Source: Squalus acanthias (taxonomy: Eukaryota). Taken from it: a DNA stretch of 64,000 bases. The stretch spans positions 100,132,001-100,196,000 of the forward strand of contig CM059431.1 in NCBI GenBank assembly GCA_030390025.1, read 5' to 3'. Positions 1 to 64,000 of this stretch are shown here, in pieces. Position numbers and translations under genes: made by a program. Positions within the stretch are counted from its first letter, which is position 1, and every line of letters begins with the position of its first letter. The notes beneath the pieces were generated by a model. The model saw nothing but the letters and a program-made list of their open reading frames with translations. It did not search any database and was not told where the DNA came from.

Positions 1-1000
1 CACTCTCGCCTCTGAGTCAGAAGGTTGTGGGTTCAAATCCCACTCCAGAGACTCGAGCACATAATCTGGGCTGACACTCCAGCGCAGTACTGAGGGAGCG
101 CCGCACTGTCAGAGGGGCAGTACTGAGGGAGCCCTGCACTGTCGGAGGGGCAGTACTGAGGGAGTGCCGCACTGTCAGAGGGGCAGTACTGAGGGAGCGC
201 CGCACTGTCGGAGGGGCAGTACTGAGGGAGTGCCGCACTGTCGGAGGGGCGGTGCTGAGGGAGCCCCGCACTGTCGGAGGGGCAGTACTGAGGGAGCTCC
301 GCACTGTCGGAGGAGCAGTACTGAGGGAGCGCCGCACTGTCGGAGGGGCAGTACTGAGGGAGCGGCGCACTGTCGGAGGGGCGGTACTGAGGGAGCGGCG
401 CACTGTCGGAGGGGCGGTGCTGAGGGAGCGCTGCACTGTCGGAGGGGAAGTACTGAGGGAGTGCTGCACTGTCGGAGGGGCAGTACTGAGGGAGCGCCGC
501 ACTGTTGGAGGGGCAGTACTGAGGGAGCGCCGCACTGTCGGAGGTGCAGTACTGAGGGAGCGCCGCACTGTCGGAGGGGCAGTACTGAGGGAGCGCCGCA
601 CTGTCGGAGGGGCAGTACTGAGGGAGCGCCGCACTGTCGGAGGGGCAGTACTGAGGGAGCGCCGCACTGTCGGAGGTGCCGTTTTTCGGATGAGGCGTTA
701 AACCAAGGCCCGTCTGCCCTCTCAGGTGGATGTAAAAGATCCCATGGCCACTATTTCGAAGAAGAGCTGGGGAGTTCTCCCCGGTGTCCTGGCCAATATT
801 TATCCCTCAACCAACATCACTAAAACAGATCATCAGGTCATTATCACATTGCTGTTTGTGGGATCATGCTGTGCGCAAATTGGCTGCCATGTTTCCTACA
901 TTACAACAGTGACAACACTTCAAAAGTACTTCATTGGCTGTAAAGCTTTGGGACGTCCTGAGATCGTGATAGGCGCGAAAGAAATGCAAGTCTTACTTTT
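1..1000 (+). mobile_element. tRNA-derived DeuSINE (SacSINE1-like) with about 18 internal 33-bp units (85-675)
   Basis: B box GGTTCAAATCC near 30; tandem AGTACTGAGGGAGCGCCGCACTGTCGGAGGGGC; Deu-domain-like GGAGGTGCCGT..TTCGGATGAG..GTTAAACC; L2-like tail ending AAATGCAAGTC. Head cut by the window edge. Confidence 0.85.
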
Positions 1001-1003
1001 CTT

Positions 1004-1490
1004 TTATTGCCCATCCCTAATTGCCCTCGAGAAGGTGGTGCTGAGCCGCCTTCTTGAACCGCTGTAGTCCGTGTGGTGAAGGTACTCCCACAGTGCTGTT
1101 AGGGAGGGAGTTCCAGGATTTTGACCCAGCGATGATAAAGAACGGCCGATATATTTCCAAGTCAGGATGGTGTGTGACTTGGAGGTGCTGCTGTTCCCAT
1201 TCACCTGCTGCCCTTGTCCTTCAAGGTGGAAGAGGTTGCGGGTTTGGGAGGTGCTGCCGAAGAAGCCTTGGCGAGTTGCTGCAGTGCATCCTGTAGATGG
1301 TACACACTGCAGCCACGGTGCGCCGGTGGTGGAGGGAGTGAATGTTTAAGGTGGTGGATGGGGTGCCAATCAAACCGGGTGCTTTTTCCTGGATGGTGTC
1401 GAGCTTCTTGAGTGTTGTTTGAGCTGCACTCATCCAGGCAAGTGGAGAGTATTCCATCACACTCCTGACTTATGCCTTGTAGATGGTGGA
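1004..1490 (-). mobile_element. 3' fragment of a CR1-group (Zenon-like) LINE
   Basis: Minus ORF MEYSPLAWMSAAQTTLKKLDTIQEKA; reverse complement of about 2262-2720. Confidence 0.8.
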
Positions 1491-1544
1491 AACTAGCGTG
1501 ACATAAGATGTATCACTAATGTAAACACCTGCTTTATTCGTTCG

Positions 1545-2768
1545 CAACCATCTTCAACCAGAAGTGCCGAGTGGATGATCCATATCGGCCTACTCCTGAG
1601 GTCCCCACCATCACAGAAGCCAGTCTTCAGCCAATTCGATTCACTCCACCTGACATCAAGAAATGGCTGAGCGCACTGAATACAGCAAAGGCTGTGGGCC
1701 CCAACAATATCCCGGCTGTCGTGCTGAAGACTTGTGCTCCAGAACTAGCCATGCCTCTAGCACAAAGGAAGATGGTTGTGGTGGTTGGAGGTCAATTATC
1801 ACAGCCCCAGGACATTGCTGCAGGATAGTGTCTGAGGCCCAACCATCTTCAGCTGCTTCATGAATGAACTTCCCTCCATCATAAGTTCAGAAGTGGGGAT
1901 GTTAACTGATTGCACAGTGTACAGATCCATTCGCAATTCCTCAGATAATGAAGCAGTCCATGCAGCAAGACCTGAATGACATTCAGGATTGGGCTGATAA
2001 GTGGCAAGTAACATTTGCGCCACACAAGTGCAAGGCAATGACCATCTCCAACAAGAGAAAGTCTAGCCACTGCCCCTTGACATTCAACGGCATTACCAGC
2101 ACCAAATCCCCCACCATCAATATCCTGGGGGTCACCATTGACCAGAAACTTAACTGGATCAGCCACAAATACTGTGGGAACAAGAGCAGGTCAGAGGCTG
2201 GGTATTCTGCAGCGAGTGTCTCACCTCCTGACTCCCCAAAGCCTTTCCACCATCTACAAGGCACAAGTCAGGAGTGTGATGGAATACTCTCCACTTGCCT
2301 GGATGAGTGCAGCTCCAACAACACTCAAGAAGCTCGACACCATCCAGGACAAAGCAGCCCACTTGATCGGCACCCCATCCACCACCTTAAACATTCACTC
2401 CCTCGACCACCGGCGCACCGTGGCTGCAGTGTGTACCGTCTACAAGATGCACGGCAGCACCTCCCAAACCCGCGACCTCTTCCACCTAGAAGGACAAGGG
2501 CAGCAGGCGCATGGGAACACCACCACCTGCAAGTTCCCCTGCAAGTCACACACCATCCTGACTTGGAAATATATCGCCGTTCCTTCATCGTCGCTGGGTC
2601 AAAATCCTGGAACTCCCTCCCTAACAGCACTGTTGGGAGCACCTTCACCACACGGACTGCAGCAGTTCAAGAAGGCGGCTCACCACCACCTTCTCGAGGG
2701 CAATTAGGGACGGACAATAAATGCCGGCCTTGCCAGCGACGCCCAGATCCCGTAAACAAATAAAAAAA
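1545..2768 (+). mobile_element. Internally deleted, decayed CR1-group (Zenon-like) LINE with 3' end
   Basis: RT fragments WADKWQVTFAPHKC and YKAQVRSVMEYSPLAW; frameshifts; A-rich 3' end at about 2755-2768. Confidence 0.8.
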
Positions 2769-3349
2769 GAATTTTGTAAGAAAGATGGACTCCTGCAAAG
2801 ACAAGTAAGGTTTTGCCGTTTAGATTCAATGCAGGTCTTTAGAATCTGCTGGTCCTGCAGGTTTGGTTGAATATTTGGAGGGTGAGTCATTTACTGTCTG
2901 ATTCCTCAAGGGTAGACGTTGTTATGATTTAATCCTATTAGCGCGAGCCAGAAGAATTGGAAGGCAGTGGAAAAGTGGAAAACTAATGCTGGATGGGTAA
3001 ATAACGTTTTTGTAAGATGCATGTTTAAATGCCAAGTGAGCAGACCCATTCCTAACACTTTGTTGCATGTAATCATTGTACAAAAACAGTTTAATATAGT
3101 AATGCTGCTTATTCCATGTAAGTGTTCTTTAATATGCAAAGCTTGCCTAATTTTCTAGTAATGGAGATTGTTACTGCCAGGAATAGTGGCTGGGGCCAGG
3201 ATTCTAGACTCTTAACAGCTAGATTCTGTGATGGGATGGCAGTTATTCTAAAAGAATGAGATTAAATGGTCTGTAAAGGTTTATTCATTGATCCTGCCTT
3301 ATGATCCTTTGATAAATTTATTCTGATTGTGACATTTATGCATTTTTTA

Positions 3350-3710
3350 GAATAGAATCATAGAATAGAACCTCACAGCACAGCAGGAGGCCATTCAGGC
3401 CCATCGTGCCTGTGCCGGCTCTTTGAAAGAGCTCTCCAATTAGTCCCACTCCCCCCTGCTCTTTCCCCGTAGCCCGTACTATTACAGTCATGATAGAAAA
3501 GTGTATGGCCGTTCCAGTTTGAGATGGATACCATTGTTTATGGACAAACACTGTAAATTGGACATTGTTACGGGTTAATTATTAATTTATGTTATAAGCA
3601 GGGACAGGGTACTGAATTTGGATGATCAGCCATGATCTCATTGAATGGCGGAACAGGCTCGAGGGGCCGAATGGCCTACTCCTGCTCCTATCTTCTATAT
3701 TTCTATGTTT
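3350..3710. mobile_element. Two short CR1/HER1 3' tails (3350-3480 minus; about 3595-3710 plus)
   Basis: GGCCATTC..GCCCATCG and GGGCCGAATGGCCT..TCCTG tail motifs shared with the longer CR1 copies. Confidence 0.75.
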
Positions 3711-3834
3711 ACACTGTACTGCAAAATTAAACAAACCATTTCTGAACGAGAAACACTGATTTTAGAAAATCTGTTCATTAGGATTAAAATGTCGAATCAC
3801 ATTTTCACACCTGTTTCTTCAAATTGGCCTTTAG

Positions 3835-4008
<174 letters not shown>

Positions 4009-4098
4009 TAACAGATAATTGTGTACTTTAATTAAAGGGATGTCTCAATGCGCAAGTCTGGGAGCAGAGAGTCCATGGGTAAATATTTATCTGGTGCA

Positions 4099-5080
4099 CT
4101 TCTTCTTTCGTATGGTGGGAGCAAAGCAAATCAGATGTCAATATCTCAGTCAGATATCCAGGCCAAAGCTTCCGGTGTAACAGCGTGGATATCTTGTAGG
4201 CTGCCTGCCAATTTCCTCTGAGGGCAGTGCTCAATGATGTGCTCCAGGGTCTGATCAGGAGCTCCACAGTCGCATGATGGGGATGCTTTAATCTTCCATC
4301 GATGGAGAAGGTGGCAGCATCTACCATGACTGATTCTGAGGCGGTTGATGGTTGTCCACTGTTTGCGAGGAAGGTTTGATCCTTCAGGTTGTACTGTGGG
4401 GTCCTCTATAAGGAATCCATTCCGTATGTCGCAGTTCCTCCAAGCATTTCGCCATCGGTCATCAAGGCTGAGGGGGGATTGCTGAAGGGCTTCGGCGATG
4501 GTCCAAAGAGGCCTTCTAGATTTGAGACGGGTTGGTGGTAGGTTGTTCAAGTCGGCCTGGATCGGCATGTCTTTGCTGGTGTAGCGGTTGTATTCTCTGG
4601 AGACTGCATATTCGCGGCGTAGGTGTGGTGGTGCGATGTTTGCAAGCACGGGCAGCCAAGGTGTTGGTGTCGATAAAAGTGTACCGGTGATAATTCTCAG
4701 TAGAATTGAGCTGGACATGCGGACTCGATAGCCACGCTGGAGAGCAGTACTCCACTGTAGCGTACACCAGGGCGAGTGCTGCCGTACAAAGGGCTGTAAT
4801 CTCTTGTTGCACGTGATCATTTTAACCGGGGAGGACATTTTCGGGAGGCTGAAATTTCTGAGTGGTCGGGAGCGCGGACCTGCAGAGCAGCGCAGGTTTC
4901 TGAGGCCGCTGCAAGTCTACGAGCTGCTGCAAGAATTGGGGCCGGGGGAAGGGTCAGTCCTGATCTCCACCCAAGGGCAGCATCCTCCTCGGTGAGCCGC
5001 CCAGAACACATGGAATGAGATGGTGCCACACGTTCGGGCAACCTACCGTCGCCCAGAGAGCACATCTGCATGGACAGAAA
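4099..5080 (-). mobile_element. Ingi/Vingi-like non-LTR retrotransposon, apparently internally deleted
   Basis: Minus ORF with TPWLPVLANIAPPHLRR, WTTINRLRISHGRC and C-terminal CDCG..QT..HI...CP zinc knuckle; 3' end CCATACGAAAGAAGAAG; no endonuclease or RT core. Clade assigned from recalled motifs; 5' boundary uncertain. Confidence 0.65.
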
Positions 5081-5133
5081 ACATTTAGAAACCTCACAGC
5101 ATGAAATAAGGCAAGAACGCCCGCCATAAGGAT

Positions 5134-5615
5134 GTCCAGAGGAGATGTACCAGAATGGTTCCAGGGATGATGGACTTCAGTTATGTGGAGAGACTGGAGA
5201 AGCTGGAATTGTTCTCCTTAGAGCAGAGAAGGTTAAGGGGAGATTTAATAGAGGTGTTCAAAATCATGAAGGGTTTTGATCGAATAAATAAGGAGAAACT
5301 GTTTCCACTGGCAGGAGGATTGGTAACCAGAAGGGACAGATTTAAGACTATTGGTAAACAAACCAGTGGGGAGATGAGAAGATTTTTTTGATGTGGCAAG
5401 TTGTTGTGATCTGGAATTCGCTGCCTGAAAGGGCGGTGGAAGCAGATTCAATATTACCTTTCAAAAGGGAATTGGATAAATACTTGAAAAGGAAAAATTT
5501 GTAGGGCTCTGGGGAAAGAGCAGGGGGGAGTGGGACTAATTGGAGAGCTCTTTCAGAGAGCCGGCACAGGCACGATGGGCCAAATGGCCTCATTCTGTGC
5601 TGTACGATTCCATGA
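5134..5615 (+). mobile_element. CR1/HER1 LINE 3' fragment
   Basis: YVERLEKLELFSLEQRRLRGDLIEVFKIMKG plus 3' tail. Confidence 0.9.
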
Positions 5616-5771
5616 AATTTGGGCAGCTTTATAATGGGATTTTCCTTGGGATAAATTTGAAATAAGAGTTTTTGAACGCATAATACCCAATTACTATTTT
5701 AATATCTAATAGATAATTTATTGACAGTATTATAGATTATTGTGACCATATCAATAAATGTGGAACACATT

Positions 5772-6411
5772 GGCTCTGAAATTGCGGTCTCCATGCGGCG
5801 TACTCTCACCATTTGAAAGGCCTTCGCCTTGACAGATTATCCGAACCGCATGGAAAATGAATATTGCTGGCGCAGAGTGGGGCTATTTGCTCAACAACTG
5901 TCCAGCAACTGCCCACTCAACTCTTATGGCTGGTAAAAGCAGGCTTAAATAAAACATTTAGGAAAATCCAAAATTATATACACACACATTTAAATGAGTC
6001 TATGTAAATATTGACCCGGTTTAAGATGTTTGCAACTATTTATCAAAAAATTACATTTTTATTGAGGTTGGTGCAATGAAGGAACTTATGAATAAAATTG
6101 CAATTCAGTGCGTTTATATTTATTAGAATTCCGTACATTGTGTAATTATTTGGGGATTCCATGACATATCATTAGGGGATTCCATGCGTAAATGATTGCA
6201 ATGGAATCCTCCTTTGTGATTGGAGGACCGGGCCCAGGAGATCCCAGGAACACATCCGAGCCACCTGCGTCCCCGGGATCCTTGGGCTTTTCCACTGCCG
6301 TACACCTGGAGGCCTGAGACCGCAACTCTTCGCAGCCTGGAGGTAGGTTCATAAAGGTTTCGCGAGTCGGTCGTACTCCAGAGGTACGCCTCCGACCGCA
6401 ATTTCTAGGCC
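5772..6411. mobile_element. PIF/Harbinger-type MITE
   Basis: TIR GGCTCTGAAATTGCGGTC / GACCGCAATTTCTAGGCC; 3-bp TSD ATT on both sides; AT-rich core. Confidence 0.8.
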
Positions 6412-6510
6412 ATTGACTATTTCAATTATACACAAGAACTATTTGAATGAAATATATTTTTTTTAAATGGTAAAAACCAATGGTATGGCTTTCTCTGAGT
6501 TGAAATTTAA

Positions 6511-7280
<770 letters not shown>

Positions 7281-7344
7281 ACGTGGTTTTCTCCCATTTT
7301 TAACAGCAACTTGTGCTTATATAATGTCTTTAAAGTAATAAAAC

Positions 7345-7550
7345 TCCATCGACCCACCTTGGCTCCACATCCCTTAACGCGATCACCTCTCAAAAATCTA
7401 TCGATCTCAGATTAATAATTGAGCTGGCATCTACTGCTTTCTGTGGAAGAGAGTTCCACACTCCTACCACCCTTTGTGTGAAGAAGTGTTTCCTCACTTC
7501 TCTTGAATGGCCTGGCTCTGATTTTAAGGTTATGTCCCCTTGTCCTAGAC

Positions 7551-7585
<35 letters not shown>

Positions 7586-8080
7586 TGCAGGAAAGTTGCA
7601 CACCAGCCTCCTCCCTCCCACCGTACTTTATCTCACCCTATCAGCGTATCCTTCTATTCCTTTCTCCCTCACGTGTTTATCCAGCTTCCCCTTAAATGCT
7701 ATTCACCTCAACCACTCCCTGTGGTAGCGAGTTCCACATTCTCACCACCCTCTGGGTGAAGATGTTTCTCCTGAATCCCCTATTGAATTTATTAGTGACT
7801 ATCTTATATTTATGGCCCCTAGTTTTGGTCTCCCCCACAAGTAGAAACACCTTCTCTGTGTCTACCCTATCAAACCCCTTCATAATTTTAAAGCCCTCTA
7901 TCGGGTCGACCCTCAGTCTTCTCTTTTCCAGAGAAACGAGCCCCAGCCTGTTCAGTCTTTCCCGATAGTTACAACCTCTCAGTTCTGGTATCATCCGTTG
8001 TAAATCTTTTTTTTTTTTGCGCCTTCTCCAGTGCCTCGATAGCCTTTTTCATAATGTGGAGAGCAGAACTGTGCACAGTT
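7345..8080 (-). mobile_element. Two CR1 fragments separated by a poly-C tract (about 7550-7581)
   Basis: Minus ORFs with SRTRGHNLKI and LEKRRLR..IEGFKIMKGFDRVD. Confidence 0.85.
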
Positions 8081-8374
8081 TATGTCTCACTGCAGAGATG
8101 GATTCAGTCACTTCCACATCACTGAAAGAGGAAGCTTTCAACTGATGCCTAAGAAGAGGTAGCATTTTAAGAGCAATTAAAATAAATTGCTGTGCTTTGC
8201 CGCAGCCTGCTGTAAAAAAAAAAGGCCAAATTGCCCAAACACGTCTTCAAGCAGAATCTGACAGCGGGTTGCCAGGTGTTCCTGGTAATTACAGCAATTC
8301 TTTTCTCTGCCAGTCTACGTGGGAAAATTAGATAGATTTGATGGATAATGTTTTAGCATTCTTGAATAATGTTT

Positions 8375-9157
<783 letters not shown>

Positions 9158-9204
9158 TGATTACTGAGCTTCATTTCTACTCAAGACTCACGTTAATACA
9201 GATC

Positions 9205-9535
9205 CTTTCACCACCTCAGGACGTCCCAAAGCGCTTTCCAGCCAATCAAGTACTTTTGGAGTGTGGTCACTGTTGTAATGTGGGAAATCCAGCAGCCAAT
9301 CTGCGCACAGCAAGCTCCCAAAAATAGCAATGTGATAATGACCAGATCATCTGTTTTAGTGATGTTGATTGAGGGATAAATATTGGCCCCAGGACATCGG
9401 GGAGAACTCCCCTGCTCTTCTTCGAAATAGTGGCCGTGGGATCTTTTAAGTCCACCTGAGAGAGCAGACAGGGCCTCGGTTTAACGTCTCATCTGAAAGA
9501 CGGCACCTCTGACAGTGCAGCGGAGCTCCCTCAGT
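9205..9535 (-). mobile_element. DeuSINE body (headless), inverted partner of 9920-10248
   Basis: Reverse complement of the Deu domain and tail. Confidence 0.85.
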
Positions 9536-10248
9536 ACAGCACCGCACTGTCGGAGGGGCAGTGCTGAGGGAGCGGCGCACTGTCGGAGGGGCAGTACTGA
9601 GGGAGCGCTGCACTGTCGGAGAGGCAGTACTGAGGGAGCGCTGCACTGTCGGAGGGTCAGTACTGAGGGAGCGCCGCACTGTCGGAGGGGCAGTACTGAG
9701 GGAGCGCCGCACTGTCGGAGGGGCAGTACTGAGGGAGCGGCGCACTGTCGGAGGGGCAGTGCTGAGGGAGCGCCGCACTGTCGGAGGGGCAGTGCTGAGG
9801 GAGCGCCGCACTGTCGAAGGCGCAGTACGGAGGGAGCGCCGCACTGTCGGAGGGACAGTACTGAGGGAGCGCTGCACTGTCGGAGGGGCAGTACTGAGGG
9901 AGCGCCGCACTGTCGGAGGTGCTGTCTTTCAGATGAGACGTTTAACCAAGGTCCCGTCTGCTCTCTCAGGTGGACGTAAAAGATCCCATGGCACTATTTC
10001 GAAGAAGAGCAGGGGAGTTCTCCCCGGTGTCCTGGGGCCAATATTTATCCCTCAAACCAACATCACTAAAAACAGATTATCTGGTCATTATGACATTGCT
10101 ATTTGTGGGAGCTTGCTGTGCGCAAATTGGCTGCCGCGTTTCCTACATTACAGCAGTGACTACACTTCAAAAGCACTTCATTGGCTGTAAAGCGCTTTGG
10201 GACATCCTGAGGTTGTGAAAAGCGCTATAGAAATGCAAGTCTTTCTAT
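9536..10248 (+). mobile_element. Headless DeuSINE with about 11-12 33-bp units (9540-9920)
   Basis: Array followed by the Deu domain and tail. Confidence 0.85.
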
Positions 10249-10984
10249 TGTTTGCAAAATGCTTACTGGCTTAATTTTAAATTGTACAAAGTGTTCCCTA
10301 TGAAACTGGTATAATTTCCATCACTGTTGATTGCATGTGACAGAAGACTTTCAAAACCCGTGTGATATTCCTGTAACAAGCTTTTGGTACTCACTTGAGA
10401 GCTGTCGGCTACAATGATGAGAGATGTTTCAATGGCCAGGCTGAATTACAATGGCAATTACAATGCTGATGGGAATCCTGCGAACAGCAGAATTCAAGGT
10501 TTTCGCAGCTTAAAAAGCACTCGAGCAGTTTTCCGTAAAGAGCTCTTCACTAAGTAACCGCTGCGCATTTTCACCAGAGCTTCACCCCCTTCACCTCAGC
10601 AAGAGACCCTGAATGATTTTAACTCTTGATCCGAGAAACTGCTCTTTTCCTTTTTTTTAGCCAATAGTGGGTTATTCAAAGCTTTTCAGGATCAATAAGC
10701 TGATTGCATCAATAATTTGATAAGGAAGTTGGACGGGTTCTGGAGGATGAGGAACTGACCGGGTGACGGACAAACAGCGGGGATGTGGGACTGAGCACGA
10801 CCGCTCTTTCGAAGAGCCAGCACAGGCATGATGGGCCGAGCGGCCTCCATCTGTGCTGTAAGTCTCTGAGAATAAAAGCTCTTGGTTTGCTCATAGTTTT
10901 GTTGTGAGCTGAAATGTGGGGTTTATTTCCCACATAGGTGACCAGCCAATCAAAATCAGTTGCAATTAGGAGGTAACTTGCTCC

Positions 10985-13780
10985 GAGTCCCGTTCACCCA
11001 TCACCCCCCCTGTGCTTGCTGACCGACATTGGCTCCCGGTCCAGCAACACCTCAATTTTAAAATTCTCATCCTTGTTTTCATAACCCTCCATGGCCTCGC
11101 CCCTCCCTATCTCTGTAAGAACATAAGAACATAAGAAATAGGAGCAGGAGTAGGCCAATCGGCCCCTCGAGCCTGCTCCGCCATTCAATAAGATCATGGC
11201 TGATCTGATCCTAACCGCCAATCTACTATCTATCACAGAACCATCTCCTGCATCTAACAGAATTGCACACACGAAATAGGAGCAGAATCAGGCTACACGG
11301 TCCCTGGGCCCGTTCCACTACCCACAGGGGCATGACCGATCCGAACCTAGACTCATGTCCAAATTCCTGCCCGCTCCCCGTAACCCTTAATGCCCTTTAC
11401 TTCTAGGAAACTGTCTATTTCTGTTTTAAATTTATTTAATGATGTAGCTTCTACAGCTTTTTGTGGCAGCATATTCCATGGACCTACCACCCTCTGAGTG
11501 AAGTAGTTCCTCCTCATCTCAGTTTTGAAAGAGCAGCCCCTTATTCTAAGACTATGTCCCCTAGTTCTAGTCTCACCCGTCATCGGGAACATCCTCCCCG
11601 CATCCACCCGATCCAACCCCTTCACAATCTTATATGTTTCAATAAGATCGCCTCTCATTCTTCTAAACTCCAATGAGTAGAGTCCCAATCTACCCAACCT
11701 CTCCTCATATGACCACCCCCTCATCCCCGGGATTAACCGAGTGAACCTTTTTTGCACTGCCTCGAGAGCAAGGATGTCTTTCCTTAAGTAAGGACACCAA
11801 AACTGTATGCAGTATTCCAGGTGCGGTCTCACCAATACCTTGTACAACTGAAGCAATACTTTCCTATTTTTATATTCTATCCCCCTAGCAATGAAAGCCA
11901 ACATTCCATTTGCCTTCTTAATCACTTGCTGCACCTGCATACTAACCTTTTGAGTTTCGTGCACCAGGACCCCCAGATCCCTTTGCACTTCAGTACTCTC
12001 CAGTTTCTTGCCATTAAGATAATAAATTGCTCTAGGATTTTTCCTGCCAAAGTGCATCACCTCACACTTTCCAGTGTTGTATTCCATCTGCCAAATCTCT
12101 GCCCACTTACTTAGCCTGTCTATGTCCCCTTGCAGGTTTTTTATGTCCTCCTCACTCACTACTTTCCCACCCATCTTTGTATCATCTGCAAATTTTGATA
12201 TGTTACACTTGGTCCCTTCCTCCAAATTGTTAATATAGATTGTAAAGAGTTGGGGACCCAGCACTGACCCCTGTGGAACACCACTAGTTACTGATTGCCA
12301 GTCTGAGAATGAACCATTTATCCCAACTCTTTGCTTTCTGTTAGATAGCCAATCCTCTATCCATGCCAGAATATTACCCCCAATCCCGTGATTTTTTACC
12401 TTAAGCAATAATCTTTTGTGTGGCACCTTGTCAAATGCCTTTTGGAAGTCTAAATACACTACGTCCACTGGTTCCCCTTTATCCACTCTATATGTTACTT
12501 CCTCAAAGAACTCCAGCAAATTTGTCAAACATGACTTCCCTTTCGTAAAACCATGCTGACTTTGTCCTATTAAATTATGATTATCCAAATGTCCTGTTAC
12601 TGTTTCCTTAATAATGGACTCCAAAATTTTACCTACCACAGATGTTAGGCTAACCGGTCTATAGTTACCAGCCTTCTGTCTACTGCCCTTTTTAAATAAG
12701 GGTGTTACATTAGCAGTTTTCCAGTCTGCCGGGACCTTAGCGGAATCCAGGGAGTTTTGAAAAATTATTACCAATGCATCTACAATCCCTACCGCCACTT
12801 CCTTCAAGACTCTAGGATGTAAGCCATCAGGTCCAGGTGATTTATCCGCCTTGAGTCCCATTATTTTACCGAGTACCACTTCCTTAGTGATTTTGATCGT
12901 GTTTAGCTCCTCTCCCCCTATAGCCCCCTGTTTGTCCAGTGTTGGGATATTCTTAGTGTCCTCTACTGTAAAGACTGATACAAAATATTCATTCAGTGTT
13001 TTTGCCATCTCCATATTTCCCACCATTAATTTCCCGGTCTCATCCTCTAAGGGACCAACATTTACTTTAGCCACCCTTTTTCTTTTTATATAACTATAAA
13101 AACTCTTACTGTCTGTTTTTATATTTTTTGCTAATTTACTTTCATAATCTATCTTCCCTTTCTTAATCAATCTTTTTGTTATTTTTTGCTGCCTTTTAAA
13201 GTTTTCCCAATCCTCTGTCCTCCCACTAGATTTCGCTACCTTATATGCCCTTGTTTTTAGTCGAATACTATCCTTAATTTCTTTACTTAGCCACGGATGA
13301 CTGTCCTTTCTTTTACACCCTTTTCTTTTCAGTGGAATATATTTTTTTTGGAAGTTGTAAAATAACTCCTTGAATGTACACCACTGATCATGTGTCGTCT
13401 TACCCTTTAATCTATTTTCCCAATCCACTCTACTCAATTCCGCTCGCATACCTCCTCCAGCCTACAACCCCCCGAGATCGCTGCGCTCCTCCAATTCTGG
13501 CCTCTTGCGCATCCCTGATTTTCATCGTTCTACCATTGGCGGCCGTGCCTTCAGCTACCTGGGCCCTGAGCTCTGGAATTCCCTCCCTAAACCGCTCCGC
13601 CTCTCTCTCCTCTTTTAAGACGCTCCTTAAAACCTACCTCTGTGACCAAGCTTTTGGTCACCTGTCCCTAATATCTCCTTATGGGGCTCGGTGTCAAATT
13701 TTGTCTGATAATTGCTCCTCTGAAGCATCTTAGGCATTTTACTATGTTTAAGGTGCTGTATAAATACAAGCTGCTGCTGT
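10985..13780 (+). mobile_element. L2 LINE 3' fragment split by the CR1 insertion (10985-11118 and 13451-13780)
   Basis: ...CCCTATCTCTGTAA | CCTCCTCCAGCC... is contiguous in other L2 copies (e.g. about 60585-60610). Confidence 0.85.
11119..13450 (-). mobile_element. Young 5'-truncated CR1 LINE with an uninterrupted 698-aa RT-containing ORF2 segment (11353-13449)
   Basis: KSPGPDG, NYRPVSLTS, QHGF, YLDFQKAFDKV, GVPQGSVLGP, FADD motifs; (TTCTTATG)n tail; no endonuclease domain. Confidence 0.95.
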
Positions 13781-13789
13781 CGCAGTTAA

Positions 13790-14652
13790 GAAAAAAAGAA
13801 AGACTTGCATTTCTATCGCGCCTCTCACAACCACCGGACGTCCCAAAGCGCTTTACAGCCAATGAAGTACTTTTTGAAGTCTGGTCGCTGTTGTAATGTA
13901 GGAAACGCGGCAGCCAATTTGCGCACAGCAAGCTCCCACAAACAGCTATGTGATAATGACCAGATAATCTGTTTTTAGTGATGTTGGTTGAGGGATAAAT
14001 ATTGGCCCCAGGACACCGGGGAGAACTCCCCCTGCTCTTCTTCGAAATAGTGCCATGGGATCTTTTACATCCAGACGGGGCCTCGGTTTAACGTCTTTTC
14101 TTAAAGGCGGCACCTCCGACAGTGCAGCGCTCCCTCAGTACTGCCCCTCCGACAGTGCGGCGCTCCCTCAGTACTGACCCTCCGACAGTGCAGCGCTCCC
14201 TCAGTACTGCCCCTCCGACAGTGCGGCGCTCCCTCAGTACTGACCCTCCGACAGTGCGGCGCTCCCTCAGTGTTGACCCTCCGACAGTGCGGCGCTCCCT
14301 CAGTACTGCCCCTCCGACAGTGCGGCACTCCCTCAGTACTGCCCCTCCGACAGTGCGGCACTCCCTCAGTACTGCCCCTCCGACAGTGCGGCGCTCCCTC
14401 CGTACTGCCCCTCCGACAGTGCGGCGCTCCCTCAGTACTGCCCCTCCGACAGTGCGGCGCTCTCTCAGTACTGCCCCTCCGACAGTGCGGCGCTCTCTCA
14501 GTACTGCCCCTCCGACAGTGCGGCACTCCCTCAGTACTGCACTGGGAGTGACAGGCTAGATTTTTGTGCTCAAGTCTCAGGAGTGGGACTTGAACCCACG
14601 ATCATCTGACTCAGAGACGAGAGTGCTGCCCACTGAGCCATGGCACCTGACA
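13790..14652 (-). mobile_element. Full-length DeuSINE with about 13 33-bp units (14113-14540)
   Basis: Minus-strand A box TGGCTCAGTGG and B box GGTTCAAGTCC, array, Deu domain, tail. Confidence 0.88.
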
Positions 14653-15264
14653 GCACCGCCATATGTTTACTCCAACAAAATTGGGGTAGAATTGGATGTT
14701 GAAAGTGAGGAGAGCCAGTTTGACAGACCAGAAACTGTGAACCCTACTTGAACCATTCAATTGTCTGGCTTCACTCTTCCTTTCCCTAGAACTGCCTGGG
14801 GTGCCAGCCATTGGAGGAAATGGCTGAAAGCTCTCGATTGCATACAATAGGGACCGAGAGACCCGTAAGCTATTCAATGAAGGACTCCAGCACTTACAGC
14901 TAGGTCGGCACATTGGCGAGAGCGGTTTGTTGATTGCTGGTTTTGATGTGATGCTCCGATCGTTGTGCATTATAGCTCGCACATTGATTTATTTTTTTCC
15001 CGGCTGTCTGCTGCTGTTTCTCTCCAACTCCCCGGGTTCACAGCTCCAGCTGAGACTCTCCCACTGACGCCAGTCGGCTCCCAGCTACAAGCCGTGCACA
15101 GCGTGGCCATTCCACTGGGACACACCCTGGCTGCGCTGGGTTTGGAGCAGGAAGAGGGATTCCTCTGGAGGCAGGAGAGGCAGGCGTGCTGGCAACTCCG
15201 GTGTCCGATGCCCCTTCGCAGATGGCCCGGGAATTGCGTGACGGGACTCGGGCGCGACTATTTG

Positions 15265-15905
15265 GGCGTACATAATCCGGGCCGGCACTCCCAGCGCAGT
15301 ATTGAGGCAGCGCTGCACTGCCGTCCTTCGGATGAGACGTTAAACCGAGGCCCCGTCTGCCCTCTCGGGTGGACGTAAAAGAACCCTTGGCACTGCAACA
15401 ACAACAACTTGTATTTATATAGCACCTTTTAATGTAGTAAAACATCCCAAGGTGCTTCACATGAGTGATTATCCAACAAAATTTGACACCGAGCCACATG
15501 AGATATTGGGGCAGGTGAGCAAAAGCTTGGTCGAAGAGGTCGGTTTTAAGAAGCGTCTTAAAGGAGGAGAGAGAGGCGGAGAGGTTTAGGGAGGGAATTC
15601 CAGAGCTTTGGGCCTAGGCAGCTGAAGGCACGGCCGTCAATGGTGGAGCGATTAAATTTGGGGATGCCCAAGAGGCCAGTACAGCAGGGGAGTTCTTCCC
15701 GGTGTCCTGGCCAATATTTATCACTCAACCAACATCACAAAAACAGATGATGTGGTCATTACCACATTGCTGTGTGTGGGAGCTTGCTGTGCGCAAATTG
15801 GCTGCCGCATTTCCTGCATTAAAACAGTGACGACACTTGGCTGTAATGCGCTTAGGGACATCCTGAGGTCATGAAAGGCGCTATATAAATGCAAGTCTTT
15901 CTTTT
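15265..15905 (+). mobile_element. Older DeuSINE with a single degenerate unit, interrupted by a minus L2 3' end (15396-15680)
   Basis: GCAGTATTGAGGCAGCGCTGCACTG runs directly into CCGTCCTTCGGATGAG; body resumes at about 15682. Confidence 0.75.
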
Positions 15906-16003
15906 ACTTCTTTCGCGCTCTCTTTCTCTTTCTTTGTCTCTTTTTTTCTCTTTCTTTCTTCCTCTCCCTCTCTCTCTCCCTCCTCTTGATCGCTCTGTCT
16001 TTG

Positions 16004-16060
<57 letters not shown>
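15900..16060. repeat. (CT)n-rich polypyrimidine microsatellite grown from the SINE tail
   Basis: CT/CTTT runs directly after AAATGCAAGTCTTT. Confidence 0.9.
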
Positions 16061-16062
<2 letters not shown>

Positions 16063-16631
16063 TTCTGTTTCTTTACTCCAAGAGATTGAGCAGGAAGGCA
16101 GGCATCAACTTGTGTTGTCGACTGGAAGTCGCATTTCGGTCTAGAAGTAGTTACAGCCCTGCGCATTGAGTAATTAAAACTCGAATTCTGATTACACTGG
16201 CTGCTTTTTTCATATGCCAGGCTTGGGGTTGTAATTATGGTCGCAGGTGCAGAGTTGTTCTTATTGAAAATTAATTTTGGAAAGCAAATTAATACCATGG
16301 GAGGCGGCAGGAAAAGATCTGGTGATCCACAATTTTGCATTTCCTGGTCGTGATAACTTGCTTCTGTTTTTCAGCGTCTGTCAGCAACTTTGCTGCATAA
16401 GTGTGATTTTTTTTTTTCCCTCTTTTTTTAAAAATAATTATGAAATTATTGGTTGATTTCACAGGGCAGTTTCACAAACCAAAAATAAAACAACCTCCAG
16501 ATTTCCTTCTTATTTTTACCAGAATCGGAATAATTGTAGCAGGGAATTTTTTCCCATTGATTTGGGAATCAGGAGAAGCAGATCAGAAATTACAGAATGA
16601 GTTCAACAAAATATGTAGGTGTGTCAACTCC

Positions 16632-17220
16632 AGTGTCAGCCGTGGTTCAGTGGGTCGCACTCTCGCCTCTGAGTCAGAAGGTTGTGTGTTCAAGTCCCGC
16701 TCCAGAGACTTGAACACAAAAATCGAGGCTGACGCTCCCAGTGCAGTACTGAGGGAGCGCCGCACTGTCGGAGGGACAGTACTGAGGGAGCGCCGCACTG
16801 TCGGAGGGGCAGTACTGAGGGAGCACCGCACTGTCGGAGGGGGCAGTACTGAGGGAGCGCCGCACTGTCGGAGGGGCGGTACTGAGGGAGCGCAGCACTG
16901 TCGGAGGGGCAGTACTGAGGGAGCGCCGCACTGTCGGAGGGGCAGTACTGAGGGAGCGCCGCACTGTCGGAGGGGCCGTCTTTTGGATGAGACGTTAAAC
17001 CGAGGCCCCATCTGCTCCCTCGGCTGGATGTAAAAGGTCCTATGGCCACTATTTGAAGAAGAGCAGGGGAGTTATAAAACGGATTATCTGGTCATTATCA
17101 CATTGCTGGTTGTGGGATCTTGCTGTGTGCAAATTGGGTGCCATGTTTCCTCCAACAGTGACCACACTTCAAAAGTACTTCATTGTGAAGCACTTTGGTA
17201 TGTTATAGAAATGCAAGTCA
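16632..17220 (+). mobile_element. DeuSINE with about 7 33-bp units (16742-16975)
   Basis: Head, array, Deu domain with small deletions. Confidence 0.85.
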
Positions 17221-17346
17221 ATCCCTTTATTATGGGAAGAAAAATAGATGTTGAAATAGTTACAGGTGGATTTAAACCCGGACCCAAAGGACAGTCTACC
17301 ATTCAGTTGTCCATAGTGTAACAATGATCAGGCCAGAATTCCTTGG

Positions 17347-17938
17347 TCCTCCGACAGTGCGGCACTCCCTCAGTACTGCCCCTCCGACAGTGCGGCGCTC
17401 CCTCAGCACTGCCCCTCCGACAGTGCGGCACTCCCTCAGTACTGCCCCTCCTCCCTCAGTACTGCCCCTCCGACAGTGCGGCGCTCCCTCAGTACTGCCC
17501 CTCCGACAGTGCGGCGCTCCCTCAGTACTGCCCCTCCGATAATGCGGCGCTCCCTCAGTACTGCCCCTCCGACAGTGCGGCGCTCCCTCAGTACTGACCC
17601 TCCGGCAGTGCGGCGCTCCCTCAGTACTGACCCTCCGGCAGTGCGGCGCTCCCTCAGTACTGACCCTCCGGCAGTGCGGCGCTCCCTCAGTACTGCCCCT
17701 CCGGCAGTGCGGCGCTCCCTCAGTACTGCCCCTCCGGCAGTGCGGCGCTCCCTCAGTACTGCCCCTCCGACAGTGCGGCGCTCCCTCAGTACTGACCCTC
17801 CGACAGTGCGGCGCTCCCTCAGTACTGCACTGAGAGTGTCGGCCTGGATTTTTGTGTTCAAGTCTCTGGAGCGGGACTTGAACCCACAACCTTCTGACTC
17901 AGAGGCGAGAGTACTACCCACTGAGCCATTGGCTGACA
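17347..17938 (-). mobile_element. DeuSINE head plus about 14 33-bp units, no body
   Basis: Reverse-complement array 17347-17828 and head with A/B boxes. Confidence 0.85.
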
Positions 17939-18274
17939 CACAATTCTGCCCACCTACATATTTTGTTGAACTCATTCTGTAATTTCTGATCTGCTTCTCC
18001 TGATCTGACCTCCTCTCCTGACCCCGCCAGAGTATCTCGGAGCGTAAGGTGGCCCCACTGGCTCGTAGGGTTTTTCCAGTGAGGGGCCTGATCCTCCCAG
18101 CAGTCTTCTGGGATGGTCAGGACCAGACCCAGGCCTGAATCGCCCCCCTCCCCCCGTGTCTCTCCATTGGACCTCATCATTGGGGTATCTCTAGTGCACA
18201 GGAGGCAATAGATATGGGAATCGTGGGTGGGGGGAAGCCACTCCACTGGACCTGCCTCCTTTCAAGGACTTCAT

Positions 18275-19305
18275 TGTAAGGTAATCGGCAAAAGAACCAG
18301 AGACGAGATAAGGAAAAGTTCTTCTACGCAGCGAGTTGTTGTGATCTGGAATGCGCTGCCTGAAAGGGCGGTGGAAGCAGATTCAATAGTAACTTTCAAA
18401 ATGGAATTGAAAAGGTGACATTTGCAGGGCTCTGGGGAAAGAGCGGGGGGGAGTGGGACTAATTGGAGAGCTCTTTCAAAGAGCCGGCACAGTCACGATG
18501 GGCCAAATGGCCTCCTCCTGTGCTGTACCATTCCGTGATTCCAAGTCTTTGGCGCAATGGATATCTTGTTCAATGTTCCAATGGCCTCTACTGCCCCCCT
18601 TCACCCTGCATCATCACCCAGGCTCAGGAATTTCCGGGCCAATGCGTTTAACAATGGCGTGTTAACGGCAGTGGTGGAAATGTGGCATATTATTGGGGGA
18701 GAATAGAGGGAGCGTATTTCTACAGCTGACCATGTTACAGCCCGGCCTGAAGTACATTGCGGATACAAAAATCAGAAAGTTCTGCTGTCCACAGCACGAA
18801 CATTCCTCACTTAACCTTTTATTGATTAATAAACTGAAACGGTAAATATCAATAACATAGAATTTACAGCACAGAAACAGGCCATTCAGCCCAGCTGGTC
18901 TATACCGGTGTTTCTGCTCCACACGAGCCTCCTCCCGCCCCTCTTCATCTCACCCCATCAACATATCCTTCTATTCCTTTCGCCCATCCCTAATATCCCT
19001 TGAGAAGGTGGTGGTGAGCCGCCGCCTTGAACCGCTGCAGTACGTGTGGTGAAGGTACTCCCACAGTGCTGTTAGGGAGGGAGTTCCAGGATTTTGACCC
19101 AGCGACGATGAAGGAACAGCCGATATATTTCCAAGTCAGGATGGTGTGCGACTTGGAGGGCAACTTGGGGGTGGTGGTGTTCCCAGGCGCCTGCATGTGT
19201 TTATCAAGCCTCCCCTTAAATGCATCTATACTATTCGCCTCAACCACTCCCTGTGGGAGCGAGTTCCACATTCTCCCCACTCTCTGGGTAAAGAAGTTTC
19301 TCTGG
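18275..19305. mobile_element. CR1 fragments (18275-18540 plus; 18855-19305 minus) with a nested Zenon-like 3' piece (about 18982-19192 minus)
   Basis: TQRVVVIWNALP motif; nested piece matches 1004-1200. Confidence 0.8.
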
Positions 19306-19669
19306 AAATTAATGTTGAATATTGTTCCTCACTCGAGTATTAGATAATTGTACTGATAACGTACTCTTTCATTTTCCATAGTTTATGTAAGAAACAATTT
19401 ATTTGTTATTAATTTTGCCTCTTGGGAGGAATCGGCAGGTAATTTTAGTCTTCAACGGGATCACGTTTTGGGAATTTTGGCACCCATCCCTCGTGAGTTT
19501 CTGTCCATTAAGTTTAATTGGTGGAAAATCATGTGGGCGACATGCGCCTAAATTCCCAATATCTGTTCCCGGTATTTGTGAAACACTGTGCTGGAAACGC
19601 TGAAGAGGAAAATTTGCCCCGTAAAGTCTTCCTAGTATCTTTGTTAAATTCCCTAATCGGGCAACTCCT

Positions 19670-20310
19670 AACCTTGCATTTATATAGCGCCTTTAACGTA
19701 GTAAAAGGTCCCGCCGCGCTTCACAGGAGCGAATTATCAGACAAGATTTGAGCCCGAGCCACAGAAGGAGATATTCGAATCGGTGATCAAAAGTTTGGTC
19801 AAAGAGGTCGGTTTTAAGGAGCGTCTTAAAGGAGGGTAGAGGGGTTTAGGGAGGGAATTCCAGAGCTCGGGGCCTCAGCAGCTGAAGGCACGGCCACCAA
19901 TGGTGGAGCGATGACAATCGGGGATGCTGAAGAGGCCAGAATCGGAGGAGCGCAGAGATCTCAGGGGTTTGTGGGGCTGGAGGAGGTTACAGAGATAGGG
20001 AGGGGCGAGGGCCATGGAGGGATTTGAACACAAGGATGAGAATTTTGAAATCGAGGCGTTGCTGGACCAGGAGTCGATGCAGGTCAGCGAGCACAGGGGG
20101 TGATGGGTGAACGGGACTTGGTGCGAGTTAGGACACGGGGGCAGCCGAGCTTTCAATGAGCTCAAGTTTACGGAGGATGGAAGGTGGGAGGCCGGCCAGG
20201 AGAGTGTTGGAATAGTCCAGTCTGGAGGAACAAAGGCCTGGGTGAGGGTTTCAGCAGCAGATGGGCTGAGGTAGGGGCGGAGACGGGCGATGGTACGGAG
20301 GTGGATGCAG
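19670..20310 (-). mobile_element. L2 LINE 3' fragment
   Basis: HLRTIARLRPYLSPSAAETL; APPYLCNLLQP..RSLRS; L2 tail. Confidence 0.85.
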
Positions 20311-20824
20311 ATGCAGTGCTCACGGGGAGTGCTGGTCTGGAGACCACTGCGGCCCAGCACGTCTCGACCAGCGGCCCCTGTGAGCACAACTGCAGGGAGC
20401 ACCTTACCAGGGAATCAATCCATTAATTTTTAAGGGTAAAACAATTTGTGAGACTTTAATAAAATCACTTAATTTCTCCATTTTTCTTATTGATTTCCGC
20501 ACTAAGTAGACATAATTCCTGCACTTAAATTCAATCTTCAGCTGTTATCTTGAATCATTTTGCATTGATTTATGCTTTTAAAAGACACTGAAAATTGAGA
20601 TTAAAATACTGTGGTTGGACTGGGTACTGGAAATGATAGTTTGGGATCTAAATTGGACAAAGGTCTTCTCTCTAAGTCCTATGTGAAATGAGTTTGATGC
20701 AGTCTCCCTTACCCACCTGGTGAGCGCAAGCCCACAGCAGCAGACTGGCACATTCACTCCGACAGACCACAGGATGATGATGATATGAGAAATGGAAATA
20801 CCAGCTCCAGATTCAGCGGGATCA

Positions 20825-21395
20825 ATGCTCCCCTGGCCTGCCTGCCATCCACCACCCTCTGTAAGCTCATCCAAAACCCTGCTTCCTGTATCCTATCCCG
20901 CAGCGAGACCCATTCCACCTTCACCCCTTGCTGACGTACATTGGATCCTGGCGTACGTTCCTCCAACTTAAAATTTCATCCTCGGATTTAAATCCCTTCA
21001 AGACCTCACTTCTATCTATGTAACTTCCTCCAGCCCTACAATTCCCCCTCTCCCCCGACACCCAACAACGCTCTATTGCTCTGACTTTGGATTCTTGTGC
21101 ATGTCCGTCGCCCCGCCATCACTTCAGCCGGCACGGACTCGATGGGCCGAATGGCGGCCTTCTGTGTCGTTATGACTCTGTGATGCACTTTGTGTGAACT
21201 CCCTGCCTCAATCCCTCTGGTCTCTCTCCCTTCCTCTCCTCCTTTTAAGAACATCCTTAAAACTCACCTCTTTGACAAACCTCTCCAAACATCCCCCCCT
21301 TTGGCTCTGCGTCCATTTTTCCCCCATTGTGCCTCTGCGAAGCCCCTTGGGACAGTTTTCTACGTCCGAGGCACTATATAAATGCAAATTGTTGG
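20825..21395 (+). mobile_element. Decayed L2 3' fragment with a small CR1 tail insert (about 21127-21182)
   Basis: Diverged similarity to other L2 copies; tail GGCACTATATAAATGC. Confidence 0.65.
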
Positions 21396-21439
21396 TGCGC
21401 AGCGCTCTGGAGCTCCTGCGCACCCAAAAAAAATTAAAG

Positions 21440-22650
21440 GTAGGGAGTTCCAGCGACGATGAAGGATCAGCCAATATATTTCCAAGTCAGGATGGTGTGT
21501 GGCTTGGCAGGTGGTGGTGTTCTGATGCGCCTGCTGCCCTTGTCCTTCTAGGTGGTAGAGGTCGCGGGTTTGGAAGGTGCTGCCGAAGAAACCTTGGCGA
21601 GTTGCTGCAGTGCATCTTGTAGATGGTACCCACTGCAGCCACGGTACGCCGGTGGTGGAGGGAGTGAATGTTTAAGGTGGTCCATGGGGTGCCAATCAAG
21701 TGGGCTGCTTTGTCCTGGATGGTGTCGAGCTTCTTGACTGTTGTTGGAGCTGCACTCATCCAGGCAAGTGGAGAGTTTTCCTTCACACTCCTGACTTGTG
21801 CCTTGTAGATGGTGGAAAGGCTTTGGGGAGTCAGGAGGTGAGTCATTCACCGCAGAATACCCAGCCTCTGACCTGCTCTTGTAGCCACAGTATTTATGTG
21901 GCTGGTCCAGTTAAGTTTCTGGTCAATGGTGACCCCCCAGGATATTGAAGGTGGGGGATTTGGCGATGGTAATGCCATTGAATGTCAAGGGGCAGTGGTT
22001 AGACTCTCACTTGTTGGAGATGGTCATTGCATGGCACTTGTGTGGTGCGAATGTTACTTGCCTCTTATCAGCCCAAGCCTTAATGTCGTCCAGGTCTTGT
22101 TGTATGCGAGCATGGATTGCTTCATTATCTGAGGAGTTGTGAATGGAACTGAACACTGTGCAGTCATCAGCGAACATCCCCACTTCTGACCTTATGATGG
22201 AGGGAAGGTCATTGATGAAGCAGCTGAAGATGGTTGGGCCTAGGACACTGCCCTGAGGAACTCCCTGCAGCGATGTCCTGGGGCTGAGATGATTGGCCTC
22301 CAACAACCAAAAACATCTTCCTTTGTGCTGGGTATGACTCCAGACAGTGGTATGATTTCCCCCTGATTGCCATTGACTTCAATTTTACTAGGGCTCCTTG
22401 ATGCCACACTCGGTCAAATGCTGCCTTGATGTCAAGGACAGTCACTCTCACCTCACCTCTGGAATTCAGCTCTTTTGTCCATGTTTGGACCAAGGCTGTA
22501 ATGAGTTCTGGAGCTGAGTGGCTCTGGCAGAACCCAAACTGGACATCAGTGAGCAGGTTATTGGTGAGTAAATGCCGCTTGATAGCACTGTCGATGACAC
22601 CTTCCATCACTTTGCTGATGATTGAGAGTAGACTGATGGGGCGGTAATTG
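21440..22650 (-). mobile_element. Decayed CR1-group (Zenon-like) LINE RT region
   Basis: NYRPISLLS, QFGF, LDIKAAFDRVWH, GVPQGSVLGP, FADD. Confidence 0.88.
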
Positions 22651-23104
22651 ACATTGTGGAGCTCAGGAAGGAGAGCTACACTTGATAGCCGGCTGTGCTG
22701 TACCTGACTCCGAGTCCTCAATACAGACAGTCGGTACAGAGAGAACGTTTCCACTAGTGGAGAAAAGCGTAACTAGAGGCCATCAATATAAGATAGTCAC
22801 CAAGAAATCCAAAAGGGAAAAAGTTCAAGTTCTTTACAGTAACATCACTTGTTGTGCTGAGCACAAACATTCACAAAGGGAGACAATACTGATCTGACCT
22901 TGTTGTCACTTCTGAAAATACGGTTTTTGCAATCTGTATGAATACAAAAGGTTCATGTTTCTCGAGCACAATTAATTTGCTTGTTGCAAATGTTCTCCTG
23001 CTTTAAATAGAAGAAAAGTTTAACTGTAATCAGAGAACCATTATTCCTCTCGCGCAATCTGAATTAATTTTATCTTTTCTTTATTTGATAGTAAGCACAC
23101 AAGA

Positions 23105-24415
23105 CCTTGTATTTATACAGTGCTTTTAACGTAATAAAACGTCCCAAGGCGCTTCACAGGAGCGATTATCAGATAAAATTTGACACCGAGCCACATAAGG
23201 AGATATTAGGACAGGTGGAGGTAGGTTTCAAGGGACATCTTAAAGGCGGAGAGGGTTAGGGAGGGAATTCAGCAACAACCAAAATAAGATGTTTCCACTT
23301 GTGGGGCAGTCCAAAACTAGGGGTCATAAATAAAAGTTAGTCACTAATAAATCCAATAGGGAATTCAGGAGAAACTTCTTTACCCAGAGAGTGGTGAGAA
23401 TGTGGAACTCGCTACCACAGGGAGTGGTTGAGGCGAATAGTATAGATACATTTAAGGTGAACACACGAGGAGAAAAGGAAGAGGAGTTATGCTGATAGGG
23501 TGAGATGAAGAGGGGTGGGAGGAGGCTCGTGTGGAGCATAAACACCAGCACGGACCAGTTGGGCCGACTGGCCTGTTTCATACGGCATATAATTGGCAAA
23601 TAACACAGATAAATGTGAGGTGTTACATTTTGGTAGGAAGAGTAGGGAGGTCACTTATCACTTTGGAAGGTGCGAGTCTGGGTGGGGTAGAGGAACAAAG
23701 GGATCTAGGAGTACAAATACACAAATCACTAAAAGTTGCGACGCAGGTTAGCAAGGCCATAAAAAAGGCAAACCAGGCACTAGGGTTTATTTCTGGAGGG
23801 ATAGAATTGAAAAGTAGTGAAGTTATGCTAAACCTGTATCGAACCTTGGTTAGACCACACTTGGAGTACTGTGTACAGTTCTGATCGCCATATTATAAAA
23901 AGGATATAGAGGCACTGGAGAGGGTGCAGTGAAGATTTACAAGGATATACCAGAAATGCAGGGGTACACCTATCAGGAAAGGATGAACAGGCTGGGTCTC
24001 TTTCCTCTTGAAAAAAGAAGGCTGAGGGGTGACCTAATAGAGGTCTTTAAAATTATGAAAGGTTTTGATAGAGTGGATACAGAGAGAATGTTTCCACTTG
24101 TGGGGAAGAGCATAACTAGAGGCCATCAATATAAGATAGTCACCAAGAAATCCAATAGGGAATTCAGAAGAAACTTCTTTACCCAAAGAGTGGTGAGAAT
24201 GTGGAACTCGCTACCACAGGGAATGGTTGAAGCGAATAGTATGGATGCATTTAAGGGGAGGCTAGACAAGCATATGAGGGAGAAGGGAATAGAAGGTTAT
24301 GCTAATAGATTTAGATGAGGAAAAAGGGGAGGAGGCTGGAGTGGAGCATAAACGCCGGCATGGACTGGTTGGGCCGAATGGCCTGTTTCTGTGCCGTATA
24401 TCCTATGTAATTCTG
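23105..24415. mobile_element. L2 tail (23105-23270 minus) followed by two plus CR1 fragments (23283-23590, 23605-24415)
   Basis: LYRTLVRPHLEYCVQF; FFTQRVVRMWNSLP. Confidence 0.85.
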
Positions 24416-24430
24416 TGCTGTAGACTCGAT

Positions 24431-25111
24431 GGGCTGGATTTTGATACTGGGGCGGGTTGGGGTCGTGTTATCCACTTTTCGTGTTATCCACCCGACTGCA
24501 ATTGGATGTGGGAGATTGATGCGATTTTCACCTAATTGGGCAATTGAGTTCCAGCATGTGGGAACCCATGAACCAATTAGTGGTTTCAGTCTGAAAGTCG
24601 CCTCTGATGATGTCATCATTGCTGCTGCATTGAAGGTCTTCAGAGACTGCCTGGCCTTTGCTGTGAGAGGACCTGGATGCAAAATGAGCAGCAGCAGCCC
24701 TAAGTCTGCTCCCAGATATTTTTACACCACCACTCAGAGGGAGAGGGAGAGGGAGAGGGAGAGGGAGAGGGAGAGAGAGAGAGAGAGATCCAGCCACCCA
24801 CCCACCCAAATGTGCTCCCGCCAGGTTTCACAATCGTGGTTCAGAACAGGCGTGCTTCACGTAGAACAAGGGTTAAAATCACAAAGGCCTTTCAAAATGG
24901 CATTATAGAGCCAATTTAGTGCTTGTTAAGGGCCTTAACAGCTTATCCCGCCGCTTAGAGGCGGGACGGAGTCGGGACCAGCAGACACGATTTAATGAAA
25001 ATTGCGTGGAGGAGGGATGGAGGCGGACTTGTGCCCGCCCGCCAGTTTTCGCAATTTTAACCCCCCACACGCCTCCAAACCCGCCTCCGCGTGTCAATGA
25101 AAATCCAGCCC
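24431..25111. mobile_element. PIF/Harbinger-type MITE containing (GAGAGG)n (about 24737-24788)
   Basis: TIR GGGCTGGATTTT / AAAATCCAGCCC; 3-bp TSD GAT on both sides. Confidence 0.85.
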
Positions 25112-25414
25112 GATGTAATTCTATTTTCATATCGAGTGTATGAATTTTATGTAAATTCCATATAAAAATAAATGTTAGTAAATTGACAAAGCAACTGGAT
25201 GCTCTTGTTGGTATTTTTCCGCCAGTTGGACAGACATGTTCTGCCTGTGCTTCTACTGTCTGTCGAGAGAAGTGTGTGCATGGCCGTGTTCAAATTCAGA
25301 TTTATTTTTTGCATGTATTTATTTATATTTGCTTACACACTGAGCTACCAAACAATGACTTTGTCTTAACATTGTGGAATTGCTGTCTGAAAGGAGTCTC
25401 TAATCACACTGTAG

Positions 25415-25525
<111 letters not shown>

Positions 25526-25535
25526 TGAACACTTC

Positions 25536-25566
25536 TGTGTGTGTGTGTGTGCGTGTGCGTGTGCGT
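25536..25566. repeat. (TG)n/(TGCGTG)n microsatellite about 47 nt downstream of the 75-nt exon
   Basis: Direct reading. Confidence 0.85.
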
Positions 25567-25894
25567 CATGCCTAGAGCCATCCTAAGAATTCTTTCAGTT
25601 GTGCGTTCACGTTAAGTGTATGGAGTTTCTACCAGACTCGAAGAACTTCGAAGAAAACATTTTCTACAGACGTGCAAGGGTTGAGGAGTGTGGTTGATCT
25701 GGACGGACCCACTCTGCCCTTGCAACATGATCAGCTTCCACTCACTTCCAATCCTGCATTCCCAGATAGGGTGAATGAACCATTAAGCGAAAATGCTGAT
25801 CGTTGTATAGCTCCGATGATTGATTGTATTTTAATAAGTTATTGTCAAAGGCCTTGAAATTGTATTGTTGCATAAGGTAAAAATTGTGTTTAGC

Positions 25895-26660
25895 AAATAG
25901 CAGGCACAGATATGATGGGCCGAATGGCCTCCTTCTGTGCCTGTATGCAACGTTGATCATAACAAATTGGAGCATTCAGCCCATTGAGCCTGCTCCACCA
26001 TTCAATAAGATCATGGCTGATCTAATATCTCAACTCCACTTTCCCACCCGACCCCCATATCCCTTGATTCCCTTAGTATCCAAAAATCTATCAATCTCTG
26101 TCTTGAATAAACTCAACGACTGAGCCTCCACAGCCCTCTGGGGTAGAGAATTCCAAAGATTCACCGCCCTCCGAGTGAAGAAATTTCTCCTCCTCTCAGT
26201 TCTAAATGGCTGACCCCTTATTCTGAGACTGTGACCCCTGGTTCTAGACTCTCCAGCCAGGGGAAATACCCTCCCAGCATCTACCCTGTCAAGCCCTGTA
26301 AGAATGTTATATGTTTCAATAAGATCACCTCTCATTCTTCTAAACTCTAGGGAATATAGGCCTAGTCTACTCAATTTCTCCTCACAGGACAATCCCCCCA
26401 TCCCAGGAACCAGTCTAGTGAACCTTCGCAATCAGCACATGGAAGAACTCCCTGCTTTTCTTCAAATAGTGCCATGAAAACTTCAATGCCCATTTGCAGA
26501 GGTGAACAGTTTCAATTTAAGAAATGACTTGCATTTATTTAGCACCCTTCACGACCTCTGGACGTCCCAAAGCACTTCACAGTCAATGTATCGGCCTAGA
26601 TACGTCTCCAAGTGGGACTTCTGACTCAGACACGGAGAGCTGCCAGTTGAGCTAAGCTGA
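25895..26660 (-). mobile_element. CR1 3' fragment (about 25965-26430) and decayed array-less DeuSINE pieces (26435-26660)
   Basis: LGLYSLEFRRMRGDLIETY; TTCTTCAAATAGTGCCATG and GACTTGCATTTAT motifs. Confidence 0.75.
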
Positions 26661-27021
26661 CCTTAAATTAAAAATATCTTATCTCCAGACTTACAGAGGT
26701 CCATTAGTAAAGCTATCATTCCACATCACTGCCTGAAGCACTGCCAGAACCAGTGATGTGATGGAAACGTTTCTAAAAGATTTTGAATTTGGTATAAAAT
26801 ATTAAATAGATAAAAGGGAGAAAGTATAATTGACTAGCAATGATGTATGTGTGGGAGAGTGGGAGGTTGTAATTGAGGACAGGTAGTTGTAGACCTGTCC
26901 TTCACTCAAGCTGTGTGATCATCAATCCAAACGTCCTGAACACCCACGCATCCATTATTACCTAGTTTGATCTGAAATTGACTCATAAATGTATATTTGG
27001 AAGGTGCTCATGTTTGTATTC

Positions 27022-28690
27022 ATAGAATCAGAGAATGATACAGCACAGAAGGAGGCCATTCGGCCCATTGTGCCTGTGCCGGCTCTTTGAAAGAGCTCTC
27101 CAATTAGTCCCACTCCCCCCTGCTCTTTCCCCACAGCCCTGTAAATTTTTCCTTTTCTAGTATTTATCCAATTCCCTTTTGAAAGTTACTATTGAATCTG
27201 CTTCCACCGCCCTTTCAAGTGGCACATTCCAGATCACAACAACTCACTGCGTAAAAAAACTTATCCTCCTCTCCCCCTCTGGTTCTTTTGCCAATTGCCT
27301 TAAATCTGTGTCCTCTGGTTACCGACCCTCCTGCCACTGGAAACAGTTTCTCCTTCATAATTTTGAAAACCTCTGTTAAATCTCCTCTTAACCTTCTCTG
27401 CTCTAAGGAGAACAGCCCCAGCTTCCCCAGTCTCTCCACATAACTGAAGTTCCTCCTCCCTGAGGATGTAACTAGTGGAGTAGACCAAGGGGAACCGGTA
27501 GATGTGGTGTATCTGGATTTTCAGAAGGCCTTCGATAAGGTCCCACACAAGAGGTTGGTGAACAAAATTAGGGTACATGGAATTGGGGTAATATACTAGC
27601 ATGGATTGAGAATTGGTTAACAGACAGAAAACAAAGAGTAGGAATAAAAGGGTCTGTTTCAGGATGGCGACTAGTCGGGTACCGCAAGGATCGGTGCTTG
27701 GGCCCCAGCTATTCACAATCTATATCAATGATTTGGATGAGGGGACTAAATGCAATATTTCCAAATTTGCTGATGATACAAAGCTAGGTGGCAGTGTCAG
27801 TTGTGAAGAGGATGTGAAGAGGCTTCAAGGGGATCTCGACAGGCTCAGTGAGTGGGCGAGAACATGGCAGATGGAATATAATGTGAATAAATGTGAAGTT
27901 ATCCACTTTGGTAGAAAAAACAAAGGCAGAGTATTTCCTAAATGGTGAAAGATTGGAGAATGCAGATGCTCAAAGGGACCTGGGTGTCCTTGTACATGAG
28001 TCACTGAAAGTGAATGTGCAGGTGCAGCAAGCCATTAGGAAGGCAAATGGTATGCTGGCCTTCATTACAAGAGGATTTGAGTACAGGAGCAAAGAAGTCT
28101 TACTCCAATTATATAGGGCCTTGGTGAGACCACACCTGGAGTACTGTGTACAGTTTTGGTCTCCTTACCTAAGGAAGGATATACTTGCCACAGAGGGAGT
28201 GCAACGAAGATTCATGAGATTGATTCCTGGGATGGCGGGACTGTCGTATGAGAAGAGATTGAGTAAACTAGGCCTGTATTCTCTTGAATTCAGAAGAATG
28301 AGAGGGGATCTCATTGAAGCATACAAAATTATTACAGGGCTTGATAGGGTGGATGCTGGGAGAATGTTTCCCTTGGCTTGGGAGTCTAGAACCAGGGACC
28401 ACAACCTCAGGATAAAGGGTAGGCCATTCAGGACTGAGATGAGGAGAAATTTCTTCACACAGAGGGTGGTGAATCTTTGGAATTCTCTACCCCAGAGGGC
28501 TGTGGAGGCTCAGTCATTGGGTATATTCAAAACAGAAGTCGATAGATTTCTGACTAGTAAGGGCATCAAGGGATATGGCGATAAGGCCGGTGAATGGAGT
28601 TGAGGCAGAAGATCAGCCATGATCTCATTGAATGGCGGAGCAGGCTCGAAGGGCCGAATGGCCTACTCCTGCTCCTATTTCTTATGTTCC
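27022..28690. mobile_element. Back-to-back CR1 fragments (27022-27460 minus; 27461-28690 plus, RT to 3' end)
   Basis: VPQGSVLGP, FADD, VRPHLEYCVQFWSP; frameshifted. Confidence 0.9.
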
Positions 28691-28964
28691 CCCTGTAAAA
28701 AGTCCCTATTATGAAGTAATCTACTTGGCAAAAGCTTTGTTTTTCCTTTTGTTTCGCTATTCAGATAATGCAAAAATGAGAATCTGTAAAAGTCTTTAGT
28801 GAGGCAAGTCTGATAATGATAATGGAAAGGCAATGAGTGAGTGATACTGAGAGTAACGAGGAGTCTTGTGGAAACCCTAACCCTAAATGACTCGTCCTCT
28901 ACATATCTGAAACTTGGATCGAGGAGCGTGACAAAAAAGAACATGTTTTTCAATGGCCCTATCA

Positions 28965-29485
28965 ATCCGATGGCAGGAAAAAAACAGCTGGTCCATCAAG
29001 CCTACCCCACACCTCATAATGGTTGGAGCAACGTGATAAGACACTTCCTCCTTCCCAGCCCCCCCACTCCACCTCAGCCATGTAATCTCCTGGAGGAGGC
29101 AAAAAAAAATCAGGGCCAATAAGGGGAAAAAATACTCGCCATCCCTTCGGACAGAAGTTCAGCCAGGGTCTGGGGACCCTCTGTGTGGTGAATGGATGTC
29201 CCACCACAGCATACCTGCTCTCCAATGCTACAATAGCAGAATATCTAGCCCCCTGTGTCCCACCACTTCATTCGAACATACGAAAACACCAGCTGGTCCA
29301 TCAAACCTGCCCCCACACTCATGAGGATCGTGACTGGACACTTCATCCGTTCCCACCCCACCCCAAGCCATGTGATCTCCTGGGAGAGATGAAAAACCTG
29401 AGGCCAATAAGGGGAAAAAATACTCTGGAAAAATTCCTCTCCGACCACCTCAGGCGATCAAAACCAGTCCAGGAGATCACACGGA
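28965..29485 (-). repeat. Two partial copies of a probable CR1-type 3' UTR/tail repeat
   Basis: CAGCTGGTCCATCAA...AGCCATGT.ATCTCCTGG...GGCCAATAAGGGGAAAAAA repeated at about 28985-29135 and 29290-29425. Confidence 0.55.
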
Positions 29486-29632
29486 GCAAGTGTTATCACT
29501 AAAGACGCTGACCTATATGATGAATGGTGTAATGTGGATGATGAGCCTTGGAATCAACCTGAAACTGATTCTGTCCATCTCGGTGCTGGCCATAGTGCCC
29601 ACTGTGAATGGTGCATTAGATGTGTCTCCTGG

Positions 29633-30765
29633 GGTCAGTCAGTGGCTCAGTGGATATCACTCTCGCCTCGGAGTCAGAAGGTTATGGGTTCAAGCCCCAC
29701 TCCAGAGACTTGAGCACAAAAATCTGAGCTGACACTCCAGTGCAGTACTGCGGGAGTGCCGCACTGTCGGAGGGGCAGTACTGAGGGAGCACTGCACTGT
29801 CGGAGGGGCAGTACTGAGGGAGTGCTGCACTGTCGGAGGGGCAGTCCTTAGGGAGAGCTGCACTGTCGGAGGGGCAGTACTTAGGGAGAGCTGCACTGTC
29901 GGAGGGGCAGTACTGAGGGAGCGCTGCACTGTCGGAGGGGCAGTACTTAGGGAGCGCCGCACTGTCGGAGGGGCAGTACTGAGGGAGCGCCGCACTGTCG
30001 GAGGGGCAGTACTGAGGGAGCGCCGCACTGTCGGAGGGGCAGTACTGAGGGAGCGCCGCACTGTCGGAGGGGCAGTACTGAGGGAGCGCCGCACTGTCGG
30101 AGGGGCAGTACTGAGGGAGCGCCGCACTGTCGGAGGGGCAGTACTGAGGGAGCGCCGCACTGTCGGAGGGGCAGTACTGAGGGAGCGCCGCACTGTCGGA
30201 GGGGCAGTACTGAGGGAGCGCCGCACTGTCGGAGGGGCAGTACTGAGGGAGCGGCGCACTGTCGGAGGGGCAGTACTGAGGGAGTGCTGCACTGTCGGAG
30301 GGGCAGTACTGAGGGAGCGCCGCACTGTCGGAGGGGCAGTACTGAGGGAGCGGCGCACTGTCGGAGGGGCAGTACTGAGGGAGGGCCGCATTGTCGGAGG
30401 GGCAGTACTGAGGGAGCGCCGCACTGTCGGAGGTGCCATCTTTCGGATAAGACGTTAAACCGAGGCCCCGTCTGCTCTCTCAGGTGGACGTAAAAGATCC
30501 CATGGCACTATTTTGAAGAAGAGCAGGGGAGTTCTCCTCGGTGTCCTGGCCAATATTTATCCCTCAACCAACATCACTGAAAAAAACAGATGATCTGGTC
30601 ATTATCACATTGCTGTTTGTGGGAGCTTGCTGTGCGCAAATTAGCTGCCGCGTTTCCTACATTACAACAGTGACTACACTTCAAAAGTACTTCATTGGCT
30701 GTGAAGCGCTTTGAGACGTCCTGAGGTCATGAAAGGCGCTATAGAAATGCAAGTTATTTCTTTAT
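29633..30765 (+). mobile_element. Full-length DeuSINE with about 21 33-bp units (29741-30433)
   Basis: A box TGGCTCAGTGG 29643-29653, B box GGTTCAAGCCC 29687-29697, array, Deu domain, tail. Confidence 0.9.
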
Positions 30766-30780
30766 TAAGTGAAATACCTC

Positions 30781-31349
30781 GGGGGGTAATTTTAACTTTT
30801 CTCACCGGATGTAAAATGGGTGATAATGAGTCGGGGGTGGGGGGTGGTGAGGTGATAGTGAATCGAATGGAGCTGATCGGGGGGTAGGTGATGGTGGGTG
30901 GGGTAGAGGAGGCGGTGATCGGGGGGGGGTTAGGTGATCGAGGGGGGTAGGTGATGGTGGGTGGGGTAGAGGAGGAGGTGATCGGGGGGGTAGGTGATGG
31001 TGGGTGGGGTAGAAGAGGAGGTGATCGGGGGGGTCGGTGATGGTGGGTGGGGTAGAGGAGGAGGTGATCGGGGGGGTAGGTGATGGTGGGTGGGGTAGAG
31101 GAGGAGGTGATCGGGGGGGTAGGTGATGGTGGGTGGGGTAGAGGAGGAGGTGATCGGTGGGGTAGGTGATGGTGGGTGGGGTAGAGGAGGAGGTGATCGG
31201 GGGGGGGGGGGGTAGGTGATGGTGGGTGGGGTAGAGGAGGAGGTGACCGGGGGGGTAGGTGATGGTGGGTGGGGTAGAGGAGGTGATGGTGAATCGGGTG
31301 TAAAATGGGCAGCTGATTCCTCCCAGTGTTAAAAGTTACATTTTGCCCC
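30781..31349. mobile_element. Harbinger-type MITE filled by a G-rich ~43-bp minisatellite (about 30873-31290)
   Basis: Imperfect TIR GGGGTAATTTTAACTTTT / AAAAGTTACATTTTGCCCC; about 9 units of GTAGGTGATGGTGGGTGGGGTAGAGGAGGAGGTGATCGGGGGG. Confidence 0.7.
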
Positions 31350-31479
31350 GGTAGGTCCCTTTCTACACTTGGTGCCAATGCATAGTTTCACATTCCAACC
31401 AACAAGACTTTGTGAAAGTCCGATCCCTGCTTGAAAACATCCCCGTCCACCAAAAGATCAGCGATCGTATATTACACAG

Positions 31480-31825
31480 AATTTTACAGCACAGCGACTG
31501 GCCATTCGGCCCAACTGGTCCCTGCCGGTGTTTATGCTCCACTCTCCCACCATTGGCCGCCCGACATGTCCATCCTCGCCGTGCCCCGCCTTCCCGCGGC
31601 CAATCGGAAAGTGAACAGACTGTTCATTGCCCGATTGGATGGTCCTTCACCACCAGTCAAACAGCCTTTTTTCCGCCAATCTCCAATATTTTTATAACTA
31701 ACGAACAAAAGTGTTCAAAGAAAATGGGGGGGAAAAAACACACCTCCTCCCACCCCTCTTCATCTCACCCTATCAGCATAACCTGCTATTCCCTTCTCCC
31801 TCATGTACCTATCTAGCTTCCCCTT
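31480..31825. mobile_element. Minus CR1 tail interrupted by an internal fragment (about 31540-31740) of the GGGTTGCCA-TIR element
   Basis: 31540-31740 is near-identical to 34060-34258. Confidence 0.7.
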
Positions 31826-32245
31826 GTATCCACATTCTGTACAAATTGGAGCAGAACACCCTATAGAGAACAATTATCCAATCTCAACTGCAATGAGATG
31901 CAGTACATTACGCCAGTGCTACAAAATAAGTTGTAAAAATAATTAATTATCGTGCCCTGCTGGAAAATAACGCACGCTATCAGAGTTCCTGAGTGTGCAA
32001 TTGAAAGAGCAAATTGTGCTTTTAATCTCTGTATCGTTGTGTTATACAAGTCACTTTCTTCCCTCTGAAGATAATTGCATTAAACAATAAGGGTGAGAAA
32101 TAAAGAGAATCGAATGGTAATTCTCGTGATGCCAATGATGTGTTATAGCTTTCTAATGACATTTCTTGGTCTGTTGTGTGCACTGAGGTTGGTAATATTA
32201 CAACTCCATGGTCAGAGAGGGTTCCTCGCCTGTCGGGAATGCATG

Positions 32246-33412
32246 CGTCAGCCGTGGCCCCGTGGGTAGCACTCCCGCCTCTGAGTTAGAAGGTTGTGGG
32301 TTCAAGTCCCACTCCAGGGACTTGAGCACAGAAAGCTAGATTGACACTCCAGTGCAGTACTGAGGGAGCACCGCACTGTCGGAGGGGCAGTACTGAGGGA
32401 GCACTGCACTATCGGAGGGGCAGTACTGAGGGAGCGCCGCACTGTCGGAGGGGCAGTGCTGAGGGAGCGCCGCACTGTCGGAGGGGCAGTGCTGAGGGAG
32501 CGCCGCACTGTCGGAGGGGCAGTACTGAGGGAACGCCGCACTGTCGGAGGGGCAGTACTGAGGGAACGCCGCACTGTCGGAGGGGCAGTACCGAGGGAGC
32601 GCCGCACTGTCGGAGGGGCAGTACCGAGGGAGCGCCGCACTGTCGGAGGGGCAGTACCGAGGGAGCGCTGCACTGTCGGAGGGGCAGTACTGAGGGAGCG
32701 CCGCACTGTCGGAGGGGCAGTACTGAGGGAGCGCCGCACTGTCGGAGGGGCGGTACTGAGGGAGCGCCGCACTGAGGGAGCGCCGCACTGTTGGAGGGGC
32801 AGTACTGAGGGAGCGCCGCACTGTCGGAGGGGTAGTACTGAGGGAGCGCCGCACTGTCGGAGGGGTAGTACTGAGGGAGCGCCGCACTGTCAGAGGGGCA
32901 GTACTGAGGGAGCGCCACACTGTCGGAGGAGCAGTACTGAGGGAGCGCCGCACTGTCGGAGGGGTAGTACTGAGGGAGCGCCGTACTGTCAGAGGGGCAG
33001 TACTGAGGGAGCGCGGCACTGTCGGAGGGGCAGTACTGAGGGAGCGCGGCACTGTCGGAGGGGCAGTACTGAGGGAGCGCGGCACTGTCAGAGGTTCCAT
33101 CTTTCAGATGAGACGTTAAACCGAGGCCCCGTCTGCTCTCTCAAGTGGGTGTAAAAGATCCCATGGCACTATTTCGAAGACAGCAGGGGAGTTATCCCCG
33201 GTGTCCTGGCCAATATTTATCCCGCAATCAACATAATAAAAAACAGATGATCTGGTCATTATCTCATTGCTGTTCGTGGGACCTTGCTGTGCGCAAATTG
33301 GCTGCCGTGTTTCCTACACTACAACAGTGACTACACTTCAAAAATACTTCATTGGCTGTGTGGCGCTTTGGGACGTCCTGAGGTCGTGAAAGGCGCTGGA
33401 GAAATGCAAGTC
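32246..33412 (+). mobile_element. Full-length DeuSINE with about 22 33-bp units (32352-33093)
   Basis: B box GGTTCAAGTCC, array, Deu domain, tail. Confidence 0.9.
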
Positions 33413-33753
33413 TACCCCTTTATTATGGGAAGAGAAATAGAGGACATGGATACCCCATGAATGGTGTTGAAATAGTTACAGGTGGATTTAAACCCGGACC
33501 CAAAGGACAGTCTACCATTCCGTCGCCCATAGTGCAACAATGATCGGGCCAGAATTCCTTGGTCCAGCTACACAGCTGACCTCCTCTCCTGACCCCACCA
33601 GAGTATCTCGGAGTGTAAGGTGGCCCCACTGGCTCGTAGGGTTTTTCCAGTGAGGGGCCTGATCCTCCCAGCAGTCTTCTGGGATGGTCAGGACAAGACC
33701 CAGGCCTGAATCGCCCCCGCCCCCCCCCCCCATGTCTCTCCATTGGACCTCAT
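33413..33753 (-). repeat. Unclassified ORF-bearing segment fused to the SINE tail; second copy at 17222-17349 plus 18005-18178(+)
   Basis: Two near-identical copies; minus ORF ...GLGLVLTIPEDCWEDQAPHWKNPTSQWGHLTLRDTL...ALWATEW*; AATAAAGGGG at the junction. Confidence 0.75.
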
Positions 33754-33968
33754 CTGTAAAGCACTTTGGGACGTCCGGTGGTCATGAAAGGCGCTATATA
33801 AATGCAAGTCTTTTCTTTATGTTGTAAATTTGGGCACATTTGCTTACCCTTTTTCAATAATTTATTTTAAGGGTTGGGACAATGCACAGCCATAATTCGG
33901 CCGCACGCTCCCTCCCAGGAGACGAGACTTCCCACCAGGAGCACGGACTCCTAACATTACCCCTAGTC

Positions 33969-34375
33969 TAGTGATGCCAACTCTGGTTGGACGTATTCCT
34001 GGAGGGGGGGGGTCAACACATGACCTCCGACCCCCAACCACCCTGCCCCGCCCCCACACTCCCGCCATTGGCCGCCCGACACGTCCATCCTCGCGGTGCC
34101 CCGCCTTCCCGCGGCCAATCGGAGAGTGAACAGACTCTTCATTGCCCGATTGGATGGTTCTTCACCACCAGTCAAACAGACATTTTTTCCGCCAATCTCC
34201 AATATTTTTATAACTAACGAACAAAAGTGTTCAAAGAAAATGGGGGGGGAAAAAACACGCTTTTGTTTTAATGCCCCTATGATTTTGCTGACAGCTGTAA
34301 ATTAATCTTCAATTCCTGGAGACTCCAGGCCAATCCTGGAGACTCCAGGCCAATCCTGGAGGGCTGGCAACCCTA
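33969..34375. mobile_element. Non-autonomous DNA element with (TA)GGGTTGCCA-type TIR
   Basis: TAGTGATGCCAAC...CTGGCAACCCTA; 20-bp tandem duplication near 34315-34354; related copies at 35527-36510 and 46562-47208. Confidence 0.7.
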
Positions 34376-34467
34376 TCGTGGTCTGTTACCTACATTATGA
34401 TCATCGAGCCTGGCGTCTACATCAAGTTATTAGTCGGTTTTCTTCTTCCTCTTTGGTGATGTGTTAA

Positions 34468-35283
34468 GGGGGAAAAATTCGGTTGGTTAACGCCTCCCGT
34501 TAGCGCCTCCGGGGGGCGCTAACAACTTAGCGCCCGAGCGCGGCAATTTTAGCGCCGCTCGTGAAATTGACCAGTCGTTTTGTGGCGGCGCTAAACACTG
34601 CTGCCACGATCTCCTGCGCCCACAGATCGTGACATCAGTCGAGCGTGCAGCGCCCCGGACTGAATATTGAGTGGCGCCCTCTGCCTTAGCGCCTGCCACT
34701 AGGAACGACCGGTAGAGGAGAACGTTTTCAAGTCGGGGAGGGGCTGGGGGAGCGCTATTTAAAGGCAGGCGCTTCCTGCCTTGTTGGCAACATTTTTTGT
34801 TACACGCAGGTTAAGAGAGAGAGAGACGTCTGGAGAGATTTAACGCTGTCCTAAGGAGTTTTGGCCCTCAGCACCACTTTTGAGGTTCCTAAGCGGCGAG
34901 CTCTTTCCCAGGGCCTATCCATTAGTGCTTCCAACACAATTGATTTCGAGGTCTCTCCAGGCCGAGATTCAAGGCTGCAATGAGCAGGGAGTGGCTGGCC
35001 AGCAAGATGGCCCCTCCCCTTTAAGAACTGGACGGCGCCAGTCTGTCTGGCTTCCATGGTAACGGACATCGCCTGAGCTTCGGTAGTGTTCTGAGGTAGC
35101 GCCTCGCTCCCCGACGTTACCGCTTTCAGAGAGGAGTGTAGCGCCTGATTTAGCGCTGAAATCACCTCCAGGGGGCGATAGAGGCGAATTTTGCAGTCGG
35201 AGGCAATAATTAGCGCCGGGCGCTAAACTTTGCACCCAGCCGATATTAGAGCCCCAAAATGGGTGATACCCAATTTTACCCCC
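34468..35283. mobile_element. CpG-rich PIF/Harbinger-type MITE
   Basis: TIR GGGGGAAAAATTCGGT / ACCCAATTTTACCCCC; TSD TAA on both sides. Confidence 0.85.
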
Positions 35284-35526
35284 TAAGTCTCTGGGACAAA
35301 TAATACAACAACAGACACACAATGTGCTTTCCGTATTATCTAGGATGGATACCTGAGGGCAGGCAAGCGACGTTCCTGTAAACCGCACGGCCGCGCAGTT
35401 CGGGACCGGCTCTTCCCATGTTAAATTCCGCGCATGCGCGAAGCTGTGATTGGGCCGCGCGGCCCCTTAAAGGAGCCGCACACCCAAATAAAAATTAGGA
35501 GGAACATTGCATACGAGCTACCCAGT

Positions 35527-36510
35527 TACTGTCGCCAACTCTGGTTGGCCGAATTCCTGCCGGCTTCATCACATGATCTCCCACCTCACCCGCTCAAACG
35601 GCCTTCCCCCCCGCCCCCGCCCCCAGCCCCCATCTCCAATATTTCAATAAACAAAAGTGTACAAAGAAAATGGGAAATAAACACTTTTTTTAATACTCCT
35701 TATGACTTTTTTCTCCCTTGGTTTTTCTCGCAGCCGTGTCCTCGAGATTGGCCCGGATTTTCCGGGGCCTGTGACCGGGTACGTGGCCGAAAGGACCTCC
35801 CAAGTTCCGGGTTCAGGTGACGCTGCGCATGCACGGAACCTGCGATCTGTCAGGAATCTTCTTGACGGATCCTCCACATCCCCGTAAATGGGCATTCGCT
35901 GGCGGAGAGTCGGGCTATTCCGACTCTTGCCCGAGGAATACCCGTGAAACTCTTATGCCTGGTAAAAGCAGGCGTGGGGCCACCTTTTACCAGCGTGAGG
36001 GTGAAAATAAATATGAAAATAAACATTTTAAAAATCATTTTAACATTCCAAAATCTGTAAAATAAGTTTCTGTTATTTTTGGCCCCTTGAAAAATGTTTA
36101 CATTTATTTTTCAAAAAATTAACTTTTTGTTTTAAATGTTTAATTAAATTGTATTTTAATTAATTTTAAACATGTGGTGATATTTTTTTATTTCAGTGTT
36201 GAGATGTATTTTTTGGGTGATTCCTATTCATGCTTATGGTGATTCCGTACGTAAATGGAATCACCCTTTGTGATTGGTTGGGCCGGCCCAGGTGATCCCA
36301 GGGCGCTTGCGAACCGCCTGCGCCCCTGGGATACCTGGGCCTCTACGCAGGCCTACGCCCACAGGCCCAGGAGCGCGTGTCTCCGTGGATCCAGGTCCAT
36401 CGGGTAGGTGCGGAGTTTTATTGCAGTTCGGGGGCATCCGCCTGCAAATTCAGGCCCGTTGACCTTTAATTCCTGGAGACTACAGGACAGTCCGGGAGGG
36501 TTGGCAATTC
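35527..36510. mobile_element. GGGTTGCCA-TIR element interrupted by a Harbinger-type MITE (about 35748-36457)
   Basis: Outer ends GTCGCCAACTCTGGTTGG...GGAGGGTTGGCAA; inner imperfect TIR GGCCCGGATTTT / AAATTCAGGCCC; inner element shares motifs with 5772-6411. Confidence 0.7.
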
Positions 36511-36614
36511 CTCGCCGCAGTGCAAGCAGCAAGTGCAAAGAGGGCCTGGGAGCAAACCTCTCTGGATCGTGCTAATAACACCCACACCCCCCCCCTTCCA
36601 TTGTCTCAAGGATT

Positions 36615-37376
36615 GGCCCAGAAATTCGCGTGTCTGGCTTGCCGCGGGGGTAAGGATCGCGCGCGCTCTTACCCACCGCGCCTGCCGTTGTGTTTTGGGC
36701 CCACAGGAACTTCGGGTCCCGGGCCTCTCCCAAGTGCCGGCGCGCAGTGCTTGCGTGTTCCAGGGGCGCAGTTAGTGCGATGCGACCCCTGGGATCACGT
36801 GGGCCATGGAGAGCCAATGGCAGCAGACCATCTTTCATTCATAGATTTGACAGGAGACCTGTCAAATCTGTGAATTGAAATCGGCCCCAAAAGAACAGCT
36901 AAACTTAAAATAAATTTTTTTTTAAAAACCATCACATTTATAAAATAACTATAGTTAAATAAATTAACCACTTTAAACAAAAATTTTAATTTTTGAAAAA
37001 ATTAAAATACTTTTTAAAAGTTATAAAAATAAACTTACCTTTCTTTAAAGTATCTAAAGATAAACCTGTTGAAAAAATTTTTAATTATACTTAATTAACC
37101 ACTTACCTTGTTCAAAAGGGGTCTTGCGCCTCCTTTTTATTAGCGTAGAATCTTCAATACTTACCCTCGCGTAGAAACCTGAAAAAAAATCTAAGTGTGC
37201 TGCGTGCGCGCAGCCTCTAGCACGCACGCGGTTCACCTAGGAACTGCCCACTTCACCATACCGGAAGTTCCGGTTTCCCACGCATGCGCAGTGCATGCAG
37301 GAAACCGGCACTTCGGGAAGCAATACGGGTGAGTACGGACTGTGTACTCACCCGGGAAGGGCCGAATTTTTGGGCC
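36615..37376. mobile_element. Harbinger-type MITE, family H copy 1
   Basis: TIR GGCCCAGAAATTCG / CGAATTTTTGGGCC; flanks ATT/AGT; colinear with 44708-45452 and 48582-49331. Confidence 0.85.
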
Positions 37377-37619
37377 AGTGTGATATTGTGAGACTACAGC
37401 AATTCTGATGGTGTCTCCCTCTATTACCCCGACCCGCTCAACATCCTGAATAACTTGCATGTTGCTGAGAGTTAACCACTTATGAACCAAATTCACAAAA
37501 ATGACATAATTGAAATTATCCCTCAAATCTCTTCTGTGCCGGATTGGTAGGAATAACATTTAAGTGTGTTGTAAAATGAAAGAAAGTAAGTCATGGGCTA
37601 TTTGTATGTATGAACTTCC

Positions 37620-38160
37620 TTAGAAAAATTCAGTTGCAAAGCCCCTAGCGCCCGGGCGCGGCGCCGCTAACGCCTCCCGCGAAATTCAGCGGGAGGTTAG
37701 CGGCGGCGGTAGCCAGTAGCGCCCCGTGGTGCTGCGCCTCCGGCGATGACGTCATCGGCGTGTGTAGCGCCGCGCTCGCACCCCGGCCGCAAACTTGGCT
37801 CCCGCCCCCGACGCCATGTCCGACAGGGTCAGGGGGGGCGTTTTTGCGGCCGGGGCGGCGATATTTAAAGGGCAGGGGCCGGGCAACCTTTTTTTTTGGG
37901 CCGCCTGCCAGCACCTGCCCCCTCTGGCCTCCTCCGGCGGGGTGCCGGCCGCGACCCTCTTGAGTGCCGGGCTCTTTAGCCAGCACCCCACTCCCTGGTG
38001 GTCCAGCAGGGCCCCTGTGCGCGCTGCGCTAGGCCCTTCCTCTTTAATCAGGGGAGGGAGACCTGTAATACTGCGGTGCTACGTGCTGACACACGTGGTG
38101 CCGCGATATTCAATGGGAGGGGGAGCGCTTCCAGTAGCTTGGGGCACGGGGGCAGTAAAG
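37620..38160. mobile_element. Truncated CpG-rich TIR-element fragment related to 34468-35283
   Basis: Shared TAACGCCTCCCG, TGAC.TCA and ATTTAAAGG motifs; internal hairpin about 37661-37705; no paired TIR seen. Confidence 0.55.
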
Positions 38161-38165
38161 TTATG

Positions 38166-39325
38166 AGTGTCAGCCTAGCTTTATGTGCTCAAGTCTCTGG
38201 AGTGGGGCTTGAACCCACAACCTTCTGACTCAGAGGCGAGAGCGCTGCCCACTGAGCCACTGCCTGACACAAATATTAAGTAAGATTTCCAGGAAATATC
38301 CAGTAAGCTATCTAGGGGCAACAGCTTATCATCGAATTACATAGAATCTGCACACAGCAACAGGCCATTCTGGGCATTCGGCCCATCAGTGCCGCACTGT
38401 CGGAGGGGCAGTACTGAGGGAGCGCCGCACTGTCAGTGGGGCAGTACTGAGGGAGTGCCGCACTGTCGGAGGGGCAGTACTGAGGGAGCGCCGCACTGTC
38501 GGAGGGGCAGTACTGAGGGAGTGCCGCACTGTCGGAGGGGCGGTACTGAGGGAGCGCCGCACTGTCGGAGAGGCAGTACTGAGGGAGCGCCGCACTATCG
38601 GAGGGGCAGTACTGAGGGAGCGCCGCACTGTCGGAGCGGCAGTACTGAGGGAGCGCCGCACTGTCGGAGCGGCAGTACTGAGGGAGCGCTGCACTGTCGG
38701 AGGGGCAGTACTGAGGGAGCGCCGCACTGTCGGAGGGGCAGTACTGAGGGAGCGCCGCACTGTCGGAGGGGCAGTACTGAGGGAGCGCCGCACTGTCGGA
38801 GGGTCAATACTGAGGGAGCGCCGCACTGTCGGAGGGGCAGTATTGAGGGAGCGCCGCACTGTTGGAGGGGCAGTACTGAGGGAGCGCCGCACTGTCGGAG
38901 GGGCAGTACTGAGGGAGCGCCGCACTATCAGAGGGGCAGTACTGAGGGAGCGCTGCACTGTCGGAGGGGCAGTACTGAGGGAGCGCTGCACTGTCGGAGG
39001 TGCCGTCTTTTGGATGAGACGTTAAACCGAGGCCCTGTCTGCTCTCTCAGGTGGATGTAAAAGATCCCATGGCACTATTTTGAAGAAGAGCAGGGGAGTT
39101 CTCCCCGGTGTCCTGGGGCCAATATTTATCCTTCAATCAACATAACAAAAACAGGATTATCTGGTCATTATCACATTGCTGTTTGTGGGACCTTGCTGTG
39201 CGCAAATTGGCTGCCGTGTTTCCTACATTACAACAGTGACTACACTTCAAAAAGTATTTCATTGGTTGTAAAGCGCTTTGAGACGTTCGGTGGTCGTGAA
39301 AGGCGCTATATAAATGCAAATCTTT
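38166..39325. mobile_element. Isolated minus DeuSINE head (38166-38270) and headless plus DeuSINE with about 18 units (38388-39000) and body
   Basis: Direct similarity to the other copies. Confidence 0.85.
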
Positions 39326-39329
39326 TAAC

Positions 39330-39730
39330 TGCTCCGTGCCGGTGTTTCTGCTCCACACGAGCCTCCTCCCACCCCTCTTCATCTCACCCTATCAACAGAT
39401 CCTTCTATTCCTTTCTCCCTCATGGGTAGACATAGAGAAGATGTTTCCACTTGTGGGGGAGACCAAAACTAGGGGCCATCAATATAAGACAGTCACCAAT
39501 AAATCCAATGGGGAATTCAGGAGAAGCTTCTTCACCCAGAGAGTGGTGAGAATGTGGAACTCGCTCCCACAGGGAGTGGGTGAGGCCAATAGCAGAGATG
39601 CCTTCAAGCCAAACCCTTTCCTAATTTTAAAGCCCTCTATCGGGCCATCCCTCCCGCCTTCTCTTTTCTAGAGCAAAGAGCCCCAGCCTGTCCAGTCTTT
39701 CCTGATGGTTGTAACCTCTCCGTTCTGGCA
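39330..39730 (-). mobile_element. CR1 3' fragment with an internal inversion (about 39425-39608)
   Basis: Orientation minus/plus/minus relative to 7600-7990. Confidence 0.75.
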
Positions 39731-40339
39731 GCTCAGTTTTCCAAAAAAAAAATTTCGTTTTTTGCTGTTGCAACTTTTAGTCTGAAAATATTGTTTTTCA
39801 ATTTGTTTTGGCCTTCACTGTAATTTTTTTTTTAATTAAAATAATCCATTGACATGTTGCATTATTTTCACATTGTAATGGGATGACTCATGGTTTGATC
39901 TTAATTGACTTTGTCGTATAGTTCTGAATCAGAAAAGAATACTCTCGGGCAACGGAAACCTTGATATATTAGTGGCTCCCACAGAGCCAAGGGACCAGTG
40001 GCAATAACCGCCTACATTTAAGATTACTTATTACCCAGGGTCGAGCAACAGATAAACATGCATGTAAACTGACATTTGATGCCAGATTTAATTGCCATTA
40101 ATGTACTTGATTCTTACTTTTATCAAGAGTCGACACAGATGACATACATTCATCAACTAAGGATAGTTGCATGCAATTTGAAGTAGAAATGTTATTGAAA
40201 TATGCTTCTGTTGCCAGTGTAATGTAGTTAAGGGACAGATTTTCACTGGACAGGAAAATATATTTTCTTGAATTGTTGCAGAGACGCATGAACACTTATT
40301 GGTGTCTCTCAGTCATCCTTTGTTTGATGTTCAATGCAA

Positions 40340-41125
40340 CTTGCATTTATCCCTGATAAGTGCGAGGTGATTCATTTTGGTCGGGCAAATTTGAATAAGG
40401 ATTACAGGGTCAACGGCAGGGTTCTGAGGAACGTGGAGGAGCAGAGGGATCTGGGGGTTCATATCCACAGATCTCTGAAGGTTGCCACTCAAGTGGATAG
40501 AGCAGTAAAGAAGGCCTATGGTGTGTTGGCGTTTATTAACAGAGGGTTTGAGTTTAAGAACCGTGAGGTTATGCTGCAACTGTACAGGACCTTGGTGAGA
40601 CCACATTTGGAATATTGTGTGCAGTTCTGGTCACCTCACTATAGGAAGGACGTAGAAGCATTGGAAAGAGTGCAAAGGAGATTTACCAGGATGCTGCCTG
40701 GTTTGGGGGGGAGGTCTTATGAGGAAAGATTGAGGGAGTTGGGGCTTTTCTCTTTAGAGCGGAGGAGGATGAGAGGCGACTTAATAGAGGTTTATAAGAT
40801 GATGAGGGGGATAGATAGAGTGGATGTTCAGAGACTATTTCCTCGGGTAGAGGCAGCTGTTACAAGGGGGCATAACTATAAGGTGCATGGGGGGAGATAT
40901 AGAAGGGATGTCCGAGGTAGATTCTTTACTCAGAGAGTGGTTGGGGTGTGGAATGGATTGCCTGCTGTGATAGTGGAGTCGGACACTTTAGGAACATTCA
41001 TGCGGTTATTGGATAAGCACATGGAGCACACCAGAGTGATAGGGAGTGTGATAGCTTGATCTTGGTCTCAGACAATGCTCGGCACAACATCGAGGGCCGA
41101 AGGGCCTGTACTGTGCTGTACTGTT
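40340..41125 (+). mobile_element. CR1/HER1 LINE 3' fragment with an open 241-aa frame
   Basis: KCEVIHFG...VRPHLEYCVQFWSP...FFTQRVV; tail. Confidence 0.9.
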
Positions 41126-41126
41126 C

Positions 41127-41563
41127 TATAGCGCCTTTAACGTAGTAAAACATCCCAAGGCGTGGTTTATCGAACAGAATTTGACACCGAACCACATGAG
41201 ATATTAGGGCAGGTGACCAAAAGCTTGGTCGAAGAGGTAGGTTTTAAGGAGCGTCTTAAGGGAGGAGAGAGAGGTGGAGAGGTTTAGGGAGGGAATTCCA
41301 GAGCTCGGGGCCCAGGCAGCTGAAGGCACGGCCGCCAATGGTGGAGCGATGGAAATCGGGGGATGCGCAAGGGGCCAGAATTGGAGGAGCGCAGAGATCT
41401 CGGAGAGTTGTGGGGCTGGAGGAGGTTACAGAGATAGGGAGGGGGGGCGAGGCCGTGGAGGGATTTGAAAACAAGGATGAGAATTTTAAAATCGAGGCGT
41501 TGCCGGACCGGGAGCCAACATAGGTCAGCGAGCACAGGGGGGATGATGGGTGAACGGGACTTG
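41127..41563 (-). mobile_element. L2 3' fragment
   Basis: WLPVRQRLDFKILILVFKSLHGLAP. Confidence 0.85.
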
Positions 41564-41723
41564 TAGTTTACCGGTCAGATAAGAGAAAGTTTGCTTTGTT
41601 TGAGGATGCTGGTGGAGGTGATAGTTTGACGGAAGAAGGAAGTGATATGGTTCAAAAAGTCTTAAAGGGGGACGAGTACCCATCGTGATTTTTCCACCTT
41701 TGATGGGCTGACCTTACCTGTGA

Positions 41724-41968
41724 TCACAGAATCACAGAATCCCCACAGTGCAGATAGAGGCCATTTCGGCCCATCGAGCCTGCACCGACACATATCCCAC
41801 CCACCCTATCCCCGTAACCCCACGTATTTAATCCCCCCTAACACTAAGGGTCAATTTATCATAGCCAAATCAACCTAACCCGCACATCTTTGGACTGTGG
41901 GAGGAAACCGGAGCACCCGGAGGAAACCCACGCAGACACGGGGAGAATGTGCAAACTCCACACAGACA
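41724..41968 (-). mobile_element. HE1-type V-SINE, 5'-truncated
   Basis: Minus strand has V domain GTCTGTGTGGAGTTTGCACATTCTCCCCGTGTCTGCGTGGGTTTCCTCCGGGTGCTCCGGTTTCCTCCCAC and a HER1-like tail (ATTCTGTG)n. Confidence 0.88.
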
Positions 41969-42699
41969 AAAAGGCAACTTTAACCGCATGATGATGAGCG
42001 CCAGACCTAAAAGTGAACTATTCGCCTATTCAAGAAGCATTGTGATTTATATTTTCAGGCCAGATTTGAACATAATGGGTGCTTTGCTATTTTAATGAAG
42101 TACTGTCTAAATAGTCACATCATTTACCGATCAGGGCACATTTATTTGATCGATGAAGTGCGCTGGCAGCAGATGCGTGGGGTTAATGCTCACTTCTGGC
42201 GAGCGAAGGCATTTGGAGTCCAGCTGGAGCCAAAATTAATTAAAACCCGATTTCACCGCTCTTCCAGCGGAAGAAACAATTGTTTTGTAGTAGTTAGTGC
42301 CCAAAGATCAGCATCTGTAAATCCGAATCACTTCACAACGTGCTATTAACAACTGATTAAATCTGTTAGGTTCTTTTTTGCAAACCCAGTCGCATTGAAC
42401 ATCTCGTAGCTTTTAACTGCTGGATTCTGGAATGTAAAATGATGAACAAAATTTACAGTTTTCAGGGTTTTGCTGTCCTTTATTTCAAAACACTTTTTTT
42501 TGTTTCTTTTTTAAAAAGCACTATCGTGGATTGTCTCCAAATATTCCACAATTTTGGAAACTCGAATAATGTAATTGCTTTTAATTAATAATGTTCGAAT
42601 GCTTTTTTTTAAAAAACAATGAGGTTTATATTTGTGTAGTTTGAAGAATTATATATAATGTGCTGATTTTTCTTTTTTGTAAGAAGGGGAAATTTTGAT

Positions 42700-43205
42700 T
42701 CATAGAATCATAGAATGATACAGCACAGAAGGAGGCCATTCGGCCCATCGTGCCCGTGCCGGCTCTTTGAACGAGCTCTCCAATTAGTCCCACTCCCCTC
42801 TGCTCTTTCCCCAGAGCCCTGCAAATATTTTCCTTTTCAAGTATTTATCCAATTCCCTTTTGAAAGTTACTATTGAATCTGCTTCCACCGCCCTTTCAGG
42901 CAGCGCATTCCAGATCACAACAACTCGCTGTGTAAAAAAAAAAAACATTCTCCTCATCTTCCCTCTGGTTCTTTTGCCAATGACCTTCAATCTGTGCCCT
43001 CTGGTTACCGACCCTCCTGCCACTGGAAACAGTTTCTCCTTATTTACTCTATCGAAACCCTTTATGATTTTGCACGCCTCTATTCAATCTCCCCTTAACC
43101 TTCTCTGCTCTAAGGAGAACAATCCCAGCTTCTCCAGTCTCCCCACGTAACTGAAGTCCCTCATCCCTGGGGACCATTCTAGTAAATCTCCTCTGCACCC
43201 TCTCT
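42700..43205 (-). mobile_element. CR1/HER1 3' fragment
   Basis: TRGHRLKVIGKR..FFTQRVVVIWNALP; tail. Confidence 0.9.
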
Positions 43206-43721
43206 GAGGAAATTTAGAAAGAGGTTTATTTTTAATGTATGTGCGCGCTTCATGCTCACCGTATCGCTGCCTGTGATTACAGGGACATATCTACGAACTG
43301 CACACATGAAATGTTATTTGGCGAACGCCAACCTTTCACATTTCAGTTCACAGATAATCTGTTCGGCTGCGCAGCCCCAGTGGAGTGCTTTGTACTGCTT
43401 CCAATCAATATGTGTGCTTTGATTTGCCTCCAGGCTTATTTCAAGATACATATTTAACAAGTATTTGACCTCGCACCAACAAAACAGATCTGTTTTTAAC
43501 ACCAAAAATATGTGACAGATTTCTCTCTGAATTCCAACACAAAGTGCGATGTTTGTCATTTTATTTATAAAGTGTGCATGTGTCACTTCTTGAACGCTCG
43601 CATTTTCTCTCCTACTCCTTTTACAAATTAGATGGTGCCTGTACTCTGGGACTTGGCCCTTCACCTAAGTTTCTTAATTAAAAAAGTTGCCTTTAGTTTT
43701 TAATCTGTGATTTTTGTCACA

Positions 43722-44610
43722 AAGAAACTTCTTTACCCAGAGAGTGGTGAGAATGTGGAACTCGCTACCACAGGGAGTGGTTGAGGCGAATAGCAGAGAT
43801 ACATTTAAGGGGAAGCTGGATAAACACATGAGGGGGAAAGGAATAGAAGGATATGGTGATAAGATGACATGAAGAGGGGCGGGAGGAGGCTCGTGTGGAG
43901 CAGAAACACCGGCACGGACCAGTTGGACCGAATGGCCTGTTTCAGGTACAGCAAACAATTAGGAAACCAAATGATATGTTAGCCTTTATTACAAGGGGAT
44001 TGCAGTGTAAGAGTAAAGAAGTCTTACTGCAGTTATATAGGGCTTTGGTGAGACCACACCTGGAGTACTGTGTACAGTTTACTTGCCTTAGAGGGAGTTT
44101 AGGTTTACTAGACTGATTGCTGGGATGAGGGGATTGTCCTATGAGGAGAGATTGAGTAGACTAGGCCTATATACTCTAGAGTTTAGAAGAATGAGAGGTG
44201 ATCTCTTTGAAACATATAAAATTCTTACAGGGCTTGACAGGGTAGATGCTGAGAGGATGTTTCCCCCTGGCTGGAGAGTCTAGAACCAGGGATCACAGTC
44301 TCAGAATAAGGGGTCGGCCATTTAAGACTGAGATGAGGAGGAATTTCTTCACTCAGAGGGTTGTGAATCTTTGGAATTCTCTACCCCAGAGGGCTGTGGA
44401 GGCTCAGTCGTTGAGTATATTCAAGACAGAGATCGATAGATTTTTGAATATTAAGGGAATCAAGGGATATGGGGATAGTGCAGGAAGCGAAGTTGAGGTC
44501 GAAGATCAACCATGATTTTATTGAATGGCGGAGCAGGCTCGAGGGGCCGATTGACCGACTCCTGCTCATATTTCTTATGTTCTTGTGTTCTGTGCTGTAA
44601 GTTCTTTGTA
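43722..44610 (+). mobile_element. Nested CR1 3' fragments
   Basis: [30 protein letters not shown]. Confidence 0.85.
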
Positions 44611-44707
44611 AGATTTCCTATCGTGCTAGTTGAGCTCCTGTTGCACGCGTGGAGTCCCGATCAAGTGTGATCTTCAGGTGAAGCTGGGTTAAAGGGCAAG
44701 AGATATT

Positions 44708-45452
44708 GGGCCAGAAATTCGGCTCCCTGGCTTCCCGCGGGTGCAAGGATCACGCGCGCACCTACCTACCGCGCCTGCCGTTGACCCCTGGGCCTCCTCC
44801 AACTGCCGGCGCGCAGTGCTCGTGTATCCCAGGGCCGTAGTTAGTGCGATGCGTCCCCTGGGATCACGTGGGCCATGGAGAGCCAATGGCAGCAGAGCAT
44901 CTTTCATTCATAGATTTGACAGGAAGAGCTGTCAAATCTATGAATACAGATCGGCCCCAAAACATCCCTAAAACTACAAATGCATTTTTTTTTTAAATCA
45001 CATTTTTAAAATAACTATAAATTACATTAATTAACTATTTTAAACAAAAATGTAAATTTTTGAAAAAATTAATTACACTTTTTAACAGGGCTAAAACTAA
45101 ACTTACCTTTCTTTAAAGTAATTAAAAAAGATAAATCTGTGGGGAAAAAAAGTTTAAATTTTATAAAATCAACACTTACCTTGTTAAAAGAAGGCCTTGC
45201 GCCTCCTTTTTCAATGTGTATCTTCTCCGTGCTTACCCTCACGGAGGAACCTGTAAAAAAAAAACCTGAAGTGTGAGGCGAACGTGCTGGCCCTCCGGCG
45301 TGCGCGTTCGACCTCTGAACCCCTTCCTTCAGGGGAATGGAAGTGCCGGTTTCCCGCGCATGCGCAGTGCATGCAAGAAACCGGCACTTTCGTTGGGCCT
45401 ACGGGTGAGTACACAACGCGTACTCACCCGTAGAGACCCGAAGTTCTGGCCC
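44708..45452. mobile_element. Harbinger-type MITE, family H copy 2
   Basis: TIR GGGCCAGAAATTCG / CGAAGTTCTGGCCC; flanks ATT/AAT. Confidence 0.85.
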
Positions 45453-45721
45453 AATAGCACAAGGAGCACCGATGTAATTCAGTTGCTTTTTTTAAAGTCA
45501 TATCTTCTGTCTTTTTTTGTATAATACTTTGATATTATGTTATTTATATTTTAATAGCAAAACTTGGAATAATTTGGGTAGCGGAGGAGTTGAGTTGATT
45601 GAAGTTTCCCTGCAGTACAGGTTATAAAGCTGAGGGGTTACAGCAGCAACACGGGCCGGAATGTGTCATTACAGTGTTTCCATCGGTAGCTCCCTTTATA
45701 AATGTGGATGTCAGAATTTTC

Positions 45722-46385
45722 AATAAAGAAAGAACTTGCATTTCTATAGCGCCTTTCACGACCTCAGGACGTCCCAAAGCGCTTTACAGCCAATGAAGTA
45801 CTTTTGATGTGTAGTCACTGTTGTAATGTAGGAATCACTGCAGCCACATTGCGCACAGCAAGCTCCCACAAACAGCAATGTGAGAAATGACCAGATCATC
45901 TGTTTTACTGATGTTGGGTGAGGAATAAATATTGGCCAGGACACTGGGGAGAACTCCCCTGCTCTTCTTCGAAATAGTGTCATGGGATCTTTTACGTCCA
46001 CCTGAGAGAGCCGACTCAGTTTAATGTCTCATCCAAAAGACTACCCCTCCGACAGTGCGGCGCTCCCTCAGTACCGCCCCTCCAACAGTGTGGCGCTCCC
46101 TCAGTACTGCCCCTCTGACAGTGTGGCGCTCCCTCAGTACTGCCCCTCCGACAGTGCGGCGCTCCCTCAGTACTGCCCCTCCGACAGTGCGGCGCTCCCT
46201 CAGTACTGCCCCTCCGACAGTGCGGCGCTCCCTCAGTACTGCCCCTCCGACAGTGCGGCGCTCCTTCAGAACTACACTGGGAGTGTCAGCCTAGATTTTT
46301 GTGCTGAAATCTCTGGAGCGGGACTAGAACCCACGAACTTCTGACTCAGAGACGAGAGTGCTGCCCACTGAGCCACTGACCGACA
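45722..46385 (-). mobile_element. Full-length DeuSINE with about 7 33-bp units (46045-46270)
   Basis: Minus-strand head, array, Deu domain, tail. Confidence 0.88.
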
Positions 46386-46561
46386 CTAATGTGTGACAAA
46401 AACGTGACAACAGGAAATAAGCTTTTGTACAGACGTAAGTTTTTAATATATTATAGATTTATCACCAGAACCAGTTAAGTCAAAAGCTTTTAATGTTCAC
46501 TTGAAGAGATGAATTTTCTAAGTTTGAGCTGGGGACAAGGCCTCAGACCATCAGCACGGAC

Positions 46562-47208
46562 TAGATCGCCAGCTCTCCAGCATTGCCCTGGAGTCTCCAG
46601 GGACGAAAGACTAATCTCCAGGACACTGCTGCCAACAAAACCCGGGAGAAAAATCATAGGGGCAATAAAAACATGTGTTTGATTTTTAATTTTATAAGAG
46701 TTAGGAGCAGGAGTCGGCCATCCGGCCCCTCACGCCAGCTCCGCCATTCAGTAAGATCATGGCTGATCTTCAACCTCAAGAATCTATCGATCTCTGTTTT
46801 GAATATACCCAATGACTGAGCCTCCACAGCCCTCTGCGGTTGAGAATTCCAAAGATTCACCATTCTAGAGTGAAGAAATTTCTCCAGCTCAGTCCTAAAT
46901 GGCCGACCCCTTATCCTGAGACTGTGACCCCTGGTTCCAGATTTTCATTGAACACTTTTGTTGATTTAGTTATAAAAATATTGGAGATGGTGGGGGAAAA
47001 AAAAGGCCGTTTGACTGACCGGGTCAAGAATCATCCAACTGGGTAACAAAGATTCGCTTTCCAATTGGCTGTGGGAAGGCGGGGCATTGTCGGGATGGAC
47101 GTGTCAGGCGACCAATGGCGGGAGTGTGGGGGGGGCAGGGCAGTAGGGAGGCGGGAGGTCATGTGACGGCACCTCCAGGCACACGGCTCACCAGAGTTGG
47201 CAACACCA
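46562..47208 (-). mobile_element. GGGTTGCCA-TIR element in reverse orientation, interrupted by a CR1 piece (about 46697-46945)
   Basis: CCTGGAGTCTCCAGG near the left end; CCAGAGTTGGCAAC at the right end. Confidence 0.7.
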
Positions 47209-47896
47209 GGACGGACGCTCAAAATTTAGGCTTAATTGTGAACTTCAATACGCGCTCCGCGGCACCTCTGGATCAAGGAGGTTTGTGTGTGAGGTTTTGC
47301 TGTGTTACAGAGTTGGGTATCTTTCTCAAAACTGGATATTCCAATTCATTTTAGGGCACAATTTCTCGGGGGGTTTTTTTGCTAATTCGTGTTAAGATCC
47401 TAAATGTGTGGGGTTTTTTTCCCGTGCATGCATTTCTGATCTCAAAAAAGGGAAACCGAGGAAATCTGCCCCTTTGTTTCCAGCCGATGTCACCCAGGAA
47501 TTGCCTGCACTTGCAGATTTTATTTTCTAAACCTGTTGTGGGAATTCAGGTTAAATACAAGGCAGAATTAATTCATTGTCATTGAAATTGTCTCCATGCG
47601 TTGATCAAACAAAACGAGGCGGGATTGTTTGCTTTTTTTTACCATAGTAAACAGACCTTTGTGGTCCCGCTTCAGCGATCTGTGAGGCTGACACGGATAA
47701 GTGGATCTGTCAGTTAGGATATACACTGTCCAACCTGAATCTAGCTCCCTATCAGCCAGAAAGCTTATGTGAAATTATATAGGTGGCTAAAAGTAAATAG
47801 TTTACTGAACCTTGTATACAATTGTATTGCAGTATATTAAAAGTTTATATAGTAAAAACTATTGAGGCGTGTAACTGCCTTAACTACAAGAGTAAT

Positions 47897-48080
47897 TTAA
47901 TAAAAGCAGAAAATGCTGGCAACACTCTGCAGGTCAGGCAGCATCTGTGGAGGGAGAAACAGAGTTAACGTTTCAGGTCGATGACCCTTCGTCAGAACTG
48001 GAAGATGTTAAGAGGTTTAACAGTTTTTTTTTTTATCAAGTACAGAGCTGGTGGAGGGAAGAACCAAAGGGGAAGGTCTA
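47897..48080 (-). mobile_element. Penelope-like element pseudo-LTR remnant
   Basis: Minus strand CTGACGAAGGGTCATCGACCTGAAACGTTAACTCTGTTTCT...AGATGCTGCCTGACCTGC; related copy at 54578-54715. Confidence 0.7.
47960..48000 (-). ncRNA. Minimal type I hammerhead ribozyme motif
   Basis: CUGACGA core (47995-47989), stem II GGUC-AUC-GACC, GAAAC (47974-47970), palindromic AACGUU in place of stem III, short stem I. Activity not shown. Confidence 0.6.
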
Positions 48081-48578
48081 TGGAGGCGGTGCAACGAAGG
48101 TTCACTAGATTGATTCCTGGGATGGGAGGGCTGTCCTATAATGAGAGATTGTGTAGAATGGGCCGATACTCTCTGGAGTTTAGAAGAATGAGAGGTGATC
48201 TCATTGAAACATACAAGATTCTGAGGGGGATTGACAGGGTAGATGCTGAGAGGCTGTTTCCTCCTGGCTGGAGAGCCTAGAACCAGGGGTCACAGTCTCA
48301 GAATAAGGGGTCGGCCATTTAACACCGAGATGAGGAGGAATTTCTTCACTCAGAGGGTTGTGAATCTTTAGAATTCTCTGCCCCAGAGGGCTGTGAATGC
48401 TAAATCTTTGAATGTATTCAAGGCAGGGATAGATAGATTTTTGGGCTCATGGGGAATCAAGGGATATGGAGATCAGGCGGGAAAGTGGAGTTGAGGTCAA
48501 TGATCAGCCATGATCTTATTGAATGGCGGAGAAGGCTCGAGGGGCCGTATGGCCGACTCCTGCTCCTAATTCTTCTGT
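48080..48578 (+). mobile_element. CR1 3' fragment
   Basis: EAVQRRFTRLIPGM..SLEFRRMRGDLIETYKI. Confidence 0.9.
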
Positions 48579-48581
48579 TAT

Positions 48582-49331
48582 GGCCCAGAAATTTGACTCG
48601 GAGGCTTGCCGCGGGGGTAAGGATCCCCCGCGATATCACACTCCGCGCCGGCCGTTGTGTTTCGGGCCCACACGAACTTCTGGTCCTGGGCCTCTCCCTG
48701 GTGCCGGTGCGCAGTGTGTGCGTGTCCCAGAGGCGCAGTTAGTTCGATGCGACCTCTGGGAGCACGTGGGCCATGGCAGCAGACCATCTTTCATTCATAG
48801 CTTTGACAGGAGAACTGTCAAAACTATGAATACAAATTGCCCCCAAAAGAACAGCTAAACCTCAAATAATTTTTTTTTAAAAACCATCACATTAATAAAA
48901 TAACTGTAGTTAAATAAATTAACCACTTTAAACAAAATTAAAATTTTTGCAAAAATTTAAATTCTTTTTAAAAGTTATAAAAAATAAACTTACCTTTCTT
49001 TAAAGTCTCTAAAAAAGATAAACCTGTTGAAAAAAATTTAAAATAATACTTAATTAACTACTTAGCTTGTTAAAAGGGGGTCTTACGCCTCCTTCATGTG
49101 TAAAATCTTCCATACTTACCCTCGCGTTGAAACCTGAAAAAAAACCTAAGTGTGCTGCGTGCGCACAGCCTCTAGCGCGCACGCGGTTCACCTAGGAACC
49201 GCCCCCTTCGCCATACCGGAAGTGCCGGTTTCCCGCGCATGCGCAGTGCATGCAGGAAACCGGCACTTCGGGACTGAATACGCGAGAGTACACAGTTTGT
49301 ACTCTCCCGTATTCAGCCGAATTTTTGGGCC
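48582..49331. mobile_element. Harbinger-type MITE, family H copy 3
   Basis: TIR GGCCCAGAAATTTG / CGAATTTTTGGGCC. Confidence 0.85.
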
Positions 49332-49707
49332 ATTGTTCTTACGATCGGGTGCAAGGCAGGGGTGATTAAATGACAAGAGGGATGATGGTGCGAGGCAAAA
49401 TGGGATGGTCAAATGGACAAGAGTAATTTAATGTTCAACTCTTCCGAAGAATCCTGCTCAAATTTGCTGAGACTCTGTTTTGAAATACTGAAAGGGTTAA
49501 ACGTTTCTGGCCTCCACAGATTTGATGCTGCTGAAAACAACAATGCTTACATTTTCTGACCCCACCATTAACCAGTGCGTAAGCTGGTACCATAGCAATG
49601 GCATCGGGGTTGCATTTAAGTACAGGTCTTGGGAATCCTTGCAAACTGAAATTTCTGAATGAAAGCTCTTACTTTTTTATAAAGTAAAATCCGTTTGGGC
49701 TGTTTTC

Positions 49708-50130
49708 AACAACAACAACTTGTATTTATACAGCGCCTTTAACGTAGTAAAACGTCCCAAGGTGCTTCACAGCAGTGTTATCAAACAAAATTTGACCCCG
49801 AGCCACATACGGAGGTAGGTTTTAAGCAGCATATTAAAGGAGGAAAGAGAGGTAGAGATCGGAGAGGTTTAGGGAGGGAATTCCAGAGCTTAGGGCCCAG
49901 GCAGCTGAAGGCACGGCCACCAATGGTGGAGCGATGGGAATCGGGGGATGCGCAAGAGGCCAGAATTAGAGGAGCGCAGAGATCTCGGGGGGGTTGTGGG
50001 GCTGGAGGAGGTTACAGAGATAGGGAGGGGGGGGCGAGGCCATGGATGGATCTGAAAACAAGGATGAGAATTTTAAAATCGAGACGCTGCTTAACCGGGA
50101 GCCAATGTCGGTCAGCGAGCACAGGGGAGG
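49708..50130 (-). mobile_element. L2 3' fragment
   Basis: (CAA)n tail and L2 3' region. Confidence 0.85.
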
Positions 50131-50400
50131 TTTTTGTTCCTCAGTTTAACCTTCTCACAGACCTCCAAACGAAGATGTTTATTTGCAACAACAAAAAACG
50201 TTTGGAGGGGGTGTTTTTAATTGTTTTTCGGAGCACAGCAACAAGTTAACCTGGTGGCACAACCATGATCTCGTTAGCATCTTAATGACTTATTGAAGTT
50301 TATAGTTTGGAAGCCAGAAATTCTTGACAATACAGAGTTTTAAAAATAAGATAACTGTAAGCACAGAACCAGAGGGGAGATGAGGAGAATTTTTTTTACG

Positions 50401-52795
50401 CAACAACAACAACAACTTGTATTTATATAGCACCTTTAAAGTAGTAAAACGTCCCAAGGCACTTCACAGGAGTATTTTAAGATGAAAAATTTGAAACCGA
50501 TCCACATCAGGAGAAATTAGGGCAGGTGACCAAAAGCTTGTTCAGCGGAAGGTTTTGAGGAGCGTCTTAAAGGAGGAGAGAGAGGTAGTGAGGTGGAGAG
50601 GTTTAGGCAGGAAATTCCAGAGCTCAGGGCCGAGGCAACAGAAGGCACGGCCGCCAATGGTTGAGCGATTATAATCAGGGATGCTCAAGAGGGCAGAATT
50701 AGAGGAGCGCAGATATCTCTGGGGGTTGTGAGGCTGAAGGAGATTACAGAGATAGGGAGGGGCGAGGTCATGGAGGGATTTGAAAACTTGGATGAGAATT
50801 TTGAAATCGAGGCGCTGCTTAACCGGGAGCCAATGTAGGTCAGTGAGTACAGGGGTGATGGTTGAACGGGACTTGGTGCGAGTTAGGACACAGGCAGCCG
50901 AGTTTTGGATGACCTCAAGTTTACATAGGGTGGAATGTGGGAGGCCGGCCAGGAGTGCGTTGGAATAGTCAAGTCTAGAGGTAACAAAGGCATGGATGAG
51001 GGTTTCAGCAGCGAATGAGCTGAGGCAGGGGTGGAGACGGGCAATGTTACGGAGGTGGAAGTAGGCGGTCTTTGTTATGTTACGGTTATGTGGTCGGAAG
51101 CTCATTTCAGGGTCAAATATGACACCAAGGCTGCGAACAGTGTGGTTCAGCCTCAGACAGATGTTAGGGAGAGGGATGGAGTCAGTGGTTAGGGACCGAA
51201 AACAATGGCTTCGGTCCTCCCAATGTTTAATTGGAGAAAATTTCTGCTCATCCAGAACTGTATGTCGGACAAGCAGTCTGACAATTTAGAGACCGTGGAG
51301 GGGTCGAGAGAAGCGGTGGTGAGGTAGAGCTGGGTGTCGTCAGCGTACATGTGGAAACTGCCGCTGTGTTTTCGGATGATGTCGCCAAGGGGCAACATGT
51401 AGATGAGAAACAGAAGGGGGCCTAGGATAGATCCTTGGGGAACACCAGAGGTAACGATGCGGGAGCGGGAAGAGAAGCCGTTGCAGGTGATTCTCTGGCT
51501 ACGATTAGATAGATAAGAATGGATCCAGGCGAGTGTAGTCCCACCCAGCTGGATGACGGTGGAGCGGTGTTGGAGAAGGATGGAGTGGTCAACCGTGTCA
51601 AAGGCTGCAGTCATGTCAAGAAAGACGACGAGGGATAGTTTACCTTTGTCACATTCACAAAGGATGTCATTTGTGACTTTGATGAGAGCCGTTTCAGTAC
51701 TGTGACAGGGGCAGAAACCTGATTTGAGGGATTCAAACATGGAATTGCGGGAAAGATGGGCACGGATTTGGGACGCGACAACACATTCAAGGACTTTGGA
51801 GAGGAAAGGGAGGTTGGAGATGGGACAATAGCTTCAAGGACTAGGGATCAAGGCCTTTTTGAGGAGAGGGGTGATGACAGCAGATTTGAGGGAGAGGGGG
51901 ACAGTACCTAAGGAGAGAGAACCGTTAACAATATCAGCTAACTTGGGAGCCAGAAAAGGCAGTTGGGTGGTCAGCAGTTTGGTGGGAATAGGGTCGAGGG
52001 AGCAGGAGGTGGGTCTCATGGACAAGATGAGCGCGGAAAGGTCATGAGGGGAGATCGGAGAGAAACTGGAGAAAGATGTGAGTTCAGGGATAGGGCAGGG
52101 GTGAACCTTAGAGGAAGTTTGGCCCGGTGGGCTAGGGGAAGGAAGGACAGTGGCAGAGGCAGCTGAACAGATGGTCTCAATCTTAGAGACAAAGAAGTCC
52201 ATGAGCTCCTCACACTTGTTATCAGAGGTGAGGGTTGAGGAGACAGGGGAGAGGGGTTTATGAAGACGGTTAGCAGTAGAGAATAGAAGCCGGGGTTTAT
52301 CTTTGCATTCCAGAATGATTCTGGAATAGTGAGCAATTTTGGCAGACGAGAGCAGGACCCGATAATGCTTTATGTGGTCCAGTCAGATCTGGCGGTGAAT
52401 GGCTAAACCAGTTGTCCACCATATCCGTTCAAGTCTGCGTCCCTTGGACTTAAGGGAGCGAAGATGAGGGCCGTACCAGGGGGAACGGCCAGGGTGAGAG
52501 AGGGTAATTGTTTTAGTAGGGACTCGGGCATCAAAGATAGTGGTGAGGGTGTGGTTGAGCAGATCGGTAGCTGCAGAAATGTCATGGTGAATGGAGGGCC
52601 AAAGGCTGGACAGTTGGGATTTCATAAGTGCAGTTGTAAGACAGTTGGGGGAAAGTTTTTTCCAGGGGCGGACACAGAAGGAAGTAGGGTTGGGGGATGT
52701 GGGTGGAGAGCGATACGAGGAAATGGTCAGAGATGGCCTTATCTGCGATTGACACGATGGGAGTAGCGAGGCCACGAGAGATGGGAAGGTGAAGT
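50401..52795 (-). mobile_element. 2.4-kb decayed L2 LINE inserted into a plus CR1 fragment (50360-50400 and 52795-53000)
   Basis: HSTETALIKV, AAFDTVDH, GVPQGSILGP, YADDTQLY, SRLDYSNALL; CR1 TTTTACGCA...GTTATTGTGATCTGG resumes after it. Confidence 0.92.
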
Positions 52796-53002
52796 TATTG
52801 TGATCTGGAATGCGCTGCCTGAAAGGGCGATGGAAGCAGATTCGATAGTCACTTTCAAAAGGGAATTGGATAAATACTTGAAAAGGAGCATTTTGCAGGG
52901 CTCTGGGGAAAGCACAGGGGGAGTGGGACTAATTGGAGAGCTCTTTCAAAGAGCCGGCACAGGCACGATGGGCCGAATGGCCTCCTGTGCTGTATCATTC
53001 TT

Positions 53003-55355
53003 TGGGCTAAAAATGGGAGAGCACTAAAAACCTGCCAGTGCCTCCGTGGGCCGCAGTTAACAGCCGCCGAAATTAATAACGCTGGCAGCACCGGTATATT
53101 GGTGCTGCTTGCTAATTAACATTAGCGCAGTGCTAAACATACTGTGCAAGGCCGGTTTTCGGGAGGTAGTCTCAGCAGGAGGCCCAGTGTAGTGTGGCCA
53201 TAGCGTCATTGCAGCAAGAACAGCCTGCTCTTAAAGCACGGCTGTCATTTCAGAAAGCAGTGCAGTCCTTTAAAGGGGAACTGCCTTCTAAAACGAAAAA
53301 ATAAAAATCATTTAAAAATAGGCAGTTTTTAGCCTTTAGAGCTCAACTGACTTCTGGAAATAAAAGTTAAAAAGAATTCCCAAATGGGAGTCTTCAGTTC
53401 TTAAAGCTGAATTGCCTTCCACACCTTAAAAAATGGGAAAAGTGCTTCAGCACTAACACAAATGGTTCAGCAAGCCAGGGAAGGGCCACCCAGGCTCTCG
53501 CACGCAGCACTCCAGCTTTGTGCAGGGGGTTAACACTGCAAGAGAGGTCCTCTACCCACAGGGGCCAGGCTCCGGAAAGAACGATGTGGGAACACATCAC
53601 TGAGGCCGTCACTGCCAACAGTGTCGCCCCCACGACCTGGCTCCAGTGCCCAAAGAAGCTTCATGACCTCAGACCAGTGGTCAAGGTCAGTGAATGCATC
53701 TTCAAAAGCTGTCTCCTACCAACTGCACCACAAGCCTCGCACACTGCTCAATGCACAACTTCCCCCCACCCCCCCCCCCCCATTCACTCACCTACCAACA
53801 ATCTGTACCAAACATGAGGCACACCTCCCATTCCTAGCTTCACCTCACCCCCTTGGAGGAGATGGTGCTGGCCATTCTTGGCAGGGGCATGGCTGAGCCC
53901 TTGGCCAGCGGCGGGGCTGAAAGGATACAAGATGCTGGTATCCTCATATGTTATCCTCCTTCTCACATGCACCTCTTGTGTTCCTGCCCTCTCCTCACCA
54001 CAACTCCACCCTTGTGCCTTCCTCATTTCACACACCCAAGAAATGCAGCCTGCCCAGCCAGTGCTTGACCAAGAAGAGGGAGAGGAGAGTGAAGAAGAAG
54101 AAACACCGTTACTCAATTTCACACTCCCAGCCACCAGCTCCTCAAGGTTGATCAGCAAGGCGATTTGCAGTGAACCCCCACTGAAAGTCAGCAGCCTTCC
54201 ACCAGCCATGCTGCAGCCGCTGGGGTAGCACTGCGTGACATCGGTAGGATAAGCAAAGGCACACACAAGACAATTACGAAGGGAATGCATACGGGTGATG
54301 AGTTGATTTCTTGTTGTCATATTGGATGGATAGATGTATAAAGTTGGATTGGAAAGTTTGCTTTGTGGTAACTTTTATTTCAGCATTGTGGCCAAGAGGA
54401 CGCTGTGATGGTCAGTAACAGAGGGACGGTGTGGGACAAATGTTGAAAGTGGAATTGGGGTTGTGGTCACTGGTACTGCAGGCAGATGATTTCATCCCAG
54501 ATATCCCGGCCAGAAAGGGGCTGTCTGGGTTGCATCCTTCTACTTCCTCCTCTTCTGCGTCTTCCTCCTCTGCGAGTGGATGCTGGAAATCTAGAATAAA
54601 AGCATAAAATATTGAAAATACTCAGCAGGTGAGGCAGCTTCTCGACCTGAGACGTAAACTCTGTTTCTCTCTCCACGGATGCTGCCTGACCTGCTGAGTA
54701 TTTCCAGCATTTTCTATCTTCTCAAAGGCTTTCCTTAACTATCCAAGGCCTTGCAAGCATCCAGCAACACCCCTGCACATATTAAAGATCTTTTAACATG
54801 TATTGCACCAAGCCACTGTTTCAATAAACTATAAAAAATGCAATCCAAAAGCTTAAGTGCAAGCTTACCTGAAAGAAGTGTGTGTCCCTTTAAGAAGTGT
54901 GTGTCCCCTTAAGAAGTGCTGACAGCGTTTCTGTCGGTCTGCTGCACGCTCGCTTTTCAGAGCGAGCTTAGGATCCAGCGCTAAACTCGACACTAGGGTC
55001 GAAGTTGGCAAGGCCATTTGCAGTGTTCTTCACTGAAAGTCAGCAGCCTTCCACCAGCCATGCTGCAGCCACTGGGGTAGCACTGCGTGACATCAGTAGG
55101 AGAGTCAAAGGCACACACAAGGCAGTCACTAAGGGAATGCATAAGGGTGATGAGTTGATTTCTTGATGTCATATTGGATGGATAGATGCATATTTGCAAG
55201 TCCAGGCCAGCGCTGCTATCGGCAGTGCTGAGGCCCTCGCTAAAATGGCGGTCGCCGAGTCCCGCGCCAGAGGCGGGCGTTAGAGCGGCTGCCGCCATTT
55301 TTTTCCAGGATTGCGGGGCAAATGGGTGGCGGTAAGTAGCCCAATTTCCAGCCCC
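53003..55355. mobile_element. Degenerate PIF/Harbinger transposon with a Myb/SANT-like gene remnant (+) and a probable transposase C-terminus remnant (-)
   Basis: Imperfect TIR GGGCTAAAAATGGG / CCCAATTTCCAGCCC; 53485-53685 gives WEHITEAVTANSVAPTTWLQCPKKLHDL then aag|gtcagt; minus 54467-54570 ends RQPLSGRDIWDEIICLQYQ* after an acidic stretch. Confidence 0.72.
54578..54715. mobile_element. Penelope-like remnant in inverted-repeat configuration, nested in the Harbinger element
   Basis: AAATACTCAGCAGGT.AGGCAGC / GCTGCCTGACCTGCTGAGTATTT arms. Confidence 0.65.
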
Positions 55356-55829
55356 AGCTGTTTGGTGCAGGGAGAAAGTGAGGCACTGGTCCCTTCGGGC
55401 TTGTCATAGCTTTGAAGGAAAGGAGTCCTGTTGGAAGACTGATTGAAGATTTGTTGATGACTAGAGGATTTCTTAATGTATGTGCCAGGTGAGCTAATTG
55501 CTGTTTACCATTGCTGCTATCAGCTAAACCATATCGTGCCAGCACGTGTTCCACCAATTTATTTCATGTACTGGGGCCTGGATCCCCAATGTTCCTTCGA
55601 TGCTTCAGTGGAGAACCCAGCTTCCAGGATCATCGCACAGGAGGGAAGGGAATGGTATCGAGGGCTGTGGCACAGTTGTAAACATCAGATTAGTAAGACA
55701 AAAATCTCTCCGTTCTTTTAGAGAAACATTTTCAGCATTTGATATGAAAGTAAGATTTTTTACAGAATATAATCATTTTTAAAAGCTAGCAAGCAAGGCT
55801 AGACCAGATCTAACCTCAATCCTAAATCT

Positions 55830-56280
55830 TCAAGGCTTAAGTTACGAGGAGTGATTACACAAACTTGGGTTGTATTCCCTGGAATTGAGAAGGTTAAGGG
55901 GTGATCTGATCGAAGTTTTCAGGATATTAAGGGGAACAGATAGGGTAGATAGAGAGAAACTATTTCCACTGGTTGGGGATTGTAGGACGAGGGGGCATAG
56001 TCTAAAAATTAGAACCAGACCTTTCAGGAGTGAAATTAGGAAACACTTCTACACACAAAGGGTGGTAGAAGTTTGGAACTCTCTTCCTCAAACAGCAATC
56101 GATGCTAGATCAATTGTTAAGTTTAAATCGGAGTTGATAGCTTTCTGTTAACCAGCGGTATTAAGGGATATGGGGCAGAGGCGGGTATATGGAGTTAGGT
56201 CGCAGATCAGCCATGATTTCATTGAATGGCGGAACAGGTTCGAGGGGCTCGATAGCCTCCTCCTGCTCCTACGTTCCTAT
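55830..56280 (+). mobile_element. CR1 3' fragment
   Basis: YSLELRRLRGDLIEVFRI. Confidence 0.88.
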
Positions 56281-56989
56281 CTAGTCCCAGACTAACCATC
56301 TATTTCATTGCTTCTATAATTAAAATATTTCTATCAGGAATCACTTGCAAGCAGTTTTCCCCGATCTTCAATTCTAAATGAAATAAGCTATTCATCAGTC
56401 TCCTTATGGTCTCCAAATTGCAAGTCATTCTAACTCAGTTTGATTTCAGTAAAGGAATGTTCATATTTTGCTTGATTGCAGTGCTGCCTTGATCAGAAGC
56501 CCAGTTTTGGCTCTCTCTCAAAAATTGTTTTATAACGAAGATTTACTGTATTAACGATCCCAGGCATTGCAGATATGACAAAGGATGACATCGCACTGTC
56601 ATTGTAAAATTGAATTATACAGCCAGAAAGGATTAAAATGTATTCATAACATATTTCAAAGTTGTGTAATCTCCCTTCTTTAACCTTTACTTTTATTTCT
56701 CCCTATGTCATTTTTCCCCCCACTTTCTTTAGATTGGAAATTGTCTCTCGAGCTGTACATATTTAGGATAAATCCCTTTCTTCTGTCATTGTTCATTTCC
56801 TTGGACCTTGGCCTAAAATGGGACACTTTCTGCAGAACCTGAAGCAATAGAATGACCTTCCTCCACCACTTTCTGTTATTGTTCATTCACAGAGCCACAA
56901 AGGCAGGCCCGCTTTGCTTGCAGTCAGGCTGGCCAGCCATTAACCTGCTGACTCCTGTATATACCAGTGCTTGTCAGATGTTTCAAGCA

Positions 56990-57745
56990 TAAACTCTCTT
57001 CCCTCAAAAACGCTGTTGAGGCTGGGGTAGGTCAGTTGAAAATTTCAAGACTGAGGTCGACAGATTCAGTTAGATCACGGCTGATCTGTATCTTAACTCC
57101 ATCTACCCGCCTTGGTTCCGTAACCCTTAATACCCTCGCCTGACAAAAATCTCTCAATCTCCGTTTTGAAATTTCCAATTGTCCCCCAGCCTCGGCAACT
57201 TTTTGGGGGAGGGAGTTCCAGATTTCCACCACCCTTTGTGTGAAGAAGTGCTTCCTGACATCACCCCTGAACGGCCTGGCTCTAATTTTAAGGTGATGCC
57301 TCCTTGTTCTGGACTCCCCCCCACCAGAGGAAATAGTTTCTCTCTCTCTACCCTATCAACTCCTTTAATCATCTTAAACACCTCGATTAGATCACCCCTT
57401 AATCTTCTACACTCGAGGGAATACAAGCCTAGTCTGTGCAACCTGTCCTCGTAATTTAACCTTTTTAGCCCCAGTATCATTCTGGTGAATCTGCGCTGCC
57501 CCCCCATCCAAGGCCAATATATCCTTCCTGAGGTGCGGGGCCCAGAACTGAACACAGTGTCCAGATGTGGGTCTGACCAGAGCTCTGTACAGCTGAAGCA
57601 TCGCTTCCTCCCCTTTGTATCCCGGCCCCATTGAGATAAAGACCAACATTCCATTAGCCTTCTAGATTATTATTTTTTGTGCCTGTCCACGAGCTTTTAG
57701 TGATTTCTGTACTTGGACCCCTAAATCTCTCCGCTCCTCCAATGT
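56990..57745 (-). mobile_element. CR1 3' fragment
   Basis: YEDRLHRLGLYSLECRRLRGDLIEVFK. Confidence 0.88.
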
Positions 57746-58129
57746 TCCTCTCTCGATTGGAATGAATATTTGATGATCTTGAGGGTTCAGTTTCAATCCT
57801 TTAGTACACAGCCAGCACACCACTGCGAGTTGGGCGGGACAAGGGGCACTTGGAAAAGAGTCCACAGAGCATCATAGGCGGTGGGTAAACAGCAAAAACT
57901 GGCGGGTAGGGATCATAAATTTTTTTTAAAGCGTGTCCTGCTACTTGCAAAACAGCTCGGGTACTTTGATTGTCAACTCACGGAACCTAGAAAGAAATTT
58001 AACCTCTGGGAAACTGGTAAACAAAATTTCCAGTACGTCAACGTACTACTGTCTAATCCATGAAATATTCCAGTATTGTGTTCTTTTATTAACCACGTTT
58101 CCTCAGTTCAAAAAGTTTATCATTAAAAA

Positions 58130-58620
58130 TTACGTCGAATTTGCAGCACAGAAACAGGCCATTCGGCCCAACTGGTCCGTGCCGGTGTTTCTGCCCCACA
58201 CGAGCCTCCTCCCACCCCTCTTCATCTCACCCTATCAGCATATCCTTCGATTCCTTTCCCCCTCATGAACATAGACGTAGAGAAGATGTTTCCACTTGTG
58301 GGGGAGACCAAAACTAGAGGCCATAAATATAAGATATTTATTAACTAATAAATCCAATCGGGAATTCAGGAGAAACCTCTTTACTCAGAGAGAGTGGTGA
58401 GAATGTGGAACTCACTCCCACAGGGAGTGGTTGAGGCAAAAAGCAAAGATACATTTAAGGAAAACCTTATTATCATTTTAAAGACCTCTATCCGGTCACA
58501 CCTCGGTCTTCTCTTACTTCATCTCACCCCATCAACATCTCCAATTCATTTCTCCTTCATGTACTTATCTAGCTTGTCCTAAATGAATCTATGCTATTCG
58601 CCTTAACCACTCCTTGTGAT
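58130..58620 (-). mobile_element. Rearranged CR1 3' fragment with an internal inversion (about 58270-58460)
   Basis: Same minus/plus/minus order as 39330-39730. Confidence 0.75.
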
Positions 58621-59089
58621 AGCATGGCTTTTGATTCATTTGAATCATTGGTTGTTACTTGAGAACACTTTGTTTTCTGTTCTTTAAAAGAAAAGGAAAC
58701 TTGTAGAGATCACTAATAGCAGACTGGCGTGCCAACAGGCTTAAGTAAAAAAAAAGATTTAAAAATGCTAATTAATCGCAACAGTGGTGTGATGTGGGAG
58801 TCCCAAGATGTTTGTCTATGTGAGAACTTGCTGTGAAAGCTATTGATATGGAAATGAAGGCTTTGGTTTAACCTACATTATCTGCATCGAGAGAGTGACA
58901 ATCATGCTTAGGTACCCATGCACTACCTAAAATTCTTCACCATTCGATGTCTGCAACAATTACCTTACACAGGCACTTGGAACATCGGTTGTGCCTTTTG
59001 GATTAAGTGCAGTGAAATGTACTGGACCAAGAAACATCATTGCAATCCATCCAAGCAACCATTCCCCAAAAGTTCAATTTAATTTATTG

Positions 59090-60085
59090 TAGAATCATGC
59101 AGCATAGAAGGAGGCCATTGGGCCCATCGTGCCTGTGAACGAGCTCTCCAATTAGTCCCACTCCCCCCTGCTCTTTCCCCACAGCCCCGCAAACTTTTTC
59201 TTTTCCAGTATTTATCCAACTCCCTCTTGAAAGTTATTGTTGAATGTGCTTCCACCGCCCTTTCAGGAAAATTACTTTGTGATTCTATATAGCATCTTTT
59301 TTCATCTCCAGAGAGAAAAGGTTATGATTGCCAAAAAAGTGTCTGTAATTGGGATTTTTACAGCGAGGATGTTGGGAGGGTTGTCCAGAGGGATTTGAGT
59401 GTCCTTGTGCAGGGATCACAGAAAGTTAACATGCAATTAGGAAGGCCAATGGTATGTTGTCCTTTATTGCAAGGGGGGTTGGAGTACAAGAGTAAGGAAG
59501 CCTTGCTGCAATTGTACAGGGCCTTGGTGAGACCACATCTGGTCCCGGAGTGCTGTGTACAGTTTTGGTCTCCGTACCTAAAGAAGGATATACTTGCCTT
59601 CGAGGGAGTGCAATGAAGGTTCATTAGATTGATTTCAGGGATGGGGGGTTTGTCCTATGAGGAGAGATTGAGTAGAATGGGTCTATATTCTCTAGAGTTT
59701 AGAAGAATGAGAGGTGATCTCCTAAAATTCTTACGGGGCTTGACAGGGTAGATGCTGGGAGGATGTTTCCCCTGGCTGGGGAGTCTAGAACCAGGAGTCA
59801 CAGTCTCAGAATAAGCGGTCGGCCATTTAGGACTGAGATGAGGAGAAATCTCTTCACTCAGAGGGTGGTGAATCTTTGGAATTCTCTACCCCAGAGGTCA
59901 GTGGAGGCTCAGTCGTTGAGTATATTCAAGACAGAGATCGATTTTTGGACTCTAGAGGAATCAAGGGATAGAGGGATCGGGCGGGAAAGTGGAGTTGAGG
60001 TAGAAGATCAGCCATGATCTTATTGAATGGTGGAGCAGGCTCGAGGGGCTGAATGGCCGACTCCTGCTCCTATTTCTTCTGTTCT
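59090..60085. mobile_element. CR1 fragments (59090-59270 minus; 59385-60085 plus)
   Basis: [26 protein letters not shown]. Confidence 0.85.
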
Positions 60086-60257
60086 TACGAATTCCTGACT
60101 TGAAAGCCAAATGCCAATATTGTAAGCTGTATGGTTGAAAAGCAGAATACACTTCCCATTATCGGCAAATTCTTAGTCTGTTCTAAGTTGCTGTGCTAAC
60201 CACTAAACTCTTCCCCTTCTGAAGATCTCACATGTAAAACTCTTTTAAGGTTGTATA

Positions 60258-61265
60258 AAGCATAACTAAGAACGCCTATTTCCACCTCCATAACATCGCC
60301 CATCTCCATCCTTGCCTCAGCTCATCCGACTGCTGAAACCCTCATCCCTGCCTTTGTTACCTCTAGACTTGACTATTCCAACACACTCCTGGCTGGCCTC
60401 CCACATTCTACCTGACATAAACTTGAGGTCATCCAAAACTCGGCTGCCCGTGTCCTAACTCGCACCAAGTCCCGTTCACCCATCACCCCCTGTGCTCGCT
60501 AACCTACATTGGCTCCAGGTTAAGCAACGCCTCGATTTCAAAATTCTCATCCTTGTTTTCAAATCCCTTCATGGCCTCGCCCCTCCCTATCTCTGTAACC
60601 TCCTTCAGCCCACAACTACCCCGAGATGTCTGCGCTCCTCTAATTCTGCTCTCTTGAGCATCCCTGATTATAATCGTTCAACCATTGGTGGCCTTCTGTT
60701 GCCTAGGCCCTAAGCTCTGGAATTCCCTGCCTAAACCTCTCCGCCTCTCTACCTCTCTCCTCCTTTAAGACGCTCCTTAAAACCTACATCTTTGACCAAG
60801 CTTTTGGTCACCTGCCCTAATTTCTCCTTATGTGGCTCGGTGTCAAATTTTCTGTTTTTTAATACTCCTGTGAAGCGCCTTGGGACGTTTTACTACGTTA
60901 AAGGCGCTATATAAATACAAGTTGTTGTTGTTTTTGAAGCTAGATAAGTACATGAGGGAGAAAGGAATAGAAGGTTATGCTGATAGTCTACTCCTGCTCC
61001 TATCTTCTATGTTTCTATCTTAAAGCTAAAGGTATCAAGGGATATGGGGAGAGGTCAGATACAGGGTACTGAGTTTGGATGATCAGCCATGATCTCATCG
61101 AATGGCGGAGCAGGCTCGAGGGGCCGAATGGCCTACTCCTGCTCCTATCTTCTATGTTTCTAGTGTTAGATGAAGAGAGGTGGGAGGAGGCTCGTGTGGA
61201 GTATAAACAGTGGCACGGACTGGTTGGGCCGAATGGCCTGTTTCTGTGCTGTAAATTCGATGTAA
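60258..61265 (+). mobile_element. L2 3' fragment (60258-60931) followed by nested CR1 tails
   Basis: LHWLQVKQRLDFKIL; tail AAAGGCGCTATATAAATACAAG(TTG)n. Confidence 0.85.
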
Positions 61266-61625
61266 TATCGATAATAATATACCACCTGGATTACTTCTTG
61301 AAAAAGCTCGTATTGTATATTAATGTGATACCGAGGGTGCTTGAAAAATGTTTTAAATTGGCTCTTAGCTCTGGAAACATGAAGTGGGGAGGTGTATGTC
61401 AATCACAGAGGTACTTGATGTCAAATGCAGTACAGATTCTCTGAACATTTTAATGAGTTTCTATTCTGGTATTTGATTTTTTTTTAAAGCATGGCTGCAT
61501 CTGTGAGTGCAGAATTATGCAAATCTTTGTCAATTTTGTGAAGAGGGTTTGTGCGTTACTCGTATTTAAAGCGGCACCGAGTGAGAAATATTACCACGAG
61601 CGTTGTCTACCATATTTTAACTCTT

Positions 61626-63075
61626 TGGCTGCAATTTCGCCGACCGGAGCGGGTCCGGGGCGGCCGGGGTCGTTAGCGCGGTCCCAGCCCGCTCCCAGCT
61701 CCAGTCCGCTCTGTTGAAGTGGTTTTGCGATGATTGGAGACGAACGCAGTCTGGTTGCACATTGTACAGGAGGGCACAAGCAGGGATGTCGTTAGGAGGA
61801 CCAGGCTGCAGTGGCGTAAACCTTTCAATGATCGCAGTAGATCGTGAAACGTTACTGCAAAACCACACTCAACCTCATCCTGCTGTGCCACTCATCACAT
61901 CCCCATCACTCTGCCTTCCCTACCCTACTCCTGCACATCCTTACTCACACCAGCTTACCTTGCACCTCCACCCATCCCGCTCTCTATCTACATTATCACT
62001 TCCCCATCTCACTAGCCAACCCTCATACTCACCCTCGTCCTACTGCAAGCATACCAACTAACAACACACAAGGGTAGGCACTTGAGAGGTTTAGCCAATG
62101 TTCATGTAAAGTTTCTGTTAATGTGCTGTCAAACATTGAAAACTTTATTTTCAACACTTTGCGTTCTTGGACAGATTTGTGTGCACCTTTGGAAGTGGAT
62201 TAGTGAGTTGTAGTGAATGGTGAGACATAATGGTATCGCCTCCCCCTCTCCCCCCCCCCACCCTGGCTATGGTGATGAGTGTGAAAGGAATGGCTTGGAC
62301 ATTGTAGGAATGCTTTATGGTGTTGGTGTGGGGTAGTGCCAACCTGGTGCATCATGTGGCAGCCAGGGTGTACAGTGTCAAGTGAAGTAAATCTGGCTAG
62401 GGTGAGGCCATCCCTGGCCTCCCGGGCAGCAATGTGCTCGGGTGCTGATGCCCTGTGTCCTGTGCCGCATCAGTTGATTGCAGAGAAGGTTGGTGTTGTT
62501 GTTGGTGCTGCTGGTGTTGGGGCTGATCATGATCAGATTCTGAGGACCAAGGTGAGATTTTTTCAAGGGCACCGATGCTGATGAAATAGATGGCAGGTGA
62601 GGTTGAGATGACAGAAGCGATCTGTCAATGGTGAGAGAGGTTGTTCCAATGAGGTGACATTGGATGGAGAGTTTGCTCCAAACACTTGCAACCTGCATAA
62701 AGCTCAATCTGTCTTCCAAATGCAGTTACCAACAGCTTCTAACCTTGGAAAGTGAAGACCTATGAAATGGGAGCTTTTATAGACCATTTGCAGCTGTCAA
62801 GTTAGTAAATCATCCCATGCTGACACAACACCCGACCTCCTTACCTGACGTGATCCCCGAGCAATGGGGAAGCCGTTGACGAACTCTAAAAATCTAAAGG
62901 TGAGCTTATAATAATACTTAATTATCTCTTAACAATCCAGCTAATGATCTAAATTGCCCCACCCCCCGCCCCCCGATCATACAAGGCTTCTCCAGTAGAG
63001 AACCCTGAGGCCCTTTCTGGGATGAAGAAATTGGGCAGTGGTTTTCGATCTTCACCTCTCAACGGACCACTGGGG
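61626..63075. mobile_element. Second degenerate Harbinger-like element with a Myb/SANT-like remnant
   Basis: TIR-like GGCTGCAATTTCG; 61752-61847 reads WLHIVQEGTSRDVVRRTRLQWRKPFNDRSRS*; minus about 62400-62436 HIAAREARDGLT resembles a transposase C-terminus. Right end not seen. Confidence 0.55.
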
Positions 63076-63084
63076 CTCTAATCT

Positions 63085-64000
63085 CTAGAAAGGAGAAGGC
63101 TGAGGGGTGACCTGATGGAGGTTTTTAAGACTATTGAAAGGGTTCGATAGGGTAGACGTAGAGAAGATGTTTCCACTTGTGGGGGAGACCAGAACTAGGG
63201 GCCATCAATATAAGATAGTCACTAATAGATCCAACAGGGAATTCAGGAGAAACTTCTTTACCCAGAGAGTGGTGAGAATGTGGAACTCGCTCCCACAGGG
63301 AGTGGTTGAGGCGAATAGTATAGATGCATTTAAGGGGAGGCTGGACAAGCATATGAGGGAGAAGGGAATAGAAGGTTGATGAAGTAACCTTGGTGTCATG
63401 TTTGACCCTGAAATGAGTTTCCGACCACATATCCGCAGCATAACAAAGACCGCCTATTTCTACCTCTGTAACATCGCCCGTCTTCGCCCTTGCCTCAGCT
63501 CATCCGCTGCTGAAACCCTTATCCATGCATTTGTTACCTCTAGACTTGACTATGCTAACGCACTCCTGGCCGGCCTCCCACATTCTACCCAAGTAAACTT
63601 GAGGTCATCCAAAATTCGGCTGCCCCGTGTCCTAACTCGCACCAAGTCCCGTTCACCCATCTCCCCTGTGCTTGCTGACCTAGATTGTCTCCCGGTTAAG
63701 CAGCACCTTGATTTCAAAATTCTCATCCTTGTTTTCAAATCCCTCCATGCCCTCGCCCCTCTCTATCTCTGTAACCTCCTTCAGCCCCACAACCCCCCCG
63801 AGATATCTGCGCTCCTCTAATTCTGCCCTCTTGAGCATCCCTGATTATAATCGCTCAACCATTGGTGGCCGTGCCTTCTGTTGCCTGGGCCCTAAGCTCT
63901 GGAATTCCCTGCCTAAACCTCTCCGCCTCTCGACCTCTCTTTCCTCCTTTAAGACGCTCCTTAAAACCTACCAAGCTTTTGGTCACCTGCCCTAATATCT
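63085..64000 (+). mobile_element. CR1 fragment (63085-63375) followed by an L2 3' region (63378-64000)
   Basis: FFTQRVVRMWNSLP; FDPEMSFRPHI..SRLDYANALL. Confidence 0.9.

Follow-up and report, generated by a model that had tools for sequence, protein, structure and literature searches.

Three copies of a repeat, family H, lie within a 64,000-nucleotide stretch of the Squalus acanthias genome (contig CM059431.1, positions 100,132,001 to 100,196,000; hereafter the window), and all three carry hairpins at corresponding places. What keeps such palindromes in a short, non-coding repeat? A sequence-only reading had described three of these hairpins and had proposed a structured RNA, a small-RNA precursor or dimeric binding sites for the Harbinger Myb protein. 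On balance, we consider it probable that the hairpins are dyad sites in DNA, under selection in lineages that transpose, with their symmetry restored by template switching.

Family H as a PHIS/Harbinger-type element

Judged from its sequence, family H is a non-autonomous DNA transposon (MITE) of about 750 bp and of the PHIS/Harbinger type. The copies and two relatives are located as follows.

36615..37376, unstranded: family H copy 1, 762 bp, with 14-bp imperfect TIRs and flanks ATT/AGT
44708..45452, unstranded: family H copy 2, 745 bp, flanks ATT/AAT
48582..49331, unstranded: family H copy 3, 750 bp, 89% identity to copy 1, flanks TAT/ATT
35750..36457, minus strand: relative C, 708 bp, about 62% identity to H over 384 to 476 aligned bases, flanks ATT/GTT
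5772..6411, minus strand: relative G, 640 bp, about 60% identity to C and H

As in other MITEs, imperfect TIRs (14 bp) are present in all three family H copies, which measure 745 to 762 bp and are non-coding: the overlapping stop-to-stop frames, of 101 to 136 amino acids, are of chance length, and none in the reading-frame list is common, in the same frame, to all three. The copies are dispersed, three in 64 kb with unrelated flanks. Copy 2 represents a different subfamily, with ungapped identities of 80% to copy 1 and 77% to copy 3 and a TIR altered in position 3 at both ends, while the insertion point of copy 3 is the 3' tail of a LINE fragment, which we take to be CR1-like. Family H is very abundant in public runs: 17,540 contigs of one public run (X1) match the family H region, and summed contig depth, which is no copy number, is 6e4 to 3.7e6 inside the element versus 10 to 12 in the outer flank bins.

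Short, non-coding, bounded by TIRs that start with GG and by 3-bp flanks, family H resembles Tourist-like MITEs and non-autonomous PIF/Harbinger elements such as mPing and Harbinger3N_DR, with which it also shares great abundance and conserved internal regions (PMC2836001 and PMC9921582, in the portions consulted). It departs from these two in its flanks, which are ANT-like rather than TWA. The TWA target-site duplication of PIF/Harbinger proper (as defined in the consulted portion of PMC4482050) was not found at any of the three copies; ANT fits five of the six flanks, and the two flanks are identical in none of the three copies. Relative G has a perfect target-site duplication, ATT/ATT. These flanks recall the Pangu group of the PHIS superfamily, with its ANT duplication and TIRs of 11 to 40 bp starting with AG or GG (Han et al. 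2015, PMC4482050, same portion), although Pangu is defined on autonomous transposases and H is compared by flanks and TIRs alone; the main text of that paper, as consulted, does not contain the word 'shark'. A PHIS/Harbinger partner would mobilize this putative cut-and-paste element in trans.

An element at 53004-55354, with ends similar to those of H, contains a weak Myb-like ORF remnant (E 0.042, below the Pfam cut-off); it is the sole Myb-like ORF scanned in the window and lies in an element other than H. Helitron-type and Spy-type identities were dropped, as TIRs are present and relative G has a 3-bp duplication. A scan with a 20-nt H motif gave one match in metagenome contigs and one in viral contigs, both judged to be chance because the alignment does not extend past the surroundings of the motif, and hairpin-2 patterns had no match in genome contigs or viral contigs. 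Publications on hairpins inside shark MITEs did not turn up in the literature consulted; family H may already be catalogued in Repbase/Dfam.

A chain of local palindromes

A blind, window-wide inverted-repeat scan, which returned 28 hairpins per 64 kb above its score cut-off, recovered exactly all nine hairpin intervals that had been reported. The features of the element are listed by their position in copy 1.

36837..36875, unstranded: hairpin 1, 17-bp stem, 5-6 nt loop (also 44906-44945, 48793-48831)
37264..37314, unstranded: hairpin 2, 15+6 bp stem with an invariant core (also 45341-45389, 49219-49269)
37326..37354, unstranded: hairpin 3, 11-bp core stem (also 45399-45433, 49274-49316)
37337..37343, unstranded: copy 1's hairpin 3 loop, in the opposite orientation to that of copies 2 and 3 and of most of the family
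36758..36794, unstranded: GC-rich hairpin B (also 44826-44864, 48725-48761)
36970..37021, unstranded: AT-rich dyad (also 48927-48972; poorly preserved in copy 2)
37202..37229, unstranded: hairpin 4 (also 49157-49184; rebuilt with other arms in copy 2 near 45278-45304)
37034..37182, minus strand: three motifs that we take to be 5'-splice-site-like (37034-39, 37102-07, 37160-65) and two presumably acceptor-like

At least three dyads (hairpin B, the AT-rich dyad and hairpin 4) are thus additional to those first described, as are further paired changes and one inverted loop. Copies 1, 2 and 3 hold 5, 7 and 7 local hairpins, whereas 30 shuffles of each copy averaged 0.4-0.7 and never gave more than 3, and the folding z of the whole element in copy 1 is -9.1 on the plus and -9.0 on the minus strand. 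Hairpins numbered 0 in six of 10 control segments of LINE or background sequence, 2 in two, 3 in one and 5 in one. Inspection of the last of these, 58000-58750, revealed no MITE in spite of its 5 hairpins, so that hairpin density alone is not diagnostic. In elements D and F hairpin number does not exceed that of their own shuffles; neighbour B has 8 hairpins and one 7-mer present ten times, in both orientations.

Hairpin B has counterparts in relative C (36295-36332) and in relative G, and the AT-rich dyad differs in copy 2 at 7 of 50 columns. The core of hairpin 2 resembles what we take to be an NRF1 site, the NRF1 and ETS labels being our assumption. A motif census found hairpin arms partly repeated at other places in the element, and no motif common to all H hairpins. 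For mPing and Harbinger3N_DR, the portions consulted do not describe six or more local palindromes in a chain, and 'hairpin' is absent from those of PMC9921582 and PMC9179366.

Pairing and covariation

The paired T-A to A-T change described in hairpin 3 of copy 3 is genuine (49285/49305). The stems, on the other hand, had been quoted in idealized form, since 6 of 147 cells are non-Watson-Crick: four mismatches and two wobbles. These are C.A at 48801/48823 and T.G at 36842/36870 in hairpin 1; T.C at 37269/37309, C.A at 45354/45376 and G.T at 45340/45390 in hairpin 2; and, in hairpin 3 of copy 3, C.C at 49283/49307, two pairs away from the T-A to A-T change. That loops differ between copies holds for hairpins 1 and 3 and fails for hairpin 2, where a 19-nt core (37281-37299) is invariant in all three copies.

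Covariation in hairpins 1 to 3, with three sequences only, is not significant: the one double change in 49 pairs was reached in 161 of 500 shuffles, and one or more would arise by chance with a probability of about 0.08. Including the TIR and two further stems, picked post hoc, raises the count to 4 double changes among 84 pairs, a level reached in 27 of 500 shuffles. One of them is a G-C to A-T change in hairpin B of copy 3 (48731/48755), and the TIR, a DNA site, likewise carries one. With palindromes at corresponding positions in relatives C and G, these figures bear out the claim that dyad symmetry is maintained. Strand-specific tolerance of G-U pairs was not seen: outside the TIR there are 5 G-U on the plus strand, 3 on the minus strand and 4 other mismatches (p 0.73).

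Further detail comes from unphased contigs, for which the survey covered 40 of the 119 variant rows and 24 of the 510 loose ends. In X1 and X6, among the variants listed, no more than 49-53% of depth at 36870 is the Watson-Crick A, so the T.G wobble at 36842/36870 may be common. Complementary variants in the arms of hairpin 1 occur in separate contigs, among those listed (X11, 36843; X12, 36853; X6, 36852), and suggest paired changes without demonstrating them.

Conservation of the stems as sequence

Copies 1 and 2 disagree at 4 of 98 stem columns (4%) and at 129 of 564 non-stem columns (23%; Fisher p 2e-6); when copy 1 by itself defines the stems, the figures are 11 of 136 versus 135 of 596 (p 5e-5). 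Between copies 1 and 3 stem conservation is not significant (p 0.13-0.23). Across the three copies 42 of the 49 pairs in hairpins 1-3 are invariant, which speaks for conservation of sequence rather more than for covariation. Of the five longest invariant blocks, two have no overlap with any stem.

In the reading that we favour, the hairpins would be DNA dyads whose arm sequence is constrained in lineages still transposing, most likely as putative sites for dimeric or paired DNA-binding proteins. Candidate binders would be a Myb/SANT protein of the element or, where promoter remnants of the autonomous parent survive, host factors. By analogy with Harbinger3_DR, whose Myb-like protein recognizes a subterminal motif of 9 bp (PMC9710019, portion consulted), sites for the Harbinger Myb protein in the H dyads are plausible. 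Internal regions of mPing modulate transposition, and the same paper favours nucleosome occupancy over sequence-specific sites (PMC9921582, portion consulted). The TIRs, the 3-bp flanks, the ATT/ATT of relative G, equal folding on both strands, the double change in the TIR and the hairpins and repeated 7-mer of neighbour B count for this reading; the non-identical flanks of all three H copies, the single inverted loop, the nucleosome view of mPing, the lack of a motif common to all H hairpins, the weak stem contrast between copies 1 and 3, the invariant blocks outside stems, the changes in the AT-rich dyad of copy 2, the better plus-strand folding of hairpin B and the possibly common T.G wobble count against it.

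Template switching as a possible origin of paired changes

Once one arm has mutated, template switching during replication or excision-gap repair would copy the opposite arm across and could occasionally create paired changes, stem extensions and inverted loops, each in one step; resting genomic copies would decay irrespective of pairing. Template switching is reported to leave inverted loops, extended stems and double changes (Monttinen and Loytynoja 2022, PMC8794818), and inverted repeats homogenized where dimeric factors bind are described by Rozenfeld et al. 2026 (PMC13100816), both in the portions consulted. Family H shows comparable features: an inverted loop, paired changes that may be single-step and a stem extension. 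The published quasi-palindromes are from rRNA genes and yeast promoters, whereas template switching in H, a transposon, is inferred from one inverted loop and a few paired changes; the string 'transpos' does not occur in the consulted portion of PMC8794818.

The one loop found inverted between intact arms is that of hairpin 3 in copy 1. Its reverse complement matches copy 3 at 5 of 7 and copy 2 at 4 of 7 positions, versus 3 and 2 of 7 in direct orientation, and 6 of its 7 positions agree with the loose-end consensus of X11 (by eye, among the loose ends listed; chance 0.0013); C at 37338 accounts for 82-93% of depth in four of four runs among the variants listed. This loop indicates that template switching, which the earlier reading had not weighed, may lie behind the paired changes of H; it would explain them without selection on pairing.

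Could the palindromes then be functionless, made and kept only by template switching in the repeated gap repair of excised elements? Such an origin has been proposed for hairpin-rich MITEs (PMC3814204, portion consulted), and the inverted loop, the lengthened hairpin 3 of copy 3, its new 8-bp stem at 48610-48632 and the mismatches left unrepaired in H copies would all fit. High mutation rates are documented for break-induced replication (PMC3678771), where the consulted portion holds nothing on quasi-palindromes in gap repair, so the link to gap repair is ours. Homogenization, however, would be expected to give symmetric stem drift near the background rate, and copies 1 and 2, with 23% non-stem divergence, show 0 symmetric changes in 49 pairs. 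The stems were chosen for conservation, yet the contrast stands with the copy-1-only definition. We regard a neutral by-product as unlikely.

Symmetry and possible selection on shape in relatives C and G

Relative C has the layout of H, with palindromes at corresponding positions and different arms, and a C-G to G-C swap separates relative C (35906-35927) from relative G (5875-5918); in both relatives, arm sequence turns over and symmetry stays. This turnover is just as compatible with selection on shape. In single-stranded or supercoiled DNA, a hairpin or cruciform might help with excision, synapsis, nucleosome exclusion or the copying that repairs gaps, sequence being secondary, and palindromes at matching positions in relatives of about 60% identity, the 4 double changes in 84 pairs and the strand symmetry of folding leave room for a structural role in DNA. 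Against this, arms within H are conserved as sequence, and the alignments between H, C and G are loose and were compared by eye. We know of no hairpin or cruciform role in Harbinger transposition. The consulted portions of the Harbinger and mPing literature (PMC2836001, PMC9710019, PMC9921582) mention none either. Selection on shape strikes us as rather improbable, and we are equally doubtful of its extension to a shark clade of PHIS/Harbinger-type MITEs with an ordered hairpin chain, conserved in positions and not in sequences, whose shape would be needed for mobilization or gap-repair amplification.

Folding as RNA

Least probable of all, in our estimate, is that the fold acts in a transcript, as a parental 5' UTR, by masking splice-site-like motifs or as a Drosha/Dicer substrate. 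Folding is strong (z -9), hairpin B folds 5-12 kcal/mol better as plus-strand RNA in all three copies, the T.G pair at 36842/36870 may be common, and the arms of hairpin 3 carry a 5'-splice-site-like motif on both strands. Hairpins 1-4, however, have no consistent strand preference in folding, covariation among three sequences is not significant, and no Rfam family reaches its gathering score in the window (copy 1 best E 0.83, 14 of 55 bits); with neither folding nor wobbles favouring a strand in the three hairpins, the structured RNA first proposed is not supported. Harbinger-type elements move as DNA, and an RNA fold in a non-coding copy would therefore not be selected by transposition. No splice joints were seen at the splice-site-like motifs in assembled contigs of public runs; contigs of two runs presumed to be RNA span the element without joints. 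Such contigs are blind to strand, level and small RNAs, and the result weighs neither for nor against a transcript.

Like MITE-derived microRNA precursors (MER-derived miRNAs, PMC5424272, portion consulted), H is palindromic DNA-transposon sequence that can fold as RNA; unlike them, its stems are separate and short, and its TIRs pair over only 14 bp. A small-RNA precursor likewise finds no support, stems of 11-21 bp being short beside the 30-35 bp of canonical miRNA hairpins (PMC12553114, portion consulted).

Conclusions

Dyad sites under selection for their sequence would be ordinary transposon biology. Were shape, not sequence, truly selected, an unexpected structure-dependent step in DDE cut-and-paste transposition would follow. 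A 'compensatory' change in a repeat family may stem from template switching and is no proof of RNA structure. With its very many copies, family H would offer a good natural data set for vertebrate template-switch rates, and it would likewise suit mapping the cis-acting sites of a Harbinger-type element.

A family of probable PHIS/Harbinger-type MITEs

Self-comparison of the window yields three collinear copies of family H, a non-autonomous DNA transposon of about 750 bp that is a MITE, probably of PHIS/Harbinger type.

Family H, its relatives and neighbouring features
36615-37376, family H copy 1, flanks ATT/AGT, 14-bp imperfect terminal inverted repeats (TIRs)
44708-45452, family H copy 2, flanks ATT/AAT, 14-bp imperfect TIRs
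48582-49331, family H copy 3, flanks TAT/ATT, 14-bp imperfect TIRs
35750-36457, minus strand, relative C, a diverged H relative of the same layout
5772-6411, minus strand, relative G, same layout, profile match E 4e-28, perfect ATT/ATT flanks
34468-35283, element B, a MITE of 816 bp whose TAA duplication is perfect
53004-55354, internally deleted Harbinger-like element, weak Myb/SANT remnant on the plus strand (E 0.042)
6511-6825 and 8828-9157, plus strand, sodium leak channel (NALCN-like) exons (Pfam Ion_trans; PDB similarity)

Ungapped identity is 89% between copies 1 and 3, 80% between 1 and 2, and 77% between 2 and 3. According to PMC4482050, PIF/Harbinger proper has TWA duplications, while the Pangu group of PHIS transposons has ANT duplications and TIRs starting with GG; the TIRs of family H start with GG and five of its six flanks fit ANT, but none of its three copies has a perfect duplication. 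CpG observed/expected is ~1.0 in the family versus 0.55 window-wide. Judging from the 17,540 contigs of public run X1 that cover copy 1, and from a summed depth (not a copy count) of up to 3.7 million inside it versus 10-12 in the outer flank bins, family H is very abundant; runs with its sequence come from six organisms. None of the papers listed by literature searches dealt with internal palindromes of shark MITEs.

The window consists of vertebrate DNA rich in repeats, including LINE fragments and a minisatellite of 33-bp units, and the top PDB match of the channel exons is 'Sodium leak channel non-selective protein' (E 1e-35). Copy 3 (48582) lies at the 3' tail of what we take to be a CR1-like fragment. 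The inverted-repeat scan also marked palindromes inside a different family of dispersed repeats (31600-31638, 34315-34349, 46578-46631), and a 58-bp remnant at 18583-18640 has a single Harbinger-like end with identical AAT flanks. On the minus strand at 37034-37182, and at equivalent places in copies 2 and 3, three motifs resembling splice donors form a cassette with two that resemble acceptors; one of these motifs lies within the family's longest invariant block (22 nt, 37030-37051).

Hairpins and symmetric change

The sequence-only reading had placed three hairpins in each copy (36837-36875, 37264-37314 and 37326-37354 in copy 1), and a blind inverted-repeat scan recovered all nine at the positions given there; hairpin numbers in the copies exceed those of shuffled sequence. 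That observation was mostly right: the paired T-A to A-T substitution in hairpin 3 of copy 3 is present at 49285/49305, with a C.C mismatch two pairs away, and the statement that loops differ between copies fails for hairpin 2, whose loop is invariant. Non-Watson-Crick cells (base pairs over three copies) number 6/147, that C.C among them, and there are at least three further dyads: the GC-rich hairpin B (36758-36794), an AT-rich dyad (36970-37021) and hairpin 4 (37202-37229).

Covariation is not significant in hairpins 1-3, where 42 of 49 pairs are invariant and the single pair changed on both sides is equalled in 161 of 500 shuffles. When the TIR and hairpins B and 4, stems picked post hoc, are included, 4/84 pairs are doubly changed, one of them in the TIR, a DNA site (27/500 shuffles match); a simpler two-hit estimate gives p ~0.009 for copy 1 versus 3 and ~0.001 for copy 2 versus 3. 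Symmetric change is thus probably real, but weakly measured from three sequences.

Sequence, shape or RNA

In the comparison of copy 1 with copy 2, 4/98 columns differ within the three stems versus 129/564 outside (p 2e-6), or 11/136 versus 135/596 with stems taken solely from copy 1 (p 5e-5); the difference was not significant between copies 1 and 3. Because stems diverge less in the former comparison, hairpin arms are preserved as sequence within family H. Most likely, the arms are DNA sites important to transposing lineages. The hairpin 2 core, invariant across the three copies, resembles what we take to be an NRF1 site, and a presumed E-box adjoins hairpin B in all three; the sites may therefore just as well derive from promoter remnants to which host factors bind.

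Relatives C and G are ~60% identical to H and to one another, and in both the right arm is directly duplicated where hairpin 1 would lie. Judged by eye in loose alignments, both relatives have dyads with different arms at the places of hairpin B, hairpin 1 and one additional dyad, and one pair is swapped from C-G to G-C; symmetry thus appears to persist longer than sequence between H, C and G. A shape-dependent role of the hairpins in DNA is possible but improbable.

A structured RNA or small-RNA precursor, as suggested earlier, is not supported: neither strand of copy 1 folds better than the other, none is consistently preferred in hairpins 1-4, Rfam gave no match for the window or copy 1, wobbles outside the TIR (5 plus, 3 minus, beside 4 plain mismatches) reveal no strand-specific G-U tolerance, and H stems span 11-21 bp, whereas canonical miRNA hairpins are described with 30-35 bp (PMC12553114). 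Two observations point the other way: hairpin B has a plus-strand advantage of 5-12 kcal/mol as RNA in all three copies (0-2 as DNA), and the Watson-Crick A at 36870 makes up just 49% (X1) and 53% (X6) of depth (82-88% in X11 and X12); the 40 of 119 variant rows listed contain no change at 36842 to match it.

Probable template switching and a proposed role

Copy 1's hairpin-3 loop agrees better with those of the other copies when read in reverse than when read directly (5 versus 3 and 4 versus 2 of 7). C occupies 37338 in 82-93% of depth in four of four public runs, and loose-end consensuses after 37336, compared by eye, match the reversed copy 1 loop at 5/7 (X1, 35 contigs; chance 0.013) and 6/7 (X11, 7 contigs; chance 0.0013). 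As public contigs carry the other orientation, copy 1 is the exception in the family. Loop inversion is a product not of selection on pairing but of template switching or exchange between arms. In copy 3, hairpin 3 is longer and an 8-bp stem has been gained at 48610-48632. The signatures listed for template switching comprise stem extension, inverted loops and multiple compensatory changes (PMC8794818), inverted repeats at dimeric-factor sites in yeast promoters are reported to be homogenised (PMC13100816), and template switching during excision-gap repair is proposed for hairpin-like MITEs (PMC3814204).

Element B has eight hairpins and one 7-mer repeated ten times in both orientations, a good candidate array of Myb-type binding sites; around 37628-38110 there is a truncated relative. 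The 53004-55354 element has a minus-strand acidic stretch, presumably transposase C-terminus-like. The Harbinger3_DR Myb-like protein binds a subterminal 9-bp motif (PMC9710019), and internal regions of mPing tune transposition (PMC9921582). Family H arms would act as DNA sites in transposing lineages, with binding, selection and a partner element that we infer; symmetric changes would come from template switching, and resting copies would decay freely.

Follow-up and report, generated by a model that had tools for sequence, protein, structure and literature searches.

Structure and orientation of the elements

The window analysed here, a stretch of 64,000 nucleotides of Squalus acanthias DNA, raises the question of why short mobile elements within it carry what look like small exons bounded by splice signals, and whether these signals serve the elements or were left in them by a parent. 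Three elements of 745-762 bp with 14-bp terminal inverted repeats (TIRs) were found, all in one orientation: copy A at 36615..37376 (minus strand, 762 bp, flanks ATT / AGT), copy B at 44708..45452 (minus strand, 745 bp, flanks ATT / AAT) and copy C at 48582..49331 (minus strand, 750 bp, flanks TAT / ATT). Copy A was 86% identical to copy C and about 80% identical to copy B. The left TIR of copy A, GGCCCAGAAATTCG (36615..36628), corresponded to the Myb-gene side of the parent element described below and the right TIR, CGAATTTTTGGGCC (37363..37376), to the transposase side, and the pair GGCCCAGAAATTCG ... CGAATTT(T/C)TGGGCC was found in the window copies and in genomic copies. No Pfam family was detected across the 11 open frames of copy A. 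The initial annotation of three TIR elements belonging to a non-coding DNA transposon family was hence correct in limits and orientation. A known structured RNA family (e.g. a MITE-derived miRNA) was rejected for copy A, with no match to Rfam covariance models at E up to 1 over 36400-37600.

Three further blocks were recognised in copy A. A palindrome, CCGGTTTCC..GCGCATGCGC-like..GGAAACCGG at 37270..37308, lies within a GC-rich, CpG-rich arm and is common to the autonomous elements. It was aligned in 7/7 MITE and autonomous sequences, had the highest conservation of any block when the subfamily consensuses were compared (3-way identity 0.97) and may be a promoter or protein-binding site. A subterminal hairpin, CGGGTGAGTAC...GTACTCACCCG, produced self-complementary BLAST hits at 37326..37354. 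Finally, a MITE-specific block at 36790..36880 (CACGTG...CCAAT...short hairpin) had a 3-way identity of 0.94 between subfamily consensuses, with no counterpart found in the autonomous elements and no alignment to the Myb-side leaders.

Open frames matching NALCN were located on the plus strand. The frame at 6511..6825 contained a NALCN exon (Ion_trans, 1.7e-07; E 1.4e-35 to 7sx3_A, residues 474-543) and that at 8828..9157 the next one (Ion_trans; E 5.5e-25 to 7cm3_A, residues about 528-594), while a frame at 3835..4008 with an Ion_trans match (1.4e-05, profile positions 41-87) probably held the preceding exon. Because these exons are on the plus strand, the motif-bearing minus strand is antisense to NALCN in 3/3 copies, as had been claimed, at n=3. 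No NALCN exon was detected further downstream at 9.2-64 kb among open frames of at least 50 aa, and the MITE copies presumably lie in a NALCN intron since the protein is far from complete at residue 594.

Splice-like cassettes

The minus strand of copy A reads T8-CAG/GTTTCTACGCGAGG/GTAAGT, a 99-nt interval and TTTTTTCAACAG/27 nt/GTAAGT (slashes mark the predicted boundaries). Copy B reads T10-ACAG/GTTCCTCCGTGAGG/GTAAGC, 100 nt and CCCCACAG/30 nt/GTAAGT, and copy C reads T8-CAG/GTTTCAACGCGAGG/GTAAGT, 96 nt and TTCAACAG/30 nt/GTAAGT. In copy A, cassette 1 occupies 37159..37189 on the minus strand, with T8-CAG at 37179-37189, the 14-nt 'exon' at 37165-37178 and GTAAGT at 37159-37164. Cassette 2 occupies 37033..37080 on the same strand, with TTTTTTCAACAG at 37066-37077, the 27-nt 'exon' at 37039-37065 and GTAAGT at 37033-37038. 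Between the cassettes, a middle consensus donor-like site, AAG/GTAAGT (37101..37108, minus strand in copy A), is kept in 3/3 subfamily consensuses. It was present in copies A and B and mutated in window copy C (AGCTAAGT), unlike the subfamily C consensus, which retains it. Every exon and intron boundary proposed earlier was exact in all three copies, and so was the extra donor reported for two of them.

Matches to AGGTAAGT on both strands of the window numbered 5 against 1.72 expected, and all 5 were on the minus strand of MITE copies. The minus strand of the family consensus contained 3 GGTAAGT against 0.07 expected from composition-matched shuffles, of which 0/2000 reached 3. The splice-like signals are thus real, one-stranded and non-random, as first annotated. 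The window copies do not count as three independent observations of the motifs because these were inherited from related source elements. Overall, three matches of 8-9 of 9 to the donor consensus and two polypyrimidine-CAG sites stand on one strand, downstream of a CpG-rich arm with a CpG o/e of 1.15-1.25. AT-rich sequence does hold many weak splice-like words, and polyT plus CAG makes for a short acceptor-like site, but an origin of the motifs by chance is strongly disfavoured by the shuffles, by the confinement of 5/5 AGGTAAGT matches to the copies and by a donor position common to the autonomous elements; we consider it negligibly probable.

The MITE family in the genome and conservation of the motifs

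A search of the 3.7-Gb genome gave about 6,000 first-look candidates per query (5,625 for A, 6,141 for B and 6,059 for C), a copy number that is approximate because only 40 candidates were scored per query. Among those scored, near-full-length relatives were 91-96% identical to copy A (about 40 of 5,625), 88-93% to copy B (40 of 6,141) and 93-95% to copy C (40 of 6,059), and length ranged from 745 to 766 bp. The 72 copies analysed were the best-scoring matches to the window copies and not a random sample. Their flanking triplets were identical in 46/72 (16 of them rarer triplets) and differed by one base in another 20/72, and the 46 perfect pairs (ATT 15, AAT 15) indicated a 3-bp target duplication biased to AWT and not TWA. 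The three window elements belong to three subfamilies of one PIF/Harbinger-type MITE that duplicates 3 bp of its target. Copies were about 3% from their own subfamily consensus.

In 63-72 of the 72 copies the motifs containing GT/AG were intact, a level equalled or exceeded by 15-73% of non-CpG windows of the same size. No excess of conservation over neighbouring bases after insertion was therefore found, which is among the outcomes that the initial annotation had itself listed as speaking against its reading. Between subfamily consensuses, 26/27 motif positions were kept against 20.1 expected (P about 0.013-0.02, with motifs chosen post hoc). The earlier statement that exon interiors vary while splice signals persist thus held as a modest excess between subfamilies and failed among the 72 copies. 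The between-subfamily excess counts against a pure relic, since a non-autonomous relic does not predict it. The youth of the copies, and not selection on each insertion, would account for the presence of the motifs in every copy.

These results bear on the proposal that the MITE is functional in its own right, with the GC-rich arm as promoter of a transcript spliced at the two cassettes, or with copies acting as portable exon traps tolerated only antisense to host genes. The grouping of donor and polypyrimidine-CAG sites on one strand downstream of the CpG-rich arm, their retention in 3/3 subfamily consensuses (P about 0.02) and the antisense position of 3/3 window copies speak for it. However, the motifs had no excess conservation among the 72 copies, cassette 1 is accounted for by descent from the parent leader (see below) and an orientation with n=3 gives P=0.125 at best. 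Cut-and-paste transposition of a MITE also needs no transcript of its own. The initial proposal of an element specifying its own spliced transcript, or of a selected exon trap, was left unsupported on the grounds of descent and of the 72-copy comparison, and we regard function of this kind as unlikely.

Autonomous Harbinger elements and their leaders

Two-gene Harbinger elements of 4.5-4.7 kb were present in the same genome, with a DDE_Tnp_4 transposase (1e-43) and a convergent Myb/SANT gene, identified by Myb_DNA-bind_5 on the strand opposite the transposase (4e-11 and 4e-13). DDE_Tnp_4 was over the cut-off in 150/150 scored of 63,884 first-look candidates, and many had open frames of 384-391 aa. 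The nearest named relatives of these elements were HARBI1-like models of elasmobranchs (shark and ray genes annotated as 'putative nuclease HARBI1'), at no more than 67% identity. The limits of two autonomous elements were placed at about 190-4726 and 240-4958; both ends match the MITE ends, and the left 90-100 nt of the MITE were 75-90% identical to the Myb-side end of elements E036 and E048.

The consensus of 26 autonomous 5' regions contained GAG/GTGAGT at +317, polypyrimidine-CAG at +736 and ATG at +766, so that the transposase leader bears consensus signals for a predicted 5'-UTR intron. L036-type copies have the donor elsewhere, as T7-CAG/AAAGTCTGAG/GTAAGT. In the Myb-side leader, GTAAGT is followed by an AT-rich stretch and then by TTTAATCAG directly before the ATG. 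No paper dealing with introns in Harbinger leaders came up in a literature search, and no earlier description was found of this putative leader anatomy, with predicted 5'-UTR introns in both genes and a donor position that depends on the subfamily.

Homology of the MITE to the transposase leader

The first about 250 nt of the MITE minus strand, including the T-run, the 14 nt and GTAAG, were homologous to the autonomous 5' leader. Nucleotides 18-273 were 77% identical to leader L048 (E 1e-52), 75% to L036 (E 2e-44) and 72% to L046 (E 6e-39), and the cassette 1 GTAAG fell in one alignment column in 7/7 MITE and autonomous sequences. The layout of cassette 1, T-run-CAG/14 nt/GTAAGT, was also found in L046. 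Its CAG was present in L046 and absent from L036, L048 and L058. The commonest autonomous subfamily has GTGT/GTAAGC at the site homologous to donor 1, lacking both the CAG and any AG-like context before it, so the parent does not preserve cassette 1 as a single unit. Its presence in the MITE is explained by descent, because it is homologous to the transposase 5' leader.

For cassette 2, homology to the autonomous leader is weakly suggested: the score of this region of MITE A against leaders L048 and L036 was reached by 0-5 of 500 shuffles, and against the main autonomous consensus the match was not significant (108-131 of 500 shuffles). For the middle 200-300 bp of the MITE no source was demonstrated, and about 300-450 bp matched none of the examined autonomous copies significantly. 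Such a stretch would be expected if the AT-rich core with the cassettes and the CACGTG/CCAAT block had been captured from a host promoter, first exon and intron (transduplication), unrelated to the parent leader, and the strong conservation of the MITE-specific block (0.94) points the same way. However, the core is collinear with the autonomous leader and weakly similar to it at the expected offset, and no host locus was found in searches swamped by thousands of MITE copies. Host capture is accordingly rated as very improbable.

The likeness to donors could also be incidental, with the GGT(A/G)AG(T) words being binding sites (subterminal repeats) for the Myb-like protein or the transposase. 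GGTAAG/GGTGAG form the arms of both subterminal hairpins of subfamily A (36648-36674 and 37326-37354), GGTAAG occurs four times on the minus strand and once on the plus strand, and conservation between subfamilies is what cis-sites needed for mobilisation would show. Yet GGTRAG is not preserved in the hairpin arms of subfamily B or of autonomous copies (GTGCAAGG, GAGAGTAC). In addition, the three core sites fit the extended donor consensus (A/G)G/GTAAGT and not a common longer word, and all are on the transposase-sense strand at the leader position where autonomous copies also have donors. A role as binding sites seems quite improbable.

Origin of the splice-like signals

The splice-like signals of the MITE are most likely leftovers of the untranslated start of the parent transposase gene, and the MITE itself would be an ordinary mobile element. 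A Harbinger MITE mobilised in trans, with remnants of the spliced 5' leader of its parent and signals kept by youth, is the explanation that we consider probable. The MITEs are non-autonomous PIF/Harbinger transposons and would be mobilised by the abundant two-gene elements of 4.5-4.7 kb. The transposase and Myb/SANT-like genes of this putative parent face each other, so that either end of the element would hold the upstream sequence and untranslated leader of a gene pointing inwards. The MITE keeps about 100 nt of the Myb-side end and, on the transposase side, no less than about 250 nt, with the TIR, hairpin, palindrome, CpG-rich leader and T-run, then GTAAG. Since the MITE ends keep these inward-pointing leaders, the 'antisense' strand of the window copies is the transposase-sense strand. 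The donor-like sites would be what the MITE has retained, in partly reshuffled form, from the parent's spliced 5' leader and its intron, and the AT-rich core with its polypyrimidine-CAG sites probably has the same source. We infer that the parent leader is truly spliced and that cassette 2 was derived from it; the MITE copies themselves are probably not functionally spliced.

A more far-reaching version, which we hold to be rather unlikely, is that a spliced 5' leader with several donors is essential to this Harbinger lineage and that each MITE copy carries an active promoter-plus-donor module, giving antisense or chimeric spliced transcripts from introns and strong counter-selection in sense. 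In this module, the outermost about 200 bp would form a CpG-rich promoter, followed by several full-consensus U1-type sites and micro-exon-like cassettes in the AT-rich leader.

Comparison with known systems

Tourist-like PIF/Harbinger MITEs include mPing, which is mobilised by Ping/Pong (PMC2836001; PMC4482050). The MITE described here resembles them in being short and non-coding, with TIRs, a 3-bp duplication in AT-rich targets and a high copy number, and, like mPing, it has the same ends as a parent with two genes (for a DDE transposase and a Myb/SANT protein) that would be required in trans. The AWT duplication in the window MITE family differs from the canonical PIF/Harbinger TWA (PMC4482050). 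Unlike mPing, it has an animal host with a 3.7-Gb genome and is rather long (about 760 bp), with at least 250 nt of parent leader kept. Two-gene Harbinger elements of vertebrates (Harbinger3_DR type) are reportedly known, and the parent is like them in its DDE_Tnp_4 transposase and Myb_DNA-bind_5 protein; what sets it apart are the predicted 5'-UTR introns in both genes, with a donor position varying by subfamily, as read from sequence alone.

Introner elements are reportedly DNA transposons that create introns; their splice sites lie at the element termini or close to them, which allows the complete insertion to be spliced out, and their copies lie in genes in sense orientation. The window MITE is like them a non-autonomous TIR element with splice-like signals; unlike in introners, its sites lie well inside the element, 215-420 nt from the ends, and form exon-like cassettes. 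An introner-like identity was ruled out, as the internal donor-like sites are followed by about 420 nt with no terminal acceptor and the copies are antisense to the host gene.

Maize Ds/dSpm insertions are spliced from host transcripts, and host-transposase fusions are said to arise through splice sites in DNA transposons. The MITE is like these systems in that defective copies still carry splice sites inherited from a transposase gene, through which host splicing can be affected. Antisense Alu is an example of an exonized intronic transposable element, with weak splice sites from a poly-A tail read in antisense. Unlike those of Alu, the MITE donors are full consensus and probably descended from a gene leader; the MITE cassettes and signals are known only from the DNA, whereas RNA evidence exists at specific loci for Ds/dSpm and the fusions. 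In the general case of exonization of intronic transposable elements (PMC10901741), the raw material for cryptic exons is likewise a dispersed repeat in which one strand has a T-run, then AG, and GT sites close by.

Implications for the genome and the Harbinger family

If the preferred reading of a leader remnant is right, the family is a clean example of why a non-coding transposon can appear to 'encode' exons, namely that the parent gene's promoter and the exon and intron of its leader survive in deletion derivatives. For annotation, thousands of consensus donors and CpG-rich promoter-like arms across introns can mislead gene predictors. Should active promoter-plus-donor MITEs exist, they would supply new first exons throughout a cartilaginous-fish-like genome and give rise there to selection that depends on orientation. 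Finally, the parent family looks recently active, with many transposase frames of 384-391 aa still intact and copies that differ from consensus by a few percent, and would be a good system for the question of whether Harbinger expression is controlled by leader splicing.

Splice-like motifs of the three MITE copies

Three PIF/Harbinger-type MITE copies were located in the window: copy A at 36615-37376, copy B at 44708-45452 and copy C at 48582-49331. No additional copy was found in the 64 kb. Whole-length alignment showed that the three elements described in the initial annotation are real, with the same boundaries and a shared orientation, and that B and C had ~80% and 86% identity to A, respectively. 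The minus-strand reading of all three copies also matched exactly, in order and position, the two splice-like units (cassettes) that had been described. Cassette 1 consisted of a T-run with CAG, a 14-nt stretch and GTAAGT (GTAAGC in B). After an interval of 99, 100 and 96 nt in A, B and C, it was followed by cassette 2, a pyrimidine-rich run with a terminal CAG, 27 or 30 nt and GTAAGT. The extra donor claimed for two copies was found within this interval of A and B as AAG/GTAAGT; it was mutated in window copy C yet present in the C-subfamily consensus. The variable positions of 'exon 1' included both of its CpGs.

A scan of both strands of the 64 kb for AGGTAAGT produced five matches (1.72 expected), all of them inside the MITE copies on the minus strand. 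GGTAAGT occurred three times on the motif strand of the family consensus and not once on the opposite strand, while composition-matched shuffles gave an expectation of 0.07 and none of 2000 reached three. Overall, the splice-like motifs of the MITE exceed chance. Copies A, B and C are not three independent observations of them, because the motifs were inherited from related sources.

Family size, termini and composition

Each window copy used as query produced ~6,000 first-look candidates in the 3.7-Gb assembly; 40 were scored per query, so that the counts are approximate or lower bounds, with probable overlap among the three sets of candidates. Among the best 40 of each ~6,000, relatives were 91-96% identical for A, 88-93% for B and 93-95% for C. 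A single segmental duplication carrying both B and C, suggested by a shared ~500-bp upstream repeat and their ~4 kb spacing, was rejected because the two copies belong to different subfamilies, have closer relatives elsewhere and differ in their flanks.

The copies began with GGCCCAGAAATTCG and ended with CGAATTTTTGGGCC, flanked by 3-bp duplications. The flanking triplets were identical in 46 of 72 copies (ATT 15, AAT 15, and 16 with less common ones, among them ATG, CAT and GGT) and differed by one base in a further 20. The target duplication in these flanks was biased to AWT, in contrast to the canonical TWA. In addition, 14 of the 72 copies had ATT on one flank and AAT on the other, a mismatch at the middle base only and far above the level expected from ~3% divergence. 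Two A-type copies on different contigs (L009 and L018) shared their flanks (TTTAAT and ATTGACTT), which reflects either a MITE nested in another repeat or a duplicated locus.

The MITE arms were GC-rich (0.55-0.60) with a CpG observed/expected ratio of 0.8-1.25, and the core had a GC content of 19-22%. The arms contained CCGGAAGT, GCGCATGCGC, CACGTG and CCAAT, which we take to be transcription-factor-like words. No Pfam domain was detected among the 11 open frames of copy A, and copy A had no match in Rfam.

Host gene and other repeats

Ion_trans open frames were identified on the plus strand at 3835-4008 (Pfam match), 6511-6825 (NALCN residues 474-543, E 1.4e-35 to a solved NALCN chain) and 8828-9157 (NALCN residues ~528-594, E 5.5e-25 to a solved NALCN chain). 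The plus-strand matches to solved NALCN chains place NALCN on the plus strand and thus the motif strand of A, B and C antisense to it, in agreement with the initial annotation; three of three antisense (P=0.125) carries no weight. A Pfam scan of the 522 open frames ≥50 aa long between 9.2 and 64 kb found no NALCN exon; exons outside Ion_trans or in frames <50 aa would escape it. The three copies most likely lie within a long NALCN intron past residue 594.

A search for sequencing runs containing the repeat listed no RNA data set; it listed eight small runs of uncertain kind and a wastewater run with a small share. Four of the small runs each produced 600-955 short contigs, in which the repeat was deep and most of the unique flank uncovered. 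The contigs had no joints and were colinear through 37165 and 37178. These runs resemble low-coverage DNA and are uninformative on expression either way.

A ~500-bp dispersed repeat was found at 44101-44581 and 48098-48579, with other copies ending at 28688 and 60083. B and C were located just downstream of its end, at 124 bp and 2 bp respectively, and its tail is possibly a preferred AT-rich MITE target. Arrays of a 33-bp tandem repeat were found at 1-830, 9380-10060, 13960-14660, 17300-17950, 29590-30500, 32340-33150, 38380-39050 and 45890-46370, in both orientations, each adjoining a shared 80-190-bp flank (families D13, D14 and D19); they probably represent a further mobile element, one that has a satellite inside it. 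RVT_1 frames or fragments, which are LINE-type insertions in the NALCN region, included an uninterrupted 702-aa open frame (11356-13461, minus strand, 5e-31) and those at 1906-2760 (plus), 22010-22772 (minus), 27610-27945 (plus) and 51192-51833 (minus). A 43-bp tandem repeat of ~9-11 units (family D10) was present at 30836-31335.

Autonomous Harbinger parent

The DDE_Tnp_4 profile produced 63,884 first-look candidates genome-wide. All 150 scored exceeded the Pfam cut-off and many had uninterrupted frames of 384-391 aa, which suggests recent Harbinger activity. In most of 30 fetched loci, a terminus with 78-93% identity to the final ~120 nt of the MITE preceded the DDE domain by ~1.2 kb; the 30 transposase loci and the MITE had the ends alone in common. 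Downstream extension of two copies resulted in whole elements (L036+L101, ~190-4726; L048+L102, 240-4958), whose far ends matched the initial 90-100 nt of the MITE. Both encoded a transposase on one strand (1e-43) and, facing it on the opposite strand, a Myb_DNA-bind_5 protein (4e-11 and 4e-13). Another locus (L058) was a 3.18-kb derivative with ATT duplications. The arrangement of the parent is the canonical two-gene Harbinger layout, as given in a 2015 survey (PMC4482050).

The closest named relatives of the transposase were shark and ray models annotated as 'putative nuclease HARBI1', with at most 67% identity, which makes a cartilaginous fish the probable source of the genome. That the closest named relatives of an abundant Harbinger population are found there contrasts with the same survey, which gave PHIS elements as absent from sharks (PMC4482050).

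Homology of the cassettes to the parent leader

Read on the minus strand, copies A, B and C were collinear with the transposase-sense strand of the parent. BLAST of the reverse-complemented MITE consensus (nt 18-273) showed 77% identity to L048 (E 1e-52; 93% over the initial 120 nt), 75% to L036 (E 2e-44) and 72% to L046 (E 6e-39). Multiple alignment showed a common order of TIR, hairpin, palindrome (CCGGTTTCC...GGAAACCGG), GC-rich stretch, T-run, ~14 nt, GTAAG and AAAAAGGAGGCGTA-like sequence. GTAAG formed a single alignment column in 7/7 sequences, MITE and autonomous. The complete layout, TTTTTTTCTCAG, 14 nt and GTAAGT, was present in L046, the CAG was absent from L036, L048 and L058, and the commonest autonomous subfamily had GTGT/GTAAGC at the donor site. 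The shared column, the L046 layout and the CAG missing elsewhere indicate that cassette 1 came from the parent leader, with the donor firmer than the 'acceptor'. Since the hairpin arms are built from GGTRAG, this word could instead be one for protein binding, a reading made less likely by the different hairpin arms of other subfamilies.

The parent leader itself has the appearance of a spliced one. A consensus built from the 5' regions of 26 autonomous copies had a strong donor, GAG/GTGAGT, at +317. Next came AT-rich sequence and a polypyrimidine run to CAG at +736, with the ATG of the transposase at +766. L036-type copies had lost this donor and carried another ~48 nt further, T7-CAG/AAAGTCTGAG/GTAAGT. 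The Myb-side leader followed a parallel plan of GTAAGT, AT-rich stretch and TTTAATCAG immediately before the ATG. A donor was always present in autonomous leaders, at a position differing by subfamily. A donor that shifts yet is ever present would be expected of a real 5'-UTR intron, which is predicted here. The leader unit CAG/AAAGTCTGAG/GTAAGTTTC was also present twice in L046 (416 and 548), ~130 nt apart, which shows that leader cassettes duplicate within the Harbinger family.

Local alignment of the cassette-2 region with the parent leader was collinear with weak similarity. The score of MITE A was reached by 0/500 shuffles against L048 and 5/500 against L036, and that of MITE B against L036 by 2/500; similarity to the main autonomous consensus was not significant (108-131/500). 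Cassette 2 is probably, if weakly, homologous to the parent leader.

Conservation of the splice motifs

Conservation was determined in 72 MITE copies, the three window copies among them (30 A, 21 B and 21 C); they are the best-scoring matches rather than randomly sampled. Against their subfamily consensus they averaged an identity of 0.967 (CpG positions 0.936, non-CpG 0.973). The proposal that splice dinucleotides are conserved above their neighbours was not supported: donor and acceptor words were intact in 63-72 of the 72 copies, but 15-73% of the non-CpG windows of equal size in the rest of the MITE matched or beat them. Nothing in these best-scoring copies pointed to purifying selection on GT/AG once a MITE had inserted.

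When the three subfamily consensuses were compared with one another, 26 of the 27 positions within the motifs were identical, against 20.1 ± 3.0 in random blocks (P ~0.013-0.02), a modest excess from three sequences only and with motifs picked post hoc. The excess may stem from constraint on the source lineage, either parent splicing or cis-sites for mobilisation, and it leaves functional readings with a low probability.

Overall, the A/B/C family is an unexceptional, highly abundant MITE of Harbinger origin. Its 'antisense micro-exon cassettes' are most readily explained as what survives of the leader of the parent transposase gene, with donor sites and a putative AT-rich leader intron. A reading in which thousands of MITE copies still fire the parent promoter and use the donors has a low probability. 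No description of Harbinger leader introns or of the present MITE family was found in full-text literature searches, which does not prove its absence.
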